From a virus: 25,452 bases of DNA. The notes under the pieces were generated by a model. That model saw nothing but the letters and a program-made list of their open reading frames with translations, ran no database searches and was not told the origin of the DNA. Below are positions 1 through 25,452 of the stretch, one piece after another. How positions within the stretch are numbered: the stretch's first letter is position 1; each line of letters starts with the position of its first letter. Both the position numbers and the translations under genes were made by a program. The DNA lies in the IMG/VR virus record IMGVR_UViG_3300010271_000013. One strand, written 5' to 3'.

Positions 1-120
1 AGGGGAGGGTTGCATAACCAGTTTGCTCCTGAGACCCAAATACTTCCACCTTGCAGGGGAGGGTTGCATAACCAGTTTGCTCCTGAGACCCAAATACTTC
101 CACCTTGCAGGGGAGGGTTG
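1..120. repeat. Tandem direct repeats: two 54-bp units plus a partial third, identical to 25333..25452
   Basis: Seen directly: unit AGGGGAGGGTTGCATAACCAGTTTGCTCCTGAGACCCAAATACTTCCACCTTGC at 1..54 and 55..108, core restarts at 109. Bases 1..120 are identical to 25333..25452. Confidence 0.9.
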
Positions 121-122
121 CA

Positions 123-326
123 TCAGCCATCTTCACATCTTCCATTCAATTTTAGGCTTAAACTCAACTGGTTCTTCACTATAGAATATTCCAAGAGAAG
201 ACTCACATATTCACAGATCCTTTGCTCAAATGTGATCCCTTCATGGACCACCTTCACACCCTCGTGGGTGTAATACGCTGAGGCATGTTTCCTCGCGGTT
301 TTGAGCGATATTGGCATGCCACTCAC
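123..326 (-). CDS. hypothetical protein (67 aa)
   Basis: ORF directly abutting the 327..761 gene in the same minus-strand operon; stop codon at 123..125 at the repeat-array boundary. No recognisable motif. Confidence 0.3.
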   Translation of the reverse strand: MSGMPISLKTARKHASAYYTHEGVKVVHEGITFEQRICEYVSLLLEYSIVKNQLSLSLKLNGRCEDG

Positions 327-761
327 TCAGATGTAAGTATATGACACCCTTATCCCGAAGTTCACATTTCCTCCTGTTGCAGTGGAGGGGATCACAAGCT
401 TCAGCTTCAATGTATGCCCTTCACCTGATGCTATCGTTCCCAGTTCTTTCATCGTGTCCCCGCCAACACTTGTAAATTCAGTGTCCCCATTAGTCTCTGA
501 TTTTACATTCAGCCATTTATCCGCGACCACTTCTGACCCCTCCTCGGGGGTGCCCCCAGTGAGTTGGCCGGTTGCTGTCACGGTGGTGATCTGGACATTC
601 TCCATATCCGAAACGCCCTCTTCCTCATCCTTATTATTGTATATTATCAGGGTTATGACGGAGGATTCTTCCCCAGCATACCACCATCCAAAATCAAGGG
701 GGTTCTCAGCATTATACTGGTAGTTAAAGTTATCCCAGAATGTCACAATTGGTGCAGTCAT
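327..761 (-). CDS. hypothetical tail-module protein (144 aa)
   Basis: ORF downstream of the tape measure gene in the same orientation and tightly packed; function inferred from position only. Confidence 0.45.
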   Translation of the reverse strand: MTAPIVTFWDNFNYQYNAENPLDFGWWYAGEESSVITLIIYNNKDEEEGVSDMENVQITTVTATGQLTGGTPEEGSEVVADKWLNVKSETNGDTEFTSVGGDTMKELGTIASGEGHTLKLKLVIPSTATGGNVNFGIRVSYTYI

Positions 762-765
762 ACAT

Positions 766-1080
766 TCACACCTCCATACATTTTAGTTTCCATGAGTATT
801 TTCCAGGTTGTGAATTCATATCCGGGGCCCACCTCAAGTATATGACAGTGGCTCCCCACTCTTTTATCCTAACAATAAGATACTCCCTATACCGGGCCCC
901 ATCGTGACTCAGGAGAGTCCTGTTCTCCGGGCCCCCAGGGGCCTCCAGTTTCAGGTTCAGGGGTTTCGGTGAACGATTACGCAGCTTCAACATCCTCACA
1001 GGTCCCTCGCTGCCCGGACGCGTCTTCCCCATCCCCAACCGTAGCACGTCCCTGCCATAGGCATCCTCAAAGGTTATCAT
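766..1080 (-). CDS. hypothetical tail-module protein (104 aa)
   Basis: ORF whose start overlaps the stop of 1077..1418 by 4 nt (translational coupling). Confidence 0.45.
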   Translation of the reverse strand: MITFEDAYGRDVLRLGMGKTRPGSEGPVRMLKLRNRSPKPLNLKLEAPGGPENRTLLSHDGARYREYLIVRIKEWGATVIYLRWAPDMNSQPGKYSWKLKCMEV

Positions 1081-1418
1081 AGTTCCACCTCCACTTCAAG
1101 GGTGTACTCAAGGAGCTCCCCACTGAACTTGTCTATGACCCGCGTGACGTAGTGAAGAGCGCCTGTCCATGAATTTTCACCATCCGAAACATCAAGTAGT
1201 TCACCGCCCGCCACCTGGATGATGTTCCCCCCATTCACTAGTTTCGTGTTTGTGATCTGCTTGCTGGCGATCTCATTCCACGCGTCAACCTCAACCCATG
1301 GATCGTCATCCACATCCTCCCTTGAAACAGCACACTTCAGAGTGATCCGTCCATTCGCGTCAGGTCCCTCCACGCTGATTATATGGGATGGTTTCAGTCC
1401 TCCTATCGTCCATTCCAT
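1077..1418 (-). CDS. hypothetical tail-module protein (113 aa)
   Basis: ORF starting 2 nt after the tape measure stop, same strand. Confidence 0.45.
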   Translation of the reverse strand: MEWTIGGLKPSHIISVEGPDANGRITLKCAVSREDVDDDPWVEVDAWNEIASKQITNTKLVNGGNIIQVAGGELLDVSDGENSWTGALHYVTRVIDKFSGELLEYTLEVEVEL

Positions 1419-1419
1419 A

Positions 1420-4400
1420 TCATATCCTCCTCATGAGGCTTGTGCCACCTTTAAGGTACATCTGGGTTTGCAGTCCATTGTTCACTGTTTCAAGTATACT
1501 CTCCCCTATAGTGCGTCCTACTTCCCTGGCAGTTTCTTTATCCTCAACTCCGTTAATGTTCTCTATCCTGACCTCATTCTTCACAGTCATTTGGGGTGTG
1601 CTCTCCGCTGGGGGTGTGCCCTCAAGGCGGCTGGGGAGTGTGAAGCCCCCGAATAAGAGGCCTGATGAGTCTTTCAGTCCCGCGTTGAAGCTACCCCCGA
1701 GACTGTACCCGTACCCGTACATCACTTCATCCGTCAAGTCCTTGAGGGGGCCCTCCCTTGGCGGTGATCTTGGGAGGTATTTTCTGATGATCGCGAGGGC
1801 TTTCTGCAGTCCAGGGATCTGTGATAGTATACCCTGTGTGAGGTTCCGGATGAATGACGCCCCCCACTCCCTGAACTTGGAGGCTATGCCACTGAAATTA
1901 GGGAGAGGTAGGCGTGGCCACTTGAATCCTGAGAATGAAGACTTCACCTTGGAGGTGAATGTGGACCACGCCCTCCTGAATGCCCCGAGGATATCAGGCA
2001 TGGATACGTTGGGGAGTCTGGGCCACCTGAACCTGGGGATATTGGATGACACCCATGACCTGAATTTGGCCCAAGCGGATTGGATAGCTCCGACTATGTT
2101 GGGTATTGTGATGTTAGGTAGGCGTGGCCACCTGAATCGGGGTATATTGGATGATACCCATGACGTGAATTTGGCCCAAGCGGATTGGATAGCAGTCACA
2201 GGGTTAGGTATGCTGAGGCTGGGAAGTCTTGGCCATTTGAAAGTGGGAATATGTTCCTTAACCCATCCTGTGAATTTGTTCCACATCTCCTGCAGAGCCG
2301 TTACAGGATTAGGAAGAGGAAGTTTAGGTAGTTGTGGCCATTTAAATGTTGGTATGCGGGTCATGACCCACACTTTGAAGTCATTCCATACTTGCCCAAA
2401 GCCTTCGATGATGTACTTTCCGGGGTCCCTAAATAATTTTGAAAGTTCCTCACGGATAGGATCCTCAATGTAGGTCTTGATATTCTGCATCAGCGCTTCC
2501 TTTAGTTTGCTCCACTTTTCAGGGCCATAGATCCCCTCAAAAAGTTTTTCAGGGGAAAACATGTTTTTAATGGAATCAGGAAGTAATGAAAGAGGTGTCG
2601 GCCCGAATAAGGATGTTGGATCAGAGAGTGCTCTGTTTAGGTATTCCCTAAAGTTTGCGAGTATATCTACACTTAAAAGAGCGACACCAACTCCTTCACC
2701 GATACCCCTTATAAGCAAGGATCCTATACGGGAACCTAACTCTGGGATACTAACCCTTGCAGCGTCATCAACACTCCCTGTAAATCTCTCTAGGAGGGTC
2801 CTTGCAGCGTCATCAATCTGAGTATCCCCTATAGTTAAATCTATTTTGGGGAGTTTGAATTTGAATTCTGCAGGGATCTCAATTTTAGGTGTTAAACGGC
2901 CTGTCTCATCACCAAGGATCCTCTTAATCGTGTCAATAAACCCCTTAATGATATCCTTTGCTTTGCCCGCCGCCTTATCAAATCCTTCAGATAATGTATC
3001 TATGAGGCGGCGTGACAGTTCCTCAGGCAACCTTCCCTTCAATTCATCGAATCCGTCGGACAATAGCCTCCTGATAGCCCCAGTGACACGTGGGATGAGT
3101 CTCTTTAAGCCTTCGGCAAGGTACTCAGCGGCTTTTGCGAATACCCCAACAAGCAGTGATTCTCCGATTAGGCCCATGTCACCGAAAAAATCGTTCAACC
3201 ACATCGCGAACTGATCCAGATAGTACCTTATCCATCCTAATATATCCCTATGTTCTTTCGCTGATTTACCGAGCGCTTTGTTCATCCTCTCAGATTCCTC
3301 TTCAGTCACCTTACTCGTGGTTTTCCAGTTACTTGCCACCTGTGCCAGCGCTGGCCCCACTGATTCACCAAAAACCTCAGTGGCAACCCTAACACGTTCC
3401 TGCTGATCAGGAATCTGAGAAAGAACCTCTATAAAATCAAAAAGCACATCCTTGAATGGCCGCAGGTTTCCATGAGCGTCCCTCACAGCCACCCCAAATC
3501 CCTCGAGTTTATCACTGTACTTTTTTACGCTTTCCCCGCCTTCAACCCATGAACTTGATATCTCTGCTAGATCCCTAGCAAATGGCCTCAGAATCCGTGT
3601 GCCTATGGGGCCTACTGATGCAATTATCCTGGCTGTATCCTCCACATTCAAACCTGCTTGTTTGAAAAAATATCCAAGGCGATCAACGGTATCAATGAAC
3701 TGTGTGAATGATGGGTAACCTGAGACCCTCCATAACCCAAGGAGCAGGTTCACTGTATCTGTTGAGTCTTGTACACTGACATTGAAGTCCCTAAAGACCC
3801 TTGCAAGTGCAAGTGTCACTGTGGATGCATCCTCACCACTCCTTTTAACCCCAAGGAGGGCTGCTTTAAAGTATCCCATAGTCAGGTTCACATCATTGGT
3901 GTAGGCTGCAAGTGTGTACATCACTGACGCTGTTCCCTTCATCCCTAGTGAGTAGACATAGTTTTCACGGATTAGATCCTCCATGGCTTCTCTCTGACTT
4001 TGAGTTGCATTTGTGAGGATTGCTGACTGCTCAATTATCTTATTATAATTCAAGAGCTCAAGTGTTTTATTATATGAGAAGAATCCCGCCGTTAAGCCAG
4101 CGACTTTTGAGGTTAAACCATCAACAGCTCCGGTGAATGTGTTTGTTGTCTCAGCAGCTGTTTCCATTGATTCTGTATCCACCGTGATCGTAGTGTCATA
4201 TGTTGTCCCATCAATCTCCTCAAGTTTTTCTTTGAAGTTTTCAATGTTTTCCTCGTTAACATCCGCGTTCAGTGTAGTTGTGACCTCATCAGGGATATCA
4301 CCTAGAAGTCCCTGTAGTCTCTCAACTATTTCTGTAGCGTTGTCATCAACATTTAATGAGATATCCACAGTGGATGGGAGCTCACTAAGAAGTTCTTTCA

Positions 4401-4800
4401 GGTTTGTGATTGGTTCTGTAGCGTTATCATCAACATTCAATGTTATGTTAAATTCATCAGAGAGTCTCTCCTTCAAAGAATCAAGCACATCAGATGCATT
4501 ATCCTCCGCGGTGAGGGTTACATTCACTTCTGATGGTAAACCATCCACAAGGTCCTTAATATTTGTGATGGTCTCTGTGGCAAAGTCATCGAATGCAGAA
4601 ATTGTGATTTCAACATCTGAGGGTAAAGTTTCAAGAGAATCCTGGATTGTCTCAAGTATTGGGGTGACAGTATCCTCTGTGGTGATATCTACTTCGACTG
4701 ATCCTGGCAGGTTGGACAGTGCATTGTTTAAATCGTTTAAACCGTTCACCACTTCCTCGGCATCCATTCTGACTTGCACGGCAAGTTCATGATCAGTCAT
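1420..4800 (-). CDS. tail tape measure protein (1126 aa)
   Basis: Longest ORF in the window, in the tail module. Five C-terminal 35-aa repeats with W/F at fixed spacing ([87 protein letters not shown] and others) and N-terminal ~28-aa repeats, as is typical of tape measure proteins. GGAGG Shine-Dalgarno-like motif about 9 nt upstream of the ATG on the minus strand. Confidence 0.75.
1830..2370. repeat. In-frame ~105-bp tandem repeats (5 copies) inside the tape measure gene; coordinates approximate
   Basis: Near-identical DNA blocks around 2020..2090 and 2125..2195 (GGCCACCTGAA...CCCATGAC.TGAATTTGGCCCAAGCGGATTGGATAGC), matching the 35-aa protein repeats. Confidence 0.7.
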
Positions 4801-4843
4801 CCATCAACTCCTCCTGGAGAGAAAACATTTATTTTTATGTCAA

Positions 4844-5557
4844 GTGAAAAATAGTATTGGGGTGTTTGTGTTGAAGCTTCAATGTAAAGAATGCGGCAGG
4901 GAGTACACATTACAGGATGATGAAGACCCCATGGATTACACATGCGAATGCGGGGGGAACCTAGAGAAAGACGAAGATCTAAGTGTATTAAAAGGCAGCA
5001 TATACCTTGCATTTATGTGGTTAGCGGCAGCTACAAATGGGGGTATCCAGGGGTTAGGGCTTCTTCTAATAGAATTGATATTATTCATTTTGCCAGCTAT
5101 AATCATATCAGCCATAATTCTCCGCGAAAAAAACCCTAAAGAATTACTTGGCATTGAGGGCATCCTATTCATCATATTAGGCATAATCGTCATCCATGAC
5201 CCTAAAAGCCTGATCTATGGTGCCTTCGGTATATTAGGATTACTAGCAGGGGTGGTCCTAACCATTGAAGGAGTGCTTGGCACTATTAAAGGAGATTCTG
5301 ATAAAGAAGGGCCCAGGGAAGTAGAAGGAGGTTTCCATGTCCTCCACGCAACAGCTATCCTCCTAGGAAGTTACATTGCATTACTTCTGATCAACCCCAC
5401 TGCAAGTGAAAGTGAGGGTATCATGGCCCTCACTATCATGTTCCTAGTTCCAATCCTCACTGCACTAAGCATAATCTACAGGAAAGATAACCCTAAACCT
5501 CTTAGATCAGTCCAATTAATAACCGCTATGATCATCTTATTCGTCCTCATCATTTAA
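4844..5557 (+). CDS. multi-pass membrane protein with N-terminal CxxC...CxC zinc-ribbon-like motif (237 aa); true start may be an internal GTG or TTG
   Basis: Only long ORF in the 4801..5536 gap and on the opposite strand to its neighbours. N-terminus CKECGREYT...YTCECGG, followed by about six hydrophobic helix-length segments separated by charged loops. Overlapping minus-strand ORFs translate to low-complexity sequence. Confidence 0.5.
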
Positions 5558-6276
5558 AGAATAATTTATCCTTTTGAGGGCCTCTAGTTTTTTCTCAATC
5601 TCCTCCTTGGAGGGTTTCACCCTGGGGGGTTCCATATGAGCCAGGTGATATTCTATGAATACACTGTACTCAAGTTCAAGTATCTCCCTTAAGCTCCACC
5701 CTGTCTTCATGCTGAGCTGGTAGATCCCCCTTTTGAGGGAGATCCACTCCTCCTCCGGGTTCCACTCTTTTTTTCAGTATTTTCAGTACCCCTAGGGTCT
5801 AGTTCATCAGTGGATACCCCTATGATATCAGGGTTCCCAAGTTCTAACATGATATTCACGATCTCTGTGACCATGTATGGGGCTAATTCTACGTCGGGTA
5901 GACTGTCAATGTACTCTGTTAGGGTCCCCTGAGCTTCCGCTTCCTTGTATTCTTTAGTGTCCCTGTACAGGGCCCTCTTCAAGCCTCTCTGCGCTAAGGG
6001 GTAACTTATCCTGCTGACCTCCACTGTGAGTTTATCTATCCTATCCTTTAGTTCTTTAATTTTCTTCGCATCATCCTCTGAGACGCCCTCCCCACTCTCT
6101 AGCCTCCCGATGAATTCCTGGTAGGCTGTTGCTATCTCCAATGCCTCATTCCTTTTTTCGATGAGGGGGATCACATATTCACTGTCAACAACCCTGTACC
6201 CTTCGAGTTCTACTTCGGTACCGTCCAGTTTAACCTTTTTCCTCCTCAGAAAAGAGAAACGTTTGGGGGTGGTCAA
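5537..6276 (-). CDS. predicted G-T chaperone fusion made by programmed -1 ribosomal frameshift (about 247 aa)
   Basis: After the heptamer at 5767..5775 the -1 frame stays open for 76 codons ([76 protein letters not shown]) to TAA at 5537..5539. Frameshifting itself is an inference. Confidence 0.35.
5707..6276 (-). CDS. putative tail assembly chaperone, G-like (189 aa)
   Basis: Sits between the putative major tail protein gene and the tape measure gene; acidic product; carries a canonical -1 slippery heptamer 18 codons before its stop. Confidence 0.45.
   Translation of the reverse strand: MTTPKRFSFLRRKKVKLDGTEVELEGYRVVDSEYVIPLIEKRNEALEIATAYQEFIGRLESGEGVSEDDAKKIKELKDRIDKLTVEVSRISYPLAQRGLKRALYRDTKEYKEAEAQGTLTEYIDSLPDVELAPYMVTEIVNIMLELGNPDIIGVSTDELDPRGTENTEKKSGTRRRSGSPSKGGSTSSA
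5767..5775 (-). other. canonical -1 frameshift slippery heptamer A_AAA_AAG in the zero frame of the chaperone gene
   Basis: Minus strand reads GAA AAA AAG in the zero frame of the 5707..6276 ORF (plus strand CTTTTTTTC). Frame verified by counting codons back from the stop at 5707..5709. Confidence 0.45.
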
Positions 6277-6287
6277 AGCGGGTCACC

Positions 6288-7022
6288 TTAAACTTTTGGT
6301 ATTACTAGTGTTGGTGTGTCTGAAACGGTCATCTCAAGGGTGAATGACAGGTTATCCCCGGCTTTCCCTCCGGGTATGTCAGGTTTCAGTTTCACATTTT
6401 CAAAGTAGAACCGTCCCAGTGTCTCCCCATCCACGTGGTATACGGTGTACCCGTATAGGTTGAGGGGTTTGTCACGGAGTTTATACTGCTCGGCCCCTGT
6501 GGTCTCACCCACCTTGTAGTACATTAGTTTTCTGAACTGCTCCAAACCATTCTTGGAGAGTATCTGCTCAGATTTTAGGGTGATTGTGGTGCCAGCGTAG
6601 CTTGTTATCTTCGCCGACTCATTTAATACGCTGACCTCCTTCGTGTCCTGCTTCACATCAGGGGTCACATCCTGGGCAAGGAATGGTTCCATCTCCTCCA
6701 CATATGATACTTTCACACTATCCCCTGTGTCTGGTGCTGATGCGAGACTGAAACCCTCAGCATAGCCTTCAGATTCATTGAATAGGATTGTTGAGACTGT
6801 TGCTGCTTCCCCATCAACTGTTACTGTGACATCTTCTGGTTTCACTGTCAGGTCATTACAGCTCCTGGGGAATATCGGCGGATTATTCACATAAAAATCC
6901 TTATTCGTCCCGTCTATATCCCCTATTGGGGTTTCCTCCTGCACAGGTATCCCAAGGAAGAACCCAACATTCTCCCCTGTCAGTATAGTTTCTGCTAGTT
7001 TATCCACAATCATATCCATCAC
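6288..7022 (-). CDS. putative major tail protein (244 aa)
   Basis: Position immediately upstream of the chaperone gene in the conserved siphovirus order; size appropriate. No motif recognised. Confidence 0.35.
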   Translation of the reverse strand: MMDMIVDKLAETILTGENVGFFLGIPVQEETPIGDIDGTNKDFYVNNPPIFPRSCNDLTVKPEDVTVTVDGEAATVSTILFNESEGYAEGFSLASAPDTGDSVKVSYVEEMEPFLAQDVTPDVKQDTKEVSVLNESAKITSYAGTTITLKSEQILSKNGLEQFRKLMYYKVGETTGAEQYKLRDKPLNLYGYTVYHVDGETLGRFYFENVKLKPDIPGGKAGDNLSFTLEMTVSDTPTLVIPKV

Positions 7023-7435
7023 CTCATATTCAATTCAATCTCAAGCGTAACATCAAAAAGGACATAATACCTTCTATCATCCACTATATCCTGCCTGATA
7101 TCCTTATCCCACCTAAGTAGGCGTACACGCGCACCGCCAACCTTTGTGTAGAGAAATTCTCTCATGATCGCTTCCAGCGCATCATTCCTTTTTTTCACAG
7201 CGTCTGTGACGCTACCATCTACTTTCCACACACCTGTAAGATGCCCCTCAAGCATGGCCCTGTAAAGCTTCCCCTCAAGGATAGGCTCAAGTTTTTTCAG
7301 CTCCTTCAAGCTGATTATGATGACTGATTCTCCCTCAATTTTCTCATTAAAGTCCAGTACAACAGTGTCACTGATACCAAGGGCCTCTAATCTTTCTTTG
7401 AATGCAATTTCTAATGAGTTCATGATATCAGCCAC
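7019..7435 (-). CDS. hypothetical head-tail joining or tail protein (138 aa)
   Basis: ORF whose stop overlaps the start of the next gene by 4 nt; lies between capsid and tail genes. Confidence 0.45.
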   Translation of the reverse strand: MADIMNSLEIAFKERLEALGISDTVVLDFNEKIEGESVIIISLKELKKLEPILEGKLYRAMLEGHLTGVWKVDGSVTDAVKKRNDALEAIMREFLYTKVGGARVRLLRWDKDIRQDIVDDRRYYVLFDVTLEIELNMR

Positions 7436-7824
7436 TCGATAAATGAATCCTCCACGATCCCCTTTGCATCGATGTACATTACAATGGCGGAGAAGTAATC
7501 GTTTGGTGGAGCGGGTCGGGCATAGGCCACTGGATGCAGGAGTTCAGGCCAATAGAGGGCCTTTTTCTCCACTGGGAAGACCCATCCACGGCCATAGAGG
7601 ACCCATTGGAGATATGGGACTGTGTTGGTGAGTTCACCAGTTGACCCTTCAACGCTCCATGTGTGGCTGATCCTGAGTTCCCCAGTCTTAACCGGGGCTG
7701 TGTTCATCGCTATCTCCTCTAACTCAATCATGAGGAGTGTGACTGTCTGCTCTATCCGATCCTCAACCTCACTGTACTTCTCTAGTAGGGCCTCTGGCTT
7801 TTCAATGTCAATCCTTATTGTCAT
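7420..7824 (-). CDS. hypothetical head-tail joining protein (134 aa)
   Basis: Overlapping start and stop with both neighbours; function inferred from position. Confidence 0.45.
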   Translation of the reverse strand: MTIRIDIEKPEALLEKYSEVEDRIEQTVTLLMIELEEIAMNTAPVKTGELRISHTWSVEGSTGELTNTVPYLQWVLYGRGWVFPVEKKALYWPELLHPVAYARPAPPNDYFSAIVMYIDAKGIVEDSFIEWLIS

Positions 7825-8159
7825 GTTTTCACCCTTTTCAAGTGTAATTCCTGATGGGTCCGGTTAGGGACGATCAGGTTGACAGTGTATTCCTTGCCAT
7901 CCACTTCCAGTTCATCACCCTCATCAATCTCCAAGTCCAGGATGGTTAGGGCGTAGGCATCGTATCCTATGACATGCTGCCCCATCACTAGGCGCTCATT
8001 CCCTGTGTTCACATGAAAGAACACCTTAATGCTGGTCTCTGTATCCTCAGTGATTGGTTGACCCCGCTCATCCCTACCATTCATGACCTTGTGGATGAGT
8101 TTCGCATCCATGCCATACTTGTATATGAGTTGGTTGAACCTGGTCACACTGGGTTTCAT
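7821..8159 (-). CDS. hypothetical head-tail joining protein (112 aa)
   Basis: 4-nt overlap with the downstream gene; function inferred from position. Confidence 0.45.
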   Translation of the reverse strand: MKPSVTRFNQLIYKYGMDAKLIHKVMNGRDERGQPITEDTETSIKVFFHVNTGNERLVMGQHVIGYDAYALTILDLEIDEGDELEVDGKEYTVNLIVPNRTHQELHLKRVKT

Positions 8160-8169
8160 GGAGCATCAC

Positions 8170-8505
8170 TCACTCATCCTGTCGGGGCCTCCAGATCCTG
8201 ATTCCTTGGAGTCGGAGGAGGGCGCCCCTGAATCGTTGGATGGAGGGATGATCGAGGGGGGGTCTCATTGTGACGCTGAACTTGCCATCAGTGAATGATG
8301 AGACGTCATCGTCGCCGAGGTGGAGTGCCTGTAGGACGCCCGCAGTCACGTACTCGTCCTTCACATCCTCAGGGGCGGTTGGGTTGATCCTGTTCGCTCT
8401 GACAGTGTACTCCTCTATCTTGCGTTCGATGAATGCTCTCTCCTCATCACTCACTGTGCCCCTCTGAAGCTCGATCATGATGTCCTCGACTGTGACTGTC
8501 ATCAA
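8170..8505 (-). CDS. hypothetical head-tail joining protein (111 aa)
   Basis: ORF in the operon between capsid and tail genes. Confidence 0.45.
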   Translation of the reverse strand: MMTVTVEDIMIELQRGTVSDEERAFIERKIEEYTVRANRINPTAPEDVKDEYVTAGVLQALHLGDDDVSSFTDGKFSVTMRPPLDHPSIQRFRGALLRLQGIRIWRPRQDE

Positions 8506-8516
8506 AGATCACCACA

Positions 8517-8804
8517 TCACTCTGGTGGTGGGGCCTCCAGGGACTTCACTTTCTCTGAGAGGTAGTAGAGGCTGAGGATCAGCATCGATGTTAACCTGTA
8601 GAGATCGTCTATGCTCTTCCTCTTGCCCGGCGCTGCAGTGACGTAACCGTTAGCCTTCAGGACCTTGTATGCTAGCATGGAGAATTCTCTGAGCAGGTCG
8701 GGTGGCTGGTCAAAGAATGCTGTGAAGTCATCAACACTGACATTGTACTTTGATACAAGGTTGGCCATTTGCTGTGTCAGTTCTTCATTTACCTGGAGAG
8801 GCAA
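8517..8804 (-). CDS. hypothetical protein (95 aa)
   Basis: ORF immediately downstream of the putative capsid gene. Confidence 0.45.
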   Translation of the reverse strand: MPLQVNEELTQQMANLVSKYNVSVDDFTAFFDQPPDLLREFSMLAYKVLKANGYVTAAPGKRKSIDDLYRLTSMLILSLYYLSEKVKSLEAPPPE

Positions 8805-8817
8805 CTATACACCCCCC

Positions 8818-9765
8818 TTAGCTTGTCTCTATGATGGCGGAGACGGCGCCGTCCTCATCCTCATAATGGCAATCAGCCCTGAGACTCACAATGTACTCTG
8901 TACGTCTCATAGGGGCATCCCTCTGCGGCTCCACCTTTATGTTACGCCAGAACCCGTAGACCAGGTTGGTGGGTACTGTGAGAAGGGCCCTCACCTTCCC
9001 ATCCTGGAGAGCATCAAGGGCCGGGACGTACTGGACGGGTAGGCCCTGATATGTCAGGTTAGGACCACCGATTATTGCCTGATCACCCACCGCTGATTCT
9101 CTGCCCTTCAAGTACTCCCTGTACGCTTCAAGGATATCCCATGAGACATAGAATTTCATCTGGGGTATCATCTGTTTGTACCGGTTAGGGACCTTCCCGA
9201 GCATCTCATCAAATAGGCTGAGTGGCCAGTCATCATCCGTTGGGCTTGCCGTTGTTGCCTGATTACCAGCCAGTTTCATCCAACCATCATTTATCTTGTA
9301 GAGCGCCCTGTCACCCGTGTAACTGGTGTCGGCGTGTAGGAAGAAGCATTCAAGGTCATAGCTCACACCCTGACCCAGGAGGGTGACGAGGGTCTGCTCG
9401 AACTGGGCCCTCTCAATGTTATCCTCGAGGGTCTCATCCTCTATGCTGATCTTGGTGATGAGCTCCTTCATGCTCAGGGTGTTAGTGGTGACATCCACTG
9501 AGTCATCTGTTGGGGCGACCTTTGCACCTGTATTGTCCCTACCAGCTTCCAACTGGACATTCAATCCGATACGTGAAATGTCCACCTCATAGGATTGTAG
9601 GGCATTCAGTATCCTCGCCTCCCCTATCAGGGATGATGATTCCCTGACTTCCCTGACGAACTGTCCGAACCTCTGGACTGGTAGGACTCCCCGGCCAAGG
9701 TCAGGGACATCTATCTTGGGGACTATTGCGAATGGTCTCGTATTGTACATGTCCATCATATCCAT
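8818..9765 (-). CDS. putative major capsid protein (315 aa)
   Basis: Size and position downstream of portal, head-morphogenesis and scaffold-like genes. No diagnostic motif seen by eye. Confidence 0.45.
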   Translation of the reverse strand: MDMMDMYNTRPFAIVPKIDVPDLGRGVLPVQRFGQFVREVRESSSLIGEARILNALQSYEVDISRIGLNVQLEAGRDNTGAKVAPTDDSVDVTTNTLSMKELITKISIEDETLEDNIERAQFEQTLVTLLGQGVSYDLECFFLHADTSYTGDRALYKINDGWMKLAGNQATTASPTDDDWPLSLFDEMLGKVPNRYKQMIPQMKFYVSWDILEAYREYLKGRESAVGDQAIIGGPNLTYQGLPVQYVPALDALQDGKVRALLTVPTNLVYGFWRNIKVEPQRDAPMRRTEYIVSLRADCHYEDEDGAVSAIIETS

Positions 9766-9783
9766 TGTATCACCTCAAATCTT

Positions 9784-10971
9784 CTATAGTGGTCTGCCAA
9801 ACCTGTCCACACCCATCTCCTCATATAGTGTGTGGGCTCCCTTAACGGCTCCTACTTGGCCCTTAATTGCCTGCGCATCCTCCCCTTTTGGTTCATCAAT
9901 AGTTTCTTCTGATGTTTCAGGCTCCTCAATGGCCTCATCTGATGTTTCAGGTTCACCACTGGGCTCTGTCTGGGTACTTTTTATGGATTTCAACTCATCC
10001 ATCACTTCCTTTATCGAGTTTCTGAGCGAATCTATCTCAGCCTTCAAAGCCTGGACTTCCCCGGCACCCACTACTTCTTCAACTGTTTTGTCATTCTCAA
10101 AATACTGTTTCAGACTATCGAATATGCTTTTAAGCACGGATTTCTCATCCATCTTATCACCTCCCCCTTTAAGGGATAGGTATTTTGCTTTTGGGACTGC
10201 TGGCCTGTCCACGATCGAAACGGTCACTACTTCGAATGGCCAGCCAATATCCTCCAGGGTCGTTTTTTTCATCGCCGCTGGGATGGCTGTGATGCTGAAA
10301 CCCTGATATTTGCCCTGGACGATCCCTTTCCATGTGTCATCATCGTATACTTTTGCTGAGAGTATCCATGTGCCCTCAGGGAGTTCCACATCCCCTATCA
10401 CTGTATCCTCTCTCAGGATGAAGGATTCCACTGGTTTCGCCACATTCTTGAAGCGGTGGAGGATGTCAATGTTCTGATAGTTCTCCATGAAATTGTAGGC
10501 TACTTCTTCGATCTGATCTTTGGTGAGGATATCCCCGTCCAGGTCATATTCATCTGGGACCAGGACCGGGCCTGTGACTATCCGCTGGTGCTTATCCACC
10601 TTAATTATCATGTTCTGTTGTATGCACTGCCCCTGGCATTTCTCAGTTTTTTCATCGATCATTTCAAGGAGTCTGCCTGCGGCATCGAATATCTCATCGT
10701 TACGTGTTGCTCCTCTAGCCCCTGCAGCAGAGGATCGTATAGCTCTGAGTGCTTGGAGGTACACCTCCCCTTCACGACCATAAGGATAAGCATATGCCCC
10801 TGCAGTGCTGGGGTCAGCATCGGGGTTTACTGCAAGATGGAATAATGCGTACTCTTCGACATCATTGAAGTCCTTGAGGTCGGGCTTCTCCCATTCACCA
10901 TCATTAATTTTCCCAGCCTCTATGAGGCTCTTTGCATTTTCATATCCTTTCCTATGCAATTTCCAAGTCAC
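9784..10971 (-). CDS. putative prohead protease and/or scaffolding protein (395 aa)
   Basis: Position between head-morphogenesis-like and capsid genes. C-terminal third looks coiled-coil and very acidic (EPSGEPETSDEAIEEPETSEETIDEPKGED), scaffold-like. The protease assignment is a guess. Confidence 0.35.
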   Translation of the reverse strand: MTWKLHRKGYENAKSLIEAGKINDGEWEKPDLKDFNDVEEYALFHLAVNPDADPSTAGAYAYPYGREGEVYLQALRAIRSSAAGARGATRNDEIFDAAGRLLEMIDEKTEKCQGQCIQQNMIIKVDKHQRIVTGPVLVPDEYDLDGDILTKDQIEEVAYNFMENYQNIDILHRFKNVAKPVESFILREDTVIGDVELPEGTWILSAKVYDDDTWKGIVQGKYQGFSITAIPAAMKKTTLEDIGWPFEVVTVSIVDRPAVPKAKYLSLKGGGDKMDEKSVLKSIFDSLKQYFENDKTVEEVVGAGEVQALKAEIDSLRNSIKEVMDELKSIKSTQTEPSGEPETSDEAIEEPETSEETIDEPKGEDAQAIKGQVGAVKGAHTLYEEMGVDRFGRPL

Positions 10972-10988
10972 AACCTATCACACTCCCA

Positions 10989-11642
10989 TTAAATGTAGTA
11001 GTATGGTGGCGGTGGCGGTACGGCTTCAAAGTCGATCCCAACATCCCCAAAGTCCTCCATGATCTCATCATAATATTCAAGTTCAGTTTCACTGTACTCT
11101 GAAAGATCATCGATTGGCCTTCCATTCTCATCGCAGGGTTCAGGGTGGCATCTGCAGAAGGGGTGGGGGATATGAGGGAATTCCTCCACCCTATAGGGGG
11201 ATCCGTCCTCATAGTCTTGGCATGTCTCACAGACATGATCATCACCCATTGTCACCCAGTTCAGATATAATTCCCTGCCATGTGCTTCGGCGTGCTGACG
11301 ATATGCCTGGATTTCTGTGTCACGTTCAATATCCCTCGCAAGATAAACCACCGCAAGGCCCATGAACCAGATGATCTGCGCTAAATCCTTTTCATCCTCA
11401 AAGGTTGGCAGGTTTAAATCCTCTACTTCTTGAAGCGCGGCTTGGAGTTCATCGTATTCACGTTCACTGACACCATAACGCCTCATGAATTCTGCCTTAG
11501 TGAGTGAGTGAAAATCTGATAAGAAGGATTCAACATCGGTAACTTTTAAACGAGTCAGGACATCCTGTATATCCGCGAGGAATTCATCAAACATGTGGTC
11601 AAGCTTTTCATGATCATACTCAACTCCTCCAGGACGCACCAT
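10989..11642 (-). CDS. head-morphogenesis-like protein with Cys/His cluster (217 aa)
   Basis: Directly downstream of the portal gene, where Mu F / SPP1 gp7-like minor head proteins usually sit. Contains HVCETCQDYEDGSPYRVEEFPHIPHPFCRCHPEPC. Family assignment is unverified. Confidence 0.35.
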   Translation of the reverse strand: MVRPGGVEYDHEKLDHMFDEFLADIQDVLTRLKVTDVESFLSDFHSLTKAEFMRRYGVSEREYDELQAALQEVEDLNLPTFEDEKDLAQIIWFMGLAVVYLARDIERDTEIQAYRQHAEAHGRELYLNWVTMGDDHVCETCQDYEDGSPYRVEEFPHIPHPFCRCHPEPCDENGRPIDDLSEYSETELEYYDEIMEDFGDVGIDFEAVPPPPPYYYI

Positions 11643-11794
11643 CAGATCTCACCACAAAATGTTATTAGGGAGCCGGCCAACCACCCATAAAACCATATTT
11701 TTAGGAGGTAGATTTTGCAACAGACAGGGGGGATCTCATGGCTGAAGAAAAAACAAGTCTCATTTGGGTTGGTTGGCCGACACAATGGAAAATC

Positions 11795-13423
11795 TTACAG
11801 TTCCCTCCATCCTATAACCTTATAGAGGTAGTGTCGTATCCTCCCCATCATATCCTCAACAGATGCTTCTAGGAGTTCCTCATACCTCTCAAGATTCAAT
11901 GGTTTGGATGGGATTACAGATACTCCCTGGTTGAGGGCTGACATAGAACCCATATCCCCGCCTATGATGAGCATTTTCTTTCCAGCCTCATATGCCTCGG
12001 CCCTGAACTCTGCCAGGACTTCATCGATTTTTTTCTTTTTTTCTTCGGCACTGAGTTTTGATGATATGATTTCATTGAAGCGTGGACGGTATTTGGCATA
12101 GATCTTCCTGATTTCCCTGATCTGGTTTTTCTCATAGTTTCTTTCCTGTCTCTTCACAGACTTGGCAGCACCCTTTGATGGTACCATGAATATGTCAGGG
12201 CCACCATCCAAACCAAACAGTCTTTCACGCGCCTCGGCGGGTGTGAGGACTCCTGACTGTACAAGGAGTGCGTAATTCCTCACTGAGTCTGACTCTAGGA
12301 GGGTTTCATCATTAAATTTAAATCTTGTTTTGGGGTTGAATTTCACTTGAAAGAAATCTGTAAGTATGGAGGATATGATGTTCTGCTGTGGTCTCACAAC
12401 AGACTCATAGTATGTGCGTCGGGTTACCTCAGCGAAGTTACCACCCAATGGGCCTGTGTCAGCTATCCCCAACCTGTAAGGGTCGATCATGTGGGCTGCT
12501 GCAATATCATATTTTTTCTCAGCAGCATACTCCCTGAAGCTTAACTCTTTCTGTGACGTGTTTAATGGGGTGAAAGTGACTTTCACAGTATCCCCCCCGG
12601 GTATTGAGAAGACAAGGGGGGTGTGTGGGGCTTCTTTGAGGTGTTTGAAATTATCCTCGATCAATGCTTGGAGGACAGTTCTCCCGGTGGGGTTCCCATC
12701 AGGGTCCTCCTCAAGTTCATCTTCAAATTCCCCCGTCACTGTAATCACATAACTAGGGATCGTGTAATTGTCAAAGAATGCATAGTTGTATTCATCGATT
12801 TTCTGCATCGCCAAGATCGCAGGGGCTGCTGAAACGTACCGTGGGACGCCATAGTAGCTGCATACAGGGGAGGGTATATGGATAAAGACAAGTTCATTTG
12901 CCCCTACACTATCCTGGTCCTCTCCTGTTTCAGGGTTGATTTCCCCTTCATAACGGTAGTCCTTGAAGTGGGTGATGTTAACCCCGTCCCAGGTCTGCCG
13001 GTACCTTGAACCATCCTTATGCACCCTGATCGTATGGGAAGGGATATATTCAAACCTGATAGGGTCGCCCTGGCCATCCCTCACAACTTCAAGTGTGCAG
13101 TAATTAAAAACCTGAAGATCCTCAAGGGCCCTGAGGAGGACGTATTCAAATGAAGGTTTACATGCCCTGATGAACTCATCGACCACCCCTTCATCGTCTC
13201 CTTCTAAAATGTAACCTGTCCTGATAATATCATTAGCTTTAATACTACAGGCGCTGGCATGATAGGGATTGACCTGGAGGAGTGAAAGCAGGACAAGTGG
13301 ATTGACTTTGGGTTCCACGTACTCCTCAAAACGTGTCTCCCCAAGGGCCTGTGATTCCACTTCCTCCCTCTTAATAGCCTTATACTTTTCAAGTGACCTG
13401 ATTGAGAGGTGATAATTAAACAT
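11795..13423 (-). CDS. putative portal protein (542 aa)
   Basis: Start overlaps the terminase large subunit stop; size typical; sits between terminase and head-morphogenesis genes. Confidence 0.6.
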   Translation of the reverse strand: MFNYHLSIRSLEKYKAIKREEVESQALGETRFEEYVEPKVNPLVLLSLLQVNPYHASACSIKANDIIRTGYILEGDDEGVVDEFIRACKPSFEYVLLRALEDLQVFNYCTLEVVRDGQGDPIRFEYIPSHTIRVHKDGSRYRQTWDGVNITHFKDYRYEGEINPETGEDQDSVGANELVFIHIPSPVCSYYGVPRYVSAAPAILAMQKIDEYNYAFFDNYTIPSYVITVTGEFEDELEEDPDGNPTGRTVLQALIEDNFKHLKEAPHTPLVFSIPGGDTVKVTFTPLNTSQKELSFREYAAEKKYDIAAAHMIDPYRLGIADTGPLGGNFAEVTRRTYYESVVRPQQNIISSILTDFFQVKFNPKTRFKFNDETLLESDSVRNYALLVQSGVLTPAEARERLFGLDGGPDIFMVPSKGAAKSVKRQERNYEKNQIREIRKIYAKYRPRFNEIISSKLSAEEKKKKIDEVLAEFRAEAYEAGKKMLIIGGDMGSMSALNQGVSVIPSKPLNLERYEELLEASVEDMMGRIRHYLYKVIGWREL

Positions 13424-14822
13424 GCCTCCTCCTCCTTCTGAGGGGTCCTGAGATGTAAATCTTCTTCTTTCTCCTCATCTCCATTGATAATATGTTAAAA
13501 GCACCACTGAACGCATCGACCTGATCGTCATGGACACCCTCCATGGGGAAGGCCTCCAATTCATCAAGGAATGCCCTTGTCCAGGAAGCTCTGAGGACTT
13601 TGATGCGCCCTGATTCCGCATAACTTGAAACGGGAAGGGCGCGTGTCACCTTATCCCCAGTCACGCGGTCAGCCCTGAATGTGTAGCCTTGGAGTAGGCT
13701 TCTAAGGTAATCAGTGACTATCTTACCTGAGGATCCTGGCTCCTCCTCCTTAGCGATGATCACTTCACGCCCATCCTCCTCAGCAGTCCTCAGGACCTTC
13801 GATTTAACCTTTCCAGGGGATTCTCTGAACCGCCGGACATCAAGAACATAATAGTAATCCTCCTTATCCACTCCCAGAAGCAAACCAACTGTATAGTCAG
13901 GGTCATTGGCCCCGTCAGGTTTAGTTGCTGCGAAATCCCAGTACCTGACGCTCATCACAAGACCATTTGGGGGTGAATCAATGACCTCAAACCATTCCCT
14001 CTTGAAAACTCCACCCTGCAGTGTAACATCCCAGTCCCCATCTTTCAACTGCCTACGGGTTACATGGTCAAGCATATTCAGGGCCTCTTCATATTCATCC
14101 CGGTTAAGATAAGGGTTTTCCCTCCATGTTGAGGGGATGAATGTCTTTTCACCTGTAATGAAGCGGGTTTTAACCCATTCATGCCCAATACCTCCAGGGT
14201 TACTGGTGGCCCTGACGCGTAGAGGTATGTGATCATTCACTTCCTTACGGAGTGATCGGAACATGAAACGATACTGGGTCTCCATGAACTCTGTGAGTTC
14301 ATCGAATGCGATATAATGATATGATGATCCCTGGTATCTGTAGCGGTCCTTTTCATGTTCCATATGCCCAAACTGCAATGCAGCGCCGGAGGGGAATGTC
14401 CACCGTTTTTTCTGTTCATTCCACTCTGCATCCGTCCCCCCAAGCCAGTCATTTGCCATGTCTATAAGGCCTCCTTCCTGGCTGAGCTCAGGATAGGTTC
14501 GGCGCAGGATTAGGGCGGCGTAATCAGAGTAATGCACATACTGCAGGGCCCCCATAAGTAAAGCCACTGATTTACCGCCACCTGCAGCACCACCATACAG
14601 GACTTCACGTTCATCTGACAATAGAAACTTAATCTGTTTATGGAAGGGGTTCACAGGGATATATGGGTTCAATATTATCGTCGAATAGAACAGCTTCAAT
14701 TCCCTGTCAGAGAGGCCCTGGAGGATGCTTCGAATATTCTCTGATTCTTTCAGTTTCTTTTTCCAGTCAGCCACCTTCACCTTCAGCCTCTTCATCATCC
14801 AGGCCTTCATCCATACCCTCAT
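13416..14822 (-). CDS. terL: terminase large subunit (468 aa); true start may be one of the internal Met codons
   Basis: Walker A-like GGAAGGGKS in VLYGGAAGGGKSVALL, Walker B-like IAFDELTEF, and a C-terminal acidic nuclease-like segment (VHDDQVDAF). Upstream of the portal gene. Confidence 0.8.
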   Translation of the reverse strand: MRVWMKAWMMKRLKVKVADWKKKLKESENIRSILQGLSDRELKLFYSTIILNPYIPVNPFHKQIKFLLSDEREVLYGGAAGGGKSVALLMGALQYVHYSDYAALILRRTYPELSQEGGLIDMANDWLGGTDAEWNEQKKRWTFPSGAALQFGHMEHEKDRYRYQGSSYHYIAFDELTEFMETQYRFMFRSLRKEVNDHIPLRVRATSNPGGIGHEWVKTRFITGEKTFIPSTWRENPYLNRDEYEEALNMLDHVTRRQLKDGDWDVTLQGGVFKREWFEVIDSPPNGLVMSVRYWDFAATKPDGANDPDYTVGLLLGVDKEDYYYVLDVRRFRESPGKVKSKVLRTAEEDGREVIIAKEEEPGSSGKIVTDYLRSLLQGYTFRADRVTGDKVTRALPVSSYAESGRIKVLRASWTRAFLDELEAFPMEGVHDDQVDAFSGAFNILSMEMRRKKKIYISGPLRRRRRHV

Positions 14823-15288
14823 CCTTCAGGTTCTTCGTGGCCGACACAAGATCCTCCAGCAAATCCTCCAGTTCACCACCACTTTCACGGTGTTCATGTA
14901 TCTCAGTAGGATCCCCCAGGCCCAATGCTATTGCTAATCCAAGGTTATGGAGGTCCTTAGATGTCTGTAAAGTGAGGCCTTCCCCTCCATTCTCGATGGA
15001 TTCAATGTAACCCTCCAGTGTGAGGCTGCAAGCCTTAAGGTATTTGCTCCAGAGGTCAGCATAATACTCCTTTGACTCCTCTGATAATTCTTCACGCGCT
15101 CTTCTTATCTCCTGGAGTTGTTTTTTCTCGTACTGGTATATCCTCTCCCGCCACCTGAGTTTGGATGACCATCCTCTGATTGTGTCATATGAGTATCCGA
15201 ATTTTTCAGCGACTTTTTTCAGGTTTCTTTTGTCGCCAAGGGAGTAGTAGTATTCGAATGCTTTTCTTTGGGTTGGTGTTTCTTTCAT
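14767..15288 (-). CDS. putative terminase small subunit / DNA-binding protein (173 aa)
   Basis: Immediately upstream of and overlapping terL. Basic N-terminal helix-turn-helix-like region (RKAFEYYYSLGDKRNLKKVAEKFGYSYDTIRGW) and acidic C-terminus. Confidence 0.4.
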   Translation of the reverse strand: MKETPTQRKAFEYYYSLGDKRNLKKVAEKFGYSYDTIRGWSSKLRWRERIYQYEKKQLQEIRRAREELSEESKEYYADLWSKYLKACSLTLEGYIESIENGGEGLTLQTSKDLHNLGLAIALGLGDPTEIHEHRESGGELEDLLEDLVSATKNLKDEGMDEGLDDEEAEGEGG

Positions 15289-15328
15289 GTGTGATCTTGT
15301 GTTTGTTTGTGTGATTTTGTGGTTGGGG

Positions 15329-15601
15329 TTATATTGTGCGTATGAGTGTGATGATTATGGGGATGATCAGGGCTGTTAGGAGTATCATGGTGATTTTGTG
15401 GTAGGCTTTGAGGGTTGCTATTTCTGCTTGGAGGTCTATTAGCATTTTATTGGTATCCTTGATGTCGATGATGTCGTATTCAACGTTTTTCAGTCTCTCC
15501 TCGAGGCTTGTTATCCTCTCTTTTTGTATGCATCCATGTCCCTCTTTTGTCATGTTGTTTCTCCTGGGCGGGCTATGTATCCTGCGATGGCCCCGATACA
15601 T
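15329..15601 (-). CDS. small C-terminally membrane-anchored protein; probable real start at ATG 15551..15553 (74 aa)
   Basis: Internal ATG overlaps the upstream gene's TGA in an ATGA arrangement. Predicted coiled coil followed by a hydrophobic C-terminus (ITMILLTALIIPIIITLI). Confidence 0.4.
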   Translation of the reverse strand: MYRGHRRIHSPPRRNNMTKEGHGCIQKERITSLEERLKNVEYDIIDIKDTNKMLIDLQAEIATLKAYHKITMILLTALIIPIIITLIRTI

Positions 15602-15768
15602 GCAGAGCCTAATTCGTATTGTTTGAAGTACAAGGATATCATCCCCAATATGATAAGGCCTGTAAGTCCTAGTGCTTCACGATCCAATTTTGTCACCTCA
15701 GTTCTCTCCTCTATAATATGTATGTAACGTAGTCGGAACATCAACAGAGTTATTAGAGAATACTGCAA
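15550..15768 (-). CDS. small two-helix membrane protein, holin-like (72 aa)
   Basis: Two hydrophobic segments (ALGLTGLIILGMISLYF and LGSACIGAIAGYIA). The holin call rests on topology only. Confidence 0.35.
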   Translation of the reverse strand: MQYSLITLLMFRLRYIHIIEERTEVTKLDREALGLTGLIILGMISLYFKQYELGSACIGAIAGYIARPGETT

Positions 15769-15778
15769 AACTGGGTGG

Positions 15779-15991
15779 TTAAAGTAGTAGACCCCAGGGT
15801 AAGTCCAATTTCACTCCACCAACATAACAATAAACACTTGACAGGACCAAACCACATGACCTGCAGCAAATATTATACTCAGAATCCAGCTCAAAATGGA
15901 TACCTTCACATTCAGGGCATTTCTCCTCCTCACTCAAAAACAAATTATAATTATCATATACTTTGACCTGGAATATCCTGTAATCCTGCAA
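15779..15991 (-). CDS. zinc-ribbon protein (70 aa)
   Basis: CPECEGIHF...CCRSCG, two Cys pairs about 17 residues apart. Confidence 0.45.
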   Translation of the reverse strand: MQDYRIFQVKVYDNYNLFLSEEEKCPECEGIHFELDSEYNICCRSCGLVLSSVYCYVGGVKLDLPWGLLL

Positions 15992-15994
15992 TAT

Positions 15995-16372
15995 TCATCC
16001 CCTCACAACAGGGGATCTGCTACGATAATATCTGAGGAGATTCCTGAGGACAGTAGTGTACAATTTATAGTTAACATTGTATTCTTTGAGGATAGTGTAC
16101 CTGTCTATCCTTAGGGGATGGCCTGTTGATTCCTCCTTGATGAATACTGCAAGGGCCAATAAGACCTGTTCCATTGATGCGCGCTTATGTAATTGTTTGA
16201 TCCCCACCCTCCGTGTTATGTAGAGTATTCTTTGTATATCAGTCCTGTTGAGGTTGAGGTCTGCAGATATTGTCTCCAGGAAAAAGTAGTGTTGAGTATG
16301 TCTCCATTCACCATTAGAAGAATTATGCATATCATATCTTCGGTTTAAGGATTCACTTACTACCATATACAA
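15995..16372 (-). CDS. hypothetical protein, possible DNA-binding (125 aa)
   Basis: First ORF downstream of the palindrome-rich control region; basic helical segments. TATA-like TTTTATAG on the minus strand at about 16391..16398, roughly 20-25 nt upstream of the ATG. Confidence 0.45.
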   Translation of the reverse strand: MYMVVSESLNRRYDMHNSSNGEWRHTQHYFFLETISADLNLNRTDIQRILYITRRVGIKQLHKRASMEQVLLALAVFIKEESTGHPLRIDRYTILKEYNVNYKLYTTVLRNLLRYYRSRSPVVRG

Positions 16373-16699
16373 AAATAAAAAAAGCAGAGACTATAAAACT
16401 TTTCACAGCGAAATCAACATGGTGAATAAAGGTATCCGCATCATATTTTAAAGTACTCTTTTGCTTACCATATCTCTTTTCTACAAAATATAATTTGCTG
16501 TTTTATATTATTACGAAGCCCTCTATTTTAATGTATGTACAAAGAAAAAAAGATGTATGTACATCCGCGAATGTATCCCCAGGGAGTCTTGTACAGTCGA
16601 CTGTACATGCCCTGTACAGCTGTATGTACATGATGTGCTGGGGGTACTCTCGTCAATGTATGTACAAAGAGAAAAAGATGTATGTACAAATAGATAAAT
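16373..16699. promoter_or_regulatory. AT-rich intergenic control region with clustered TGTACA palindromes (candidate operator and promoter, or origin)
   Basis: About 330 bp without a credible ORF, lying between the regulatory gene block and the structural genes. Eight TGTACA hexamers and an 18-bp perfect palindrome. Confidence 0.55.
16530..16688. repeat. 34-bp direct repeat pair bracketing a palindrome cluster
   Basis: AATGTATGTACAAAGAAAAAAAGATGTATGTACA at 16530..16563 and AATGTATGTACAAAGAGAAAAAGATGTATGTACA at 16655..16688 (one mismatch). Between them the perfect palindrome TGTACAGTCGACTGTACA (16590..16607) and further TGTACA sites at 16613..16618 and 16625..16630. Confidence 0.9.
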
Positions 16700-17164
16700 T
16701 TATAAGGAGACTCCCATATCTAAAAGTAACCTTAAAATCTCCTCTTCAGGAGCCCCATAGATCCTACTAGCAATCTCTATCAGATCCTCACCACGATCAT
16801 TAACAACCTCACTGGGGGAAACCATACCCTCTCTCTCCTCAAGTCTCTCCATAACAAACCTTGCAGCTTCCCTCACCTCCCTCATGGGTTCATCAACAGG
16901 CTCAGAAAACCTCTCTAACTCTCTTTTCAATCGATCCTCTTCCATATTCAATCTTTCCAATTCTTTCTCTAATTCAATCTTCCTCTCAGATATCTCATCT
17001 AACTCTTCCCTGAGTGCTTTCAGATATAACTCTGGGATTATACCCTTATTCTTCCTGAGTAACCTTGCAAAATATTCGATGGCATCAGCATAGGTGTACC
17101 TGCTTTTCTTAATAGTCTCCTTATCAACCCTTGAAACCCTGACATTTATTCGCGCGGTTTTCAT
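16700..17164 (-). CDS. ribbon-helix-helix-like DNA-binding protein with coiled-coil C-terminal region (154 aa)
   Basis: N-terminus ARINVRVSRVDKETIKK...YADAIEYFARLL fits a strand-helix-helix pattern; charged coiled-coil-like middle. Gene ends at the edge of the palindrome cluster. Confidence 0.45.
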   Translation of the reverse strand: MKTARINVRVSRVDKETIKKSRYTYADAIEYFARLLRKNKGIIPELYLKALREELDEISERKIELEKELERLNMEEDRLKRELERFSEPVDEPMREVREAARFVMERLEEREGMVSPSEVVNDRGEDLIEIASRIYGAPEEEILRLLLDMGVSL

Positions 17165-17445
17165 GGTGCTTCACTGTTTAAGACCCCTTTTAGCCTATTT
17201 TTCTCATGATATTCCCTTAATTTCTCCTTACTCTTCCTTTCATCCTCATCGTACTCTGACGCCATCCTTCTGAGGACTTCTCCCACAGGAATCTGTCGCA
17301 TCAGTGAATAGATGCTCATTGTCTCCCTGAAGTAGTAGTTCATCTGGTTCATGAATAACTGCATGACCCTATCCAAGTCAACATCATTCTCCATGAAGAA
17401 CTTGTATAGTTCATCGTCTACTCTTAAAGTCACTTTAACCTCCAA
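17161..17445 (-). CDS. small possible ribbon-helix-helix protein (94 aa)
   Basis: N-terminus KVTLRVDDELYKFF; 4-nt overlap with the downstream gene. Confidence 0.35.
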   Translation of the reverse strand: MEVKVTLRVDDELYKFFMENDVDLDRVMQLFMNQMNYYFRETMSIYSLMRQIPVGEVLRRMASEYDEDERKSKEKLREYHEKNRLKGVLNSEAP

Positions 17446-17447
17446 GA

Positions 17448-17681
17448 CTATTGGCCCCCCTCGTCATCTAATAATTTCTTTAGTGACATTATTGTAACAG
17501 CCACCAATGTCTCTGACTCCCTTATACTTGTACCTTTAATTGTGGCCTCTAAGGCGATTAGAAGCGCTTCCAACCCAATTAATGGATGCGCCCCCTCATC
17601 ACGGAATAACCTCACAGTCTTAAGAGCTAATTCTTTACTTTCCTCAAAGGCTTCCTCGGTCAATATAAACTTGTCATCCAT
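17448..17681 (-). CDS. hypothetical protein (77 aa)
   Basis: ORF in the tightly packed operon. Confidence 0.4.
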   Translation of the reverse strand: MDDKFILTEEAFEESKELALKTVRLFRDEGAHPLIGLEALLIALEATIKGTSIRESETLVAVTIMSLKKLLDDEGGQ

Positions 17682-17683
17682 TA

Positions 17684-17953
17684 CTACGCCTCCAATGTGT
17701 ACACCCTGACTGGTTTCCCATACTTATTCATCGTTATCCCCGTGGTCACCGCCACCCTACGCGTGTAGATTGTGACAGCCTGCCGGGTTACATCATAATT
17801 CCTTCCGAATTCATAGTTGTGAAGGAGTAGCCTGTGCAACTCCTCCACACTCAACTCCCCATATTCCATGAGCAATTCCTTTATGGCCTTCTGGAGGTCT
17901 CGCCTTCCGCAGATCCTCCTCTGCATCCTTCTTCCCCCCATCTGTGGGCCCAT
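17684..17953 (-). CDS. putative winged-helix DNA-binding protein (89 aa)
   Basis: Basic N-terminus followed by helix-turn-helix-like ELSVEELHRLL. Confidence 0.4.
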   Translation of the reverse strand: MGPQMGGRRMQRRICGRRDLQKAIKELLMEYGELSVEELHRLLLHNYEFGRNYDVTRQAVTIYTRRVAVTTGITMNKYGKPVRVYTLEA

Positions 17954-18014
17954 CTGATGAGTTTACTCCATGCTTCCATTGCACTCTGGAGTTCTTCCTC
18001 ATCAACGTTTCCTC

Positions 18015-18482
18015 TCATCCTTTCACCCCCAGGGTGGTTTGATCAGCGGGGATCTTTTCTTCACGGATCTGGCTTTTGGGGAGCCAGTAAGACTCCCCTT
18101 TAGGTGTTCTCAGCAGTATGGCCTTGGGTGTTTCATGTTCTATTGTCCCTGTCACTCTTTCCCTGGTGAGTCCTTTTTCCTCAGCAAGCCAAGCAGGCAC
18201 TTTGAATGTGCGCATGCATTCATGGTCACCGTATTCTTCATATGATTCGTTGAGTATGTGCTGCAGGACTGCCCAGCAATGTTTGCAGATGTATGAACCC
18301 TCATCGCCATGACGGTACTGGTAATCAGGGCATTCGCATCGTATCATGTTATCCAGTACTGTGACAAGGTATTCCCCATTCTCTGACCGGGTGATGAATG
18401 GTAGTAATGCATCATCCCCAGGTAGAGGTTCGACTTGAATGTTCTGCGCCTTCCGCAGCCTCCGTAGGTGTTCCCCCACCAT
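18015..18482 (-). CDS. SWIM-type zinc-finger protein (155 aa)
   Basis: CECPDYQYRHGDEGSYICKHC matches the SWIM pattern CxC-x(n)-CxH. Confidence 0.5.
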   Translation of the reverse strand: MVGEHLRRLRKAQNIQVEPLPGDDALLPFITRSENGEYLVTVLDNMIRCECPDYQYRHGDEGSYICKHCWAVLQHILNESYEEYGDHECMRTFKVPAWLAEEKGLTRERVTGTIEHETPKAILLRTPKGESYWLPKSQIREEKIPADQTTLGVKG

Positions 18483-18667
18483 CAGCGCATCCTCCTCTCA
18501 AGGTATTCTCTCTCAATGTTCACATAGTCCAGGTAATAGAGGATGGCGTCATTGATGATCTCATTCAGGGATAGTTTCACTCCTTCGTCCTGCGCTGTTA
18601 TCACAATATCTTTCAGGTAACTGTACACACCTTCAGGGAGCATTATGCTGGTCCTGACTCTATCCAT
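18482..18667 (-). CDS. ribbon-helix-helix (CopG/Arc-like) protein (61 aa)
   Basis: RTSIMLPEGVYSYLKDI...LSLNEIINDAILYYL is a typical strand-helix-helix layout. Overlaps the SWIM gene by 1 nt. Confidence 0.5.
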   Translation of the reverse strand: MDRVRTSIMLPEGVYSYLKDIVITAQDEGVKLSLNEIINDAILYYLDYVNIEREYLERRMR

Positions 18668-18668
18668 G

Positions 18669-19193
18669 TTAGTTCACCCCCAGTTCCTCCTTGATTTTGA
18701 GGTACTCTGATTCTGTGACACCACCCTCACCATAGACTTCATCAAGCTTTTCCAGTACATTCTTTAATGTTGTCGTCCCTTTGTCGGCGCGGGTTAACAT
18801 GATAAGTGCCTGGATGCTTTTGTCCTGGAAGTCATTCTCATGGAGAACTCCTAACTGTGTGGGTTGATTGAGTCTTTTCACCTTCACTGTGTAACTGTGG
18901 TATTCCGTACCATTCTGTGACTTTGCCTTTCCATTGTATGTGATCCAGACACCCCATCCTTCCTGTATCCTGTCAAAGTATTTCTCCAGGGCCTTGTGGC
19001 CTTTCACGTAGTATTCCCCGTCTGCTGTTTGGAGTGTCATGACTTTTAGGCTGCCGAGTTTTGTGTCTATCTCCTTGATGCCTTTGCAGATGCCACGTAT
19101 ACTTTCTCCCTCCATGGGGTTCCAGAACATTGCTGATTCGTTCAGGTCTTCCCATCCTTTATCATTCTCTAATTCCAGTAGCAGGTCATTCAA
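18669..19193 (-). CDS. hypothetical protein (174 aa)
   Basis: ORF in the operon; no motif recognised. Confidence 0.45.
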   Translation of the reverse strand: MNDLLLELENDKGWEDLNESAMFWNPMEGESIRGICKGIKEIDTKLGSLKVMTLQTADGEYYVKGHKALEKYFDRIQEGWGVWITYNGKAKSQNGTEYHSYTVKVKRLNQPTQLGVLHENDFQDKSIQALIMLTRADKGTTTLKNVLEKLDEVYGEGGVTESEYLKIKEELGVN

Positions 19194-19196
19194 TAT

Positions 19197-19454
19197 TCAC
19201 ACCCCCTTTAAGAGTTTTTTAAGCATTTCCAGCTTCCCATAAGGACTGAGTCTGAAGTATTCAGTGGGGACATTCACACCCGCCTCTCTTAGATGCTCCA
19301 GGCCCGCTTCTGCCCATGCATCCATCCTTATACGTGAAGTTTTCCTCTCAGCTATCCTCGCAGCTAACCTGGCGAGTGATAGATGGTCTCGGGGTGTCCT
19401 GGAGAACATCTCAAGGTCATGGTATTCATCCACTAATCCCATAACATCAACCAC
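19197..19454 (-). CDS. hypothetical protein (85 aa)
   Basis: ORF in the operon; no motif recognised. Confidence 0.4.
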   Translation of the reverse strand: MVDVMGLVDEYHDLEMFSRTPRDHLSLARLAARIAERKTSRIRMDAWAEAGLEHLREAGVNVPTEYFRLSPYGKLEMLKKLLKGV

Positions 19455-19571
19455 CTACAATCCAAATGTGTGGTATGGTGCAACTTCGAGTGTCTTCATA
19501 AATCCCATGAAAATAAAAAAGAGGAGGATTAGGAGGATGAGGATCACAGCCCTCATGTTCAGATCGGACAT
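19455..19571 (-). CDS. small hydrophobic protein (38 aa), below the ORF-track size cut-off
   Basis: Read by hand: MSDLNMRAVILILLILLFFIFMGFMKTLEVAPYHTFGL. Its ATG overlaps the upstream stop (TGATG) and its stop abuts the next gene. Confidence 0.3.
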   Translation of the reverse strand: MSDLNMRAVILILLILLFFIFMGFMKTLEVAPYHTFGL

Positions 19572-19705
19572 CACTCATCCCCCTCCTGCAGGTCAATCTG
19601 AAGCCATCTGATTAAATCTTCGACGGTTTTCCTGTAGCGGTTAATGTCGTCGATGTCCCTTGTTATTAGGAGGCGGTTGTAAAGTTCCTTTTTGGTTAAT
19701 GGCAT
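19571..19705 (-). CDS. small protein (44 aa), below the ORF-track size cut-off
   Basis: Read by hand: MPLTKKELYNRLLITRDIDDINRYRKTVEDLIRWLQIDLQEGDE. Fills the gap between 19709..20191 and the downstream genes. Confidence 0.3.
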   Translation of the reverse strand: MPLTKKELYNRLLITRDIDDINRYRKTVEDLIRWLQIDLQEGDE

Positions 19706-19708
19706 CAT

Positions 19709-20191
19709 TTATTCCACCTCCATTTCTCCGTAAATTATTGACCTGTAGAGTGCATTGTAGTCCTTGATTGTCTCATCATCCTCTGAGGTGATTATGTCAA
19801 GGTAGGCGAGGTAAACAATGTCTTCATCGATGATTACGTCCCCCTCTCCCTGGTGTTCCCTGAGTGCTCTGATCCATGCGAGGCTGCCTGCTGAGTGTAG
19901 AAGATCAGCTGCGAGATGTTCAAGTATTTTTCTGAATTCACGGATTGCTTCGCTGGTTAAATGGGCCTTGTTAGGGTTTCTGATACCCATGAAGTTGTCA
20001 TGTACTTGGTCTTCAAGGGCTTCTACGGGTGTTAGTATTTTCACCCGGATGCCGTCATGGTCCAGGTAGTCCTGGTATGTTTCTTCTATCTCTTCGGGGT
20101 AGCCCTTTTCAAGGGCTTCCTTGTACTTTCTCCAGGCTTCAAGCCTACTACCAAGAACAATATCTCGTGTTTTCATCTTACCACCACACAT
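19709..20191 (-). CDS. hypothetical protein (160 aa); start may be the internal ATG at 20174..20176
   Basis: First gene of the long minus-strand regulatory operon. Its start region lies inside one copy of the 24-bp direct repeat. Confidence 0.45.
   Translation of the reverse strand: MCGGKMKTRDIVLGSRLEAWRKYKEALEKGYPEEIEETYQDYLDHDGIRVKILTPVEALEDQVHDNFMGIRNPNKAHLTSEAIREFRKILEHLAADLLHSAGSLAWIRALREHQGEGDVIIDEDIVYLAYLDIITSEDDETIKDYNALYRSIIYGEMEVE
20167..20190. repeat. 24-bp direct repeat, copy 1 (GTGTTTTCATCTTACCACCACACA)
   Basis: Exact match to 20496..20519. Confidence 0.9.
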
Positions 20192-20290
20192 AATTTTATA
20201 GATAATATAGTATATATATTTTTTGGTATATTGGTGTAGTGGTTAAATATTATAAATATTTTTAAGCTATGCTCCGAAAAAATAGAAACC

Positions 20291-20464
20291 ATGAAAAGTG
20301 AAAAGGTCAACACAAGTGTCAATATCGATGCAAAAAAGTTCAAACTCTTCAAAGTCATCGCAATGCTAAAATTCGAGAAAACGCCAATTACCTCCGCATG
20401 GGAAGAAGCTATTGATTTGTTTATCGAAAAAAATAAAGAATATCTTGACGAAATTAAAGAATAG
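20291..20464 (+). CDS. small ribbon-helix-helix-like protein (57 aa), below the ORF-track size cut-off
   Basis: Read by hand: MKSEKVNTSVNIDAKKFKLFKVIAMLKFEKTPITSAWEEAIDLFIEKNKEYLDEIKE. Lies in a markedly AT-rich segment flanked by the 24-bp repeats, on the opposite strand to its neighbours. Confidence 0.4.
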   Translation: MKSEKVNTSVNIDAKKFKLFKVIAMLKFEKTPITSAWEEAIDLFIEKNKEYLDEIKE

Positions 20465-20495
20465 AGCAGTGAAACTCTTTCTTCTGCCCCCCTCG

Positions 20496-20519
20496 GTGTT
20501 TTCATCTTACCACCACACA
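20496..20519. repeat. 24-bp direct repeat, copy 2 (GTGTTTTCATCTTACCACCACACA)
   Basis: Exact match to 20167..20190. Confidence 0.9.
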
Positions 20520-20570
20520 CTAAAGGGGGGCACCTATATATAACACTACCATTAATACCTATCACATAGC

Positions 20571-20670
20571 ATCCCCCTAAGGGATGCGCATCCCCAGGGG
20601 GCCATTAGGGGATGTCACTTGGTGGGCGCCAAAAGAACTTCCTTCTAAAACCCCCTGGGGACCCCACCCT
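20571..20670. other. GC-rich palindromic non-coding segment downstream of the integrase gene; candidate attachment site
   Basis: Perfect 14-bp palindrome GGGATGCGCATCCC (20581..20594); inverted pair CCCCAGGGG (20592..20600) and CCCCTGGGG (20652..20660). Functional assignment is inference. Confidence 0.25.
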
Positions 20671-20742
20671 ATGAAAGGTTAATAAGAAAAGAATAAATAA
20701 TACCTTTAACCTTAGAGAGCCCCTGAAAACTAATCACAATCA

Positions 20743-21936
20743 TTATCTCATTCTCTTCAAAAACTCAGGATCTGAAACAATAATATTATAGATTTTCTCC
20801 GTTTTCTTCACCCACTCCCTCAACTTCTCCTGAGACTCACGCAACTCCTTAATCTCCCTCTCCTTAGCCTCCAACTCCCGCACAATCTCCCGCACCTCAT
20901 CAGACATAACACGACGCACACGTGACCTCTCCAACGTAAGAGCATGCATCCTCTTCCTATACTCCCTCTCCATGTGCCCAATATTCGCCTTGAAGTAAGC
21001 CTCAGTAACAGGATGAACCTTATGGCCAAGGCACCAATCAATCATGAGTTTATCCATCCCCTCCCTGTAGAGGATGCTCGTGAAAAGCTTCCTTAACTTA
21101 TGAGATGTGAAGCGTCGTGATCCATCATCACAGACGCCTAAACCTAGAGTGTCATTGATCCTTATGAATATCTTAACATAATAGTTCTGTGATAATCGTT
21201 TACCCTGCCAGGTTGCGAATAAGGGATCCTCTGGGCCTCCAAGGAAACCTTTCATTCGCCGATGTTTCAGGTACTCAAGGATCTTCAGGTTGGCCTCGGG
21301 GGTGGTGAAGGTCACATAGGGCATCCCCGTCTTCACGCGTCTAATCCTCCAGACACCCACAATCTCCTCATCCTGGATCTTCCTCCGCACTTCATCATAT
21401 TCAGCTCCCAGGACGCGGACTCCGAGGGCCTCCTCGTAGTCATTTATTGTGAGGCTTCTTACCTCAGCGCCTCCCATTCCACTGCTAACCTGTAGGAGGA
21501 TTATTGCCTTTTCGCGTGAGGGGACGTTGTCCACGACGTATTTTACTTCATCGAGTGATATAATGTCCTCCATTGACCCATTCATCGCCCTACTCTTGTA
21601 GGTGATCCGTGGCGGGTCTATCTCGTATTCATTGTACAGGGATTTTATCCTGGCGAGGTATATGTTGATTGTTGATGGTTTAACTCCTTTTTCTTCAAGG
21701 TATTGGATGTACTGGAGGAAGTATGTCCTGATGCTACGTTTTCTTCTCCGAACGCCACGGTCCTGTTCTTCTTCGGCTTCTTCTATGAGTTCTGTGAGCG
21801 TATTTTTACCCGTGGCTTTGAGGTAGTGTTTCAATGCTCCTTTGTATGTTTCTATCGTTCTTTTTTTTATGTTATGTGACAGGATAAAGTCCTGGAATAG
21901 TGGGTCTGTCTCGGGGAGTGGTTTTTTGGTGGGCAT
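20743..21936 (-). CDS. int: tyrosine recombinase / integrase (397 aa)
   Basis: N-terminal core-binding-like region, and a C-terminal catalytic region with HKLRKLF (H-x-x-R) and LGHKVHPVTEAYF (His and nucleophile Tyr). T-rich run after the stop on the transcribed strand. Confidence 0.8.
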   Translation of the reverse strand: MPTKKPLPETDPLFQDFILSHNIKKRTIETYKGALKHYLKATGKNTLTELIEEAEEEQDRGVRRRKRSIRTYFLQYIQYLEEKGVKPSTINIYLARIKSLYNEYEIDPPRITYKSRAMNGSMEDIISLDEVKYVVDNVPSREKAIILLQVSSGMGGAEVRSLTINDYEEALGVRVLGAEYDEVRRKIQDEEIVGVWRIRRVKTGMPYVTFTTPEANLKILEYLKHRRMKGFLGGPEDPLFATWQGKRLSQNYYVKIFIRINDTLGLGVCDDGSRRFTSHKLRKLFTSILYREGMDKLMIDWCLGHKVHPVTEAYFKANIGHMEREYRKRMHALTLERSRVRRVMSDEVREIVRELEAKEREIKELRESQEKLREWVKKTEKIYNIIVSDPEFLKRMR

Positions 21937-22161
21937 GAATAATTTCTATGGGTGCATTGTCCATAAATGTGGACTTTTATCTGAACTTTCTCATCTTAAA
22001 GGTTGATATTTTTGTCCCTATTTCCGCCACATTTGACATACAAAGCACCCATCAATGTAATACATGAACTTTTATCGACAATGCCAACCAACAATCAATT
22101 ACACATGTTCCTGCCACCTGCAAACAAACAAACGCAAACTACTTTTTCTTTTATTCCTTTT

Positions 22162-23043
22162 TTAATCTGATGTGATCACACCCCAACCAATGTGCTGGAA
22201 CCCTGCTGTGCAACATGGCACCCCCAGGGGCCTCCCCGTCTTCGTAGCGGAGACATAATCCCATATCGTCCCATCCTTGAGCTCAAACCCGCCAACTCTC
22301 AGGAGGTAGTGGCCGTACCATTTCCCGTCGTTACACTTCACCCGAACATGTTCGATTTTCACCTCGTAGCCCATCTCTTCGAGGACCTTGCTGAAGAGTT
22401 GGCAGGCGTCGGTGCAATTGATCCCCTCATCAGTCATCCTCCTCACCGCATCGTCATCACTATATTTGTCATTATAGTAGTATTTGTAGTTGCATTTTCT
22501 TGCGACCGCACCATACAGTGTCGTTGCATCCACGAAGTCCCCTATCTTCTTCAGGACTCTCTTTGTCCACTCACCCTCCAGTCGCGGTCTCTCTATGTAT
22601 ACCACCTGGGGTTCCCTTCCATACCTGTCCTTGAAATTGTTGTATCGTCTCACCATGTCCCTGAATGTTTCGAGTGGGATGGATTCCCCTCCCCCTGAGC
22701 GGATGAATATGACGCGGGGTTCCCTCTTGTTCTTCATTTTGAAGTCCTCATACCTCTTCAACATGTCCTTGAACGTTTCGAGGGGTACTGATTCCCCTCC
22801 CCCTGAGCGGATGAATATGACGCGGGGTTCCCTCTTGTTCTTCATTTTGAAGTCCTCATATCTCTTGCACATGTCTTTGAAGGTTTCTAACGATACGCTT
22901 GGGCCCCCACCTGAGTAGATGAACACTACCCTGGGTTCTCTCCCATTAACCTCCTTGAAGCGGTTGTACCTGCTTAACATGTCTTTAAATTGGGTTATGG
23001 ATACATACTCTGGAGTGTTCTTATTAATCATGTCCACCTCCAA
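22162..23043 (-). CDS. pei: pseudomurein endoisopeptidase-like lysin (293 aa): tandem wall-binding repeats plus Cys/His/Asp peptidase domain
   Basis: Three near-identical ~36-aa repeats (EPRVVFIYSGGGPSVSLETFKDMCKRYEDFKMKNKR, EPRVIFIRSGGGESVPLETFKDMLKRYEDFKMKNKR, EPRVIFIRSGGGESIPLETFRDMVRRYNNFKDRYGR). C-terminal domain has candidate triad Cys in INCTDACQLF, His in GHYLLRV, Asp in DGTIWD, the order used by transglutaminase-like Pei enzymes. Confidence 0.6.
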   Translation of the reverse strand: MEVDMINKNTPEYVSITQFKDMLSRYNRFKEVNGREPRVVFIYSGGGPSVSLETFKDMCKRYEDFKMKNKREPRVIFIRSGGGESVPLETFKDMLKRYEDFKMKNKREPRVIFIRSGGGESIPLETFRDMVRRYNNFKDRYGREPQVVYIERPRLEGEWTKRVLKKIGDFVDATTLYGAVARKCNYKYYYNDKYSDDDAVRRMTDEGINCTDACQLFSKVLEEMGYEVKIEHVRVKCNDGKWYGHYLLRVGGFELKDGTIWDYVSATKTGRPLGVPCCTAGFQHIGWGVITSD

Positions 23044-23055
23044 AAATTAGATTCA

Positions 23056-23688
23056 TTAAACTCCTCCACTACTCCCACAAGTAAATCCAAGCGTCCCACA
23101 CTTGATATATTCTTCTCCACCGAATACCTTCACCCTTACCTTGTACTCCACATCCCTATCTAGTGACCCCCAGAAGTTGTATATTACTAGGGACAAGGGG
23201 ATGGTGCCGGAGCCTAGGAACCATACCCCATAAACCTCATCATTAATTTCAGTAATCACCCCTGACCCTGCGAAGTCCTCATCTCCAGTGTATTCATTCA
23301 GGAAATGGGTCAGAGAAAGTTGCCCATCACCATCCTCTGGGATCATAACCCTAAATTCACCTGCCACTATTTCCTCACCAGGATAGGATGCCGGCCGATT
23401 CACACCATTGAAGAAGATGAAGCTATCATCCCCCCTCAGACACCTGTCATCCACGACCCCACAACCATCACACAAACAAGAGGGGCCATGCGCAACACCT
23501 CCACCATCACGTAGAGGTGAAACAAACACACGATCCCCCACCTTAAAACTTGACCTTCCACGTGCAATATCCTGCCCACGTGAGGGGTGGACAGCCACCT
23601 GACCCCCTACATTGAACTTCCCAGGACCCACACCACCATCACCCCCATCACTGATCCTCCTCAACATGAACCTGTCCCCAGGCTTCAA
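23056..23688 (-). CDS. Gly/Cys-rich hypothetical protein, possible tail fibre or spike (210 aa)
   Basis: ORF between the 447-aa tail-associated protein and the lysin; Gly-rich and Cys-rich segments. Confidence 0.4.
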   Translation of the reverse strand: MKPGDRFMLRRISDGGDGGVGPGKFNVGGQVAVHPSRGQDIARGRSSFKVGDRVFVSPLRDGGGVAHGPSCLCDGCGVVDDRCLRGDDSFIFFNGVNRPASYPGEEIVAGEFRVMIPEDGDGQLSLTHFLNEYTGDEDFAGSGVITEINDEVYGVWFLGSGTIPLSLVIYNFWGSLDRDVEYKVRVKVFGGEEYIKCGTLGFTCGSSGGV

Positions 23689-23691
23689 CCA

Positions 23692-25035
23692 TCACACCCC
23701 CTTCACAGGTTTCCCATAATTACCATAGAGTTGGCTGTAGACTGAGACAAGGACTGTACTGGTCCTTTCATTCACATCTGAGACTGTATGGATACTGCTC
23801 AGTTTCTGTTGTGACTCTATCATGTTCAGGACCGTCTCGGCGAGGTTCTTGTTCGATTCAACATCAGGGTTGTCACTAAAATCAACCCTAGTCCTGCGGC
23901 CGCCATTATCCCCCTCCCATGACACGTTCGTCACAGTGAACACCTTATCTCCTGTCTCATAGGGGAACCTTATGGATTCCCCTGGATGGAATGTTTGCAA
24001 GCCTGGCACCTCAAAACTCCCGGTTGTAATGGGGTCCTTGGTCTTCCTCAGGGCTTCCTCCAGTTTCCTCATGAGCTCATTTATACATTCCTTCATCCAT
24101 TCTTCTTCTCTTGGCTGATCTGAATACAGTCCTCCGCGGGGGCCGCCCCAACGGTACAGCCATGCCATGAAGTCCTCAGGACTCCCTTTATGTCCATGAT
24201 TCAACCAGTCCAAGTAGACCATGTACCCATGCATGTAATTCATCATATCCGCGTATCTTTTCACTTCACTAGGGGAGGGTGGTGTCTCCTCTTTATCATT
24301 TTCAGTGGGGGGTGGGTTGCAGGTGACGGTGATCCTCTCCCCAACCCTGAGACCATACTTTTCTATGCTTGCAGCATCACTCACCGAACGTGTGACTTCA
24401 CCATTGGGTCCTGTAGCACCCTCATAGTAGTTGTACACCCCTTCACTTGACTCCCTGATCTCAATGTTAATCATGTTCTCCACGGGCAGGTCGGTCACAT
24501 CCCCCTTACTGAACACTCTGAAAGTACCATATGGGTCTATATACCACCCCACATTCGCATCCTGATCATTCGCAACAGTGAAGAGCGTGTTAAGTGCTTC
24601 TACCTTACTCCTGAATTCCCCTCCATAAAAATAAGGGTCAAGGGCATTATTAGAGAACTGCACCTGGGGTATGCTCTCTGATGCGCCTATAATTATCTTG
24701 GTGTCCCTCAGGATGTTCTCAATGATCTCCCTCATGGGGAACACTCTACCCCCGCGGAGAACAGCACCAAATGCAAAGGGTTGTCTGGATAGGAGGAATG
24801 CATCATTATATCCGCCAATTGTGTATTGAAGACCATTTGCTGAGCGTGTCATGGTCACCGTCTCAGCGCGGCCAGTGAACACTTCATTATCCCTAACGAG
24901 GAACTGGATCTTATCCCCTGTCTTAAATTCTTTTTTCTCTCGTGGCCTTATTGTGACAGTGAATGATGTAGCTGCATCGTTCAGTCTTTGCTGGATATTG
25001 AAACTCACAAGTCCCTTTTCAGGCATATTCCACAT
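23692..25035 (-). CDS. putative tail-associated / baseplate protein (447 aa)
   Basis: Large ORF continuing the tail module across the window junction; no motif recognised. Confidence 0.45.
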   Translation of the reverse strand: MWNMPEKGLVSFNIQQRLNDAATSFTVTIRPREKKEFKTGDKIQFLVRDNEVFTGRAETVTMTRSANGLQYTIGGYNDAFLLSRQPFAFGAVLRGGRVFPMREIIENILRDTKIIIGASESIPQVQFSNNALDPYFYGGEFRSKVEALNTLFTVANDQDANVGWYIDPYGTFRVFSKGDVTDLPVENMINIEIRESSEGVYNYYEGATGPNGEVTRSVSDAASIEKYGLRVGERITVTCNPPPTENDKEETPPSPSEVKRYADMMNYMHGYMVYLDWLNHGHKGSPEDFMAWLYRWGGPRGGLYSDQPREEEWMKECINELMRKLEEALRKTKDPITTGSFEVPGLQTFHPGESIRFPYETGDKVFTVTNVSWEGDNGGRRTRVDFSDNPDVESNKNLAETVLNMIESQQKLSSIHTVSDVNERTSTVLVSVYSQLYGNYGKPVKGV

Positions 25036-25452
25036 CCCTGATTTTTACCTTGAGTTCACCATCATCCCTAATATCTTGAATGATCTCGCCTTCAAGGGTG
25101 AGATCATATTCAACCATCTCCCCTGTGTCAACCCGCACGTAGCAGGGGATGTATCTCATGGATGTGCTCTCATCAACCATCACCCCTACCCTGATGGGGA
25201 GTGTTGTGTGTAGGGATTTCCGTTCAGGACGCCTAACTTTTAGCGTGCAGGGGAGGGTTGCTTCCCTAAATCCTGTTATACCTACTCTGCAGGGGAGGGT
25301 TGCTTCCCTAAATCCTGTTATACCTACTCTGCAGGGGAGGGTTGCATAACCAGTTTGCTCCTGAGACCCAAATACTTCCACCTTGCAGGGGAGGGTTGCA
25401 TAACCAGTTTGCTCCTGAGACCCAAATACTTCCACCTTGCAGGGGAGGGTTG
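25019..25452 (-). CDS. repeat-containing small protein whose 5' part is encoded by the tandem array; on a closed circle it would start at ATG 143..145 (about 152 aa); could instead be a short ORF starting at ATG 25178..25180
   Basis: Minus-strand frame is open through every repeat unit (54 bp = 18 codons, 42 bp = 14 codons), giving ATLPCKVEVFGSQEQTGY and ATLPCRVGITGFRE repeats. The same frame crosses the junction to MEDVKMAD starting at 143..145, with a stop just upstream at 146..148. Confidence 0.3.
   Translation of the reverse strand, partial: TLPCKVEVFGSQEQTGYATLPCKVEVFGSQEQTGYATLPCRVGITGFREATLPCRVGITGFREATLPCTLKVRRPERKSLHTTLPIRVGVMVDESTSMRYIPCYVRVDTGEMVEYDLTLEGEIIQDIRDDGELKVKIRDVEYA
25247..25452. 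repeat. Composite tandem array: 2 x 42-bp units, then 2 x 54-bp units, then partial core; continues at 1..120
   Basis: Units at 25247..25288 and 25289..25330 (42 bp), 25331..25384 and 25385..25438 (54 bp), each starting with the core GCAGGGGAGGGTTG. Copies of each unit type are nucleotide-identical. Confidence 0.9.

Follow-up and report, generated by a model that had tools for sequence, protein, structure and literature searches.

A membrane protein gene faces against the tail genes in the window, the whole 25,452-nucleotide stretch of viral DNA that was analysed. We regard it as next to certain that positions 4871 to 5557 of the plus strand hold a real, independently oriented gene of this kind (Table 1). 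The window closes into a circle of ~25.3 kb and is related to Methanothermobacter virus psiM2; it represents a virus of thermophilic, methanogenic archaea. The membrane protein gene is the sole gene facing against an otherwise unidirectional genome; its position is conserved and its sequence diverges fast. By analogy with a known system, its product may be a superinfection-exclusion protein that blocks genome entry, which we put forward tentatively as the likeliest of the functions considered.

Table 1. Features of the membrane protein gene and its surroundings in the window
Feature	Positions	Strand	Basis or remark
Zinc-ribbon membrane protein gene	4871..5557	+	228 aa, TTG start, TAA stop; ORF list, translation
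Tape measure gene	1420..4800	-	PF10145 (Pfam PhageMin_Tail); psiM2 ORF21 counterpart
ORF19-like tail assembly chaperone "G"	5707..6276	-	phrog_31377; between major tail protein and tape measure genes
57-codon ORF, probable "T" extension of chaperone	5537..5710	-	Kept in relatives, 100-44% identity
Antisense ORF matching psiM2 "ORF20" (NP_046975.1)	4936..5193	-	psiM2 annotation; judged not a gene
Candidate archaeal promoter	4820..4837	+	BRE-like purine-rich AGAAAAC, then A/T box ATTTATTTTTA; putative function
Shine-Dalgarno-like GGGGTG	4859..4864	+	6 nt upstream of TTG 4871
T-runs 3' of stop, possible archaeal terminators	5572..5593	+	T4 5572-5575, T6 5588-5593; inside opposite-strand T ORF
Zinc-ribbon cysteine cluster	4883..4957	+	Residues 5-29, CKECG-x16-CECGG (C-x2-C-x16-C-x-C)
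Seven predicted membrane helices	4982..5551	+	AF2 secondary structure (low pLDDT), Kyte-Doolittle
Internal repeat copy A	5075..5155	+	BLASTP of membrane-domain halves
Internal repeat copy B	5435..5515	+	Best alignment with helix 2 loop of psiM100 ORFE
Recombination block, ~1.6 kb	4680..6290		Chaperone G/T, membrane gene and tape measure N-terminus

Gene position, coding evidence and candidate expression signals

The sequence-only reading had placed a gene on the opposite strand in the gap that separates chaperone and tape measure, with a multi-pass membrane protein carrying an N-terminal zinc-ribbon-like motif as its product. Comparative evidence and helix prediction bear out the gene, and its place is confirmed by a G/GT chaperone pair on one side and a PhageMin_Tail gene on the other. 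The gap from the chaperone stop to the tape measure start measures 736 bp. The membrane protein gene is convergent with the chaperone, its 3' end overlapping that of the 57-codon ORF by 21 nt, and divergent from the tape measure gene, with 70 bp between the two starts. In the psiM100 record the gene in this slot, ORFE, is the sole opposite-strand viral CDS annotated, and all 32 CDS annotated in the psiM2 record are on one strand. An Rfam search across the whole window returned no RNA family.

The chaperone assignment relies on the features expected of a G/GT pair, namely overlapping ORFs upstream of the tape measure gene and a predicted -1 slippery heptamer. The latter, A_AAA_AAG at 5767-5773, lies in the X_XXY_YYZ register. 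The -1 frame stays open from there on, so that the predicted frameshift product of ORF19 and the 57-codon ORF would be a 246-aa fusion. The heptamer is kept in contigs L018 and L023, and psiM100 has a non-canonical G_AAA_AAG.

Comparison with relatives shows the plus-strand ORF to be a functional gene under purifying selection. Its frame has no stops and a summed dN/dS of 0.25, against 0.49 for the next-best frame and more than 1 for the remaining four. Codon position 3 holds 26 of the 53 variable sites, and indels are whole codons. The gene callers of JGI and Logan predict the membrane protein gene on all relatives. A stop-free run of at least 228 codons did not occur in any of 2,000 dinucleotide shuffles of positions 4801-5560, in which the longest run was 162. 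ORF length alone is weak evidence in this genome, in which the tape measure gene has open frames of 361 and 219 codons on its antisense strand. It is the comparative evidence, that is, dN/dS, in-frame indels and divergent homologues, that is decisive for the reality of the gene.

We consider it hardly credible that the plus-strand ORF is a chance open frame and that either "ORF20" of psiM2 is the real gene or the region is non-coding. ORF20 is placed on the main strand in both the GenBank and RefSeq records of psiM2 (14304-14606), and the long antisense ORFs opposite the tape measure gene show that chance frames of such length do arise here. ORF20 lies inside complement 13931-14614 of psiM2, which encodes a protein 97.8% identical to that of the window. 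The ORF20 frame, however, has four stops across the region and a variable C-terminus (85 to 100 aa), and it is the frame with the dN/dS of 0.49, a value expected because the antisense frame shares its wobble positions with the plus frame. No family or homologue of ORF20 was found in Pfam or PHROGs, whereas plus-strand homologues at 24 to 40% identity in psiM100, L018 and a host genome retain the zinc ribbon and the helices. A conserved tail protein on the minus strand, which the sequence-only reading had named as evidence that would count against it, was looked for and not found; what is there is the ORF20 frame, with its stops, variable end and weaker constraint. Another minus-strand ORF, at 4797-5012, overlaps the tape measure start by an ATGA; it was considered as a coupled gene and rejected, being lost in L003, L004 and L012.

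Thus, ORF20 of psiM2 is probably a wrong-strand call, an antisense artefact, and the plus-strand gene is missing from the psiM2 record. The reference record appears to have carried this call at the locus since its deposition, and psiM2 serves as exemplar for its species (family Leisingerviridae, order Methanobavirales). As a consequence of the call, the membrane protein is absent from the record and matched no PHROGs family.

The open frame extends upstream to a GTG at 4844, from which the ORF list and its translation count 237 codons to position 5557. The true start is probably the TTG at 4871, since relatives do not share the N-terminal stretch that begins at 4844 and the homologues start at the point equivalent to the TTG. 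All of them start four codons before the first cysteine, 5 to 7 nt past a GGGGTG or GAGGTGA at matching spacing.

The opposite orientation of the gene means that it cannot belong to the late operon transcript, which forces separate transcription. A candidate promoter is located ~40 nt upstream of the start codon, and a GAAAA with an A/T box is found upstream of all three allelic types of the gene (see below) and of its cellular homologue. The orientation, the conserved BRE/TATA-like box and the Shine-Dalgarno sequence would fit the earlier suggestion of an independently transcribed gene, whereas the T-runs after the stop are not conserved, the T6 run being T4 in psiM2. A sigma-70 and terminator scan gave nothing useful, as its models are not applicable to archaea.

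Protein architecture

The protein consists of an acidic N-terminal segment (residues 1 to 37, with 12 D/E and 4 K/R) that contains the zinc ribbon, followed by a membrane domain. Cysteines 5, 8, 25 and 27 are nearly invariant across the family in alignments, and short strands are predicted by AlphaFold2 in the zinc-ribbon domain. Low-pLDDT AlphaFold2 secondary structure places helices at residues 38-55, 64-84, 89-109, 114-142, 150-174, 180-206 and 211-227, and Kyte-Doolittle windows give six strong segments and one weaker first segment. Loops rich in K/R fall on alternate sides, REKNPK and a second such loop being cytoplasmic if the N-terminus is inside. The predictions are consistent with a topology of seven helices with the N-terminus inside. 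The AlphaFold2 model itself, built on a 10-sequence alignment, has a mean pLDDT of 50.6 and is too poor for fold searches; a larger alignment would not help, because further homologues share the zinc ribbon only.

BLASTP of the N-terminal against the C-terminal half of the membrane domain detected an internal repeat, whose copies A and B are 37% identical over 27 aa (E = 1e-5). The membrane part comprises a four-helix core with a partly duplicated three-helix extension, and the C-terminus of the protein is hydrophobic. No other membrane protein of the genome comes near it in size; a hydrophobic segment occurs in just two further candidates, both small. The gene has a GC content of 42.4% and the lowest GC3 (0.43), compared with 46 to 49% and 0.47 to 0.65 in seven other genes sampled; this difference is modest, and part of that in overall GC may reflect the hydrophobic amino-acid content.

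Homologues and the exchange block

The window protein is shown by sequence comparison to be a homologue of psiM100 ORFE (NP_071829.1, 142 aa), which is annotated as "hypothetical protein, similar to MTH1518" (pairwise BLASTP E = 2e-9). Like the window gene, ORFE occupies the slot between ORF19/T and the tape measure gene ORF21, on the opposite strand. Both proteins have a CxxC...CxC zinc ribbon starting four residues after the start codon and a four-helix core, with a Pro-containing helix 2 that is followed by a basic (R/K)(R/K)xxP loop, LP...(Y/L)(R/K)K..P. The four features that define Psimunavirus ORFE-type zinc-ribbon membrane proteins are all present in the window protein. ORFE has the four-helix core only, whereas the 228-aa window protein has three extra helices with a duplicated helix-loop motif, so that the basic loop motif of helix 2 occurs twice in it; identity between the two is low outside the zinc ribbon.

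Neither protein has a family in Pfam, PHROGs, NCBIfam or PADLOC. With phmmer we obtained P0005 (38% identity, E = 2e-17), which bridges to the ORFE type, and, among 1.84 billion representatives, P0009, which is near-identical to ORFE (E = 2.2e-5 over residues 1 to 109). A match between P0005 and DrmB in PADLOC (E = 8e-4 over 30 residues) was disregarded as a zinc-ribbon match, and a PDB sequence search gave zinc-finger matches only, none of them significant (E >= 0.2). Among the homologues found, none lies outside Methanobacteriales or their viruses. Two scans of GTDB species representatives confirmed no relative and did not recover MTH1518 or the M. wolfeii provirus. The N-terminal zinc ribbon is a module common to many Methanobacteriales membrane proteins with unrelated membrane domains, for which the precomputed Pfam assignments are PF17647 (one member of which a source names "DUF5518 domain-containing protein"), PF14333 and PF18933.

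A cellular homologue was found in one host lineage only. P0019 of Methanothermobacter sp. K4 (146 aa) combines the zinc ribbon with the four-helix core and matches the N-terminal 60% of the window protein at 40% identity, but it lacks the C-terminal three-helix extension. It is encoded by a single cellular gene flanked by acyl-CoA ligase/ACT genes on one side and a SOD-peroxiredoxin-ferritin-rubredoxin cluster on the other; no viral gene occurs less than 10 kb away.

The sequence-only reading had taken the gene for an accessory insert that relatives might lack. This was not borne out, as psiM2, psiM100 and all metagenomic psiM-like contigs retrieved (L003 to L018 and L021 to L029, some of them duplicates and one, L026, the psiM2 genome) have a homologue, each in the same slot and in the same orientation. 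Because of this presence in all psiM-like relatives, the gene is not a sporadic accessory gene but a conserved, fast-diverging and lineage-specific one. The homologues come in three divergent forms, of 228 to 236, 148 and 142 to 144 aa, which share 24 to 40% identity or the zinc ribbon only, whereas the major tail protein of the backbone (ORF18) is 95% identical.

The gene lies in a recombination block with a mosaic breakpoint near 4680, which also carries the first ~40 codons of the tape measure gene. Sliding identity against L023 and L018 and per-gene identities revealed at least three allelic versions of the block on backbones that are otherwise 95 to 100% identical. Strict covariation of the membrane protein with the tape measure body was rejected, since ORFE-type genes occur with tape measures of either type: in L023 the partner is window-like beyond about codon 40, and in L021 it is psiM100-like.

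Candidate functions

As the product of this gene is one of very few membrane proteins of psiM-like viruses, it is a concrete candidate for two questions in methanogen virology, namely, how resident viruses exclude competitors and how lysins of the pseudomurein endoisopeptidase (Pei) kind cross the membrane.

For the first, the closest analogue is the moron gp15 of phage HK97, a single-pass protein whose gene is on the same strand as the tail genes. [quoted passage not shown] Its product is inserted into the inner membrane and prevents genome entry by a mechanism that depends on the phage tail region; host homologues outside prophages (YebO) resemble it at the N-terminus but have diverged at the C-terminus (PMC3594210). 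The window gene shares with it the slot, a membrane protein as product, a homologue in a host genome and a diverging C-terminal part. Unlike the window protein, gp15 is described as small, and the features reported for it include no zinc ribbon (PMC3594210). The gp15 gene is also absent from related phages, in contrast to the window gene, and the host here, unlike that of HK97, is archaeal, has a pseudomurein wall and lacks an outer membrane. No similarity to gp15 or YebO emerged from the Pfam, PHROGs, NCBIfam and PADLOC searches. The gene departs in part from the moron definition of Juhala and Hendrix because it is not sporadic: rather than being present in some genomes and absent from close relatives, it differs among them by its allele alone.

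In this proposal, a BRE/TATA-like promoter of its own would drive the gene, uncoupled from the late operon. Independent transcription means that the product could be made when the late genes are silent, in the provirus or early in infection. The zinc ribbon would remain cytoplasmic while the helices insert into the cytoplasmic membrane of the host, where the protein would block genome entry of related superinfecting viruses at the membrane-crossing step. That step would be mediated by the incoming tail and its tape measure protein, as for HK97 gp15. More speculatively, the protein might stand in for a host membrane protein from its own family, as a variant of it or a decoy.

The fast, cassette-like divergence of the types on near-identical backbones argues for exclusion. 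Against it stand the presence of the gene in every relative, including the virulent laboratory phage psiM2, and an allele type that is not strictly tied to the tape measure body. Moreover, known exclusion proteins do not, to our knowledge, carry a cytoplasmic zinc ribbon; such a ribbon hints at a cytoplasmic partner or at nucleic acid binding. If the protein is an exclusion factor, bacterial and archaeal siphoviruses would both place a gene for an exclusion membrane protein between chaperone and tape measure genes. If recognition were in addition allele specific, with three versions traveling in one cassette, exclusion at the cytoplasmic membrane would be directed by each virus type against tails like its own, possibly through mimicry of a host zinc-ribbon membrane protein used by the incoming tape measure protein. 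We think it improbable that the gene is such an allele-specific determinant of entry blocking, the first in a tailed virus of archaea, or else the long-sought membrane-permeabilising partner of Pei.

The zinc ribbon could also belong to a membrane-tethered regulator or sensor, its acidic surroundings holding a host or viral protein or nucleic acid at the membrane. Such a protein could affect the lysogeny/lysis decision, late transcription or host physiology, the last being lysogenic conversion other than exclusion. We consider this role unlikely, even though the ribbon is the most conserved part of the protein and its occurrence with variable membrane parts in many Methanobacteriales proteins suggests a common cytoplasmic binding function; the independent orientation and the cellular homologue also fit. 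On the other hand, no helix-turn-helix or other regulatory domain was found, and nothing links the gene to the integrase/early region, which is more than 10 kb away. The regulatory and exclusion proposals are in addition hard to tell apart.

With respect to lysis, no export route of Pei enzymes is known, and archaeal viruses have so far yielded no holin (PMC10791045). The window genome encodes an endolysin-like, signal-less Pei (22162-23043), and a holin-like or lysis-control protein might let it reach the cell wall or time that step. The window protein resembles bacteriophage holins in being a virus-encoded membrane protein; the missing export route of Pei, its own size among the membrane proteins of the genome and its conservation in all relatives, lytic psiM2 included, would suit such a role. 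We nonetheless find it quite doubtful. [quoted passage not shown] Its gene is not next to the lysin gene in the late operon, as expected of a holin, but at a distance from pei and on the strand opposite to pei and all late genes. Two small main-strand membrane proteins, at 15329-15601 and 20173-20565, are better placed, and the homologue in the host genome stands alone among housekeeping genes.

[quoted passage not shown] G/T, the membrane gene and the first tape measure codons do move together, and the position of the gene is fixed in all relatives. We rate this as very unlikely. Siphovirus tails are assembled in the cytoplasm, and no membrane protein is needed in the lambda and HK97 pathways. 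The opposite strand makes coexpression with the late tail genes awkward, as transcription would be convergent or colliding. Finally, inheritance as a block can be plain linkage in a mosaic genome: L003 and L004 differ by a patchwork of a similar kind throughout the genome.

Position and neighbours of the plus-strand gene

By megablast and blastn the window falls beside the Methanothermobacter viruses psiM2 and psiM100 (Leisingerviridae), with 98.9% identity to psiM2 across positions 4300-6400. Comparison of positions 1-123 with 25330-25452 showed the terminal 120 bases at either end to be identical, within a 54-bp tandem repeat present in 2.3 copies per end; the window thus represents a genome closed into a circle, about 25.3 kb (~25.33 kb) long. 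The terminal repeat falls inside an ORF at 25019-25435 (-). All recognizable genes are carried by the minus strand, namely those for terminase, portal, protease, capsid, tail, tape measure, a pseudomurein endoisopeptidase with PMBR repeats, and integrase.

The sequence-only reading had placed an opposite-strand membrane protein gene between the chaperone and tape measure genes, and this arrangement was confirmed (see the table). ORF19 contains a dnaX-type slippery heptamer, A_AAA_AAG, at 5767-5773 in the X_XXY_YYZ register, and the -1 frame is open from there through the 57-codon ORF, giving a predicted 246-aa G-T chaperone fusion. Judged from its sequence, the pair is a classical G/GT arrangement. 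As the G/GT genes of tailed phages normally abut the tape measure gene, both the label "chaperone" and the description of the gene as "wedged" were right. The same heptamer is found in the psiM-like metagenomic contigs L018 and L023, and psiM100 has the non-canonical G_AAA_AAG; the T part is left without annotation in the psiM2 and psiM100 records.

The tape measure protein contains tandem repeats of ~35 aa (105-bp period, FKWPRLP motif), with DNA repeats at 2010-2235 (-). It is 1126 aa long in the window versus 1186 aa in psiM2 (3561-nt CDS), which suggests that tail length varies among relatives.

Coordinates of the membrane protein gene, its neighbours and other features discussed in the text
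Feature	Coordinates	Strand	Remarks
Membrane protein gene ORF	4844-5557	+	237 codons
Tape measure gene	1420-4800	-	PF10145; left of membrane protein gene, 70 bp off, divergent
57-codon ORF ("T")	5537-5710	-	right of membrane protein gene; convergent, 21-nt overlap
ORF19 ("G")	5707-6276	-	ATGA overlap with the 57-codon ORF, which comes after ORF19
Pei lysin repeats	22650-22923		108-bp tandem repeats encoding its pseudomurein-binding repeats; lysin has 4 PMBR units + Peptidase_C71
90-aa and 130-aa hydrophobic ORFs	15329-15601 and 20173-20565	both -	besides the membrane protein gene, the sole ORFs to have a strong hydrophobic segment
P0019 gene (Methanothermobacter sp. K4)	L019 10001-10441, JAKLTD010000003.1		alone on its strand between its neighbours

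Coding evidence and annotation in relatives

None of 2000 dinucleotide shuffles gave an ORF of 228 codons (the longest had 162), placing the length of the plus-strand ORF beyond chance. Antisense ORFs of 361 codons (1388-2473, +) and 219 codons (4133-4792, +) nevertheless lie opposite the tape measure gene, and we presume that they arose by chance from codon bias. As they make ORF length alone unreliable in this genome, we relied on comparison. The frame is intact in six distinct relatives (psiM2 and the metagenome contigs L003/L004, L008, L012 and L013). Relative to psiM2, both indels are whole codons, and all five clustered substitutions are synonymous third positions. Summed pairwise dN/dS was 0.25 without a stop in this frame; the antisense frame holding the psiM2 "ORF20" has four stops and gave 0.49, and the remaining four frames gave values above 1. 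The end of the antisense ORF varies between relatives, and another minus-strand ORF, 4797-5012, is missing in three of them. The JGI and Logan gene callers called the plus-strand gene on every relative. We conclude that the membrane protein gene is real and independently oriented.

In the psiM2 records all 32 annotated CDS are on one strand, ORF20 (14304-14606) among them. The complement of 13931-14614 encodes a 97.8%-identical copy of the membrane protein, with ORF20 antisense inside. ORF20 (NP_046975.1; NC_001902.1 14304-14606; window 4936-5193, -) is thus probably a wrong-strand call, and the psiM2 reference annotation is corrected here; that ORF20 is the real gene and the plus-strand ORF a product of chance is hardly credible.

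In psiM100, the counterpart is ORFE, a 142-aa product annotated as "similar to MTH1518", whose translation shares the zinc ribbon and has a membrane core of four helices. It occupies the same slot and is the sole opposite-strand viral CDS annotated in that record. When 1.84 billion representatives were searched exhaustively with phmmer, no more than 15 proteins passed E <= 1e-3. Two of them, P0005 (148 aa, 38% identity, E = 2e-17) and P0009 (ORFE-like, E = 2e-5), are encoded on psiM-like contigs at this same location and in this orientation. In a set of 50,697 phage records, the protein is encoded by psiM2 and psiM100 alone. The idea of an independent gene held, whereas that of an insert missing from relatives did not: with homologues in psiM2, psiM100 and the psiM-like contigs, the slot is always occupied, in three forms (228-236, 148 and 142-144 aa).

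A cellular homologue, P0019 of Methanothermobacter sp. K4 (146 aa, 40% identity), has an AMP-binding (acyl-CoA) ligase/ACT pair on one side and a cluster of oxidative-stress genes (SOD, peroxiredoxin, ferritin, rubredoxins) on the other, with no viral genes within 10 kb.

Sequence upstream of the residues L/V-K-x-x-C varies among relatives (MGVSH... versus VKNSIGVFV...). All homologues have a TTG, GTG or ATG four codons ahead of the first Cys, 5-7 nt downstream of GGGGTG/GAGGTGA, and a BRE/TATA-like GAAAA plus A/T-rich box ~40 nt upstream. We take TTG 4871 as the probable start. Beyond the stop there are T-runs at 5572-5575 and 5588-5593, the second not being kept in psiM2.

Exchange of the tail cassette

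Identity between the window and L023 is 96-100% outside about 4680-6290 and 50-60% inside, where the membrane protein gene is unalignable; L018 shows the same pattern. By gene, identity to L023 is 99% for ORF17, 95% for ORF18, 62% for ORF19 and 44% for T, and of the membrane protein only the zinc ribbon is shared. The gene is thus exchanged as part of a block of ~1.6 kb that also holds the chaperone and the first ~40 tape measure codons. A tail assembly or delivery role tied to this cassette might be imagined; these genomes are mosaic throughout, so that the block may reflect nothing more than linkage, and we consider such a role quite improbable. The ORFE type was found with both tape measure types (L023, L021). 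Between L003 and L004 the membrane protein gene is 100% identical (0 differences in 711 nt), while ORF19 and the distal tail genes differ (136/625/249 aa versus 144/270/232/355/205/209 aa), a pattern that reads as pervasive module shuffling among psiM-like viruses.

The predicted protein and its possible roles

The prediction of a multi-pass membrane protein with an N-terminal zinc-ribbon-like motif was borne out. The motif, CKECG-x16-CECGG, precedes seven helices in the AF2 secondary structure; hydropathy gives seven segments, six of them strong and one weaker. If the N-terminus is inside, two basic loops, REKNPK and [10 protein letters not shown], would be cytoplasmic, fitting the positive-inside rule. 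In the extra C-terminal helices the helix-RKxNPKxL motif occurs a second time (E = 1e-5), which points to a partial internal duplication. Family libraries assigned no function, and the structure model was too weak for use as a search query.

Membrane-protein genes that sit in a tail module with an orientation of their own are a kind already known. Among known cases the HK97 gp15 moron comes closest: its gene also lies between the tail chaperone and tape measure genes, and gp15 is inserted in the inner membrane, prevents genome entry in a way that depends on the tail and is related in its N-terminal part to YebO, a host protein (PMC3594210). The window gene has promoter-like signals of its own and would encode an integral membrane protein, with a predicted cytoplasmic zinc ribbon, that diverges fast in a fixed slot and has a host homologue. 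On this likeness we put superinfection exclusion, acting where the genome crosses the membrane, ahead of the other possible roles, as a tentative reading. The protein has no homology to gp15 and so is not of its family, and a moron should be absent from relatives, whereas this gene has counterparts in all those found.

A membrane-tethered regulator working via the zinc ribbon appears less probable than exclusion; the ribbon module is common to many Methanobacteriales membrane proteins with unrelated membrane domains (precomputed Pfam PF17647, PF14333, PF18933). Less probable still is a holin-like partner for the pseudomurein endoisopeptidase Pei: no holins are yet known from archaeal viruses (PMC10791045), but strand, size, C-terminus and position all speak against it. 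By strand, the two minus-strand hydrophobic ORFs would be better-placed holin candidates. The 90-aa one has a single C-terminal membrane helix and sits at the psiM2 ORF7 position, immediately upstream of the gene for the small terminase; the 130-aa one adjoins the integrase.

Follow-up and report, generated by a model that had tools for sequence, protein, structure and literature searches.

The closest described systems are those of psiM100 (AF301375), in which ORF31-ORF1-ORFA-ORF2-ORF3-ORF4 are followed by 125-bp repeats, and psiM2 (AF065411), which carries ORF31 and ORF1-ORF4, and in both of them a repeat unit of the array follows ORF4. A comparable layout is known from the switch regions of lambda (cI/cro-O-P) and P2/186, where an integrase is followed by a small opposite-strand DNA-binding gene, a polycistronic early operon and the late genes, and where the early operon combines regulators with accessory genes for replication and recombination. 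The locus studied here agrees with these types in both respects and differs from them in having no initiator or helicase-loader homologue, in its promoters, which appear to be of the archaeal TATA type, and in a candidate repressor that is ribbon-helix-helix (RHH)-like rather than HTH.

Judged from its sequence, the window (the whole stretch of 25,452 nucleotides analyzed here) carries the early-gene operon of a psiM2/psiM100-type temperate head-tail virus (Leisingerviridae) of the methane-producing archaeon Methanothermobacter. The gene order and orientation match those of psiM100 and psiM2, and the array again follows ORF4. The genome assembly was complete and circular at about 25.3 kb, with window ends identical over 120 nt, and megablast and blastn, in agreement with the annotated records, showed a mosaic relative of both viruses, with 98% DNA identity to psiM100 ORF1-ORFA-ORF2-ORF3-ORF4 at 16530-19220 and 98% to psiM2 at 16530-17973. 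Integrase, Pei lysin, terminase, portal and tail genes were found elsewhere in the genome. In comparison to psiM100 and psiM2, the first gene of the window is only 37% to 57% identical, the 85-aa gene g85 is extra, the integrase differs (64% to 73% identity), and the IFa insertion and the ASCH gene (psiM2 ORF5) are missing; in comparison to psiM100, there are 1.3 rather than 3 repeat units and the att core is missing. The virus is an ordinary further member of a known group, to which useful new annotation is added. Our explanation of the locus as a whole, which we regard as fairly probable, is an early operon with an SSB-like accessory protein, use of the host replisome, a switch involving p57, and an ORF4-bound array as the likely origin.

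Organization of the early gene block

Twelve minus-strand ORFs fill positions 16700-20191 without gaps (Table 1), in agreement with the original prediction of about twelve small genes. The junctions between them range from -46 to +3 nt, G-rich Shine-Dalgarno-like runs lie upstream of nearly all starts, and the twelve genes are translationally coupled on one strand. The integrase and the opposite-strand gene p57 flank the block past its 5' end, and the conserved repeat array flanks it past its 3' end; p57, the array and the SSB-like OB fold encoded by 18669-19193 within the block had all been overlooked originally. Six of the small genes (g45, g39, g61, g45b, g77 and p57) are unannotated in the psiM100 and psiM2 GenBank records.

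Table 1. Features of the early gene block and its surroundings (window coordinates)
Feature	Position	Strand	Remarks
TATA-like box GTTATATATAGGTGCCCC	20535..20544	-	TATA scan; conserved in four of four aligned lineages
Perfect 24-nt direct repeat, two copies	20167..20190 and 20496-20519		
p57, 57 aa	20291..20464	+	between integrase and block; RHH-like by pattern
Palindromic TATATATA	20211..20218	-	in 100-nt AT-rich gap between p57 and first block gene
g160	19709..20191	-	first operon gene; ORF31 homologue of psiM2/psiM100
g45, 45 aa	19571..19708	-	unannotated in psiM100; 71-73% identity in relatives; dN/dS 0.07-0.12
g39, 39 aa	19455..19574	-	hydrophobic putative ORF; 92-95% identity in relatives
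g85, 85 aa	19197..19454	-	in other relatives, not psiM2/psiM100
ORF1 homologue, 174 aa	18669..19193	-	N-terminal OB fold (SSB-like), C-terminal three-helix domain
g61, 61 aa	18482..18667	-	ribbon-helix-helix protein
ORFA homologue, 155 aa	18015..18482	-	SWIM zinc finger, lineage-specific C-terminal domain
g45b, 45 aa	17881..18018	-	overlaps ORFA stop (ATGA) and ORF2 start
ORF2 homologue, 80-89 aa	17684..17953	-	winged-helix-like by pattern only; phrog_33711 match
g77, 77 aa	17448..17681	-	99-100% identity in relatives
ORF3 homologue, 94 aa	17161..17445	-	RHH-like N-terminus by pattern; dN/dS 0.13
ORF4 homologue, 154 aa	16700..17164	-	RHH-like N-terminus by pattern, coiled coil, conserved C-terminal helical domain
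Iteron-like array	16524..16699		eight TGTACA palindromes, most within TGTACATACAT; T-rich spacers
TFIIB-like (TFB-like) genes	15995-16372 and 15779-15991		start of late operon

Judged from dN/dS values of 0.07 to 0.27 where divergence sufficed (g160, g45, ORF1, g61, ORF2, ORF3 and ORF4), the testable genes of the block are under purifying selection; dS was saturated for ORFA and for g85 in comparison to its one diverged relative, and there were too few differences for g39, g77, and g85 in comparison to close relatives. The first gene, g160 (dN/dS 0.15), probably starts at the ATG at 20176 (MKTRD..., 155 aa), which is the start chosen by other gene callers, and its product matched phrog_37053 (E 8e-52) and had no Pfam or PDB-profile match. 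The hydrophobic product of g39 may possibly be a membrane peptide, g85 always has the OB-fold gene downstream of it, g45b was picked up by other gene callers and has a weak homologue at the matching position in lineage L022, and the g77 product had no Pfam or phrog match.

The results gave mixed support to the DNA-binding functions proposed earlier. A winged-helix protein had been expected from ORF2, which occurs as a tandem duplicate inside a single protein of lineage L026; no significant HTH match was found for it, and the hints were both weak (Tfx at E 0.5, and PF0610-like_N at E 0.036 for the homologue of a sister lineage), so this assignment was not borne out. At least three RHH-like proteins had been proposed; the fold was verified for the g61 product, the only verified RHH in the block, the others being RHH-like by pattern, and SeqA_N matches of ORF3 were below threshold (E 0.12 in the window and 0.004 in L022). 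Beyond this RHH protein and the SWIM protein, DNA binding by the small RHH-like and HTH-like products is plausible by pattern, and these products would regulate viral transcription. Small DNA-binding proteins are indeed encoded in the block, but its description as regulatory is too narrow in view of the SSB-like OB-fold gene that it includes.

The OB-fold protein, its partners and replication functions

The product of the ORF1 homologue, the largest gene of the block, is a probable single-stranded-DNA-binding protein of the SSB-like OB-fold type. Similar to the OB domains of SSB, PRD1 P12 and archaeal RPA, it has five strands and a helix that separates b3 from b4, and DDIPF-type tails, the acidic tip of bacterial SSB, are present in some of its homologues. 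The family also shares the replication-gene neighbours of SSB-type proteins: homologues adjoin Prim-Pol/D5 helicase (D5_N) or DUF3854/DUF3631 genes, and one is fused to a DnaQ-type exonuclease (RNase_T). In contrast to SSB, the window protein has a three-helix domain where the acidic tail would be, and none of the Pfam SSB models matched its sequence. This C-terminal domain is common to the ERF recombinase of a sister lineage, and L026 carries an ERF recombinase and a PCNA homologue within the corresponding block. The OB, RHH and SWIM genes are syntenic in three lineages; in variant L012 the OB and SWIM genes are missing together, suggesting that these genes may be dispensable or that the L012 provirus is defective.

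In agreement with the original reading, no polymerase, primase or helicase domain, and also no Rep domain, was found by the Pfam scan of the about 40 ORFs of the genome, and since the window ends are identical, this absence applies to the whole circularly assembled genome. The HHpred annotation published for psiM2 (PMC8651126, S3 table) also contains no replication protein. A genome that encodes no recognisable replicative enzyme is most naturally read as depending on the replication enzymes of its host, and the viral DNA is most likely copied by host machinery. The earlier view of wholly host-reliant replication was overstated, however, since the SSB-like protein here and ERF and PCNA in sister lineages indicate that accessory factors for replication or recombination are supplied by the virus itself. 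The OB-fold protein would coat viral DNA that is single-stranded in the course of replication or recombination; the RHH and SWIM proteins, as its conserved partners, would act with it, and DNA synthesis would be carried out by the host replisome.

The SWIM zinc finger predicted in the ORFA homologue was recovered (PF04434, E 3.3e-8, 33.3 bits in comparison to a cut-off of 19.6, with the CxC...CxH motif visible), as was the 1-nt overlap with g61 at a TGATG junction; the C-terminus matched phrog_8389 (E 5.5e-9), and SWIM-only versions of 79 to 86 aa occur in psiM2, where the gene is unannotated in the GenBank record, and in sister lineages. This pair had been proposed as a toxin-antitoxin-like or regulator pair within a purely regulatory or anti-defence block. 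The closest structural matches of the 61-aa protein are indeed the DNA-binding domains of type II antitoxins (ParD, TacA, MazE7, RelB), the RHH gene of antitoxin-toxin operons usually lies upstream of its partner, and g61 resembles the CopG/Arc/MetJ antitoxins both in fold and in lying directly upstream of, and overlapping, its partner. These matches are attributed to fold rather than function, and we consider the toxin-antitoxin reading very unlikely, because SWIM (PF04434) is a zinc-chelating module that binds nucleic acid or protein and is not a known toxin, defence and toxin-antitoxin models had no match in the block (PADLOC gave only coiled-coil noise, and Pfam no toxin), the pair is accompanied in every case by a syntenic OB-fold or ERF gene, the psiM2 pair has no overlap, and the SWIM domain of the THM-1 provirus forms one protein with Myb/HTH DNA-binding repeats.

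p57 and the candidate switch region

In psiM100, psiM2, L007, L022 and L026, p57 has a counterpart of 57-63 aa that is a complete ORF, with a start and a stop codon of its own. Amino-acid identity is 67% to 75% at a DNA identity of about 70%, with substitutions mostly at third positions, and independent gene callers place p57 on the plus strand; the GenBank records annotate instead 'ORF30' on the other strand, the ends of which are not conserved. Its RHH match was not significant, and we regard p57 as a candidate lysogeny repressor. The GTTATATATAGGTGCCCC box would drive transcription antisense to p57 and into the block, and TATATATA is a candidate divergent promoter pair; the strict archaeal consensus TTTAWATA did not occur, and the promoters were assigned from TATA-like words alone. 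Facing and divergent TATA-box promoters would in this way transcribe p57 and the block as a lysis-lysogeny switch. The p57 cassette is bracketed by the two copies of the 24-nt repeat, the copy nearer the block holding the SD, ATG and first codons of the first block gene.

ORF4 and the TGTACA array

The array lies directly after ORF4 with conserved architecture in five lineages and is conserved in register across lineages, and ORF4 homologues were likewise found in five lineages. Its TGTACA(TACAT) sites, at spacings of 11-12, 22 and 32-36 nt, correspond to 1.3 units of the 125-bp repeat that the psiM100 record annotates, and motif position 5 (C, T or G) changes in every copy in step with residues of the ORF4 N-terminal strand. 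ORF4, whose profile matches were to coiled coil only, is thus a candidate binder of the array, a link that is based on adjacency and co-variation across 4 to 5 lineages. Two sister lineages have host-type mini-ORB elements within 200 nt of the ORF4 stop, and these elements were verified as Orc1/Cdc6-adjacent oriC repeats in Methanobacterium; no ORB-like element was found near the array of the window, and the GC skew of the window had no inflection. We propose that the N-terminal ribbon of ORF4 would bind the TGTACATACAT array directly downstream of its gene, marking a cis-acting site that would most likely be the viral replication origin. Similar to plasmid and lambda iterons and to omega and ParG operators, the array consists of short sites repeated at the spacing of helical turns, adjoins a gene whose product is a putative RHH protein, and has copies that evolve in concert with one another and in step with that protein. 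In comparison to iteron origins, the sites are palindromic hexamers inside direct 11-mers, their binding is putative, and no initiator enzymatic domain was found in the window.

Two other functions of the array were weighed against that of an origin. Hexamer repeats occur in clusters in pac sites, e.g. that of phage P1, and the array, which opens the late region and precedes terS by 1.4 kb, could be the pac site of a headful-packaging virus with ORF4 as a packaging accessory. The circular permutation of psiM2 DNA (PMC8651126 S1 table) would fit this as well. A site recognized by TerS should nevertheless co-vary with TerS, and TerS is 99% to 100% identical across lineages whose array motifs differ or that have no TGTACA, which argues against TerS as the array reader; with co-variation seen for ORF4 instead, and a copy number ranging from 1.3 to 3 units, packaging appears quite improbable. 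Less so, but still rather unlikely, is a role as operator or terminator where the early and late regions meet, through which ORF4 would control read-through or a late promoter and have no replication role: paired sites are separated by the T-rich runs CTTTTTCTCTTT and CTTTTTTTCTTT, oligo-T signals termination in archaea, the array precisely separates the last early gene from the TFIIB-like genes, and RHH proteins are typically repressors on tandem sites, e.g. omega. This would leave unaccounted for the ORB elements that flank the array in sister lineages, and the fact that the region is a hot spot for foreign DNA insertion and copy-number change. The operator/terminator and origin roles can also coexist, and an ORF4-bound origin could serve at the same time as the boundary of the early and late operons. 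The TGTACA sites numbered 19 in the window in comparison to 5.5 expected, 8 of them within 153 nt, and 19 and 9 in psiM100 and psiM2, respectively.

Genome identity and layout of the early block

In a megablast search against phage records, the window matched only Methanothermobacter phage psiM100 and Methanobacterium phage psiM2, which are among the earliest methanogen viruses characterised. The blastn maps showed that most of the window shares 91-98% DNA identity with psiM2/psiM100 in the same gene order: identity to psiM2 is 91-92% in the structural module and 98% at positions 16530-17973, identity to psiM100 (4064-6752) is 98% at positions 16530-19220, the integrase region reaches just 67-71% or so, and positions 19220-19439 had no counterpart in either genome. 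The Pfam search recovered the hallmark genes listed in the table, as well as a tape-measure protein and TerS, so that similarity to psiM2/psiM100 across the genome and the hallmark genes are both present, as in Leisingerviridae/Psimunavirus. Because of this psiM2/psiM100 mosaic and the Pfam hallmark genes, the window is a new member of the Leisingerviridae. The long ORFs are all on the minus strand, and the window has the same 120 nt at its two ends, from which it follows that it is a circular assembly of about 25.3 kb. It lacks the att core of psiM100, and neither tRNAs nor Rfam families were found in it. At positions 1-123 and 25246-25452, units of 54 and 42 nt are perfectly repeated in tandem and encode the N-terminal peptide repeats EVFGSQEQTGYATLPC and RVGITGFREATLPC of a 138-aa protein; their true copy number is uncertain because the assembly was cut within the repeat.

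Features of the early block and of the rest of the window (domain matches are from Pfam)
Feature	Position (strand)	Assignment or content
Early block	16700-20191 (-)	early operon
First gene, g160	19709-20191 (-)	ORF31 homologue
g45	19571-19708 (-)	
39-aa ORF	19455-19574 (-)	
g85	19197-19454 (-)	
ORF1	18669-19193 (-)	OB fold (model); probable SSB-like protein
g61	18482-18667 (-)	ribbon-helix-helix (RHH) protein
ORFA	18015-18482 (-)	SWIM zinc finger, PF04434, E 3.3e-8, 33.3 bits (gathering score 19.6); CxCxnCxH signature as C-E-C...C-K-H, residues 38-76
ORF2	17684-17953 (-)	
77-aa ORF	17448-17681 (-)	
ORF3	17161-17445 (-)	strand-helix-helix pattern
ORF4	16700-17164 (-)	strand-helix-helix pattern
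TGTACA array	16524-16699	
Cargo site	16373-16523	minimal, empty version
TFB-like gene, first part	15995-16372 (-)	125 aa, psiM2 ORF6 homologue
TFB-like gene, second part	15779-15991 (-)	TFIIB zinc ribbon PF08271, E 5e-4, below cut-off
24-nt direct repeat TGTGTGGTGGTAAGATGAAAACAC	20167-20190 and 20496-20519 (-)	perfect
p57	20291-20464 (+)	57 aa; candidate repressor
ORF30 equivalent	20173-20565 (-)	probable mis-annotation
TATA-like box	20535-20544	
GC-rich inverted repeat	20566-20742	
Tyrosine integrase	20743-21936	PF00589
Pseudomurein endoisopeptidase	22162-23043	PF12386, PF09373; four PMBR repeats
Repeat-containing gene	25019-25435 (-)	138-aa protein
TerL		PF03237/PF17289
Portal		PF04860
XkdF-type protease		PF14550
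Mini-ORB match TTACACTTGAAA	7836-7847 (-)	probably coincidental

In this new psiM2/psiM100-like virus the early block makes up the early operon, a known kind of element and not a new kind of system, and what the original prediction describes is ordinary for the early region of a known virus family. The count of about twelve small genes in the original prediction was borne out, as 12 minus-strand ORFs fill the block with no non-coding space, neighbouring ORFs overlapping by up to 46 nt or standing at most 3 nt apart, and a G-rich Shine-Dalgarno-like run precedes nearly every start. Their psiM100 counterparts (ORF31, ORF1, ORFA, ORF2, ORF3 and ORF4) are all annotated 'unknown'; to our knowledge, the early genes of psiM2/psiM100 have kept this label since 1998-2001 and nobody has explained how these viruses replicate. 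The prediction was largely right in observation and half right in interpretation: it described a regulatory block, but the block as a whole reads as a regulation plus replication/recombination module. The new annotations, offered as hypotheses, comprise an OB-fold protein of SSB-like type, an RHH protein that was verified, a number of small genes that lacked annotation, an ORF30 probably placed on the wrong strand and a co-evolving ORF4/array pair. The probable SSB, the verified RHH protein, the opposite-strand repressor-like gene that was probably mis-annotated and the co-evolving protein/array pair, which could be the origin, give testable handles in Methanothermobacter, which is used industrially for biomethanation and for which few genetic tools exist, and the origin and switch, if confirmed, could serve virus-based vectors.

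Values of dN/dS, given only for genes with enough differences and unsaturated synonymous sites, were 0.07-0.27 against diverged relatives for g160, g45, ORF1, g61, ORF2, ORF3 and ORF4; dS was saturated for ORFA and for g85 against its single diverged relative, and the 39-aa ORF, the 77-aa ORF and g85 against close relatives were too conserved for a ratio. In the HHpred annotation published for psiM2 (PMC8651126, S3 table), ORF1 appears as an uncharacterised arCOG14016 protein, ORF2-4 have no assignment, ORF5 is given as ASCH and ORF6 as a TFIIB cyclin-like domain. Residues about 78-135 of the g160 product follow a pattern, TPEAIxxLE...A...A...I..E.I.LgYL, that by eye resembles the a2-L2-a3 segment of a histone fold and recurs in a 103-aa paralogue-like protein of the related lineage L022; the idea of a C-terminal histone fold was dropped, as no histone match came from Pfam run on seven homologues or from a PDB-profile search.

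Predicted DNA-binding proteins and a probable SSB-like protein

Of the RHH-like proteins, at least three of which had been proposed, g61 was verified: an N-terminal strand followed by two helices is superimposable on solved RHH domains, as in CopG/Arc/MetJ proteins, and dimerisation through the strand and sequence-specific DNA binding would be expected of such a protein. ORF3 and ORF4 have the strand-helix-helix sequence pattern only, in common with p57; none of the three matched RHH families in Pfam or PDB-profile searches, their hhalign comparisons with the verified RHH protein were not significant (probability <4%), and the sole statistical hint of RHH was a SeqA_N match that stayed below threshold (E 0.004), obtained with the ORF3 homologue of a sister lineage. 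Searches of Pfam, PHROGs and PDB profiles returned no RHH or winged-helix match for any block gene, and PDB sequence-profile searches with the RHH and wHTH candidates returned noise only. The proposed winged helix of ORF2 found no support, since no Pfam HTH/wHTH match was obtained at E<=1 and its PDB-profile searches likewise gave noise, the best hints being PF0610-like_N (E 0.036, in a homologue) and Tfx (E 0.5). The SWIM zinc finger of ORFA, and the 1-nt overlap of its gene with the upstream RHH gene (a TGATG junction), were both confirmed. Homologues found with ORFA and the RHH protein were family-restricted only. The suggestion that these two genes form a toxin-antitoxin or anti-defence pair found no support, with no PADLOC match to the pair and no toxin domain: ORFA matched SWIM and no toxin family, PADLOC models gave nothing on the block except coiled-coil noise in ORF4, and the antitoxin resemblance of the RHH protein is one of fold alone. 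In the THM-1 provirus, a related lineage, the SWIM partner forms a single protein with Myb/HTH DNA-binding repeats.

No polymerase, primase or helicase had been recognised in the window, and the Pfam search of about 40 ORFs over the whole genome agrees and extends this to the Rep domain, with no match to PolB, PrimPol, MCM, D5, Rep or Orc1/Cdc6 in any ORF. Because some 15 ORFs have no match at all, a very divergent replication enzyme is still conceivable. The HHpred results published for psiM2 (PMC8651126, S3 table) are in line with this absence. The proposal that replication depends wholly on the host stands in that the virus brings no enzyme, but not entirely, as an SSB-like accessory protein is probably encoded in the block.

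This protein is ORF1, for which an initial search of genome contigs gave no match and an exhaustive HMMER search found 62 clusters sharing the N-terminal 100 residues (one apparent match, the SpaA-repeat protein P0013, was judged spurious and set aside). The AlphaFold2 model built from the 62-cluster alignment is confident (pLDDT 91.6) and has a canonical OB fold (b1-b2-b3, helix, b4-b5), closest to nucleic-acid-binding OB domains as expected of an SSB-type fold, followed by a three-helix domain. ORF1 itself has no Pfam match, including to the SSB family PF00436, and no acidic C-terminal tip. An acidic DDDIPF-type tip is typical of bacterial SSBs; seven homologues end in (I/L/V/M)PF and four of these seven carry such an acidic tip, so that an SSB-type tip is found in 4-7 of the 62. 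Prim-Pol and D5_N helicase genes lie immediately downstream of one homologue, a DUF3854/DUF3631 protein is encoded downstream of another, and one homologue is joined to an RNase_T (DnaQ-like) exonuclease in a single protein. The C-terminal helical domain is common to an ERF-family recombinase in the same position in a third virus lineage, L026 (Logan SRR33282617_439660), whose equivalent early block holds, at 1539-3254, the ERF recombinase and a PCNA homologue (about 20 sliding-clamp matches in PDB phmmer, best E 1.4e-5) that Pfam missed. The tips, neighbours, exonuclease fusion and shared ERF domain point to a family tied to DNA replication or recombination, and because these four lines join the OB fold, ORF1 is probably an SSB-like accessory protein with putative ssDNA binding. 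The gene order OB-fold (or ERF), RHH, SWIM recurs in three lineages, and the OB fold and SWIM gene are lost together in the deletion variant L012 (GCA_029972165.1 JARKUL010001518.1). In the L012 region 2721-3625, a deletion leaves the 85-aa gene fused to just the final 30 residues of ORF1, and half of the 77-aa gene is missing too; either L012 is a defective provirus or the OB-fold/SWIM-region genes are dispensable.

ORF4, the TGTACA array and a possible origin

The hexamer TGTACA occurs 19 times in the window against 5.5 expected, and 8 of the 19 fall within 153 nt directly after the ORF4 stop, spaced 11-12, 22 or 32-36 nt apart and mostly embedded in TGTACATACAT. The psiM100 record annotates this array as a 125-bp 'repeat_region', with 1.3 units in the window and psiM2 and 3 in psiM100. 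Among ORF4 relatives from metagenomes, the architecture recurs directly after ORF4, in register, in four lineages, with one base altered in every array copy between lineages: the motif is TGTACATACAT in the window, psiM2 and psiM100, TGTATATACAT in L089 and unit 1 of L088, and TGTGCATACAT in L026 and L091, while the THM-1 lineage has TGTATATGTATC and TGTA(TA)5TACA instead. The predicted N-terminal strand of ORF4 varies in parallel with the array (RINVRVS; QISVRVS and MVSVRVS; RTTTTVS; LTTVRVD), suggesting that ORF4 and the array may be a co-evolving protein/repeat-array pair with putative binding, a hypothesis worth testing.

As to what the array does, the best-supported guess is a viral replication origin. 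The mini-ORB TTACASTTGAAA lies within 200 nt of the ORF4 stop in the L026/L091 and THM-1 lineages, with two copies in L026/L091 and one in L021-23. Its doublets occur almost exclusively in Methanobacteriales genomes, and in Methanobacterium it forms two inverted arrays of 3-5 copies adjoining an Orc1/Cdc6 gene, a distribution that identifies it as the Methanobacteriales origin-recognition box; 13-bp mini-ORBs are recorded in M. thermautotrophicus (PMC1904270). The origin is a guess and not a demonstration because no host-type mini-ORB TTACASTTGAAA of the kind expected at an archaeal oriC, where ORB repeats accompany an AT-rich unwinding element, lies within 1 kb of the window's array. The array could instead be an early-late operator or terminator, or else a pac site; packaging through TerS is argued against because TerS is 99-100% identical across lineages whose array motifs differ. 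Returning to the origin, it is a speculative and rather improbable combination that ORF4 (RHH-like ribbon, coiled coil and helical domain) and its co-evolving TGTNCATACAT iteron array form a virus-specific origin-recognition module recruiting the host Orc1/Cdc6-MCM replisome with no viral enzyme, and that the OB-fold/RHH/SWIM trio is also a previously undescribed archaeal-virus ssDNA-handling module interchangeable with ERF. A single exact mini-ORB, TTACACTTGAAA, for which about 0.006 matches are expected by chance in the window, was set aside: it is isolated, inside a structural gene and absent from psiM2, and its occurrence is probably coincidental.

The interval between the array and the TFB-like gene is a cargo hot spot in relatives (L001 6786-9578; L005, L006, L014): in psiM100 the 2.8-kb IFa insertion sits inside the repeats, psiM2 and L014 each have an ASCH gene, and inserts of 1-3 kb are present in L005 and L006. 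The neighbouring TFIIB/TFB-like factor is apparently split in two, in reversed order relative to cellular TFB; the second part is unannotated in psiM2/psiM100, and the pair is inverted relative to its neighbours in L007 and L022. For psiM2 ORF6, the homologue of the first part, a TFIIB cyclin-like domain was found by HHpred (Liu et al. 2021).

The p57 gene and a putative upstream switch

The p57 gene has its own start and stop, is found as an intact ORF in psiM100, in psiM2 and in three further lineages (38-75% identity) and is placed on the plus strand by other gene callers. The GenBank records of psiM2/psiM100 annotate 'ORF30' antisense to it. The two frames share third codon positions, yet amino-acid identity is 67-75% in the p57 frame versus 40-54% in the ORF30 frame, and the ends are conserved in the p57 frame only, those of ORF30 and its non-overlapping parts being not conserved; ORF30 is probably a mis-annotation on the wrong strand. 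As the sole gene in the opposite direction, p57 lies between the integrase and the early operon, the classical position of a lysogeny repressor, and we infer that it is a candidate, repressor-like gene. The 100-nt AT-rich gap separating p57 from the first block gene contains a palindromic TATATATA, and the TATA-like box is conserved in all lineages compared; the strict archaeal consensus TTTAWATA has no exact match. Transcripts from this box would run antisense through p57 and into the block, from which we infer a p57/TATA-box switch.

The two copies of TGTGTGGTGGTAAGATGAAAACAC, a repeat absent from psiM2 and psiM100, flank the p57 cassette; the sequence carries the Shine-Dalgarno, ATG and first three codons of the first early gene, and the upstream copy lies just downstream of the TATA box. 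Between the integrase stop and this box, a long inverted repeat, TCCCCAGGGGG ... CCCCCTGGGGA, surrounds a conserved GCCCACCAA; its arms differ in psiM100 and L007 yet still pair (CCTCAGGA/TCCTGAGG). Its RNA fold z-score is -2.0; an integrase terminator, a small RNA and a recombination site are all conceivable roles.

Follow-up and report, generated by a model that had tools for sequence, protein, structure and literature searches.

In phages P1 and P7, the c4 RNA of the immI locus is complementary, through short and presumably loop-displayed sequences, to the ribosome-binding region of an mRNA that lytic growth requires, and the two phages are heteroimmune because these complementary sequences differ (as summarized in PMC12197685, citing Citron & Schuster 1990). 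In phage P22, the small antisense RNA sar pairs with the start region of the ant mRNA, blocks initiation of its translation, and aids the establishment of lysogeny (PMC12197685). An archaeal precedent is the Halobacterium virus phiH, a temperate head-tailed virus in which an antisense RNA controls the early lytic transcript (Stolt & Zillig 1993, as cited in PMC6210493).

The window analysed here, the whole 25,452-nucleotide stretch of IMG/VR virus record IMGVR_UViG_3300010271_000013, has a mosaic relationship to psiM2 and psiM100, siphoviruses of the heat-loving methanogen Methanothermobacter, and runs in the orientation opposite to theirs. These two are the classical models among methanogen viruses, and none of the papers listed by the literature searches deals with their regulation, or with the lysis/lysogeny choice or superinfection immunity in methanogen viruses. 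Identity to psiM2/psiM100 is 82–98% across most of the window and gene order is common; this nucleotide similarity and synteny place it among the psiM2/psiM100-like Methanothermobacter siphoviruses (Leisingerviridae, Psimunavirus). On the minus strand, a gene for the endoisopeptidase Pei is followed by the integrase gene (ORF29), the repeat region described below (which occupies the ‘ORF30’ slot), an ORF31-like gene, and an ORF1-like gene. The locus is thus homologous to the ‘ORF30’ region of psiM2 and psiM100, with the same int-[region]-ORF31-ORF1 order and the same hairpin and repeat architecture, but the repeat sequences differ. The exact ORF31-like protein is encoded on 22 contigs, among them free-phage forms of ~25.5 kb, in which Pei adjoins int, and integrated forms on contigs of up to 281 kb, in which int adjoins a host gene; an M. 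marburgensis assembly also harbours a related prophage. Assembly GCA_041928885.1 of that species carries a phage of the window type, and M. wolfeii/psiM100 represents the second type. Since both free and integrated forms are found, the phage is temperate, and for the same reason the lysogeny or immunity switch suggested for this region in the initial annotation is plausible.

The 24-mer GTGTTTTCATCTTACCACCACACA is present exactly twice on the plus strand, with starts 329 bp apart as originally reported (Table 1). There is no further copy in the window, even allowing up to five mismatches, and no match in 100 dinucleotide-preserving shuffles. Its reverse complement, TGTGTGGTGGTAAGATGAAAACAC, includes a Shine-Dalgarno (SD)-like GGTGGT (20185–20180), an ATG (20176–20174), and the next 2.3 codons of the ORF31-like gene, a homolog of ORF31 of psiM2 and psiM100. 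This is the minus-strand gene earlier called at 160 aa, and the repeat does coincide with its start region: the product has 160 aa from an upstream in-frame ATG and 155 aa from the ATG in copy 1, which is the start used by independent gene callers.

Table 1. Features of the repeat region and its neighbours, in window coordinates
Feature	Position	Strand	Remarks
ORF31-like gene, first gene of the divergent early operon	19709–20176	−	155 aa from the copy-1 ATG; PHROG 37053
Repeat copy 1	20167–20190	−	Reads TGTGTGGTGGTAAGATGAAAACAC; predicted 5′ leader, SD, start, and first codons of the ORF31-like gene
AT-rich divergent promoter region	20191–20290		TATA-like boxes facing both ways; roles suggested by archaeal promoter architecture
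Tandem 8-bp repeats	20223–20246		TTGGTATA/TTGGTGTA/GTGGTTAA; within the promoter region
Small gene	20291–20464	+	57 aa; apparently the sole plus-strand gene; conserved in all relatives
GC-clamped hairpin	20485–20532	+	21 nt past the small-gene stop; predicted MFE −22.2 kcal/mol, z −3.0
Repeat copy 2	20496–20519	+	Within the hairpin; as plus-strand RNA, 24 nt perfectly complementary to the copy-1 translation-initiation region
Palindromic TATATATA box	20535–20542		3 nt past the hairpin; conserved in the window, psiM100, and L028
Tyrosine integrase (psiM2 ORF29 homolog)	20743–21936	−	Pfam Phage_integrase, E 2.7e-12
Pei endoisopeptidase	22162–23043	−	Peptidase_C71 and four PMBR repeats

Copy 2 lies in a predicted hairpin that pairs UGCCCCCCU with AGGGGGGCA in an outer stem and GGUGU with ACACU in an inner stem, leaving a 17-nt open loop that holds the anti-start (CAU) and the anti-SD (ACCACC). 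Equivalent hairpins are predicted in psiM100, psiM2, and two related loci, L026 and L028 (relatives are designated here by L numbers), giving five lineages with folding energies of −16 to −26 kcal/mol and a hairpin that starts 10–21 nt past the small-gene stop. Between these lineages the loops have been replaced on conserved stems, whose C and G runs change length together: psiM2 and L026 have C5/G5, and the window, psiM100, and L028 have C6/G6. Run lengths were read directly from the five hairpins, as MAFFT left-aligned both runs and its columns do not match the pairs. The Rfam 15 covariance models gave no match at E ≤ 1 on either strand of positions 19400–22300. The hairpin is absent in the natural variants L034–36 and L031/32.

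The small ORF between the two repeat copies, pointed out earlier as a plus-strand gene divergent from the main operon and beside the integrase, is a real and conserved gene (pN/pS 0.31), and it is the lone gene divergent from the early operon in every locus fetched. A second plus-strand candidate in the window (4844–5557) lacks a family match, overlaps the ORF20 homolog, and is probably a shadow ORF. Fourteen homologs of the small protein were found in public data; it has 57–62 aa in relatives and 82 aa in the most distant one. The psiM2 (59 aa) and psiM100 (58 aa) proteins are 67–71% identical to that of the window, with matching ends, and are encoded opposite the annotated ORF30 strand. Third codon positions of the small ORF frame are variable in 53 of 56 columns, compared with 32 for first and 24 for second positions.

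The GenBank records of psiM2 and psiM100 (AF065411 and AF301375) instead show an ‘ORF30’ of 124 and 100 aa, respectively, on the int strand, with neither the small opposite-strand gene nor the hairpin or repeats annotated. The ORF30 frame is open in all lineages, but its start and end are not conserved. A start codon upstream of the overlap is lacking in L031, and the only one in L028 lies just within the overlap; in L003 the frame is truncated by a 1-bp indel, and its C-terminal tails are translated promoter DNA. Its pN/pS of 0.47 is intermediate because it has wobble positions in common with the small ORF. On the independent contigs fetched, moreover, gene callers pick the small plus-strand ORF and not ORF30. 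These comparisons of sequence indicate that the small ORF is the gene and ORF30 a shadow ORF, which corrects the existing annotation. With its unconserved ends and weaker pN/pS, ORF30 as a real gene with a duplicated start was rejected as a general explanation of the repeat.

The small protein had been described as ribbon-helix-helix (RHH)-like, and the predicted topology is compatible with this: an AlphaFold (AF2) monomer model (pLDDT 71) has an extended segment at residues 1–13 followed by helices at 14–28 and 34–56 (two or three helices). Sequence searches gave no such match, with no Pfam family at E ≤ 1, nothing significant among PHROGs, and a best hit of only E 0.2, to an unrelated chain, in a PDB profile search. 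Foldseek returned nothing significant for the model; its best hits (E ~8–10) included the RHH protein ParB (3no7). The protein resembles repressors of the Arc/Mnt/CopG type in its size, in its predicted extended N-terminus followed by two helices, in the divergent placement of its gene, and in the tandem short repeats of the promoter region, but differs from them in lacking a sequence-profile or significant structural match. The small protein is a possible RHH-type regulator.

The tandem 8-bp repeats in the promoter region are probably operators of the small protein, and operator-like tandem repeats also occur in the equivalent intergenic regions of other lineages. On the far side of the hairpin, the palindromic TATATATA box probably acts as a promoter whose minus-strand transcript would run antisense across the small gene in the direction of ORF31; this direction is suggested by a T7 run that follows the box on the plus strand in L003 and L028, which lack the integrase. 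In psiM2 and L026, the box is shifted by 50–60 nt.

The DNA enclosed by the repeats is AT-rich, as originally noted, with a GC content of 0.30–0.37 at 20100–20500 compared with 0.44–0.49 on both flanks. It does not, however, have the properties of an insertion flanked by a target-site duplication; the initial annotation had suggested an inserted or exchanged module. A three-way alignment of the window with psiM2 and psiM100 shows that the DNA between the repeats is homologous, at ~70% identity, in all three, and it is present in every relative. A mobile cassette or foreign segment was rejected on the same grounds, with psiM2 and psiM100 carrying homologous DNA and the same small ORF at the equivalent position. 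No empty site, with a single repeat copy and without the enclosed segment, was found among relatives; the predicted deletion junction ATCTCGTGTTTTCATCTTACCACCACACACTAAAGG has no match in the viral collection; and the small gene is present in all listed contexts of the 22 contigs that encode the exact ORF31-like protein. Relatives with a single repeat copy (L034–36 and L031/32) have lost the hairpin and retain the small gene. An attachment-site relationship was also rejected, as the repeat bears no relation to TTTATTATTAAAAATTT, the att core of psiM100, and so was integrase dependence, as the repeat pair is retained in L003 and L028. What survives of the idea of an exchanged module is that a unit consisting of hairpin, small gene, promoters, and ORF31 start moves intact across mosaic backgrounds.

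Direct repeats occur at the two equivalent positions in relatives, but their sequences are unrelated to that of the window (Table 2). They are 16 bp long in psiM100 and 10–16 bp in the psiM2 group; the pair in psiM2 itself, of only 10–11 bp, is partly generic SD sequence, and its length was reached by 7 of 200 shuffles in an unrestricted search. Copy 1 lies 100 to 135 nt upstream of the small-ORF ATG (−100 to −135), and copy 2 lies 23 to 55 nt past its stop (+23 to +55). In every repeat-bearing lineage, copy 1 overlaps the SD of the ORF31-like gene, with or without the start codon, and copy 2 sits in the loop of a GC-clamped hairpin. The complete genomes of psiM2 and psiM100 contain each repeat core at its two sites only. 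The three repeat sequences have no dyad or sub-repeat symmetry in common. The arrangement is common to relatives, which had been named as an argument against an inserted or exchanged module if the copies had diverged from each other and the ORF were neither transcribed nor conserved, but the copies were replaced in concert and the ORF is conserved.

Table 2. Repeat pairs in related loci; repeats are given as on the window plus strand
Locus	Repeat	Match between copies	Spacing (bp)
Window type	GTGTTTTCATCTTACCACCACACA	24/24	329
psiM100, L019, L020	ATGTCTGATCAACTCC	16/16	338
psiM2, L021	GTCGCCGCCT	10/10	330
L026	TTTTAGGTCGCCACCT (copy 1)	15/16	344
L028	TTTGGTCACCACCT (copy 1)	13/14	332

Within the window type, the repeat and hairpin are more conserved than the neighbouring DNA. 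Between L003 and the window there are 15 differences in 100 intergenic positions and 9 in the 174 positions of the ORF, compared with none in the 72 positions of copy 1 and hairpin (Fisher p = 2e-4), 48 of which belong to the hairpin. Copy 1 is identical in the diverged loci L003, L034, and L047–49, where adjacent intergenic DNA is 12–15% different, and in loci whose ORF31-like protein is 60–77% identical both 24-mers are exact and the hairpin is kept. Judging from the absence of changes in L003 and the exact 24-mers in these diverged ORF31 backgrounds, the hairpin, small gene, divergent promoters, and ORF31 start behave as a conserved module inside a mosaic genome. The integrase module (~20544–22210) is missing in L003 and L028, which retain the hairpin and repeat pair. 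In the two most distant lineages, L022 and L024, a search for a repeat pair gave nothing above chance. Since these two lack the pair and hairpin-less variants exist, the repeat/hairpin pair is dispensable and clade-restricted. A search for further specificity groups by way of ORF31 homologs (a viral-collection scan, protein search, and locus look-ups) returned only more window-type loci.

Based on these observations, our main reading is that the locus encodes a trans-acting antisense lock on early-gene translation, similar to the c4 RNA of P1 and P7 and existing in three specificity groups; we give this a probability of about 0.45. As the two genes are on opposite strands and the repeat is direct, a transcript of the small gene that extends through the hairpin would be complementary to the ORF31 mRNA at its ribosome-binding site, with one 24-mer on each side of an RNA-RNA recognition pair. 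Transcription of the small gene would continue through the hairpin, whose loop could pair in trans with the SD, start, and first codons of the ORF31-like mRNA. This pairing would occlude ribosome binding and possibly trigger cleavage, so that any expression of the small gene, for instance in a lysogen, would keep the first gene of the early operon off and would likewise silence an incoming phage of the same type. The role of the small protein is probably a separate one, exerted at the tandem 8-bp repeats that lie between the divergent promoters. In such a system only the match would matter and not the sequence itself, which could explain how lineages drifted in concert to three mutually non-cognate pairs, the would-be heteroimmunity groups.

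The predicted duplexes between loop and start region are consistent with this reading. Cognate pairs reach −45.9 kcal/mol in the window, −32.0 in psiM100, −26.6 in psiM2, −33.6 in L026, and −26.5 in L028, whereas pairs between groups reach only −12 to −20 kcal/mol. Against shuffled targets, the window duplex (−43 to −46 kcal/mol) has a z of −9.6, and cognate z values range from −9.6 to −3.2 across lineages. The duplexes of psiM2, L026, and L028 cross-react in these predictions, and we count the three as one group. The features expected of this class of antisense RNA are found in the repeat-bearing lineages: complementarity to the SD and start extends over 24 of 24 nt in the window and 10–16 nt in other lineages, always covering the SD; the complementary segment is presented in the loop of a predicted hairpin in five lineages; and loop and target co-vary, with three non-cognate groups, one concerted C/T change (which distinguishes psiM2 from L026), and two differences compatible with G·U pairing. 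The latter are two of the three differences between copies, found in L028 and in the recombinant L033, where an mRNA U is opposite a loop G and can form a wobble pair. The comparative signal is clean and comes from only three independent specificity groups, compared at the level of sequence.

Other features of the hairpin do not fit an antisense lock as readily. The GC stem folds equally well on either strand, which makes the strand assignment weak. Oligo-T tracts are termination signals in archaea, and on the plus strand there is a T5 tract 5′ of the loop in L026 and L028 and a T4 tract inside the loop of the window; owing to these tracts, a plus-strand RNA could end before the anti-SD. The TATATATA box, in turn, may start a minus-strand RNA inside copy 2, which points to a different reading. 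The shortness of the psiM2 match, the hairpin-less variants, and the lack of a pair in L022 and L024 also count against the lock.

Compared with the systems introduced above, the locus is closest to c4 in displaying an anti-SD and anti-start in a loop and in the concerted, lineage-specific replacement of the paired sequences, but there is neither homology nor an Rfam match, and its host is archaeal. The c4 RNA is processed from the same transcript as its target, and its complementarity derives from inverted repeats, whereas the locus studied here has its putative regulator and target on opposite strands, which makes a direct repeat the source of the complementarity, and the predicted element is located in the 3′ region of a protein-coding gene. 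The sar RNA is transcribed directly opposite the ant start region, as a true cis-antisense RNA; in the window, by contrast, the complementary segment is a displaced copy 329 bp away. The phiH RNA provides a precedent for antisense control in an archaeal virus, but it is a counter-transcript that overlaps its target, and both virus family and host differ. phiH is not known to have a trans copy displayed in a loop, nor pairs that are specific to lineages.

The most substantial alternative is that the copies are paired binding sites of a lineage-specific protein, for which the small protein is the obvious candidate. They could be DNA operators at the start regions of two minus-strand promoters, those of ORF31 and of the TATATATA box, or sites at which a translational repressor binds two RNAs of the same sense. 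Binding over the transcription start is common among archaeal repressors, and in the window and psiM100 a TATA-like box precedes each copy by 15–31 bp; in psiM2 and L026, however, the TATA box is 50–60 nt from copy 2, so that this promoter-proximal geometry is not general. The N-terminus, with which an RHH ribbon would read DNA, is the most variable part of the small protein and differs between the three repeat groups, but such covariation is explicable by physical linkage. Moreover, identities of 24/24 and 16/16 far exceed what protein recognition needs, the three repeat sequences lack a common dyad or tandem sub-structure, the conserved GC stem around copy 2 is left without a role, and the tandem 8–16-bp repeats between the divergent promoters are better operator candidates. 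We consider paired protein sites unlikely. More improbable is a duplicated 5′ leader and translation start, in which the TATATATA promoter would produce a minus-strand RNA from copy 2 whose first ~24 nt are the same as those of the ORF31 mRNA, giving both RNAs equal initiation or stability properties; this RNA would be translated as ‘ORF30’ or would serve as a long antisense across the small gene (convergent-promoter interference). A transcription start ~24 nt past the TATA box would indeed fall in or at copy 2 in the window and psiM100. Copy 2 of the window contains an in-frame ATG that opens a 110-codon antisense frame, a TTG after copy 2 is the annotated ORF30 start in psiM100, and the antisense frame is open in all lineages. 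Yet copy 2 of the psiM2 group has no start after it, and the properties of ORF30 set out above (no conserved start or end, a pN/pS signal that is a by-product of common wobble positions, and neglect by gene callers on independent contigs) do not favour a translated product.

Two further readings give the repeats no regulatory role. The pair might be functionless, a by-product of module shuffling such as a short patch copied by illegitimate recombination, with conservation in the window type reflecting the recent spread of a cassette. The region is certainly a mosaic hot spot: identity to psiM2 falls from ~100% to ~70% near 20566, the integrase module ends ~11 bp past the hairpin, and L030 and L033 are recombinants. 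It is hard to see, however, how three unrelated sequences would by accident be duplicated at the SD/start and in a hairpin loop in three lineages, and a recent spread would have to accommodate 0/72 changes next to 15/100 in neighbouring non-coding DNA; we hold this very improbable. Least probable of all is that the repeats are substrates for a repeat-mediated deletion, in line with the excision idea of the initial annotation, in which the small gene and both promoters would be lost and ORF31 fused to the TATATATA promoter, yielding a virulent derivative. This also predicts identity within genomes and freedom between them, its geometry would preserve a working ORF31 start region, and the assembly graph of the metagenome-assembled genome L003 is broken at the repeat, its contig starting with the very first base of copy 1. 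But the deleted form was not found, either as a junction in the viral collection or as a small-gene loss in the listed contexts of the 22 contigs, and the single-copy relatives lack the hairpin while keeping the gene. Repeats of 10–16 bp are, moreover, poor recombination substrates, they are unrelated to the integrase att core and retained in integrase-less lineages, and the hairpin and the SD position would go unexplained.

Neither the phage family nor the integrase is new, and antisense immunity RNAs are known as a general idea. What appears to be undescribed is the small gene, which the psiM2 and psiM100 records leave out, together with the hairpin and the lineage-specific, concerted pairing of loop and early-gene start. 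Taking the antisense lock one step further, we tentatively propose a re-programmable RNA heteroimmunity determinant in the psiM2/psiM100 family, in which the hairpin in the 3′ region of the lysogeny-side small gene would target, in trans, the ribosome-binding site of the first early gene, and a new immunity type would emerge when a new start region is copied into the loop; this broader claim is rather doubtful at present. If true, this would be the first description in an archaeal virus of an antisense immunity specificity that is programmable by sequence, its trans-acting regulator being encoded as a direct repeat that spans divergent transcription units. The three predicted immunity types can be recognized from sequence alone in biogas and hot-spring metagenomes. 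A real antisense lock would also make the hairpin a ready-made translational repressor that could be programmed for use in Methanothermobacter, for which few genetic tools exist.

Individual relatives show further variation at the locus. In favour of the antisense reading, a G-to-A change at 20495 in L047 turns a plus-strand G·U pair into A-U. Against it, copy 1 of the recombinant L030 is of the psiM100 type but its copy 2 resembles that of the window, on a 1.3-kb assembly that is possibly chimeric.

Natural variants from biogas metagenomes (L034-L036), together with L031/L032, have an intact repeat copy 1, the copy over the start region of the ORF31-like gene, and lack the hairpin and the copy 2 within it; these could be immunity-defective or escape variants. 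In L034, an ACCAAT-AAAT-GTTGGT stem and a T7 run directly follow the stop codon of the small gene (57 aa in the window), and in L003 (NZ_JBNASF010000047.1), a MAG contig, the hairpin is nested within this same stem. Position 1 of the L003 contig coincides exactly with the start of repeat copy 1, which suggests that the assembly graph broke at the repeat or that strains are heterogeneous at this junction. In a further variant, the 1271-nt Logan SRR9855029 contig L030, the small protein is a hybrid that joins a psiM100-type N-terminus to a window-type C-terminus; its copy 1 is of the psiM100 type, while copy 2 is window-like but diverging (GTGTTTTCATCTTA, then different). L030 may have arisen by natural recombination, which would leave it with a mismatched pair, or else the assembly is chimeric.

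The small gene is also retained where the whole integrase module (window ~20544-22210) is absent, as in L003, L028, L029, and L034, and in L003 and L028 the hairpin and the repeat pair persist as well. The junction in these integrase-less relatives runs from ~11 bp past the hairpin (window 20543) to the region of the Pei endoisopeptidase gene (window 22211), and a T7 run follows the jump. In a comparison of L038/L039 with L047, integrated forms adjoin different host genes, an adenosine-kinase-family gene for the 397-aa integrase variant and a CBS-domain gene for the 402-aa variant in M. marburgensis, which suggests that the two variants use different attachment sites. The psiM100 att core is absent from the window.

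Next to the hairpin lies a GC-rich, strongly structured stretch (see table), which contains GCATCCCC..GGGATGC and an 11-bp stem, CCCCAGGGGG../..CCCCCTGGGG. On either strand its predicted folding is stronger than that of shuffled sequence (z -3.4 and -3.2), and it is ~100% identical to psiM2, versus ~70% in the flanking DNA. There was no match to this stretch in Rfam; candidate roles are termination of the integrase transcript, a site connected with recombination, or a non-coding RNA.

Features in the window and its relatives, with coordinates
Feature	Genome	Coordinates	Strand	Remark
ORF30-equivalent ORF	window	20173-20565	-	130 aa
ORF30	psiM2 (L001)	25079-25453		GenBank-annotated
ORF30	psiM100 (L002)	3002-3304		GenBank-annotated
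Short tandem repeats	window	20223-20246		between divergent promoters; also at equivalent positions in relatives
GC-rich, strongly structured stretch	window	20545-20700		between hairpin and integrase stop

The short tandem repeats are candidate operators. The window type has two to three copies of TTGGTATA, psiM100 has two copies of TTTTGGTATRTTGTTA, and the psiM2 group has repeats resembling TCTTTAT; these lineage differences go along with differences in the small protein's N-terminus.

ORF30 of psiM2 and psiM100 and its equivalent in the window look like shadow ORFs, each antisense to a conserved, unannotated gene of 57-59 aa. The "transmembrane regions" predicted in ORF30 are the expected product of reading a Lys/Glu-rich ORF antisense.

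Elsewhere, the window ends (1-1860 and 23028-25452) had no match in nucleotide comparison with psiM2 and psiM100. These ends encode putative tail and adsorption genes (23056-25035) and the distal part of the tail-protein ORF at 1420-4800, which would fit an exchange of host-recognition modules. Window 16526-16688 matches the 125-bp tandem-repeat unit of psiM100, which occurs there in three copies (6594-6968) adjoining the IFa insertion.

Follow-up and report, generated by a model that had tools for sequence, protein, structure and literature searches.

The pei locus and its start codon

The window analyzed here is a stretch of viral DNA of 25,452 nucleotides. Its minus strand carries a gene (pei) for a predicted pseudomurein endoisopeptidase (Pei), two late genes directly upstream of it and, beyond a spacer that holds an attachment core, a tyrosine integrase gene (Table 1). 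The initial annotation had assigned a 293-aa product to this locus. The coordinates of that open reading frame are exact, but the likelier gene encodes 289 aa, and its start is most likely the ATG at 23031, the fifth codon of the longer frame, rather than the TTG at 23043. Positions 22162–23031 were taken as the gene because the GGAGGTG motif precedes this ATG and because gene callers chose it on 23 of 23 contigs. Indeed, the exact 289-aa product was called on 23 independent public metagenome contigs, and the same search found the 293-aa version on no record. Residue numbers in the text follow the 293-aa frame; subtracting 4 converts them to 289-aa numbering.

The exact protein has no NCBI accession or name, is known only from JGI and ENA metagenome assemblies, and was absent from IMG/VR when searched for there. 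A hydrophobicity scan predicted no transmembrane segment in the protein, and no signal peptide was evident on reading the N-terminus, the only basis for that judgment. Two plus-strand open reading frames (22192–22698 and 22490–22918) overlap pei and were taken as antisense shadows of a strongly supported gene.

Table 1 Features of the pei locus and its surroundings in the window (residues numbered as in the 293-aa frame).
Feature	Position	Strand	Remarks
Tyrosine integrase gene	20743..21936	-	397 aa; Pfam Phage_integrase and PHROG integrase
attP core	21987..22000	-	TTTAAGATGAGAAA, 14 bp; in the 225-nt spacer between pei and the integrase gene
Maximal open reading frame	22162..23043	-	293 aa counted from TTG at 23043 (ORF list)
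pei gene	22162..23031	-	predicted 289-aa pseudomurein endoisopeptidase; ATG at 23031, stop at 22162-22164
Shine-Dalgarno-like GGAGGTG	23035..23041	-	3 nt upstream of ATG 23031; read from the sequence, putative function
PMBR repeat 1 (R1)	22897..23004	-	aa 14-49; 108/108 nt identical to psiM2 peiP repeat 3
PMBR repeat 2 (R2)	22789..22896	-	aa 50-85; exact hybrid unit (nucleotide comparison; blastn segment boundaries agree)
PMBR repeat 3 (R3)	22681..22788	-	aa 86-121; 101/108 nt identical to peiP repeat 1
PMBR repeat 4 (R4)	22573..22680	-	aa 122-157; nt 1-68 identical to peiP repeat 2
Peptidase_C71 domain	22171..22581	-	aa 155-291; transglutaminase-like Cys-His-Asp fold
Third-lineage N-terminal part of the catalytic domain	22420..22596	-	60-75% nt identical to both peiW and peiP
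peiW-identical segment	22240..22419	-	180 nt; 100% nt identical to psiM100 peiW (sliding-window identity)
Predicted nucleophile Cys210 codon	22414..22416	-	Cys206 in the 289-aa product; conserved in 100% (137/137 homologues)
Predicted catalytic His245 codon	22309..22311	-	His241 in the 289-aa product; 96% conserved
Predicted catalytic Asp262 codon	22258..22260	-	Asp258 in the 289-aa product; 87% conserved
Two late genes directly upstream of pei	23056..25035	-	447-aa baseplate-hub-like protein and 210-aa protein

Family membership and fold

A Pei-like lysin had been proposed for this gene, to be checked by homology against PeiW and PeiP, and several lines of comparison bear the proposal out. 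PHROG 37889 (pseudomurein endoisopeptidase) was matched at E 1e-151, and the Pfam profiles for the C71 peptidase domain and the pseudomurein-binding repeat (PMBR) both match. With tblastn against phage records, identities of 61% to psiM100 PeiW, 59% to psiM2 PeiP and 30% to PhiF1 were obtained, and no phage record besides these three Methanothermobacter viruses was matched. Among solved structures, PeiP (8z4f, E 8e-131) and the PeiW catalytic domain (8jx4, E 4e-78) were matched by sequence. The AlphaFold model (mean pLDDT 82.6) consists of four strand-helix-strand units followed by an α/β domain, and Foldseek aligned it with 8jx4 at an rmsd of 0.7–0.9 Å over 141–143 columns (TMt 0.93–0.95) and with 8z4f at E 3.9e-36. 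The next-best folds were the transglutaminase-like cysteine protease 3isr, arylamine N-acetyltransferases, LapG and TgpA, and the description "transglutaminase-like" is therefore supported; Pfam Transglut_core itself was not matched at E ≤ 1.

The family is small. An exhaustive HMMER search with the catalytic domain recovered only 124 clusters (50% identity, E ≤ 1e-3) among 1.84 billion representatives, and only seven Pei-bearing loci were found in IMG/VR. All of the testable features of the Pei/C71 family were found here, namely the C71 domain, the order of the triad, the PeiW/PeiP fold, the PMBR and a methanogen-virus context. The comparisons support the gene product as a genuine member of the Pei family, with an enzymatic activity presumed from that of its homologues.

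Catalytic domain and predicted triad

PF12386 (Peptidase_C71) was matched with 247.8 bits against a cut-off of 22 (E 3.8e-74), over profile positions 2–145 of 149. Conservation was computed across 139 aligned Pei family members, and together the domain match and the conservation confirm the order of Cys, His and Asp in the domain that the initial annotation had described, which is C-terminal. Across these 139 members, the pair Asn209-Cys210 is invariant, Asp212 is conserved in 96% and Cys278 in 99%. In the AlphaFold model, Cys210 lies at the N-terminus of helix 206–219, His245 falls within the following β-strand (238–248), and Asp262 is positioned just past the next strand. The three residues are identical to those of PeiW and PeiP in the alignment. 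The catalytic triad is thus predicted, from conservation and model, to be Cys210/His245/Asp262 in a canonical papain/transglutaminase geometry; catalytic residue numbers are absent from PMC6189367 and PMC9800368. Cys214 was also considered as the nucleophile, by analogy of C-Q-L-F to the transglutaminase motif G-x-C-x-x-F, and was rejected, since it is kept in only 37% of members whereas Cys210 is invariant and sits at the helix N-terminus.

Pseudomurein-binding repeats

Three near-identical repeats of about 36 aa had been described ahead of this domain. The 36-aa period stands, both in Tandem Repeats Finder (TRF; period 108 nt, score 392) and in Pfam, where PF09373 (PMBR) matches far above the curated cut-off (E 6.5e-40); however, there are four units, and only R2 and R3 form a near-identical pair. 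These two share 34 of 36 residues and differ at 10 of 108 nucleotide positions. R1 shares 23 of 36 residues with each of them, and R4 is more distant (15–17 of 36 identical to the other units). The count of near-identical repeats rests on short-read assemblies, and a 253-aa, three-repeat version of the same protein (P0001) occurs at the same chromosomal site in one sample of the same project; it may be a real allele or variant, or it may be a collapsed assembly. In the Pei family, the PMBR are required for wall binding (PMC2989375, PMC4592898), and in MTH719 at least three such motifs are required for good binding (PMC3124540).

Virus genome and integration

The window is 94.5% identical to psiM2 over 45% of its length (2021–16688, comprising terminase, portal, capsid, tail and tape measure) and 87.4% identical to psiM100 over 21%. 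Its major genes all lie on the minus strand, and the succession of tail/baseplate genes, pei, spacer and integrase is the psiM2 order. The late genes in particular follow the order of ORF25–27 and then peiP in psiM2, and since the 447-aa and 210-aa late genes sit directly upstream, pei stands at the end of the tail/late module. The 210-aa gene (23056–23688) matches no Pfam or PHROG family, aligns with neither psiM2 nor psiM100 at the nucleotide level and is assigned no role in lysis. In its synteny and nucleotide-level similarity to these two viruses, and in the position of pei beside the attachment site and the integrase gene, the window conforms to the Psimunavirus-like temperate tailed viruses (Leisingerviridae).

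The integrase gene adjoins pei in the circular form and lies at the opposite end of the integrated provirus. Both arrangements were found among metagenome contigs. An identical Pei is encoded on contigs of ~25.4 kb that carry the pei-attP-int junction, and also on contigs of 77, 113 and 276 kb, where pei closes the provirus and adjoins host genes for an HTH-cupin regulator, an AMP-binding ligase, an oxidoreductase and GatD/GatE. On 38-kb contigs, the integrase gene lies beside other host genes. The insertion site falls between an adenosine-kinase-like gene and the HTH-cupin gene. Alignment of the three junction types placed the same 14 bp at attL (L009) and attR (L003, L004 and L008), at the points where viral sequence gives way to that of the host. 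Between integrated and excised copies, a single difference was found over 1717 nt.

The ends of the window share an exact overlap of 120 nt, which indicates circular closure of the assembly; since these 120 nt fall inside a tandem repeat, they may also mark no more than a point at which the assembly broke. The window is the genome of a temperate tailed virus of the psiM2/psiM100 type, excised and assembled as a circle, and the same virus is also present in integrated form in host contigs.

Host

A methanogen with a pseudomurein wall had been named as the host, and this was confirmed directly, beyond the specificity of the enzyme, by the psiM2-like genome, by integration into host contigs and by the discovery of an unoccupied site. 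In the best match of a scan of genome contigs, a metagenome-assembled genome (MAG) of Methanothermobacter sp., the left and right host flanks abut without a provirus. Since the provirus flanks meet at this unoccupied site, the host can be placed directly in Methanothermobacter. The flanks are 82–84% identical in nucleotides, and the HTH-cupin protein encoded next to them is 95% identical in amino acids. The host species differs from every GTDB representative that was matched here. A Methanothermobacter-type methanogen is a sound call at the genus level.

Proposed role in lysis

Together, these comparisons make it very probable that Pei, encoded by a gene of mosaic origin, is the endolysin with which a temperate psiM2-like tailed virus lyses its Methanothermobacter host. 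As pei is the last gene of the late (tail/baseplate) module, the protein would be made late in the lytic cycle. Without a signal peptide or membrane segment, Pei would have to reach the wall by way of membrane damage caused by another factor. By analogy with PeiP and PeiW, the four N-terminal PMBR would then anchor the enzyme to the sacculus, and the C71 domain would cleave ε-Ala-Lys isopeptide cross-links until the wall fails and virions are released. Activity should require reducing conditions, a divalent cation and high temperature, as for PeiW and PeiP. Cleavage at ε-Ala-Lys and the need for a reducing agent and a divalent metal (Ca2+/Mg2+) are established for the family, and the optima of PeiP and PeiW are 63–71 °C (PMC2989375, PMC4592898). 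How Pei enzymes pass the membrane is still unexplained family-wide (PMC10791045). A hydrophobicity scan of all open reading frames revealed no holin-like gene beside pei. The same scan detected two remote frames with transmembrane segments, one for a 90-aa product with a C-terminal segment (15329–15601, minus strand) and one for a protein with six (4844–5557, plus strand), neither of which can be called a holin.

Directly upstream of pei lie a baseplate-hub-like gene and another gene of the tail module, and no holin is adjacent; this setting would also fit a virion-associated enzyme that acts, additionally or instead, at entry, opening pseudomurein for DNA injection. We consider this improbable, since PMBR and C71 were the only domains found in the protein, which shows neither a tail-protein domain nor a fusion to one. 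Lysates and autolysates yielded PeiP and PeiW in soluble form on purification, which likewise counts against a role at entry. Moreover, psiM2 and psiM100 share this gene order, and the enzyme is treated there as a lytic enzyme (PMC2989375).

Even less probable is that pei is a domesticated host autolysin gene within a defective provirus rather than the lysin gene of an active virus. PeiW first came to notice as an autolytic enzyme of M. wolfeii, encoded by provirus psiM100 (PMC2989375; psiM100 annotation), and integrated copies of pei are present in host contigs. However, the ~25.4-kb attP-junction contigs carry the terminase, portal, capsid, tail and tape-measure genes in full and the window has a 120-nt terminal overlap; therefore, excised or replicating virus is present alongside the integrated form. 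That integrated and excised copies are a single nucleotide apart over the 1717 compared also speaks against a domesticated gene in a defective provirus, and in favor of Pei as the lysin of an active virus.

Recombinant origin of pei

The initial annotation had raised the possibility of a diverged Pei. This did not hold: parts of the gene are 100% identical at the nucleotide level to known pei genes, and what separates it from them is recombination between PeiP-type and PeiW-type sequence. That pei is a sharp mosaic of PeiP-type, PeiW-type and third-lineage segments is well supported by nucleotide identities along the gene. In terms of peiP, the order of the PMBR is repeat 3, a repeat 4/repeat 1 hybrid, repeat 1 and repeat 2. 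In the hybrid unit, R2, nt 1–39 are those of peiP repeat 4 and nt 37–107 are those of the R3 of the window, which is of the peiP repeat 1 type. Beyond its nt 68, R4 diverges into a different linker, ERPRLEGEW. The third-lineage segment that begins the catalytic domain encodes a product ~90% identical in amino acids to the metagenomic proteins P0002 and P0019–P0022. The peiW-identical segment starts at the active-site motif GINCTDACQLF, and past its end at 22240 identity to peiW remains at 91–96% down to about 22180. The crossovers fall within the PMBR and at the conserved motif of the active site. In other Pei proteins from metagenomes, the modules occur in different combinations, and the number of repeats ranges from one to four.

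That the mosaic or the repeat number is an artefact, produced when short reads of co-occurring psiM2-like and psiM100-like viruses were mis-joined, is hardly credible, and a chimeric assembly is an unlikely source of the entire mosaic. The breakpoints do lie in repeated or highly conserved sequence, where assemblers mis-join, the three-repeat P0001 comes from the same site in the same project, and the contig ends fall within another tandem repeat. However, the identical 289-aa protein was recovered from 23 contigs built in at least three styles of assembly (MEGAHIT k141, SPAdes NODE and JGI) and in both integrated and circular contexts, and the contigs are 99.94–100% identical across 1.7–1.8 kb of DNA. 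In addition, other metagenomic Pei proteins carry further, different module combinations, and the near-identical units are resolvable at k = 141 because they differ at 10 of 108 positions.

A true recombinant could be one product of a more general process. Homologous crossovers within the 108-nt PMBR units and at the active-site motif would reshuffle wall-binding valency (one to four repeats) as well as catalytic halves between viruses that circulate together, and the allele in the window would be a natural chimera of PeiP repeats and a PeiW active site. That Pei genes of Methanothermobacter viruses evolve by such cassette shuffling, with adaptive re-assortment of valency and catalytic halves, is put forward tentatively, as a proposal that we regard as rather doubtful at present.

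Comparison with known enzymes

PeiP of psiM2 (8z4f; MEROPS/Pfam Peptidase_C71) has the same layout as the Pei of the window, with four PMBR followed by C71, and its gene occupies the same position, past the tail genes and before the attachment site and integrase. Its repeat units are 94–100% identical to those of the window at the nucleotide level, although the order is permuted, the catalytic domain is only ~65% identical in nucleotides, and overall amino acid identity is 55–59%. PeiP also has two Pro-rich PPEPPVPE linkers, both absent from the Pei of the window, which starts within an internal linker of PeiP (…NENTPEY).

PeiW, from M. wolfeii provirus psiM100 (8jx4), shares the catalytic fold (rmsd 0.7–0.9 Å), and the stretch from GINCTDACQLF to GFQH, with the whole triad inside, is identical in amino acids. 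In contrast, the two proteins diverge over the initial ~55 residues of the catalytic domain and in the last few residues, and the PMBR of the window are of the PeiP type rather than the PeiW type. The attachment sites differ as well: psiM100 uses a 17-bp core beside a fibrillarin gene, whereas the virus of the window has a 14-bp core at a different site.

PeiR, from provirus phi-mru of Methanobrevibacter ruminantium (8z4h), also combines PMBR with a cysteine peptidase and lyses pseudomurein-walled methanogens in the same mode (PMC6189367). Only its PMBR part is common to the Pei of the window (fold match E 3e-4), as the PeiR catalytic domain is Peptidase_C39-like rather than C71 (PMC6189367); the metagenomic protein P0016 is given for comparison. 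More remotely, the transglutaminase-like proteases (3isr, LapG and TgpA) and the arylamine N-acetyltransferases have in common with Pei the core fold, the Cys-His-Asp order and the position of the Cys at a helix N-terminus. At 13–23% identity this is a likeness of fold only, and the substrates differ. LapG is calcium-dependent, which parallels the divalent-metal requirement of Pei (PMC4592898).

Significance

The pei gene anchors the window firmly to a Methanothermobacter host, and the virus becomes the third well-defined member of the very small group of psiM-type viruses, with both integrated and excised forms seen. In itself, the gene is a new allele of a known family in a new relative of psiM2 and psiM100, which would not surprise a specialist. 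Pei enzymes are the only practical means to open pseudomurein walls for the preparation of protoplasts, DNA isolation and FISH (PMC2989375). As a reagent, the enzyme is unlikely to offer a new specificity or to differ much from those already in use, and it would probably behave as they do, because it combines the active-site half of PeiW with the repeats of PeiP.

Only one feature is new, and it is a modest addition: the clean PeiP/PeiW chimerism together with the shuffling of repeats. The gene is a natural domain swap, with PeiP binding repeats joined to the active-site half of PeiW, and can be compared with both parents; its exact breakpoints make it a clean example of modular recombination in the lysin of an archaeal virus. 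The shuffling of repeats may have an adaptive or functional effect. Should wall affinity, host range or the timing of lysis depend on how many repeats there are or on their order, the shuffling would amount to adaptive, repeat-mediated diversification of an archaeal lysin.

Integration site and host locus

The window virus integrates between two genes, an adenosine-kinase-like gene (PF04008) on one side and an HTH-cupin regulator gene on the other, and not at a tRNA gene. The site was located at 9881-9980 of L013, at about 5940 of L009 (the attL contig) and at about 11030 of L003 (an attR contig). This differs from virus psiM100, whose site lies beside the fibrillarin gene. The nearest reference genome with this locus shares only 82-84% nucleotide identity with it, and at this level of sequence divergence the host species seems to be absent from the GTDB representatives matched there.

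Other architectures of C71 proteins

Two metagenomic proteins carry the C71 catalytic domain in other settings. In P0014, present on five contigs (the longest 23.6 kb), a psiM-type integrase, represented by its C-terminal portion, runs straight into a PeiP-type catalytic domain, with the join at an EVRE motif that both parts have in common. P0014 may have arisen by a deletion that removed the PMBR repeats together with the att spacer. In P0015, PMBR is replaced by a bacterial-type PG_binding_1 domain (PF01471) joined to C71.

Repeats and length variation

Both window ends share an exact overlap of 120 nt and are located in perfect tandem repeats (see table). Read on the minus strand, the repeats translate into 18-aa (54 nt) and 14-aa (42 nt) protein repeats (ATLPCK/RV...) in a small protein, the gene for which precedes the baseplate-like gene. 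Depending on the contig, this protein is called at 129 to 147 aa or as two pieces. Several contigs break within these repeats, and their copy number is therefore uncertain. The tape-measure gene of the integrated contig L004 is called as two genes (879 aa + 210 aa), so that its length or frame differs among copies. The window copy itself contains a tandem repeat at 2010-2235 (105-nt unit, 2.2 copies, 78% matches).

Features of the window
Feature	Position	Strand
Tandem repeat, perfect, 54-nt unit, at least 2.3 copies per end	1-123 and 25246-25452	
Tandem repeat, perfect, 42-nt unit, 2.4 copies	1-123 and 25246-25452	
Tape-measure gene, 1126 aa	1420-4800	minus
ORF, 237 aa, six predicted transmembrane segments	4844-5557	plus
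ORF, 90 aa, coiled-coil-like N-part, single C-terminal transmembrane segment	15329-15601	minus
Early-region protein, 155 aa, SWIM zinc-finger domain (PF04434)	18015-18482	minus

Early-region and membrane proteins

The SWIM assignment of the early-region protein was taken from the annotation of the identical gene on related contigs. The 90-aa ORF is positioned just upstream of the terminase genes. Among small membrane proteins encoded on the coding strand, its product is the only one that might count as a holin-like candidate, but the ORF is far from pei. The 237-aa ORF, called as a 228-aa gene on related contigs, immediately precedes the tape-measure gene and is on the strand opposite to every neighboring structural gene; it matched no Pfam family. 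This ORF may represent a "moron" expressed during lysogeny, for example a superinfection-exclusion protein.

Follow-up and report, generated by a model that had tools for sequence, protein, structure and literature searches.

In-frame variation in repeat number is already known in phage tail genes. In Enterococcus phage EfV12-phi1, 1.8-kb tandem duplications arose in frame within the tail fibre during coevolution (PMC6365445). The locus described here resembles that system in that whole units are gained or lost in frame within a gene of the tail/adsorption region, the copies being identical and their number varying within a population. In contrast to the 1.8-kb duplications, however, the present units are of two types, of 42 and 54 nt (14 and 18 aa), and they lie in an orphan gene for a 115–150-aa protein that is no recognised fibre, in a virus of an archaeal host. 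Precedents also exist within the same family. The tape measure protein (TMP) gene of psiM2 (ORF21), which has the annotation 'contains 9 direct repeats', carries a 15 nt × 11 array encoding PKIE(F/I); repeats in TMPs are classically linked to the length of the tail. That array, too, consists of perfect tandem repeats that keep the frame of a tail gene, and its copy number differs between relatives, but the gene is a different one and the repeat sequence unrelated. A 41-residue run of PKIEF repeats present in psiM2 is missing from the TMP of the window (the whole 25.4-kb stretch of viral DNA analysed here, 25,452 nt). The PMBR repeat (PF09373; 108 nt/36 aa) of the pseudomurein endoisopeptidase Pei is a further in-frame tandem repeat whose copy number varies among near-identical genomes, with four units in the window and contig L012 and three in L020; this binding domain is curated and its ligand known, whereas the ATLPC units studied here match no family. 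In-frame repeats, as in the psiM2 TMP and Pei, are a habit of this virus group.

Repeat number also sets length in structural proteins such as the adenovirus fibre shaft, a 15-residue triple beta-spiral, and the beta-solenoids, which are likewise repeat proteins. The likeness to these is one of pattern, namely beta-strand repeats of ~14–18 residues with conserved Pro/Gly and alternating hydrophobics, and no sequence or structural match was obtained. Proteins built of a 14-residue [YF]RDAxxR[VIL]R[VL]x[VI]x[AG] repeat (P0003, P0004 and P0007, one with Laminin_G_3) share the 14-residue period, and their profile scores 12.3 bits at one B1–B1 junction (FREATLPCRVGITG). All other units scored below 2 bits, the top-ranked match of that search was an obviously unrelated repeat protein, and E-values were inflated because of repeat-on-repeat matching; homology to this type was rejected and none is claimed. 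No description of the present array was found in the literature.

Judged by its genes, the window is a temperate psiM2-like virus (Leisingerviridae) of Methanothermobacter-type hosts, heat-loving methanogens with pseudomurein walls. Its ORFs match psiM2 ORFs in 24 cases, with head, packaging and tail-tube genes in common, and several of them, including both terminase subunits, the portal and ORF19, are 98–100% identical. A tyrosine integrase (PF00589) is 73% identical to psiM2 ORF29, and every recognised gene of the window lies on the minus strand. The psiM2 tail-tip genes ORF23–27 had no match among the window ORFs, and ORF22 was matched solely by a 113-aa ORF at 35%. The repeat gene falls in the block that replaces ORF23–27. 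Neither the tail-tip module nor the repeat unit was present in the GTDB genomes searched. To our knowledge, all tail-tip genes of psiM2-like viruses are without annotation, and we are aware of almost nothing on host recognition by methanogen viruses.

A minus-strand ORF contains the perfect array, composed of two 42-nt units (unit B) and at least two 54-nt units (unit A), which share a 16-nt head. TRF reported 42 nt × 2.4 at 25246–25345 and 54 nt × 2.3 at 25330–25452 and again at 1–123, each 100% identical. A 16-nt core, TGCAGGGGAGGGTTGC, occurs six times on one strand only, against 0.28 expected, and none of 100 shuffles reached six copies. The 5′ end of the ORF (122..145, minus strand, as are all features below) offers two in-frame starts. 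ATG 128–130 (MAD...) is the gene-caller start in related contigs and overlaps the stop (123–125) of the upstream 64/67-aa ORF (ATGGCTGA); the alternative ATG 143–145 (MEDVKMAD...) has TGA 146–148 before it. Unit A copies, each encoding ATLPCKVEVFGSQEQTGY, lie at 14–67 and 68–121, plus 13 nt at 1–13, and at the other window end at 25346–25399 and 25400–25452 (1 nt short). The unit B copies at 25262–25303 and 25304–25345 each encode ATLPCRVGITGFRE. Degenerate single-copy units C (25208–25261; ATLPCTLKVRRPERKSLH) and D (25154–25207; TTLPIRVGVMVDESTSMR) keep the 54-nt spacing and the frame, with 68% identity to the copy 54 nt upstream, and are the same in all lineages. The ORF is completed (25019..25153) by unit E (YIPCYVRV...), a C-terminal part without repeats and TGA 25019–25021, a stop that overlaps the 444/447-aa gene at its start (ATG 25024–25026 or 25033–25035). 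The protein is built of 14- or 18-residue units beginning xTLPC(K/R)V, in the order perfect tandem A and B, single degenerate C, D and E, then a tail of ~35 residues; repeat-derived peptides include VEVFGSQEQTGYATLPCK, VGITGFR and EATLPCR. A sequence-only reading of this DNA had placed the array within a minus-strand ORF between tail-module genes, and this is where it lies, with the TMP on one side and Pei on the other; its positions for the ATG at 143–145, the preceding in-frame TGA and the terminal stop were also right.

Bases 1–120 are identical to 25333–25452, and the A copies at 25346–25452 are the same sequence as those at 14–120 if the window ends overlap by 120 nt. The overlap can be 12, 66 or 120 nt and is composed purely of the 54-nt unit, and the number of A units is therefore not fixed by the window. 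The 152-aa product proposed by the sequence-only reading holds as the 120-nt solution (2A+2B) but not as the sole size, since the window is equally compatible with products of 170 aa (3A) and of 188 aa (4A). Its closed circle was borne out by independent contigs that span the array: seven (L012, L013, L014, L003, L008, L011 and L022) read through it unbroken, and the exact 2A+2B form occurs in P0010 and L012. By arithmetic, the 25,377-bp L014 contig is a 25,236-bp circle plus a 141-nt k-mer overlap, and 25,236 bp is 25,332 bp minus one A and one B unit. Thirteen ends of related contigs, in addition to both ends of the window, lie in the array. It is a recurrent assembly break point in these genomes and yields false "direct terminal repeats", so calls of circularity and genome length from such contigs need care.

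Among ~20 related contigs, at least seven array configurations were found, comprising 1–3 A and 1–2 B units in three sequence lineages. The first lineage includes 1A+1B (L014), 1A+2B (L002/L013 and L003) and 2A+2B (L012 and P0010); the second, 3A+1B and 1A+1B (L008 and L011); the third, 3A′+1B (L022). P0011 carries a hybrid B pair, and L034, a k=141 contig, has at least three A units, its start codon being followed by 151 nt of pure A periodicity; counts of three or more are the limit of resolution for the k=127–141 assemblies. L012 and L014 show no mismatch in 5460 nt of flank (2143+3317 nt), with the array shorter by 54 and 42 nt in the latter. Across samples from a single reactor series the array changed and the remainder of the genome stayed identical. 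Within one sample series, integrated copies at a single host site differ in unit number, and the variation therefore does not track any visible switch of host. Divergence of the array DNA is ~20× that of the flanks. The resulting natural proteins are 115, 129, 147 and 151 aa long, besides a form with at least three A and two B units. Gain or loss of units without breaking the frame, as had been anticipated, is thus seen in these natural proteins, and the frame proved open in every unit-number variant checked.

The neighbouring genes place the repeat gene in the tail-tip/adsorption block, between the TMP and Pei. The TMP gene (1420..4800; PF10145, phrog_33360; 72% identical to psiM2 ORF21) anchors the tail module. 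The module ends with Pei (22162..23043; PF12386, E=3.8e-74, with PF09373), which also indicates the type of host. A 144-aa gene (327..761) matches phrog_11814 (E=3.7e-24), and tblastn with annotation context located relatives of this family in baseplate/fibre regions of Bacillales myophages, where they adjoin genes for baseplate J, tail protein I and RCC1-type fibres. The repeat gene is the second gene after it, following the 64/67-aa ORF (123..326; codon log-likelihood +8.3), whose stop overlaps the repeat ORF start. The downstream gene of 447 (or 444) aa (23692..25035) adjoins the repeat gene and is an orphan, with no relatives outside its own cluster. Its N-terminus weakly matches a baseplate hub (phrog_177, E=1.5e-6), a GpP-like match (PF21683, E=0.0096) falls below the Pfam cutoff, and a single-sequence AF2 model was unusable (pLDDT 33.8).

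The repeat protein itself was searched for relatives. Word-seeded searching of 5.8 billion proteins recovered nothing outside the protein's 90% cluster, and a full HMMER scan of 1.84 billion cluster representatives gave repeat-on-repeat matches only, none credible and the best clearly spurious. Pfam, PHROG, NCBIfam, PADLOC and PDB sequences gave no match, and the first three and PDB showed no similarity to a known fibre, spike or receptor-binding protein domain. Tblastn against 50,697 phage records found neither this protein nor its 447-aa neighbour. The protein is predicted to be all beta-strand; single-sequence AF2 gave no usable model (pLDDT 34.7). Homology search and structure prediction, which the earlier reading had named as a check on a tail or host-range protein, thus yielded neither relatives nor, at this pLDDT, a tie to the virion or host range. 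It is from gene position that we infer a tail or host-range role.

We lean towards the view that the array forms the N-terminal two-thirds of a real, translated tail-tip gene of variable unit number whose product has a structural role. On this proposal, a small tail-tip-block gene of a temperate psiM2-like virus would yield products from 115 to more than 151 aa. With A and B being perfect DNA repeats of 54 and 42 nt, slippage during replication or unequal recombination would add or remove whole units far faster than point mutation acts. Each event would add or subtract 18 or 14 residues with the frame intact, and copies within one genome would stay identical. The product may be a structural piece of the tail tip, a short modular shaft or fibre-like element with length or valency set by unit number, and variation in that number would tune adsorption. 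By its position, the product has roughly an even chance of being a virion tail-tip component; that unit number affects adsorption or host range, a suggestion with the same positional basis, is possible but rather doubtful.

The account that survives best beside this one is one of a translated array whose protein is no host-range determinant but perhaps a factor in assembly, a dispensable decoration or an accessory protein, with unit number drifting neutrally because perfect repeats would be mechanically unstable. We regard this as unlikely, though it deserves serious weight. Integrated copies that share a host site differ in unit number with unchanged flanks, and the homology and family searches gave no link of the protein to receptor binding, both of which fit drift. 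The repeats of Pei and the TMP vary in the same virus group as well, which suggests general repeat instability. Drift accounts less readily for a unit A protein that is conserved across lineages although the array DNA diverges so much faster than its flanks, for unit B replacements clustered at four positions (8 and 12–14), or for the location of the gene inside a swapped tail-tip block.

Translation of the array is, in our judgement, most likely. As the sequence-only reading had observed, 54 and 42 nt are both multiples of three and the minus-strand frame stays open through the array, which holds in all variants; the spacing of the degenerate copies is also a multiple of three. Between units A of two lineages (A1 and A2), four of four differing sites are synonymous in the ORF frame (Fisher p=0.002), while in the other two minus frames the differences bring stops or four replacements. 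Unit A is, by this substitution pattern, constrained at the protein level. Over the whole array, 6 of 13 variable sites are synonymous; unit B has four replacements and two synonymous changes.

These data also bear on an improbable alternative, in which the array is a non-coding intergenic repeat, for example of protein-binding sites 42/54 bp apart, ahead of a 53-aa gene (MVDES...). Codon usage is in its favour, with the last 53 codons scoring +26 in the ORF frame (−1 to −80 elsewhere) and units A–D about neutral (log-likelihood 0 to +1.6), where real genes of that length average ~+20; a synonymous-codon test on the repeat part did not discriminate. The internal ATG has the strongest Shine-Dalgarno pairing (−8.2 kcal/mol), one database entry (P0014) calls solely the 53-aa product from this Met, and no element is repeated more often than the 16-nt core. 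However, that Shine-Dalgarno sequence abuts the start codon with no spacer. Pairing is weak at both upstream starts (−5.3 and −3.3 kcal/mol) and resembles that of other overlapping genes, and an ATGnnTGA overlap is found at both junctions of the repeat ORF. Against a non-coding array stand, besides the unit lengths and the exclusively synonymous A-unit differences, 59 unique codons open in frame (chance 0.06) from an ATG overlapping the upstream stop, a core that changes between lineages only at wobble positions (CTC>CTT, TGC>TGT), and a TLPCxV motif whose degenerate in-frame copies extend into the 3′ part that is clearly coding.

The unit-number variation is almost certainly real. Many contigs break within the array, as would be expected if de Bruijn graphs had collapsed or expanded a tandem repeat, and arrays of at least three A units (≥178 nt) exceed k=127–141, so those counts are uncertain. 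The 1A+1B (112 nt), B–B (~102 nt) and 2A (~126 nt) junction contexts nevertheless fit within one 141-mer, and such contigs therefore need real reads with those configurations. For L034, a minimum of 140 nt of pure A periodicity adjoining the start codon is required, hence at least three A units, and the unit sequences themselves differ between lineages. Assembly artefact is accordingly a very remote explanation of the differences. The sequence-only reading was correct to caution that the plus strand is open through the array, one plus frame being stop-free in all variants, but that this frame is the real gene is next to inconceivable, as stops at 25244 and 184 close it off, no possible start (ATG, GTG or TTG) precedes the array within it, the A1–A2 differences cost it three amino-acid changes (none in the minus ORF frame) and it runs antisense to a genome whose recognised genes are all on the minus strand.

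Several other candidates were tried and rejected. For an RNA element, there was no Rfam match and no tRNA, and the transcript was less structured than shuffles (z=+1.7). For DNA-site readings (pac, att or iterons), the core occurs nowhere else in the genome and mutates at wobble positions; the psiM2 record starts upstream of ORF1, and on that comparison pac would be expected in another part of the genome. A diversity-generating retroelement was set aside as there was no RT-sized ORF, judged by size and by the fact that each window ORF of 60 aa or more has a psiM2 counterpart, is assigned to the tail-tip block or is small. For tail-fibre variation by an invertible segment, the core lies on one strand only and no inverted partner was found.

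Whatever the role of its product, the locus offers a concrete handle for study of the tail tip and can be tracked by PCR. If unit number affects adsorption, the repeat protein would be the first candidate adsorption protein named for this family, and its variation would explain rapid virus–host dynamics in Methanothermobacter-based biomethanation reactors. More speculatively, and in our estimate improbably, the array may be a contingency-type locus, at which fast, reversible, in-frame change in the number of Cys-/Pro-containing beta units remodels a tail-tip protein. At any time, the population of a temperate methanogen virus would then contain several adsorption variants, and in unit B it would be positions 8 and 12–14, which are hypervariable, that face the receptor. 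Among viruses of methanogens it would be the first mechanism of this kind to be described, in a protein family without known relatives.

The array comprises a 42-nt repeat (unit B, 2.4 copies at 25246–25345) and a 54-nt repeat (unit A, 2.3 copies) that occupies both window ends (25330–25452 and 1–123), each 100% identical by TRF. Units A and B share a 16-nt head, TGCAGGGGAGGGTTGC, found six times and on one strand only (chance expectation 0.28), and two further degenerate copies follow the array at a spacing of 54 nt. Both unit lengths are multiples of three, as the sequence-only reading had noted, and so is the spacing of the degenerate copies. Minus-strand translation gives MEDVK-MAD-(ATLPCKVEVFGSQEQTGY)n-(ATLPCRVGITGFRE)2-ATLPCTLKVRRPERKSLH-TTLPIRVGVMVDESTSMR-YIPCYVRVDTGEMVEYD..., ending at a TGA stop (25019–25021). 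That reading had correctly placed an ATG at 143–145 with an upstream stop at 146–148; gene callers choose a second ATG, at 128–130, in related contigs. This ATG overlaps the stop of the upstream ORF (ATGGCTGA), and the repeat-ORF stop overlaps the start of the next gene (ATGCCTGA). The proposed product of about 152 aa fits a 120-nt overlap of the window ends (two A units), but three or four A units are equally compatible.

Gain or loss of units had been predicted to alter the protein while keeping frame, and natural variants of this kind were found: the 90% cluster of the repeat protein holds 115-, 129- and 147-aa forms. Configurations were taken from the DNA of ~20 related contigs. The window-type lineage (units A1 and B1) includes 1A+1B (contig L014), 1A+2B (L002/L013 and L003), 2A+2B (L012) and at least 3A (L034). 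A second lineage (A2 and B2, ATLPCRVDITGSGD) includes 1A+1B (L011), 3A+1B (L008) and a hybrid B pair (protein record P0011), and a third, from Japanese biogas samples, combines A3 (..SQGQTGY) and B1 as 3A+1B (L022). The 1A+1B, B-B and 2A contexts each lie within one 141-mer, so those configurations must come from real reads; unit counts from three upwards are less certain. In L034, a k=141 contig, a start codon is followed by 151 nt of pure A periodicity up to the contig end, so three A units are the minimum there. Over 2143+3317 nt of flank L012 and L014 show no mismatches, yet their arrays are one A and one B unit apart, indicating that turnover of units far outpaces point substitution.

Between the window and the second lineage, 19 of 3510 flanking nucleotides differ (0.54%), compared with 10 of 96 in the array (10.4%; Poisson p=2e-10). 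Copies within any one genome are identical, except for the first copy in L022. The array therefore shows concerted evolution, at a rate well above that of the surrounding sequence. This excess divergence could stem from recombination with a more distant relative or from accelerated turnover in the repeat. Unit A is constant as protein; unit B varies at positions 8 and 12–14.

Every recognizable gene of the window lies on the minus strand, and 24 ORFs match those of the Methanobacterium phage psiM2. Several, including both terminase subunits, portal and ORF19, are 98–100% identical; the tape measure protein (TMP), integrase and pseudomurein endoisopeptidase (Pei) lysin show 72%, 73% and 53% identity. 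Together with these matches, the Pei domains (Peptidase_C71 and four pseudomurein-binding repeats, PMBRs) indicate a pseudomurein-walled methanogen of Methanothermobacter type as host. Related contigs carry the element in two states, as a circle of ~25.3 kb or inserted into host contigs of 76–276 kb, where an HTH/cupin host gene lies ~250 nt from Pei. Identity of integrated copies to the free form ends ~175 nt past Pei (L012 ~5366–5612; L013; L020; window 21937–22161). Beyond this junction, at which no tRNA gene was found, lie an HTH_3/cupin gene and then an AMP-binding enzyme gene. The integrase comes after Pei in the free form, which places the attachment site between Pei and int. Within the tail module, ~500 nt (5193–5707; psiM2 counterpart 13778–14304) carry no minus-strand gene; the matching gap of L002 and L003 has a 228-aa gene call on the opposite strand.

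The repeat ORF belongs to a TMP-to-Pei block (123–1080 and 23056–25035) in which psiM2 ORF23–27 are replaced by genes of 104, 144 and 64/67 aa, the repeat ORF, and genes of 447 and 210 aa. Between the tape measure and Pei, only a 113-aa gene that follows the tape measure has a psiM2 match, 35% identical to ORF22. The block is almost all orphan, and only the 144-aa protein (327–761, two positions upstream of the repeat ORF) has relatives. These are full-length and 27–33% identical, and come from large myophages of Bacillus, Brevibacillus and Listeria, including Bacillus phages SP-15 and G. In the two annotated records examined they lie in tail regions, adjoining baseplate J, tail protein I and RCC1-type genes in Listeria phage LIS04, and cell-adhesion and RCC1-type genes in Brevibacillus phage Jenst. 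PDB sequence matches of the 144-aa protein to immunoglobulin light-chain variable domains were non-significant (E 0.08–0.9) and at most hint at an Ig-like fold. The 447-aa neighbour is orphan apart from a weak N-terminal baseplate-hub match (phrog_177, 1.5e-6; GpP-like under the Pfam cutoff). Its start differs by lineage (MWNMPEKG, MPEKG, MSEKVSEKG; window 25022–25035; L008 ~470–500, minus strand; L011 2617–2640). The MSEKVSEKG start carries a 12-nt duplication (tctgaaaaggtg) exactly where the gene overlaps the repeat-ORF stop, and V replaces A as the last amino acid of the repeat protein in that lineage.

Homology search and structure prediction had both been suggested for the repeat product, and neither was informative. 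No relatives beyond its own cluster were found among 5.8 billion proteins, no credible relative among 1.84 billion representatives, and no match in family libraries or the PDB; single-sequence AF2 returned an all-beta model of unusable confidence (pLDDT 34.7). From gene position alone, a tail-tip structural component is the likeliest role, at roughly even odds, because of the hub-match neighbour, the 144-aa relatives in tail regions and the swap relative to psiM2. In our preferred picture the product would form a short, modular beta shaft, longer or shorter according to unit number. An influence of unit number on adsorption is a plausible, if rather unlikely, candidate role. Because integrated copies at one host site differ in unit number, neutral drift in an unstable repeat has to be taken seriously as a rival explanation.

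Translation of the array is highly likely. Besides unit lengths and copy spacing in multiples of three, the evidence for it includes an open stretch of 59 non-redundant codons that begins at an ATG overlapping the upstream stop (chance ~0.06). The four differences between A1 and A2 (CTC>CTT, TGC>TGT, CAA>CAG, ACT>ACC) are all synonymous in the ORF frame (Fisher p=0.002); in the remaining two minus frames they cause four replacements or create a stop. Within the last 53 codons, unit E repeats the TLPCxV motif in frame, and the codon-usage score is +26 in the ORF frame versus −1 to −80 in the others. Against translation, the score of units A–D is ~0, unit B shows four replacements versus two synonymous changes, and protein record P0014 calls just a 53-aa product starting at an internal Met. 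The Shine-Dalgarno match at the start is also weak, yet no weaker than at other overlapping genes. A synonymous-codon test on the array gave no discrimination. On the side of translation, the array showed neither an RNA family nor a tRNA, nor any excess of RNA structure. A conserved DNA-binding site is unlikely, as the shared 16-nt head itself varies, carrying two of the four A1/A2 changes. The sequence-only reading had rightly cautioned that the plus strand is also open, but a plus-strand gene was rejected: the sole plus frame that stays open across the entire array lies between stop codons at 25244 and 184, has no start codon and reads the A1/A2 changes as three replacements.

The window ends overlap by 12, 66 or 120 nt, in unit A sequence only, and the "direct terminal repeat" (1–123 and 25330–25452) consists of the tandem unit alone. 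The array interior also holds 13 ends of related contigs, as would follow from arrays longer than k or from mixtures of arrays in one sample. The array is a recurrent assembly break point, which renders circularity and genome-length calls ambiguous by multiples of 54 nt. That the genome is circular is not in doubt, because seven independent contigs extend unbroken from the genes upstream, across the array and on into the 447-aa gene, a 28.7-kb contig circles fully and crosses the array twice (L003 and L021), and a 25,377-bp k=141 contig (1A+1B) resolves into 25,236 bp and a 141-nt overlap, 25,236 being 25,332 − 96.

In-frame tandem duplication is on record for tail-fibre genes; 1.8-kb duplications, for example, arose in Enterococcus phage EfV12-phi1 during coevolution (PMC6365445). 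Particular to the window array are its small units, two unit types with a common head, an orphan protein, an archaeal host and unit turnover seen directly between samples. Mechanisms of the DGR or inversion type do not fit, because the array has no inverted partner.

The psiM2 tape measure contains PKIE(F/I) x11, encoded by a perfect 15-nt x11 array (L001 16595–16760) that the window lacks. The window TMP (1420–4800, minus; 1126 aa versus 1186 in psiM2) has a single PKIE without the 41-residue run of repeats, and also a 105-nt x2.2 repeat (2010–2235); gene calls for L002/L013 split the TMP into 879 aa and a separate 210-aa ORF. In Pei (22162–23043, minus), the PMBR array (22650–22923) is built of 108-nt (36-aa) units, four in the window and L012 (289/293 aa) and three in L020 (2389–3150; 253 aa), which belongs to the same sample series. 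Pei thus adds a second in-frame copy-number polymorphism to this virus population. The tail-tip array is real: an in-frame repeat, quick to change and very probably translated, within an orphan gene of the tail-tip block. In-frame repeats are habitual in the psiM2-like virus group.

Follow-up and report, generated by a model that had tools for sequence, protein, structure and literature searches.

The tandem array that spans the two ends of this viral sequence is very probably an in-frame repeat of variable copy number, located in a small gene that belongs to the tail-tip module of a psiM2-like virus whose host is a pseudomurein-walled methanogen, probably Methanothermobacter. The analysis covered the whole 25,452-nt stretch of IMG/VR record IMGVR_UViG_3300010271_000013, which is referred to as the window. 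The N-terminal two thirds of the encoded protein are built from short modules in which a conserved (A)TLPCxVxV segment is joined to a variable tail. Two module types stand in perfect tandem: A, of 18 aa and 54 bp, and B, of 14 aa and 42 bp. Among genomes with 100% identical flanks, the A unit is found once, twice or at least three times and the B unit once or twice, and the length of the encoded protein ranges from 115 to at least 165 aa.

Architecture of the repeat array

An earlier note, made from the letters of the sequence, had described two 42-bp and at least two 54-bp perfect units with a common 14-bp core, as well as exact identity between bases 1-120 and 25333-25452. The units were confirmed by Tandem Repeats Finder (TRF), which reported a period of 42 at 25246-25345 (2.4 copies) and a period of 54 at both 25330-25452 and 1-123 (2.3 copies each), all with 100% match, and the identity between the two ends is exact. 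A common core does exist, but the stretch shared by the 42-bp and 54-bp units is 16 bp long (TGCAGGGGAGGGTTGC) rather than 14. It codes for ATLPC and is the same in the A, B and adjoining C modules. The 14-mer GCAGGGGAGGGTTG is found on the plus strand at 53, 107, 25247, 25289, 25331, 25385 and 25439 and nowhere on the minus strand of the window, and two of the seven copies belong to the duplicated window end. Perfect tandem copies of 42 and 54 bp are far beyond what chance can produce. The elements of the array are as follows:

1..123, minus strand: A units at the window start, 2.28 units adjoining the start codon of the gene (TRF)
25330..25452, minus strand: A units at the window end, 2.28 units adjoining the B units, each coding for ATLPCKVEVFGSQEQTGY (TRF and translation)
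25246..25329, minus strand: two perfect 42-bp B units (TRF period 42, 100% match, and translation)
25345-25304 and 25303-25262, minus strand: the B units in protein phase, each coding for ATLPCRVGITGFRE (translation)
25261-25205 and 25204-25151, minus strand: degenerate units ATLPCTLKVRRPERKSLHT and TLPIRVGVMVDESTSMRY, respectively, followed by IPCYVRV... (translation)

The array encodes part of a small protein

The unit lengths of 42 and 54 bp correspond to 14 and 18 codons, and the minus frame passes through the array without a stop. In general form, this frame reads MAD, ATLPCKVEVFGSQEQTGY x n, ATLPCRVGITGFRE x m and then degenerate copies of the motif; with the window closed into a circle, it reads MAD-ATLPCKVEVFGSQEQTGYx2-ATLPCRVGITGFREx2-ATLPCTLKVRRPERKSLHT-TLPIRVGVMVDESTSMRY-IPCYVRVDTGEM...VEYA, and the diverged motif copies continue in frame into unique sequence. 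The gene and its immediate neighbours are:

123..317, minus strand: 64-aa ORF directly upstream, called as a gene in contigs L004, L028 and L029
1..130, minus strand: repeat-protein gene, 5' part, translated across the closed junction and continuing into 25332 and below
25019..25332, minus strand: repeat-protein gene, 3' part, with B units, degenerate units and C-terminal region (translation)
23692..25026, minus strand: 444-aa gene directly downstream, with a baseplate-hub-like N-terminus (translation)

Since the antisense plus frame is likewise open through the array, the argument for coding rests on context and not on openness alone. The flanking genes are all on the same strand as the repeat gene, which overlaps each of its neighbours by 8 nt (ATGNCTGA): the stop of the 64-aa ORF overlaps the ATG of the repeat gene (ATGGCTGA), and the ATG of the 444-aa gene overlaps the TGA stop of the repeat gene (ATGCCTGA), which lies at 25021-25019 on the minus strand. 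Gene callers placed the start ATG at 130-128 on related contigs, and a second in-frame ATG is present at 145. Gene calls in independent assemblies gave proteins of 129, 147 and 151 aa (L003, L004, L022 and L029). In L029, a TGC-to-TGT change in the core of all three A units is synonymous, so that the cysteine is kept and the DNA word is not. Substitutions in the repeat gene between lineages are few and mostly non-synonymous, which fits fast evolution and gives no signal of purifying selection.

Of the proposal in the earlier note that the array might be a coding contingency repeat, the coding part stands, whereas contingency in the sense of on/off switching does not; a frame-shifting contingency locus was rejected, every allele seen being in frame. 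The repeat therefore alters the length of the protein and not its expression.

Unit number varies between otherwise identical genomes

The earlier note had proposed a comparison of unit number between related isolates. Related genomes carry A1B1, A1B2, A2B2, at least A3B2, and A3B1; exact protein look-ups recovered A1B1, A1B2 and A2B2 together with the variants that have diverged B units. The alleles and their sources are listed here:

A1B1: 115 aa, 25,377-bp contig (exact protein look-up)
A1B'1 and A1B''B', with diverged B units: 115 and 129 aa, NCBI, ENA and Logan sequences
A1B2: 129 aa, L003, integrated in a 275.7-kb contig, and L004, which is NODE_997
A2B2, with AABB read through: 147 aa, L022, within a 113-kb contig
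At least A3B2: protein not assembled, contig k141_71839
a3B1, with three A units and one B unit: 151 aa, L029, from a Japanese biogas fermenter, a lineage 98-99% identical

L004 is 100% identical to the window over the 10,079 and 3,415 bp that flank the array, and the only difference between the two is one A unit. Contigs L019 and L020 share 100% identity over 14.7 kb. One end of contig k141_71839 consists of the flank, AA and 49 nt of a third A unit, and the other of 47 nt followed by A and BB, which amounts to at least 2.9 A units; the sole consistent overlaps between these ends, 96 or 42 nt, give three or four A units. Because genomes that are otherwise identical differ in unit count, the expansion must be recent and repeated, and it has affected both unit types and two lineages. 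The suggestion of recent expansion in the earlier note is thereby upheld (one, two or at least three A units and one or two B units in otherwise identical genomes), and its caution that copy number cannot be trusted from an assembly was well placed, the count differing between genomes that agree everywhere else.

Genome length follows the formula 25,140 + 54·nA + 42·nB, and the 25,332 bp given in the earlier note for the closed circle is merely the A2B2 allele of this formula rather than the length of the genome. For annotation, this reading supplies the right genome-length formula and guards against calling a packaging site, or a terminal repeat of 120 bp, in error. The virus recurs in many assemblies, at least some of them from biogas fermenters, and the module count in a small tail-tip gene offers a cheap, PCR-sized marker of virus population dynamics.

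A psiM2 relative with a different tail-tip module

The only megablast matches among GenBank phages were Methanobacterium phage psiM2 and Methanothermobacter provirus psiM100, with psiM2 matching at 94.5% nucleotide identity over 45% of the window, in the structural module. All genes in the window except one are on the minus strand, and both PeiP (Peptidase_C71 + PMBR) and a Phage_integrase domain are present. Judged by sequence, the element appears to belong to the Leisingerviridae / Psimunavirus group, having the head-tail module, PeiP and integrase in common with psiM2 and psiM100. The following genes anchor the comparison:

14767-15288, minus strand: small terminase
13416-14822, minus strand: large terminase
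11795-13423, minus strand: portal
9784-10971, minus strand: XkdF-like protease, with head and tail genes next
1420..4800, minus strand: tape-measure gene (phrog_33360, E=0; 72% amino-acid identity to psiM2 ORF21)
1077-1418, minus strand: 113-aa ORF, ORF22 homologue (35% identical to psiM2 ORF22)
766-1080, minus strand: 104-aa ORF
327-761, minus strand: 144-aa ORF
22162-23043, minus strand: PeiP, pseudomurein endoisopeptidase
20743-21936, minus strand: integrase

The gene order terminase, portal, head, tail, tape measure, tail tip, PeiP, integrase is that of psiM2 and psiM100, which are 94.5 and 87.4% identical in nucleotide sequence, respectively, over structural and other shared modules, and in psiM100, as here, att sites flank Int...Pei. 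The tape-measure gene marks the start of the tail-tip module, and the order across the junction is 64-aa ORF, repeat gene, 444-aa hub-like gene, 210-aa ORF, PeiP and integrase. In contrast to psiM2 and psiM100, the tail-tip module that follows the ORF22 homologue is replaced in the window. The 104-, 144-, 64-, repeat-, 444- and 210-aa proteins have no match in psiM2 or psiM100, and the TLPC motif is absent from both genomes.

The tail-tip module comprises window positions 327-1080, 123-317 and 23056-25026 and has no psiM2 or psiM100 counterpart, while the other genes of the structural module are ~94% identical to psiM2; on these sequence comparisons, the tail-tip module looks like the product of a swap. 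Two further coding repeats were observed. One, in the tape-measure gene (window 2010-2235), has a period of 105 bp (35 aa, 78% match), and the annotation of psiM2 ORF21 mentions 9 direct repeats. The other, in PeiP (window 22650-22923), has a period of 108 bp (36 aa, 85-90% match) and corresponds to the pseudomurein-binding repeats. The sole sizeable plus-strand ORF, at 4844-5557 (237 aa; gene calls in related contigs give 228 aa), has no Pfam match and lies just upstream of the tape-measure gene, where psiM100 has its oppositely oriented ORFE. The minus-strand gene at 18015-18482, which lies in the early or replication region, encodes a protein of 155 aa that contains a SWIM zinc finger (E=3.3e-8).

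Predicted role of the repeat protein

The N-terminus of the 444-aa protein matches the baseplate hub family phrog_177 (E=1.5e-6), and a weak, sub-threshold match to Pfam GpP-like_1st was also found (E=0.0096, 16.3 bits against a cut-off of 27). The repeat gene lies between the tape-measure gene and this hub-like gene, with which it is translationally coupled; from this position and coupling, we infer that the repeat protein is a component of the tail tip, where it likely serves as a shaft or adhesin. Searches with the repeat protein gave no Pfam, PDB or informative PHROG match. Its AlphaFold2 monomer model (P0001) is all-beta, with a pLDDT of 34.7, a confidence too low to be usable. The module pattern and this low-confidence all-beta model would fit a beta-repeat shaft or adhesin with a length or valency set by the number of units. 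The adenovirus fibre shaft is built from pseudo-repeats of 15-20 residues that form a triple beta-spiral, and the number of modules sets the length of the fibre. The modules described here are similar in that a conserved hydrophobic, Pro-containing segment is followed by a loop of variable length; this is a resemblance, and the searches gave neither a sequence nor a structure match.

BLAST of 24700-25452 against GenBank phages in 'distant' mode returned no match, and an exact 25-mer at the gene start had 0 matches in IMG/VR. When 5.8 billion protein clusters were searched by word index, neither the hub nor the repeat protein matched anything outside its own lineage, and PDB searches with the hub and the 210-aa protein found nothing. 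The core-gap-core pattern had 3 matches in GTDB and 10 in JGI metagenomes. All of them are GC-rich intergenic or 18-bp repeats, and they were rejected as unrelated, BLAST having shown no similarity to the window. When 1.84 billion representatives were searched in full with HMMER, only weak, repeat-driven matches emerged, among them one satellite translation and one Cna_B adhesin, and these were likewise set aside.

The B unit GFREATLPCRVGIT scored 12.8 bits against a matrix built from 59 14-residue units, compared with a maximum of 11.9 in 2,000 shuffles. Three proteins of the representative library, P0003, P0004 and P0007, share with the B unit a repeat period of 14 residues, although the invariant D and the first R of their family are E and P in the B unit. 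The HMMER scores to such 14-residue-repeat proteins are inflated by repetition, and a spurious satellite translation scored equally. The resemblance is weak and in register and may serve as a lead only. P0003, P0004 and P0007 are themselves large, with dozens of 14-residue repeats of the consensus (A/G)(Y/F)RDAxxR(V/I)R(V/L)x(V/I)x; P0004 also carries a Laminin_G_3 domain. The repeat has no Pfam family, and the three proteins may represent an undescribed fibre-repeat family.

Mechanism and meaning of the length variation

The identical 16-bp cores would act as direct repeats 42 or 54 bp apart, and replication slippage or unequal recombination, either between cores or between whole units, would add or remove whole modules in frame; this is the simplest mechanism that we can infer. 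Each module may be a beta-strand-plus-loop element in a shaft- or adhesin-like part of a tail-tip accessory protein that would be made together with the baseplate hub, and the number of units could then tune reach or avidity during adsorption. Taken one step further, the array might be an adaptive 'length dial,' where slippage at the cores continually generates virions with one to four or more modules from which Methanothermobacter populations in reactors select. We put this forward as a speculative idea that is rather unlikely. If true, it would make the array an arms-race locus in a methanogen virus, comparable to the gp37 duplications of T4 except that it would be natural, with two unit types and changes visible in time-series metagenomes. 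Very little is known about host recognition by methanogen viruses, and the repeat gene is a concrete candidate for an adsorption determinant.

Neutral length polymorphism is a serious alternative. The array would then be a slippage hotspot that is coding and polymorphic, in a region that is a tolerant linker and where unit number has no effect. The coexistence of all alleles in near-identical genomes, integrated copies included, is in line with such neutrality, as are the lack of a domain or structure match and the low confidence of the AlphaFold model. However, the motif is kept as diverged copies in unique sequence, from which it follows that the modular architecture is old and retained; moreover, two lineages underwent expansion independently, with both unit types involved, and length and valency usually matter for genes of the tail-tip module, to which this one belongs. 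On balance, we consider neutrality somewhat unlikely.

Whichever way the length variation is read, in-frame duplication between short direct repeats is a mechanism well known from bacteriophages. In gp37, the tail-fibre adhesin of T4, the duplicated segment is reportedly bounded by short conserved motifs that serve as points of recombination or slippage; these duplications of a small domain are the subject of Tétart et al. (1996, J Mol Biol 258:726; cited in PMC6365445). The T4 case and the array have in common the in-frame tandem duplication of a short tail-protein segment in variable copy number. They differ in that gp37 is the known adhesin and an effect on host range has reportedly been shown by experiment, whereas the array lies in an orphan protein of a virus with an archaeal host, has much shorter units of 14 and 18 aa, and contains two unit types. 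In the Enterococcus phage EfV12-phi1, in-frame tandem duplications of 1.8 kb in a tail-fibre gene arose under experimental coevolution and were first noticed via assembly and coverage anomalies (PMC6365445). As in the array, the number of in-frame duplications in a tail gene varied within one evolving population, although the units were 1.8 kb in size compared with 42 and 54 bp here. The array is a further instance of such duplication, this time in an archaeal virus, in an orphan protein and with two unit types that share one core.

Attachment site, integrated copies and DNA-level readings of the array

Host-virus junctions in related contigs locate the attachment site of the virus away from the array:

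21987..22004 (about), no strand assigned: attP core region; minus strand AACCTTTAAGATGAGAAA, shared core TTTAAGATGAGAAA

This region is located between the integrase and PeiP genes, and the integrated copies L003 (attR side) and L018/L021 (attL side) lose identity to the window at 21987 and 22004. The window is unbroken across attP, where the integrated copies are split, and it thus represents an excised, replicating or virion-derived form rather than an integrated provirus. The att core of psiM100 is a different one (TTTATTATTAAAAATTT), and no tRNA gene was found near the att site in the host flanks. NODE_997 (L051 and L043, ENA ERZ795096) is ~3.4 kb longer than the genome; the attP junction is internal to the contig, which ends in attR and 41 nt of host sequence, indicating that excised and integrated forms coexist in the ERZ795096 sample. 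Over 7,359 nt, only one base distinguishes L003 (ERZ27245371) from the window. This change, at L003 position 5249 (window 2162), converts codon 880 of the tape-measure gene from TCA to TAA and splits the gene into 879 + 210 aa, and the L003 provirus may be defective.

The array could in principle be a DNA-level site (pac, origin iterons, att or a protein-binding array), with the terminal repeat as the physical ends of the genome. The five to seven direct copies of a 16-bp word, the 42-bp spacing equal to four helical turns and the contig ends that fall in the array all have the look of such a site. Nevertheless, the array is contained in an ORF that is translationally coupled to both neighbours, its core tolerates synonymous change in another lineage (L029), and integrated copies as well as the wrap-around contig read straight through it. 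The earlier note had suggested a packaging or recombination site, and neither suggestion survives the positions of the genes concerned, the attP core lying at about 21987-22004, outside the array, and the array being inside a gene and ~10 kb from the small and large terminase genes (13416-15288). Candidate sites of the attP or site-specific recombination type and of the pac/cos type were rejected on these same positions. An iteron-type origin was discarded as well, the repeats being coding and the adjoining genes being tail genes with no replication gene among them. A CRISPR-like array, which would have repeats of about 23 nt or more and unique spacers between them, was rejected because the repeat is 16 bp, the 'spacers' are identical pairs and the array has no Rfam match. 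An RNA gene was rejected as well. The DNA-level reading is largely refuted, and we regard it as very unlikely.

Circular map and the break in the array

The array is best understood as a coding repeat interrupted by the ends of a contig. In the earlier note, the element was judged circular or terminally redundant, and the circular map holds: once closed with two A units, the window contains, base for base, the 6,435 bp of L022 from an independent 113-kb contig, which makes the join real. NODE_997 (28,734 bp) starts with 'ATG' and ABB, rounds the genome, recrosses the array and ends 41 nt past attR. The length of the A1B1 contig is, by arithmetic, that of a clean circle at k=141 (25,377 = 25,236 + 141). 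A circular map is expected of an excised or replicating form, and also of a genome that is packaged by headful with circular permutation. Packaging in psiM1 and psiM2 is reportedly by headful, with ~3 kb of terminal redundancy, and circularity is ordinary for this virus group.

The 120 bp shared by the window ends is not a unique overlap, since both ends lie in 54-periodic sequence, and overlaps of 12, 66 and 120 bp all satisfy the equality of start and end. Both ends stop exactly where a 123-mer turns fully periodic: 25330..25452 is the first fully 54-periodic 123-mer encountered from the B side, with a periodic run of exactly 123 nt. The two end 123-mers are 3 nt out of phase, which leaves 120 bp, and the 'terminal repeat' is a by-product of both ends being 123-mers of one 54-periodic sequence. 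Such exact ends are the pattern expected from de Bruijn assembly at k=123, which we take to be the last value in the JGI MEGAHIT k-list. The ends of the JGI contigs L025, L026 and L019 coincide to the base with those of the window; at one JGI contig end, the periodic run is 108 bases and not 123. The array is also where at least 13 other contigs stop, and these come from several samples and two assemblers. Short-read de Bruijn assembly would stop at the array if the repeat is too long or is polymorphic in the sample. A two-unit array (126 periodic nt) contains no repeated 123-mer, and the break in the array would therefore imply at least three units or mixed alleles in the sample.

That the duplicated units themselves arose during assembly (by the collapse or over-extension of a repeat or by a chimeric join, the true sequence having single units) is suggested by the break of the window within the array and by assemblies with just one A unit, but this is extremely unlikely, considering that single units cannot yield k-mers spanning A-core-A and B-core-B, that AABB was assembled within the 113-kb contig by a different run, that the A2B2, A1B2 and A1B1 proteins are each recorded from separate contigs, and that the A1B1 contig closes cleanly. 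The start of NODE_997 is exactly the 3-nt 'ATG' common to the 5' flank of the gene and the end of the A unit, a hint that the assembly graph branches there between alleles with one unit and those with several.
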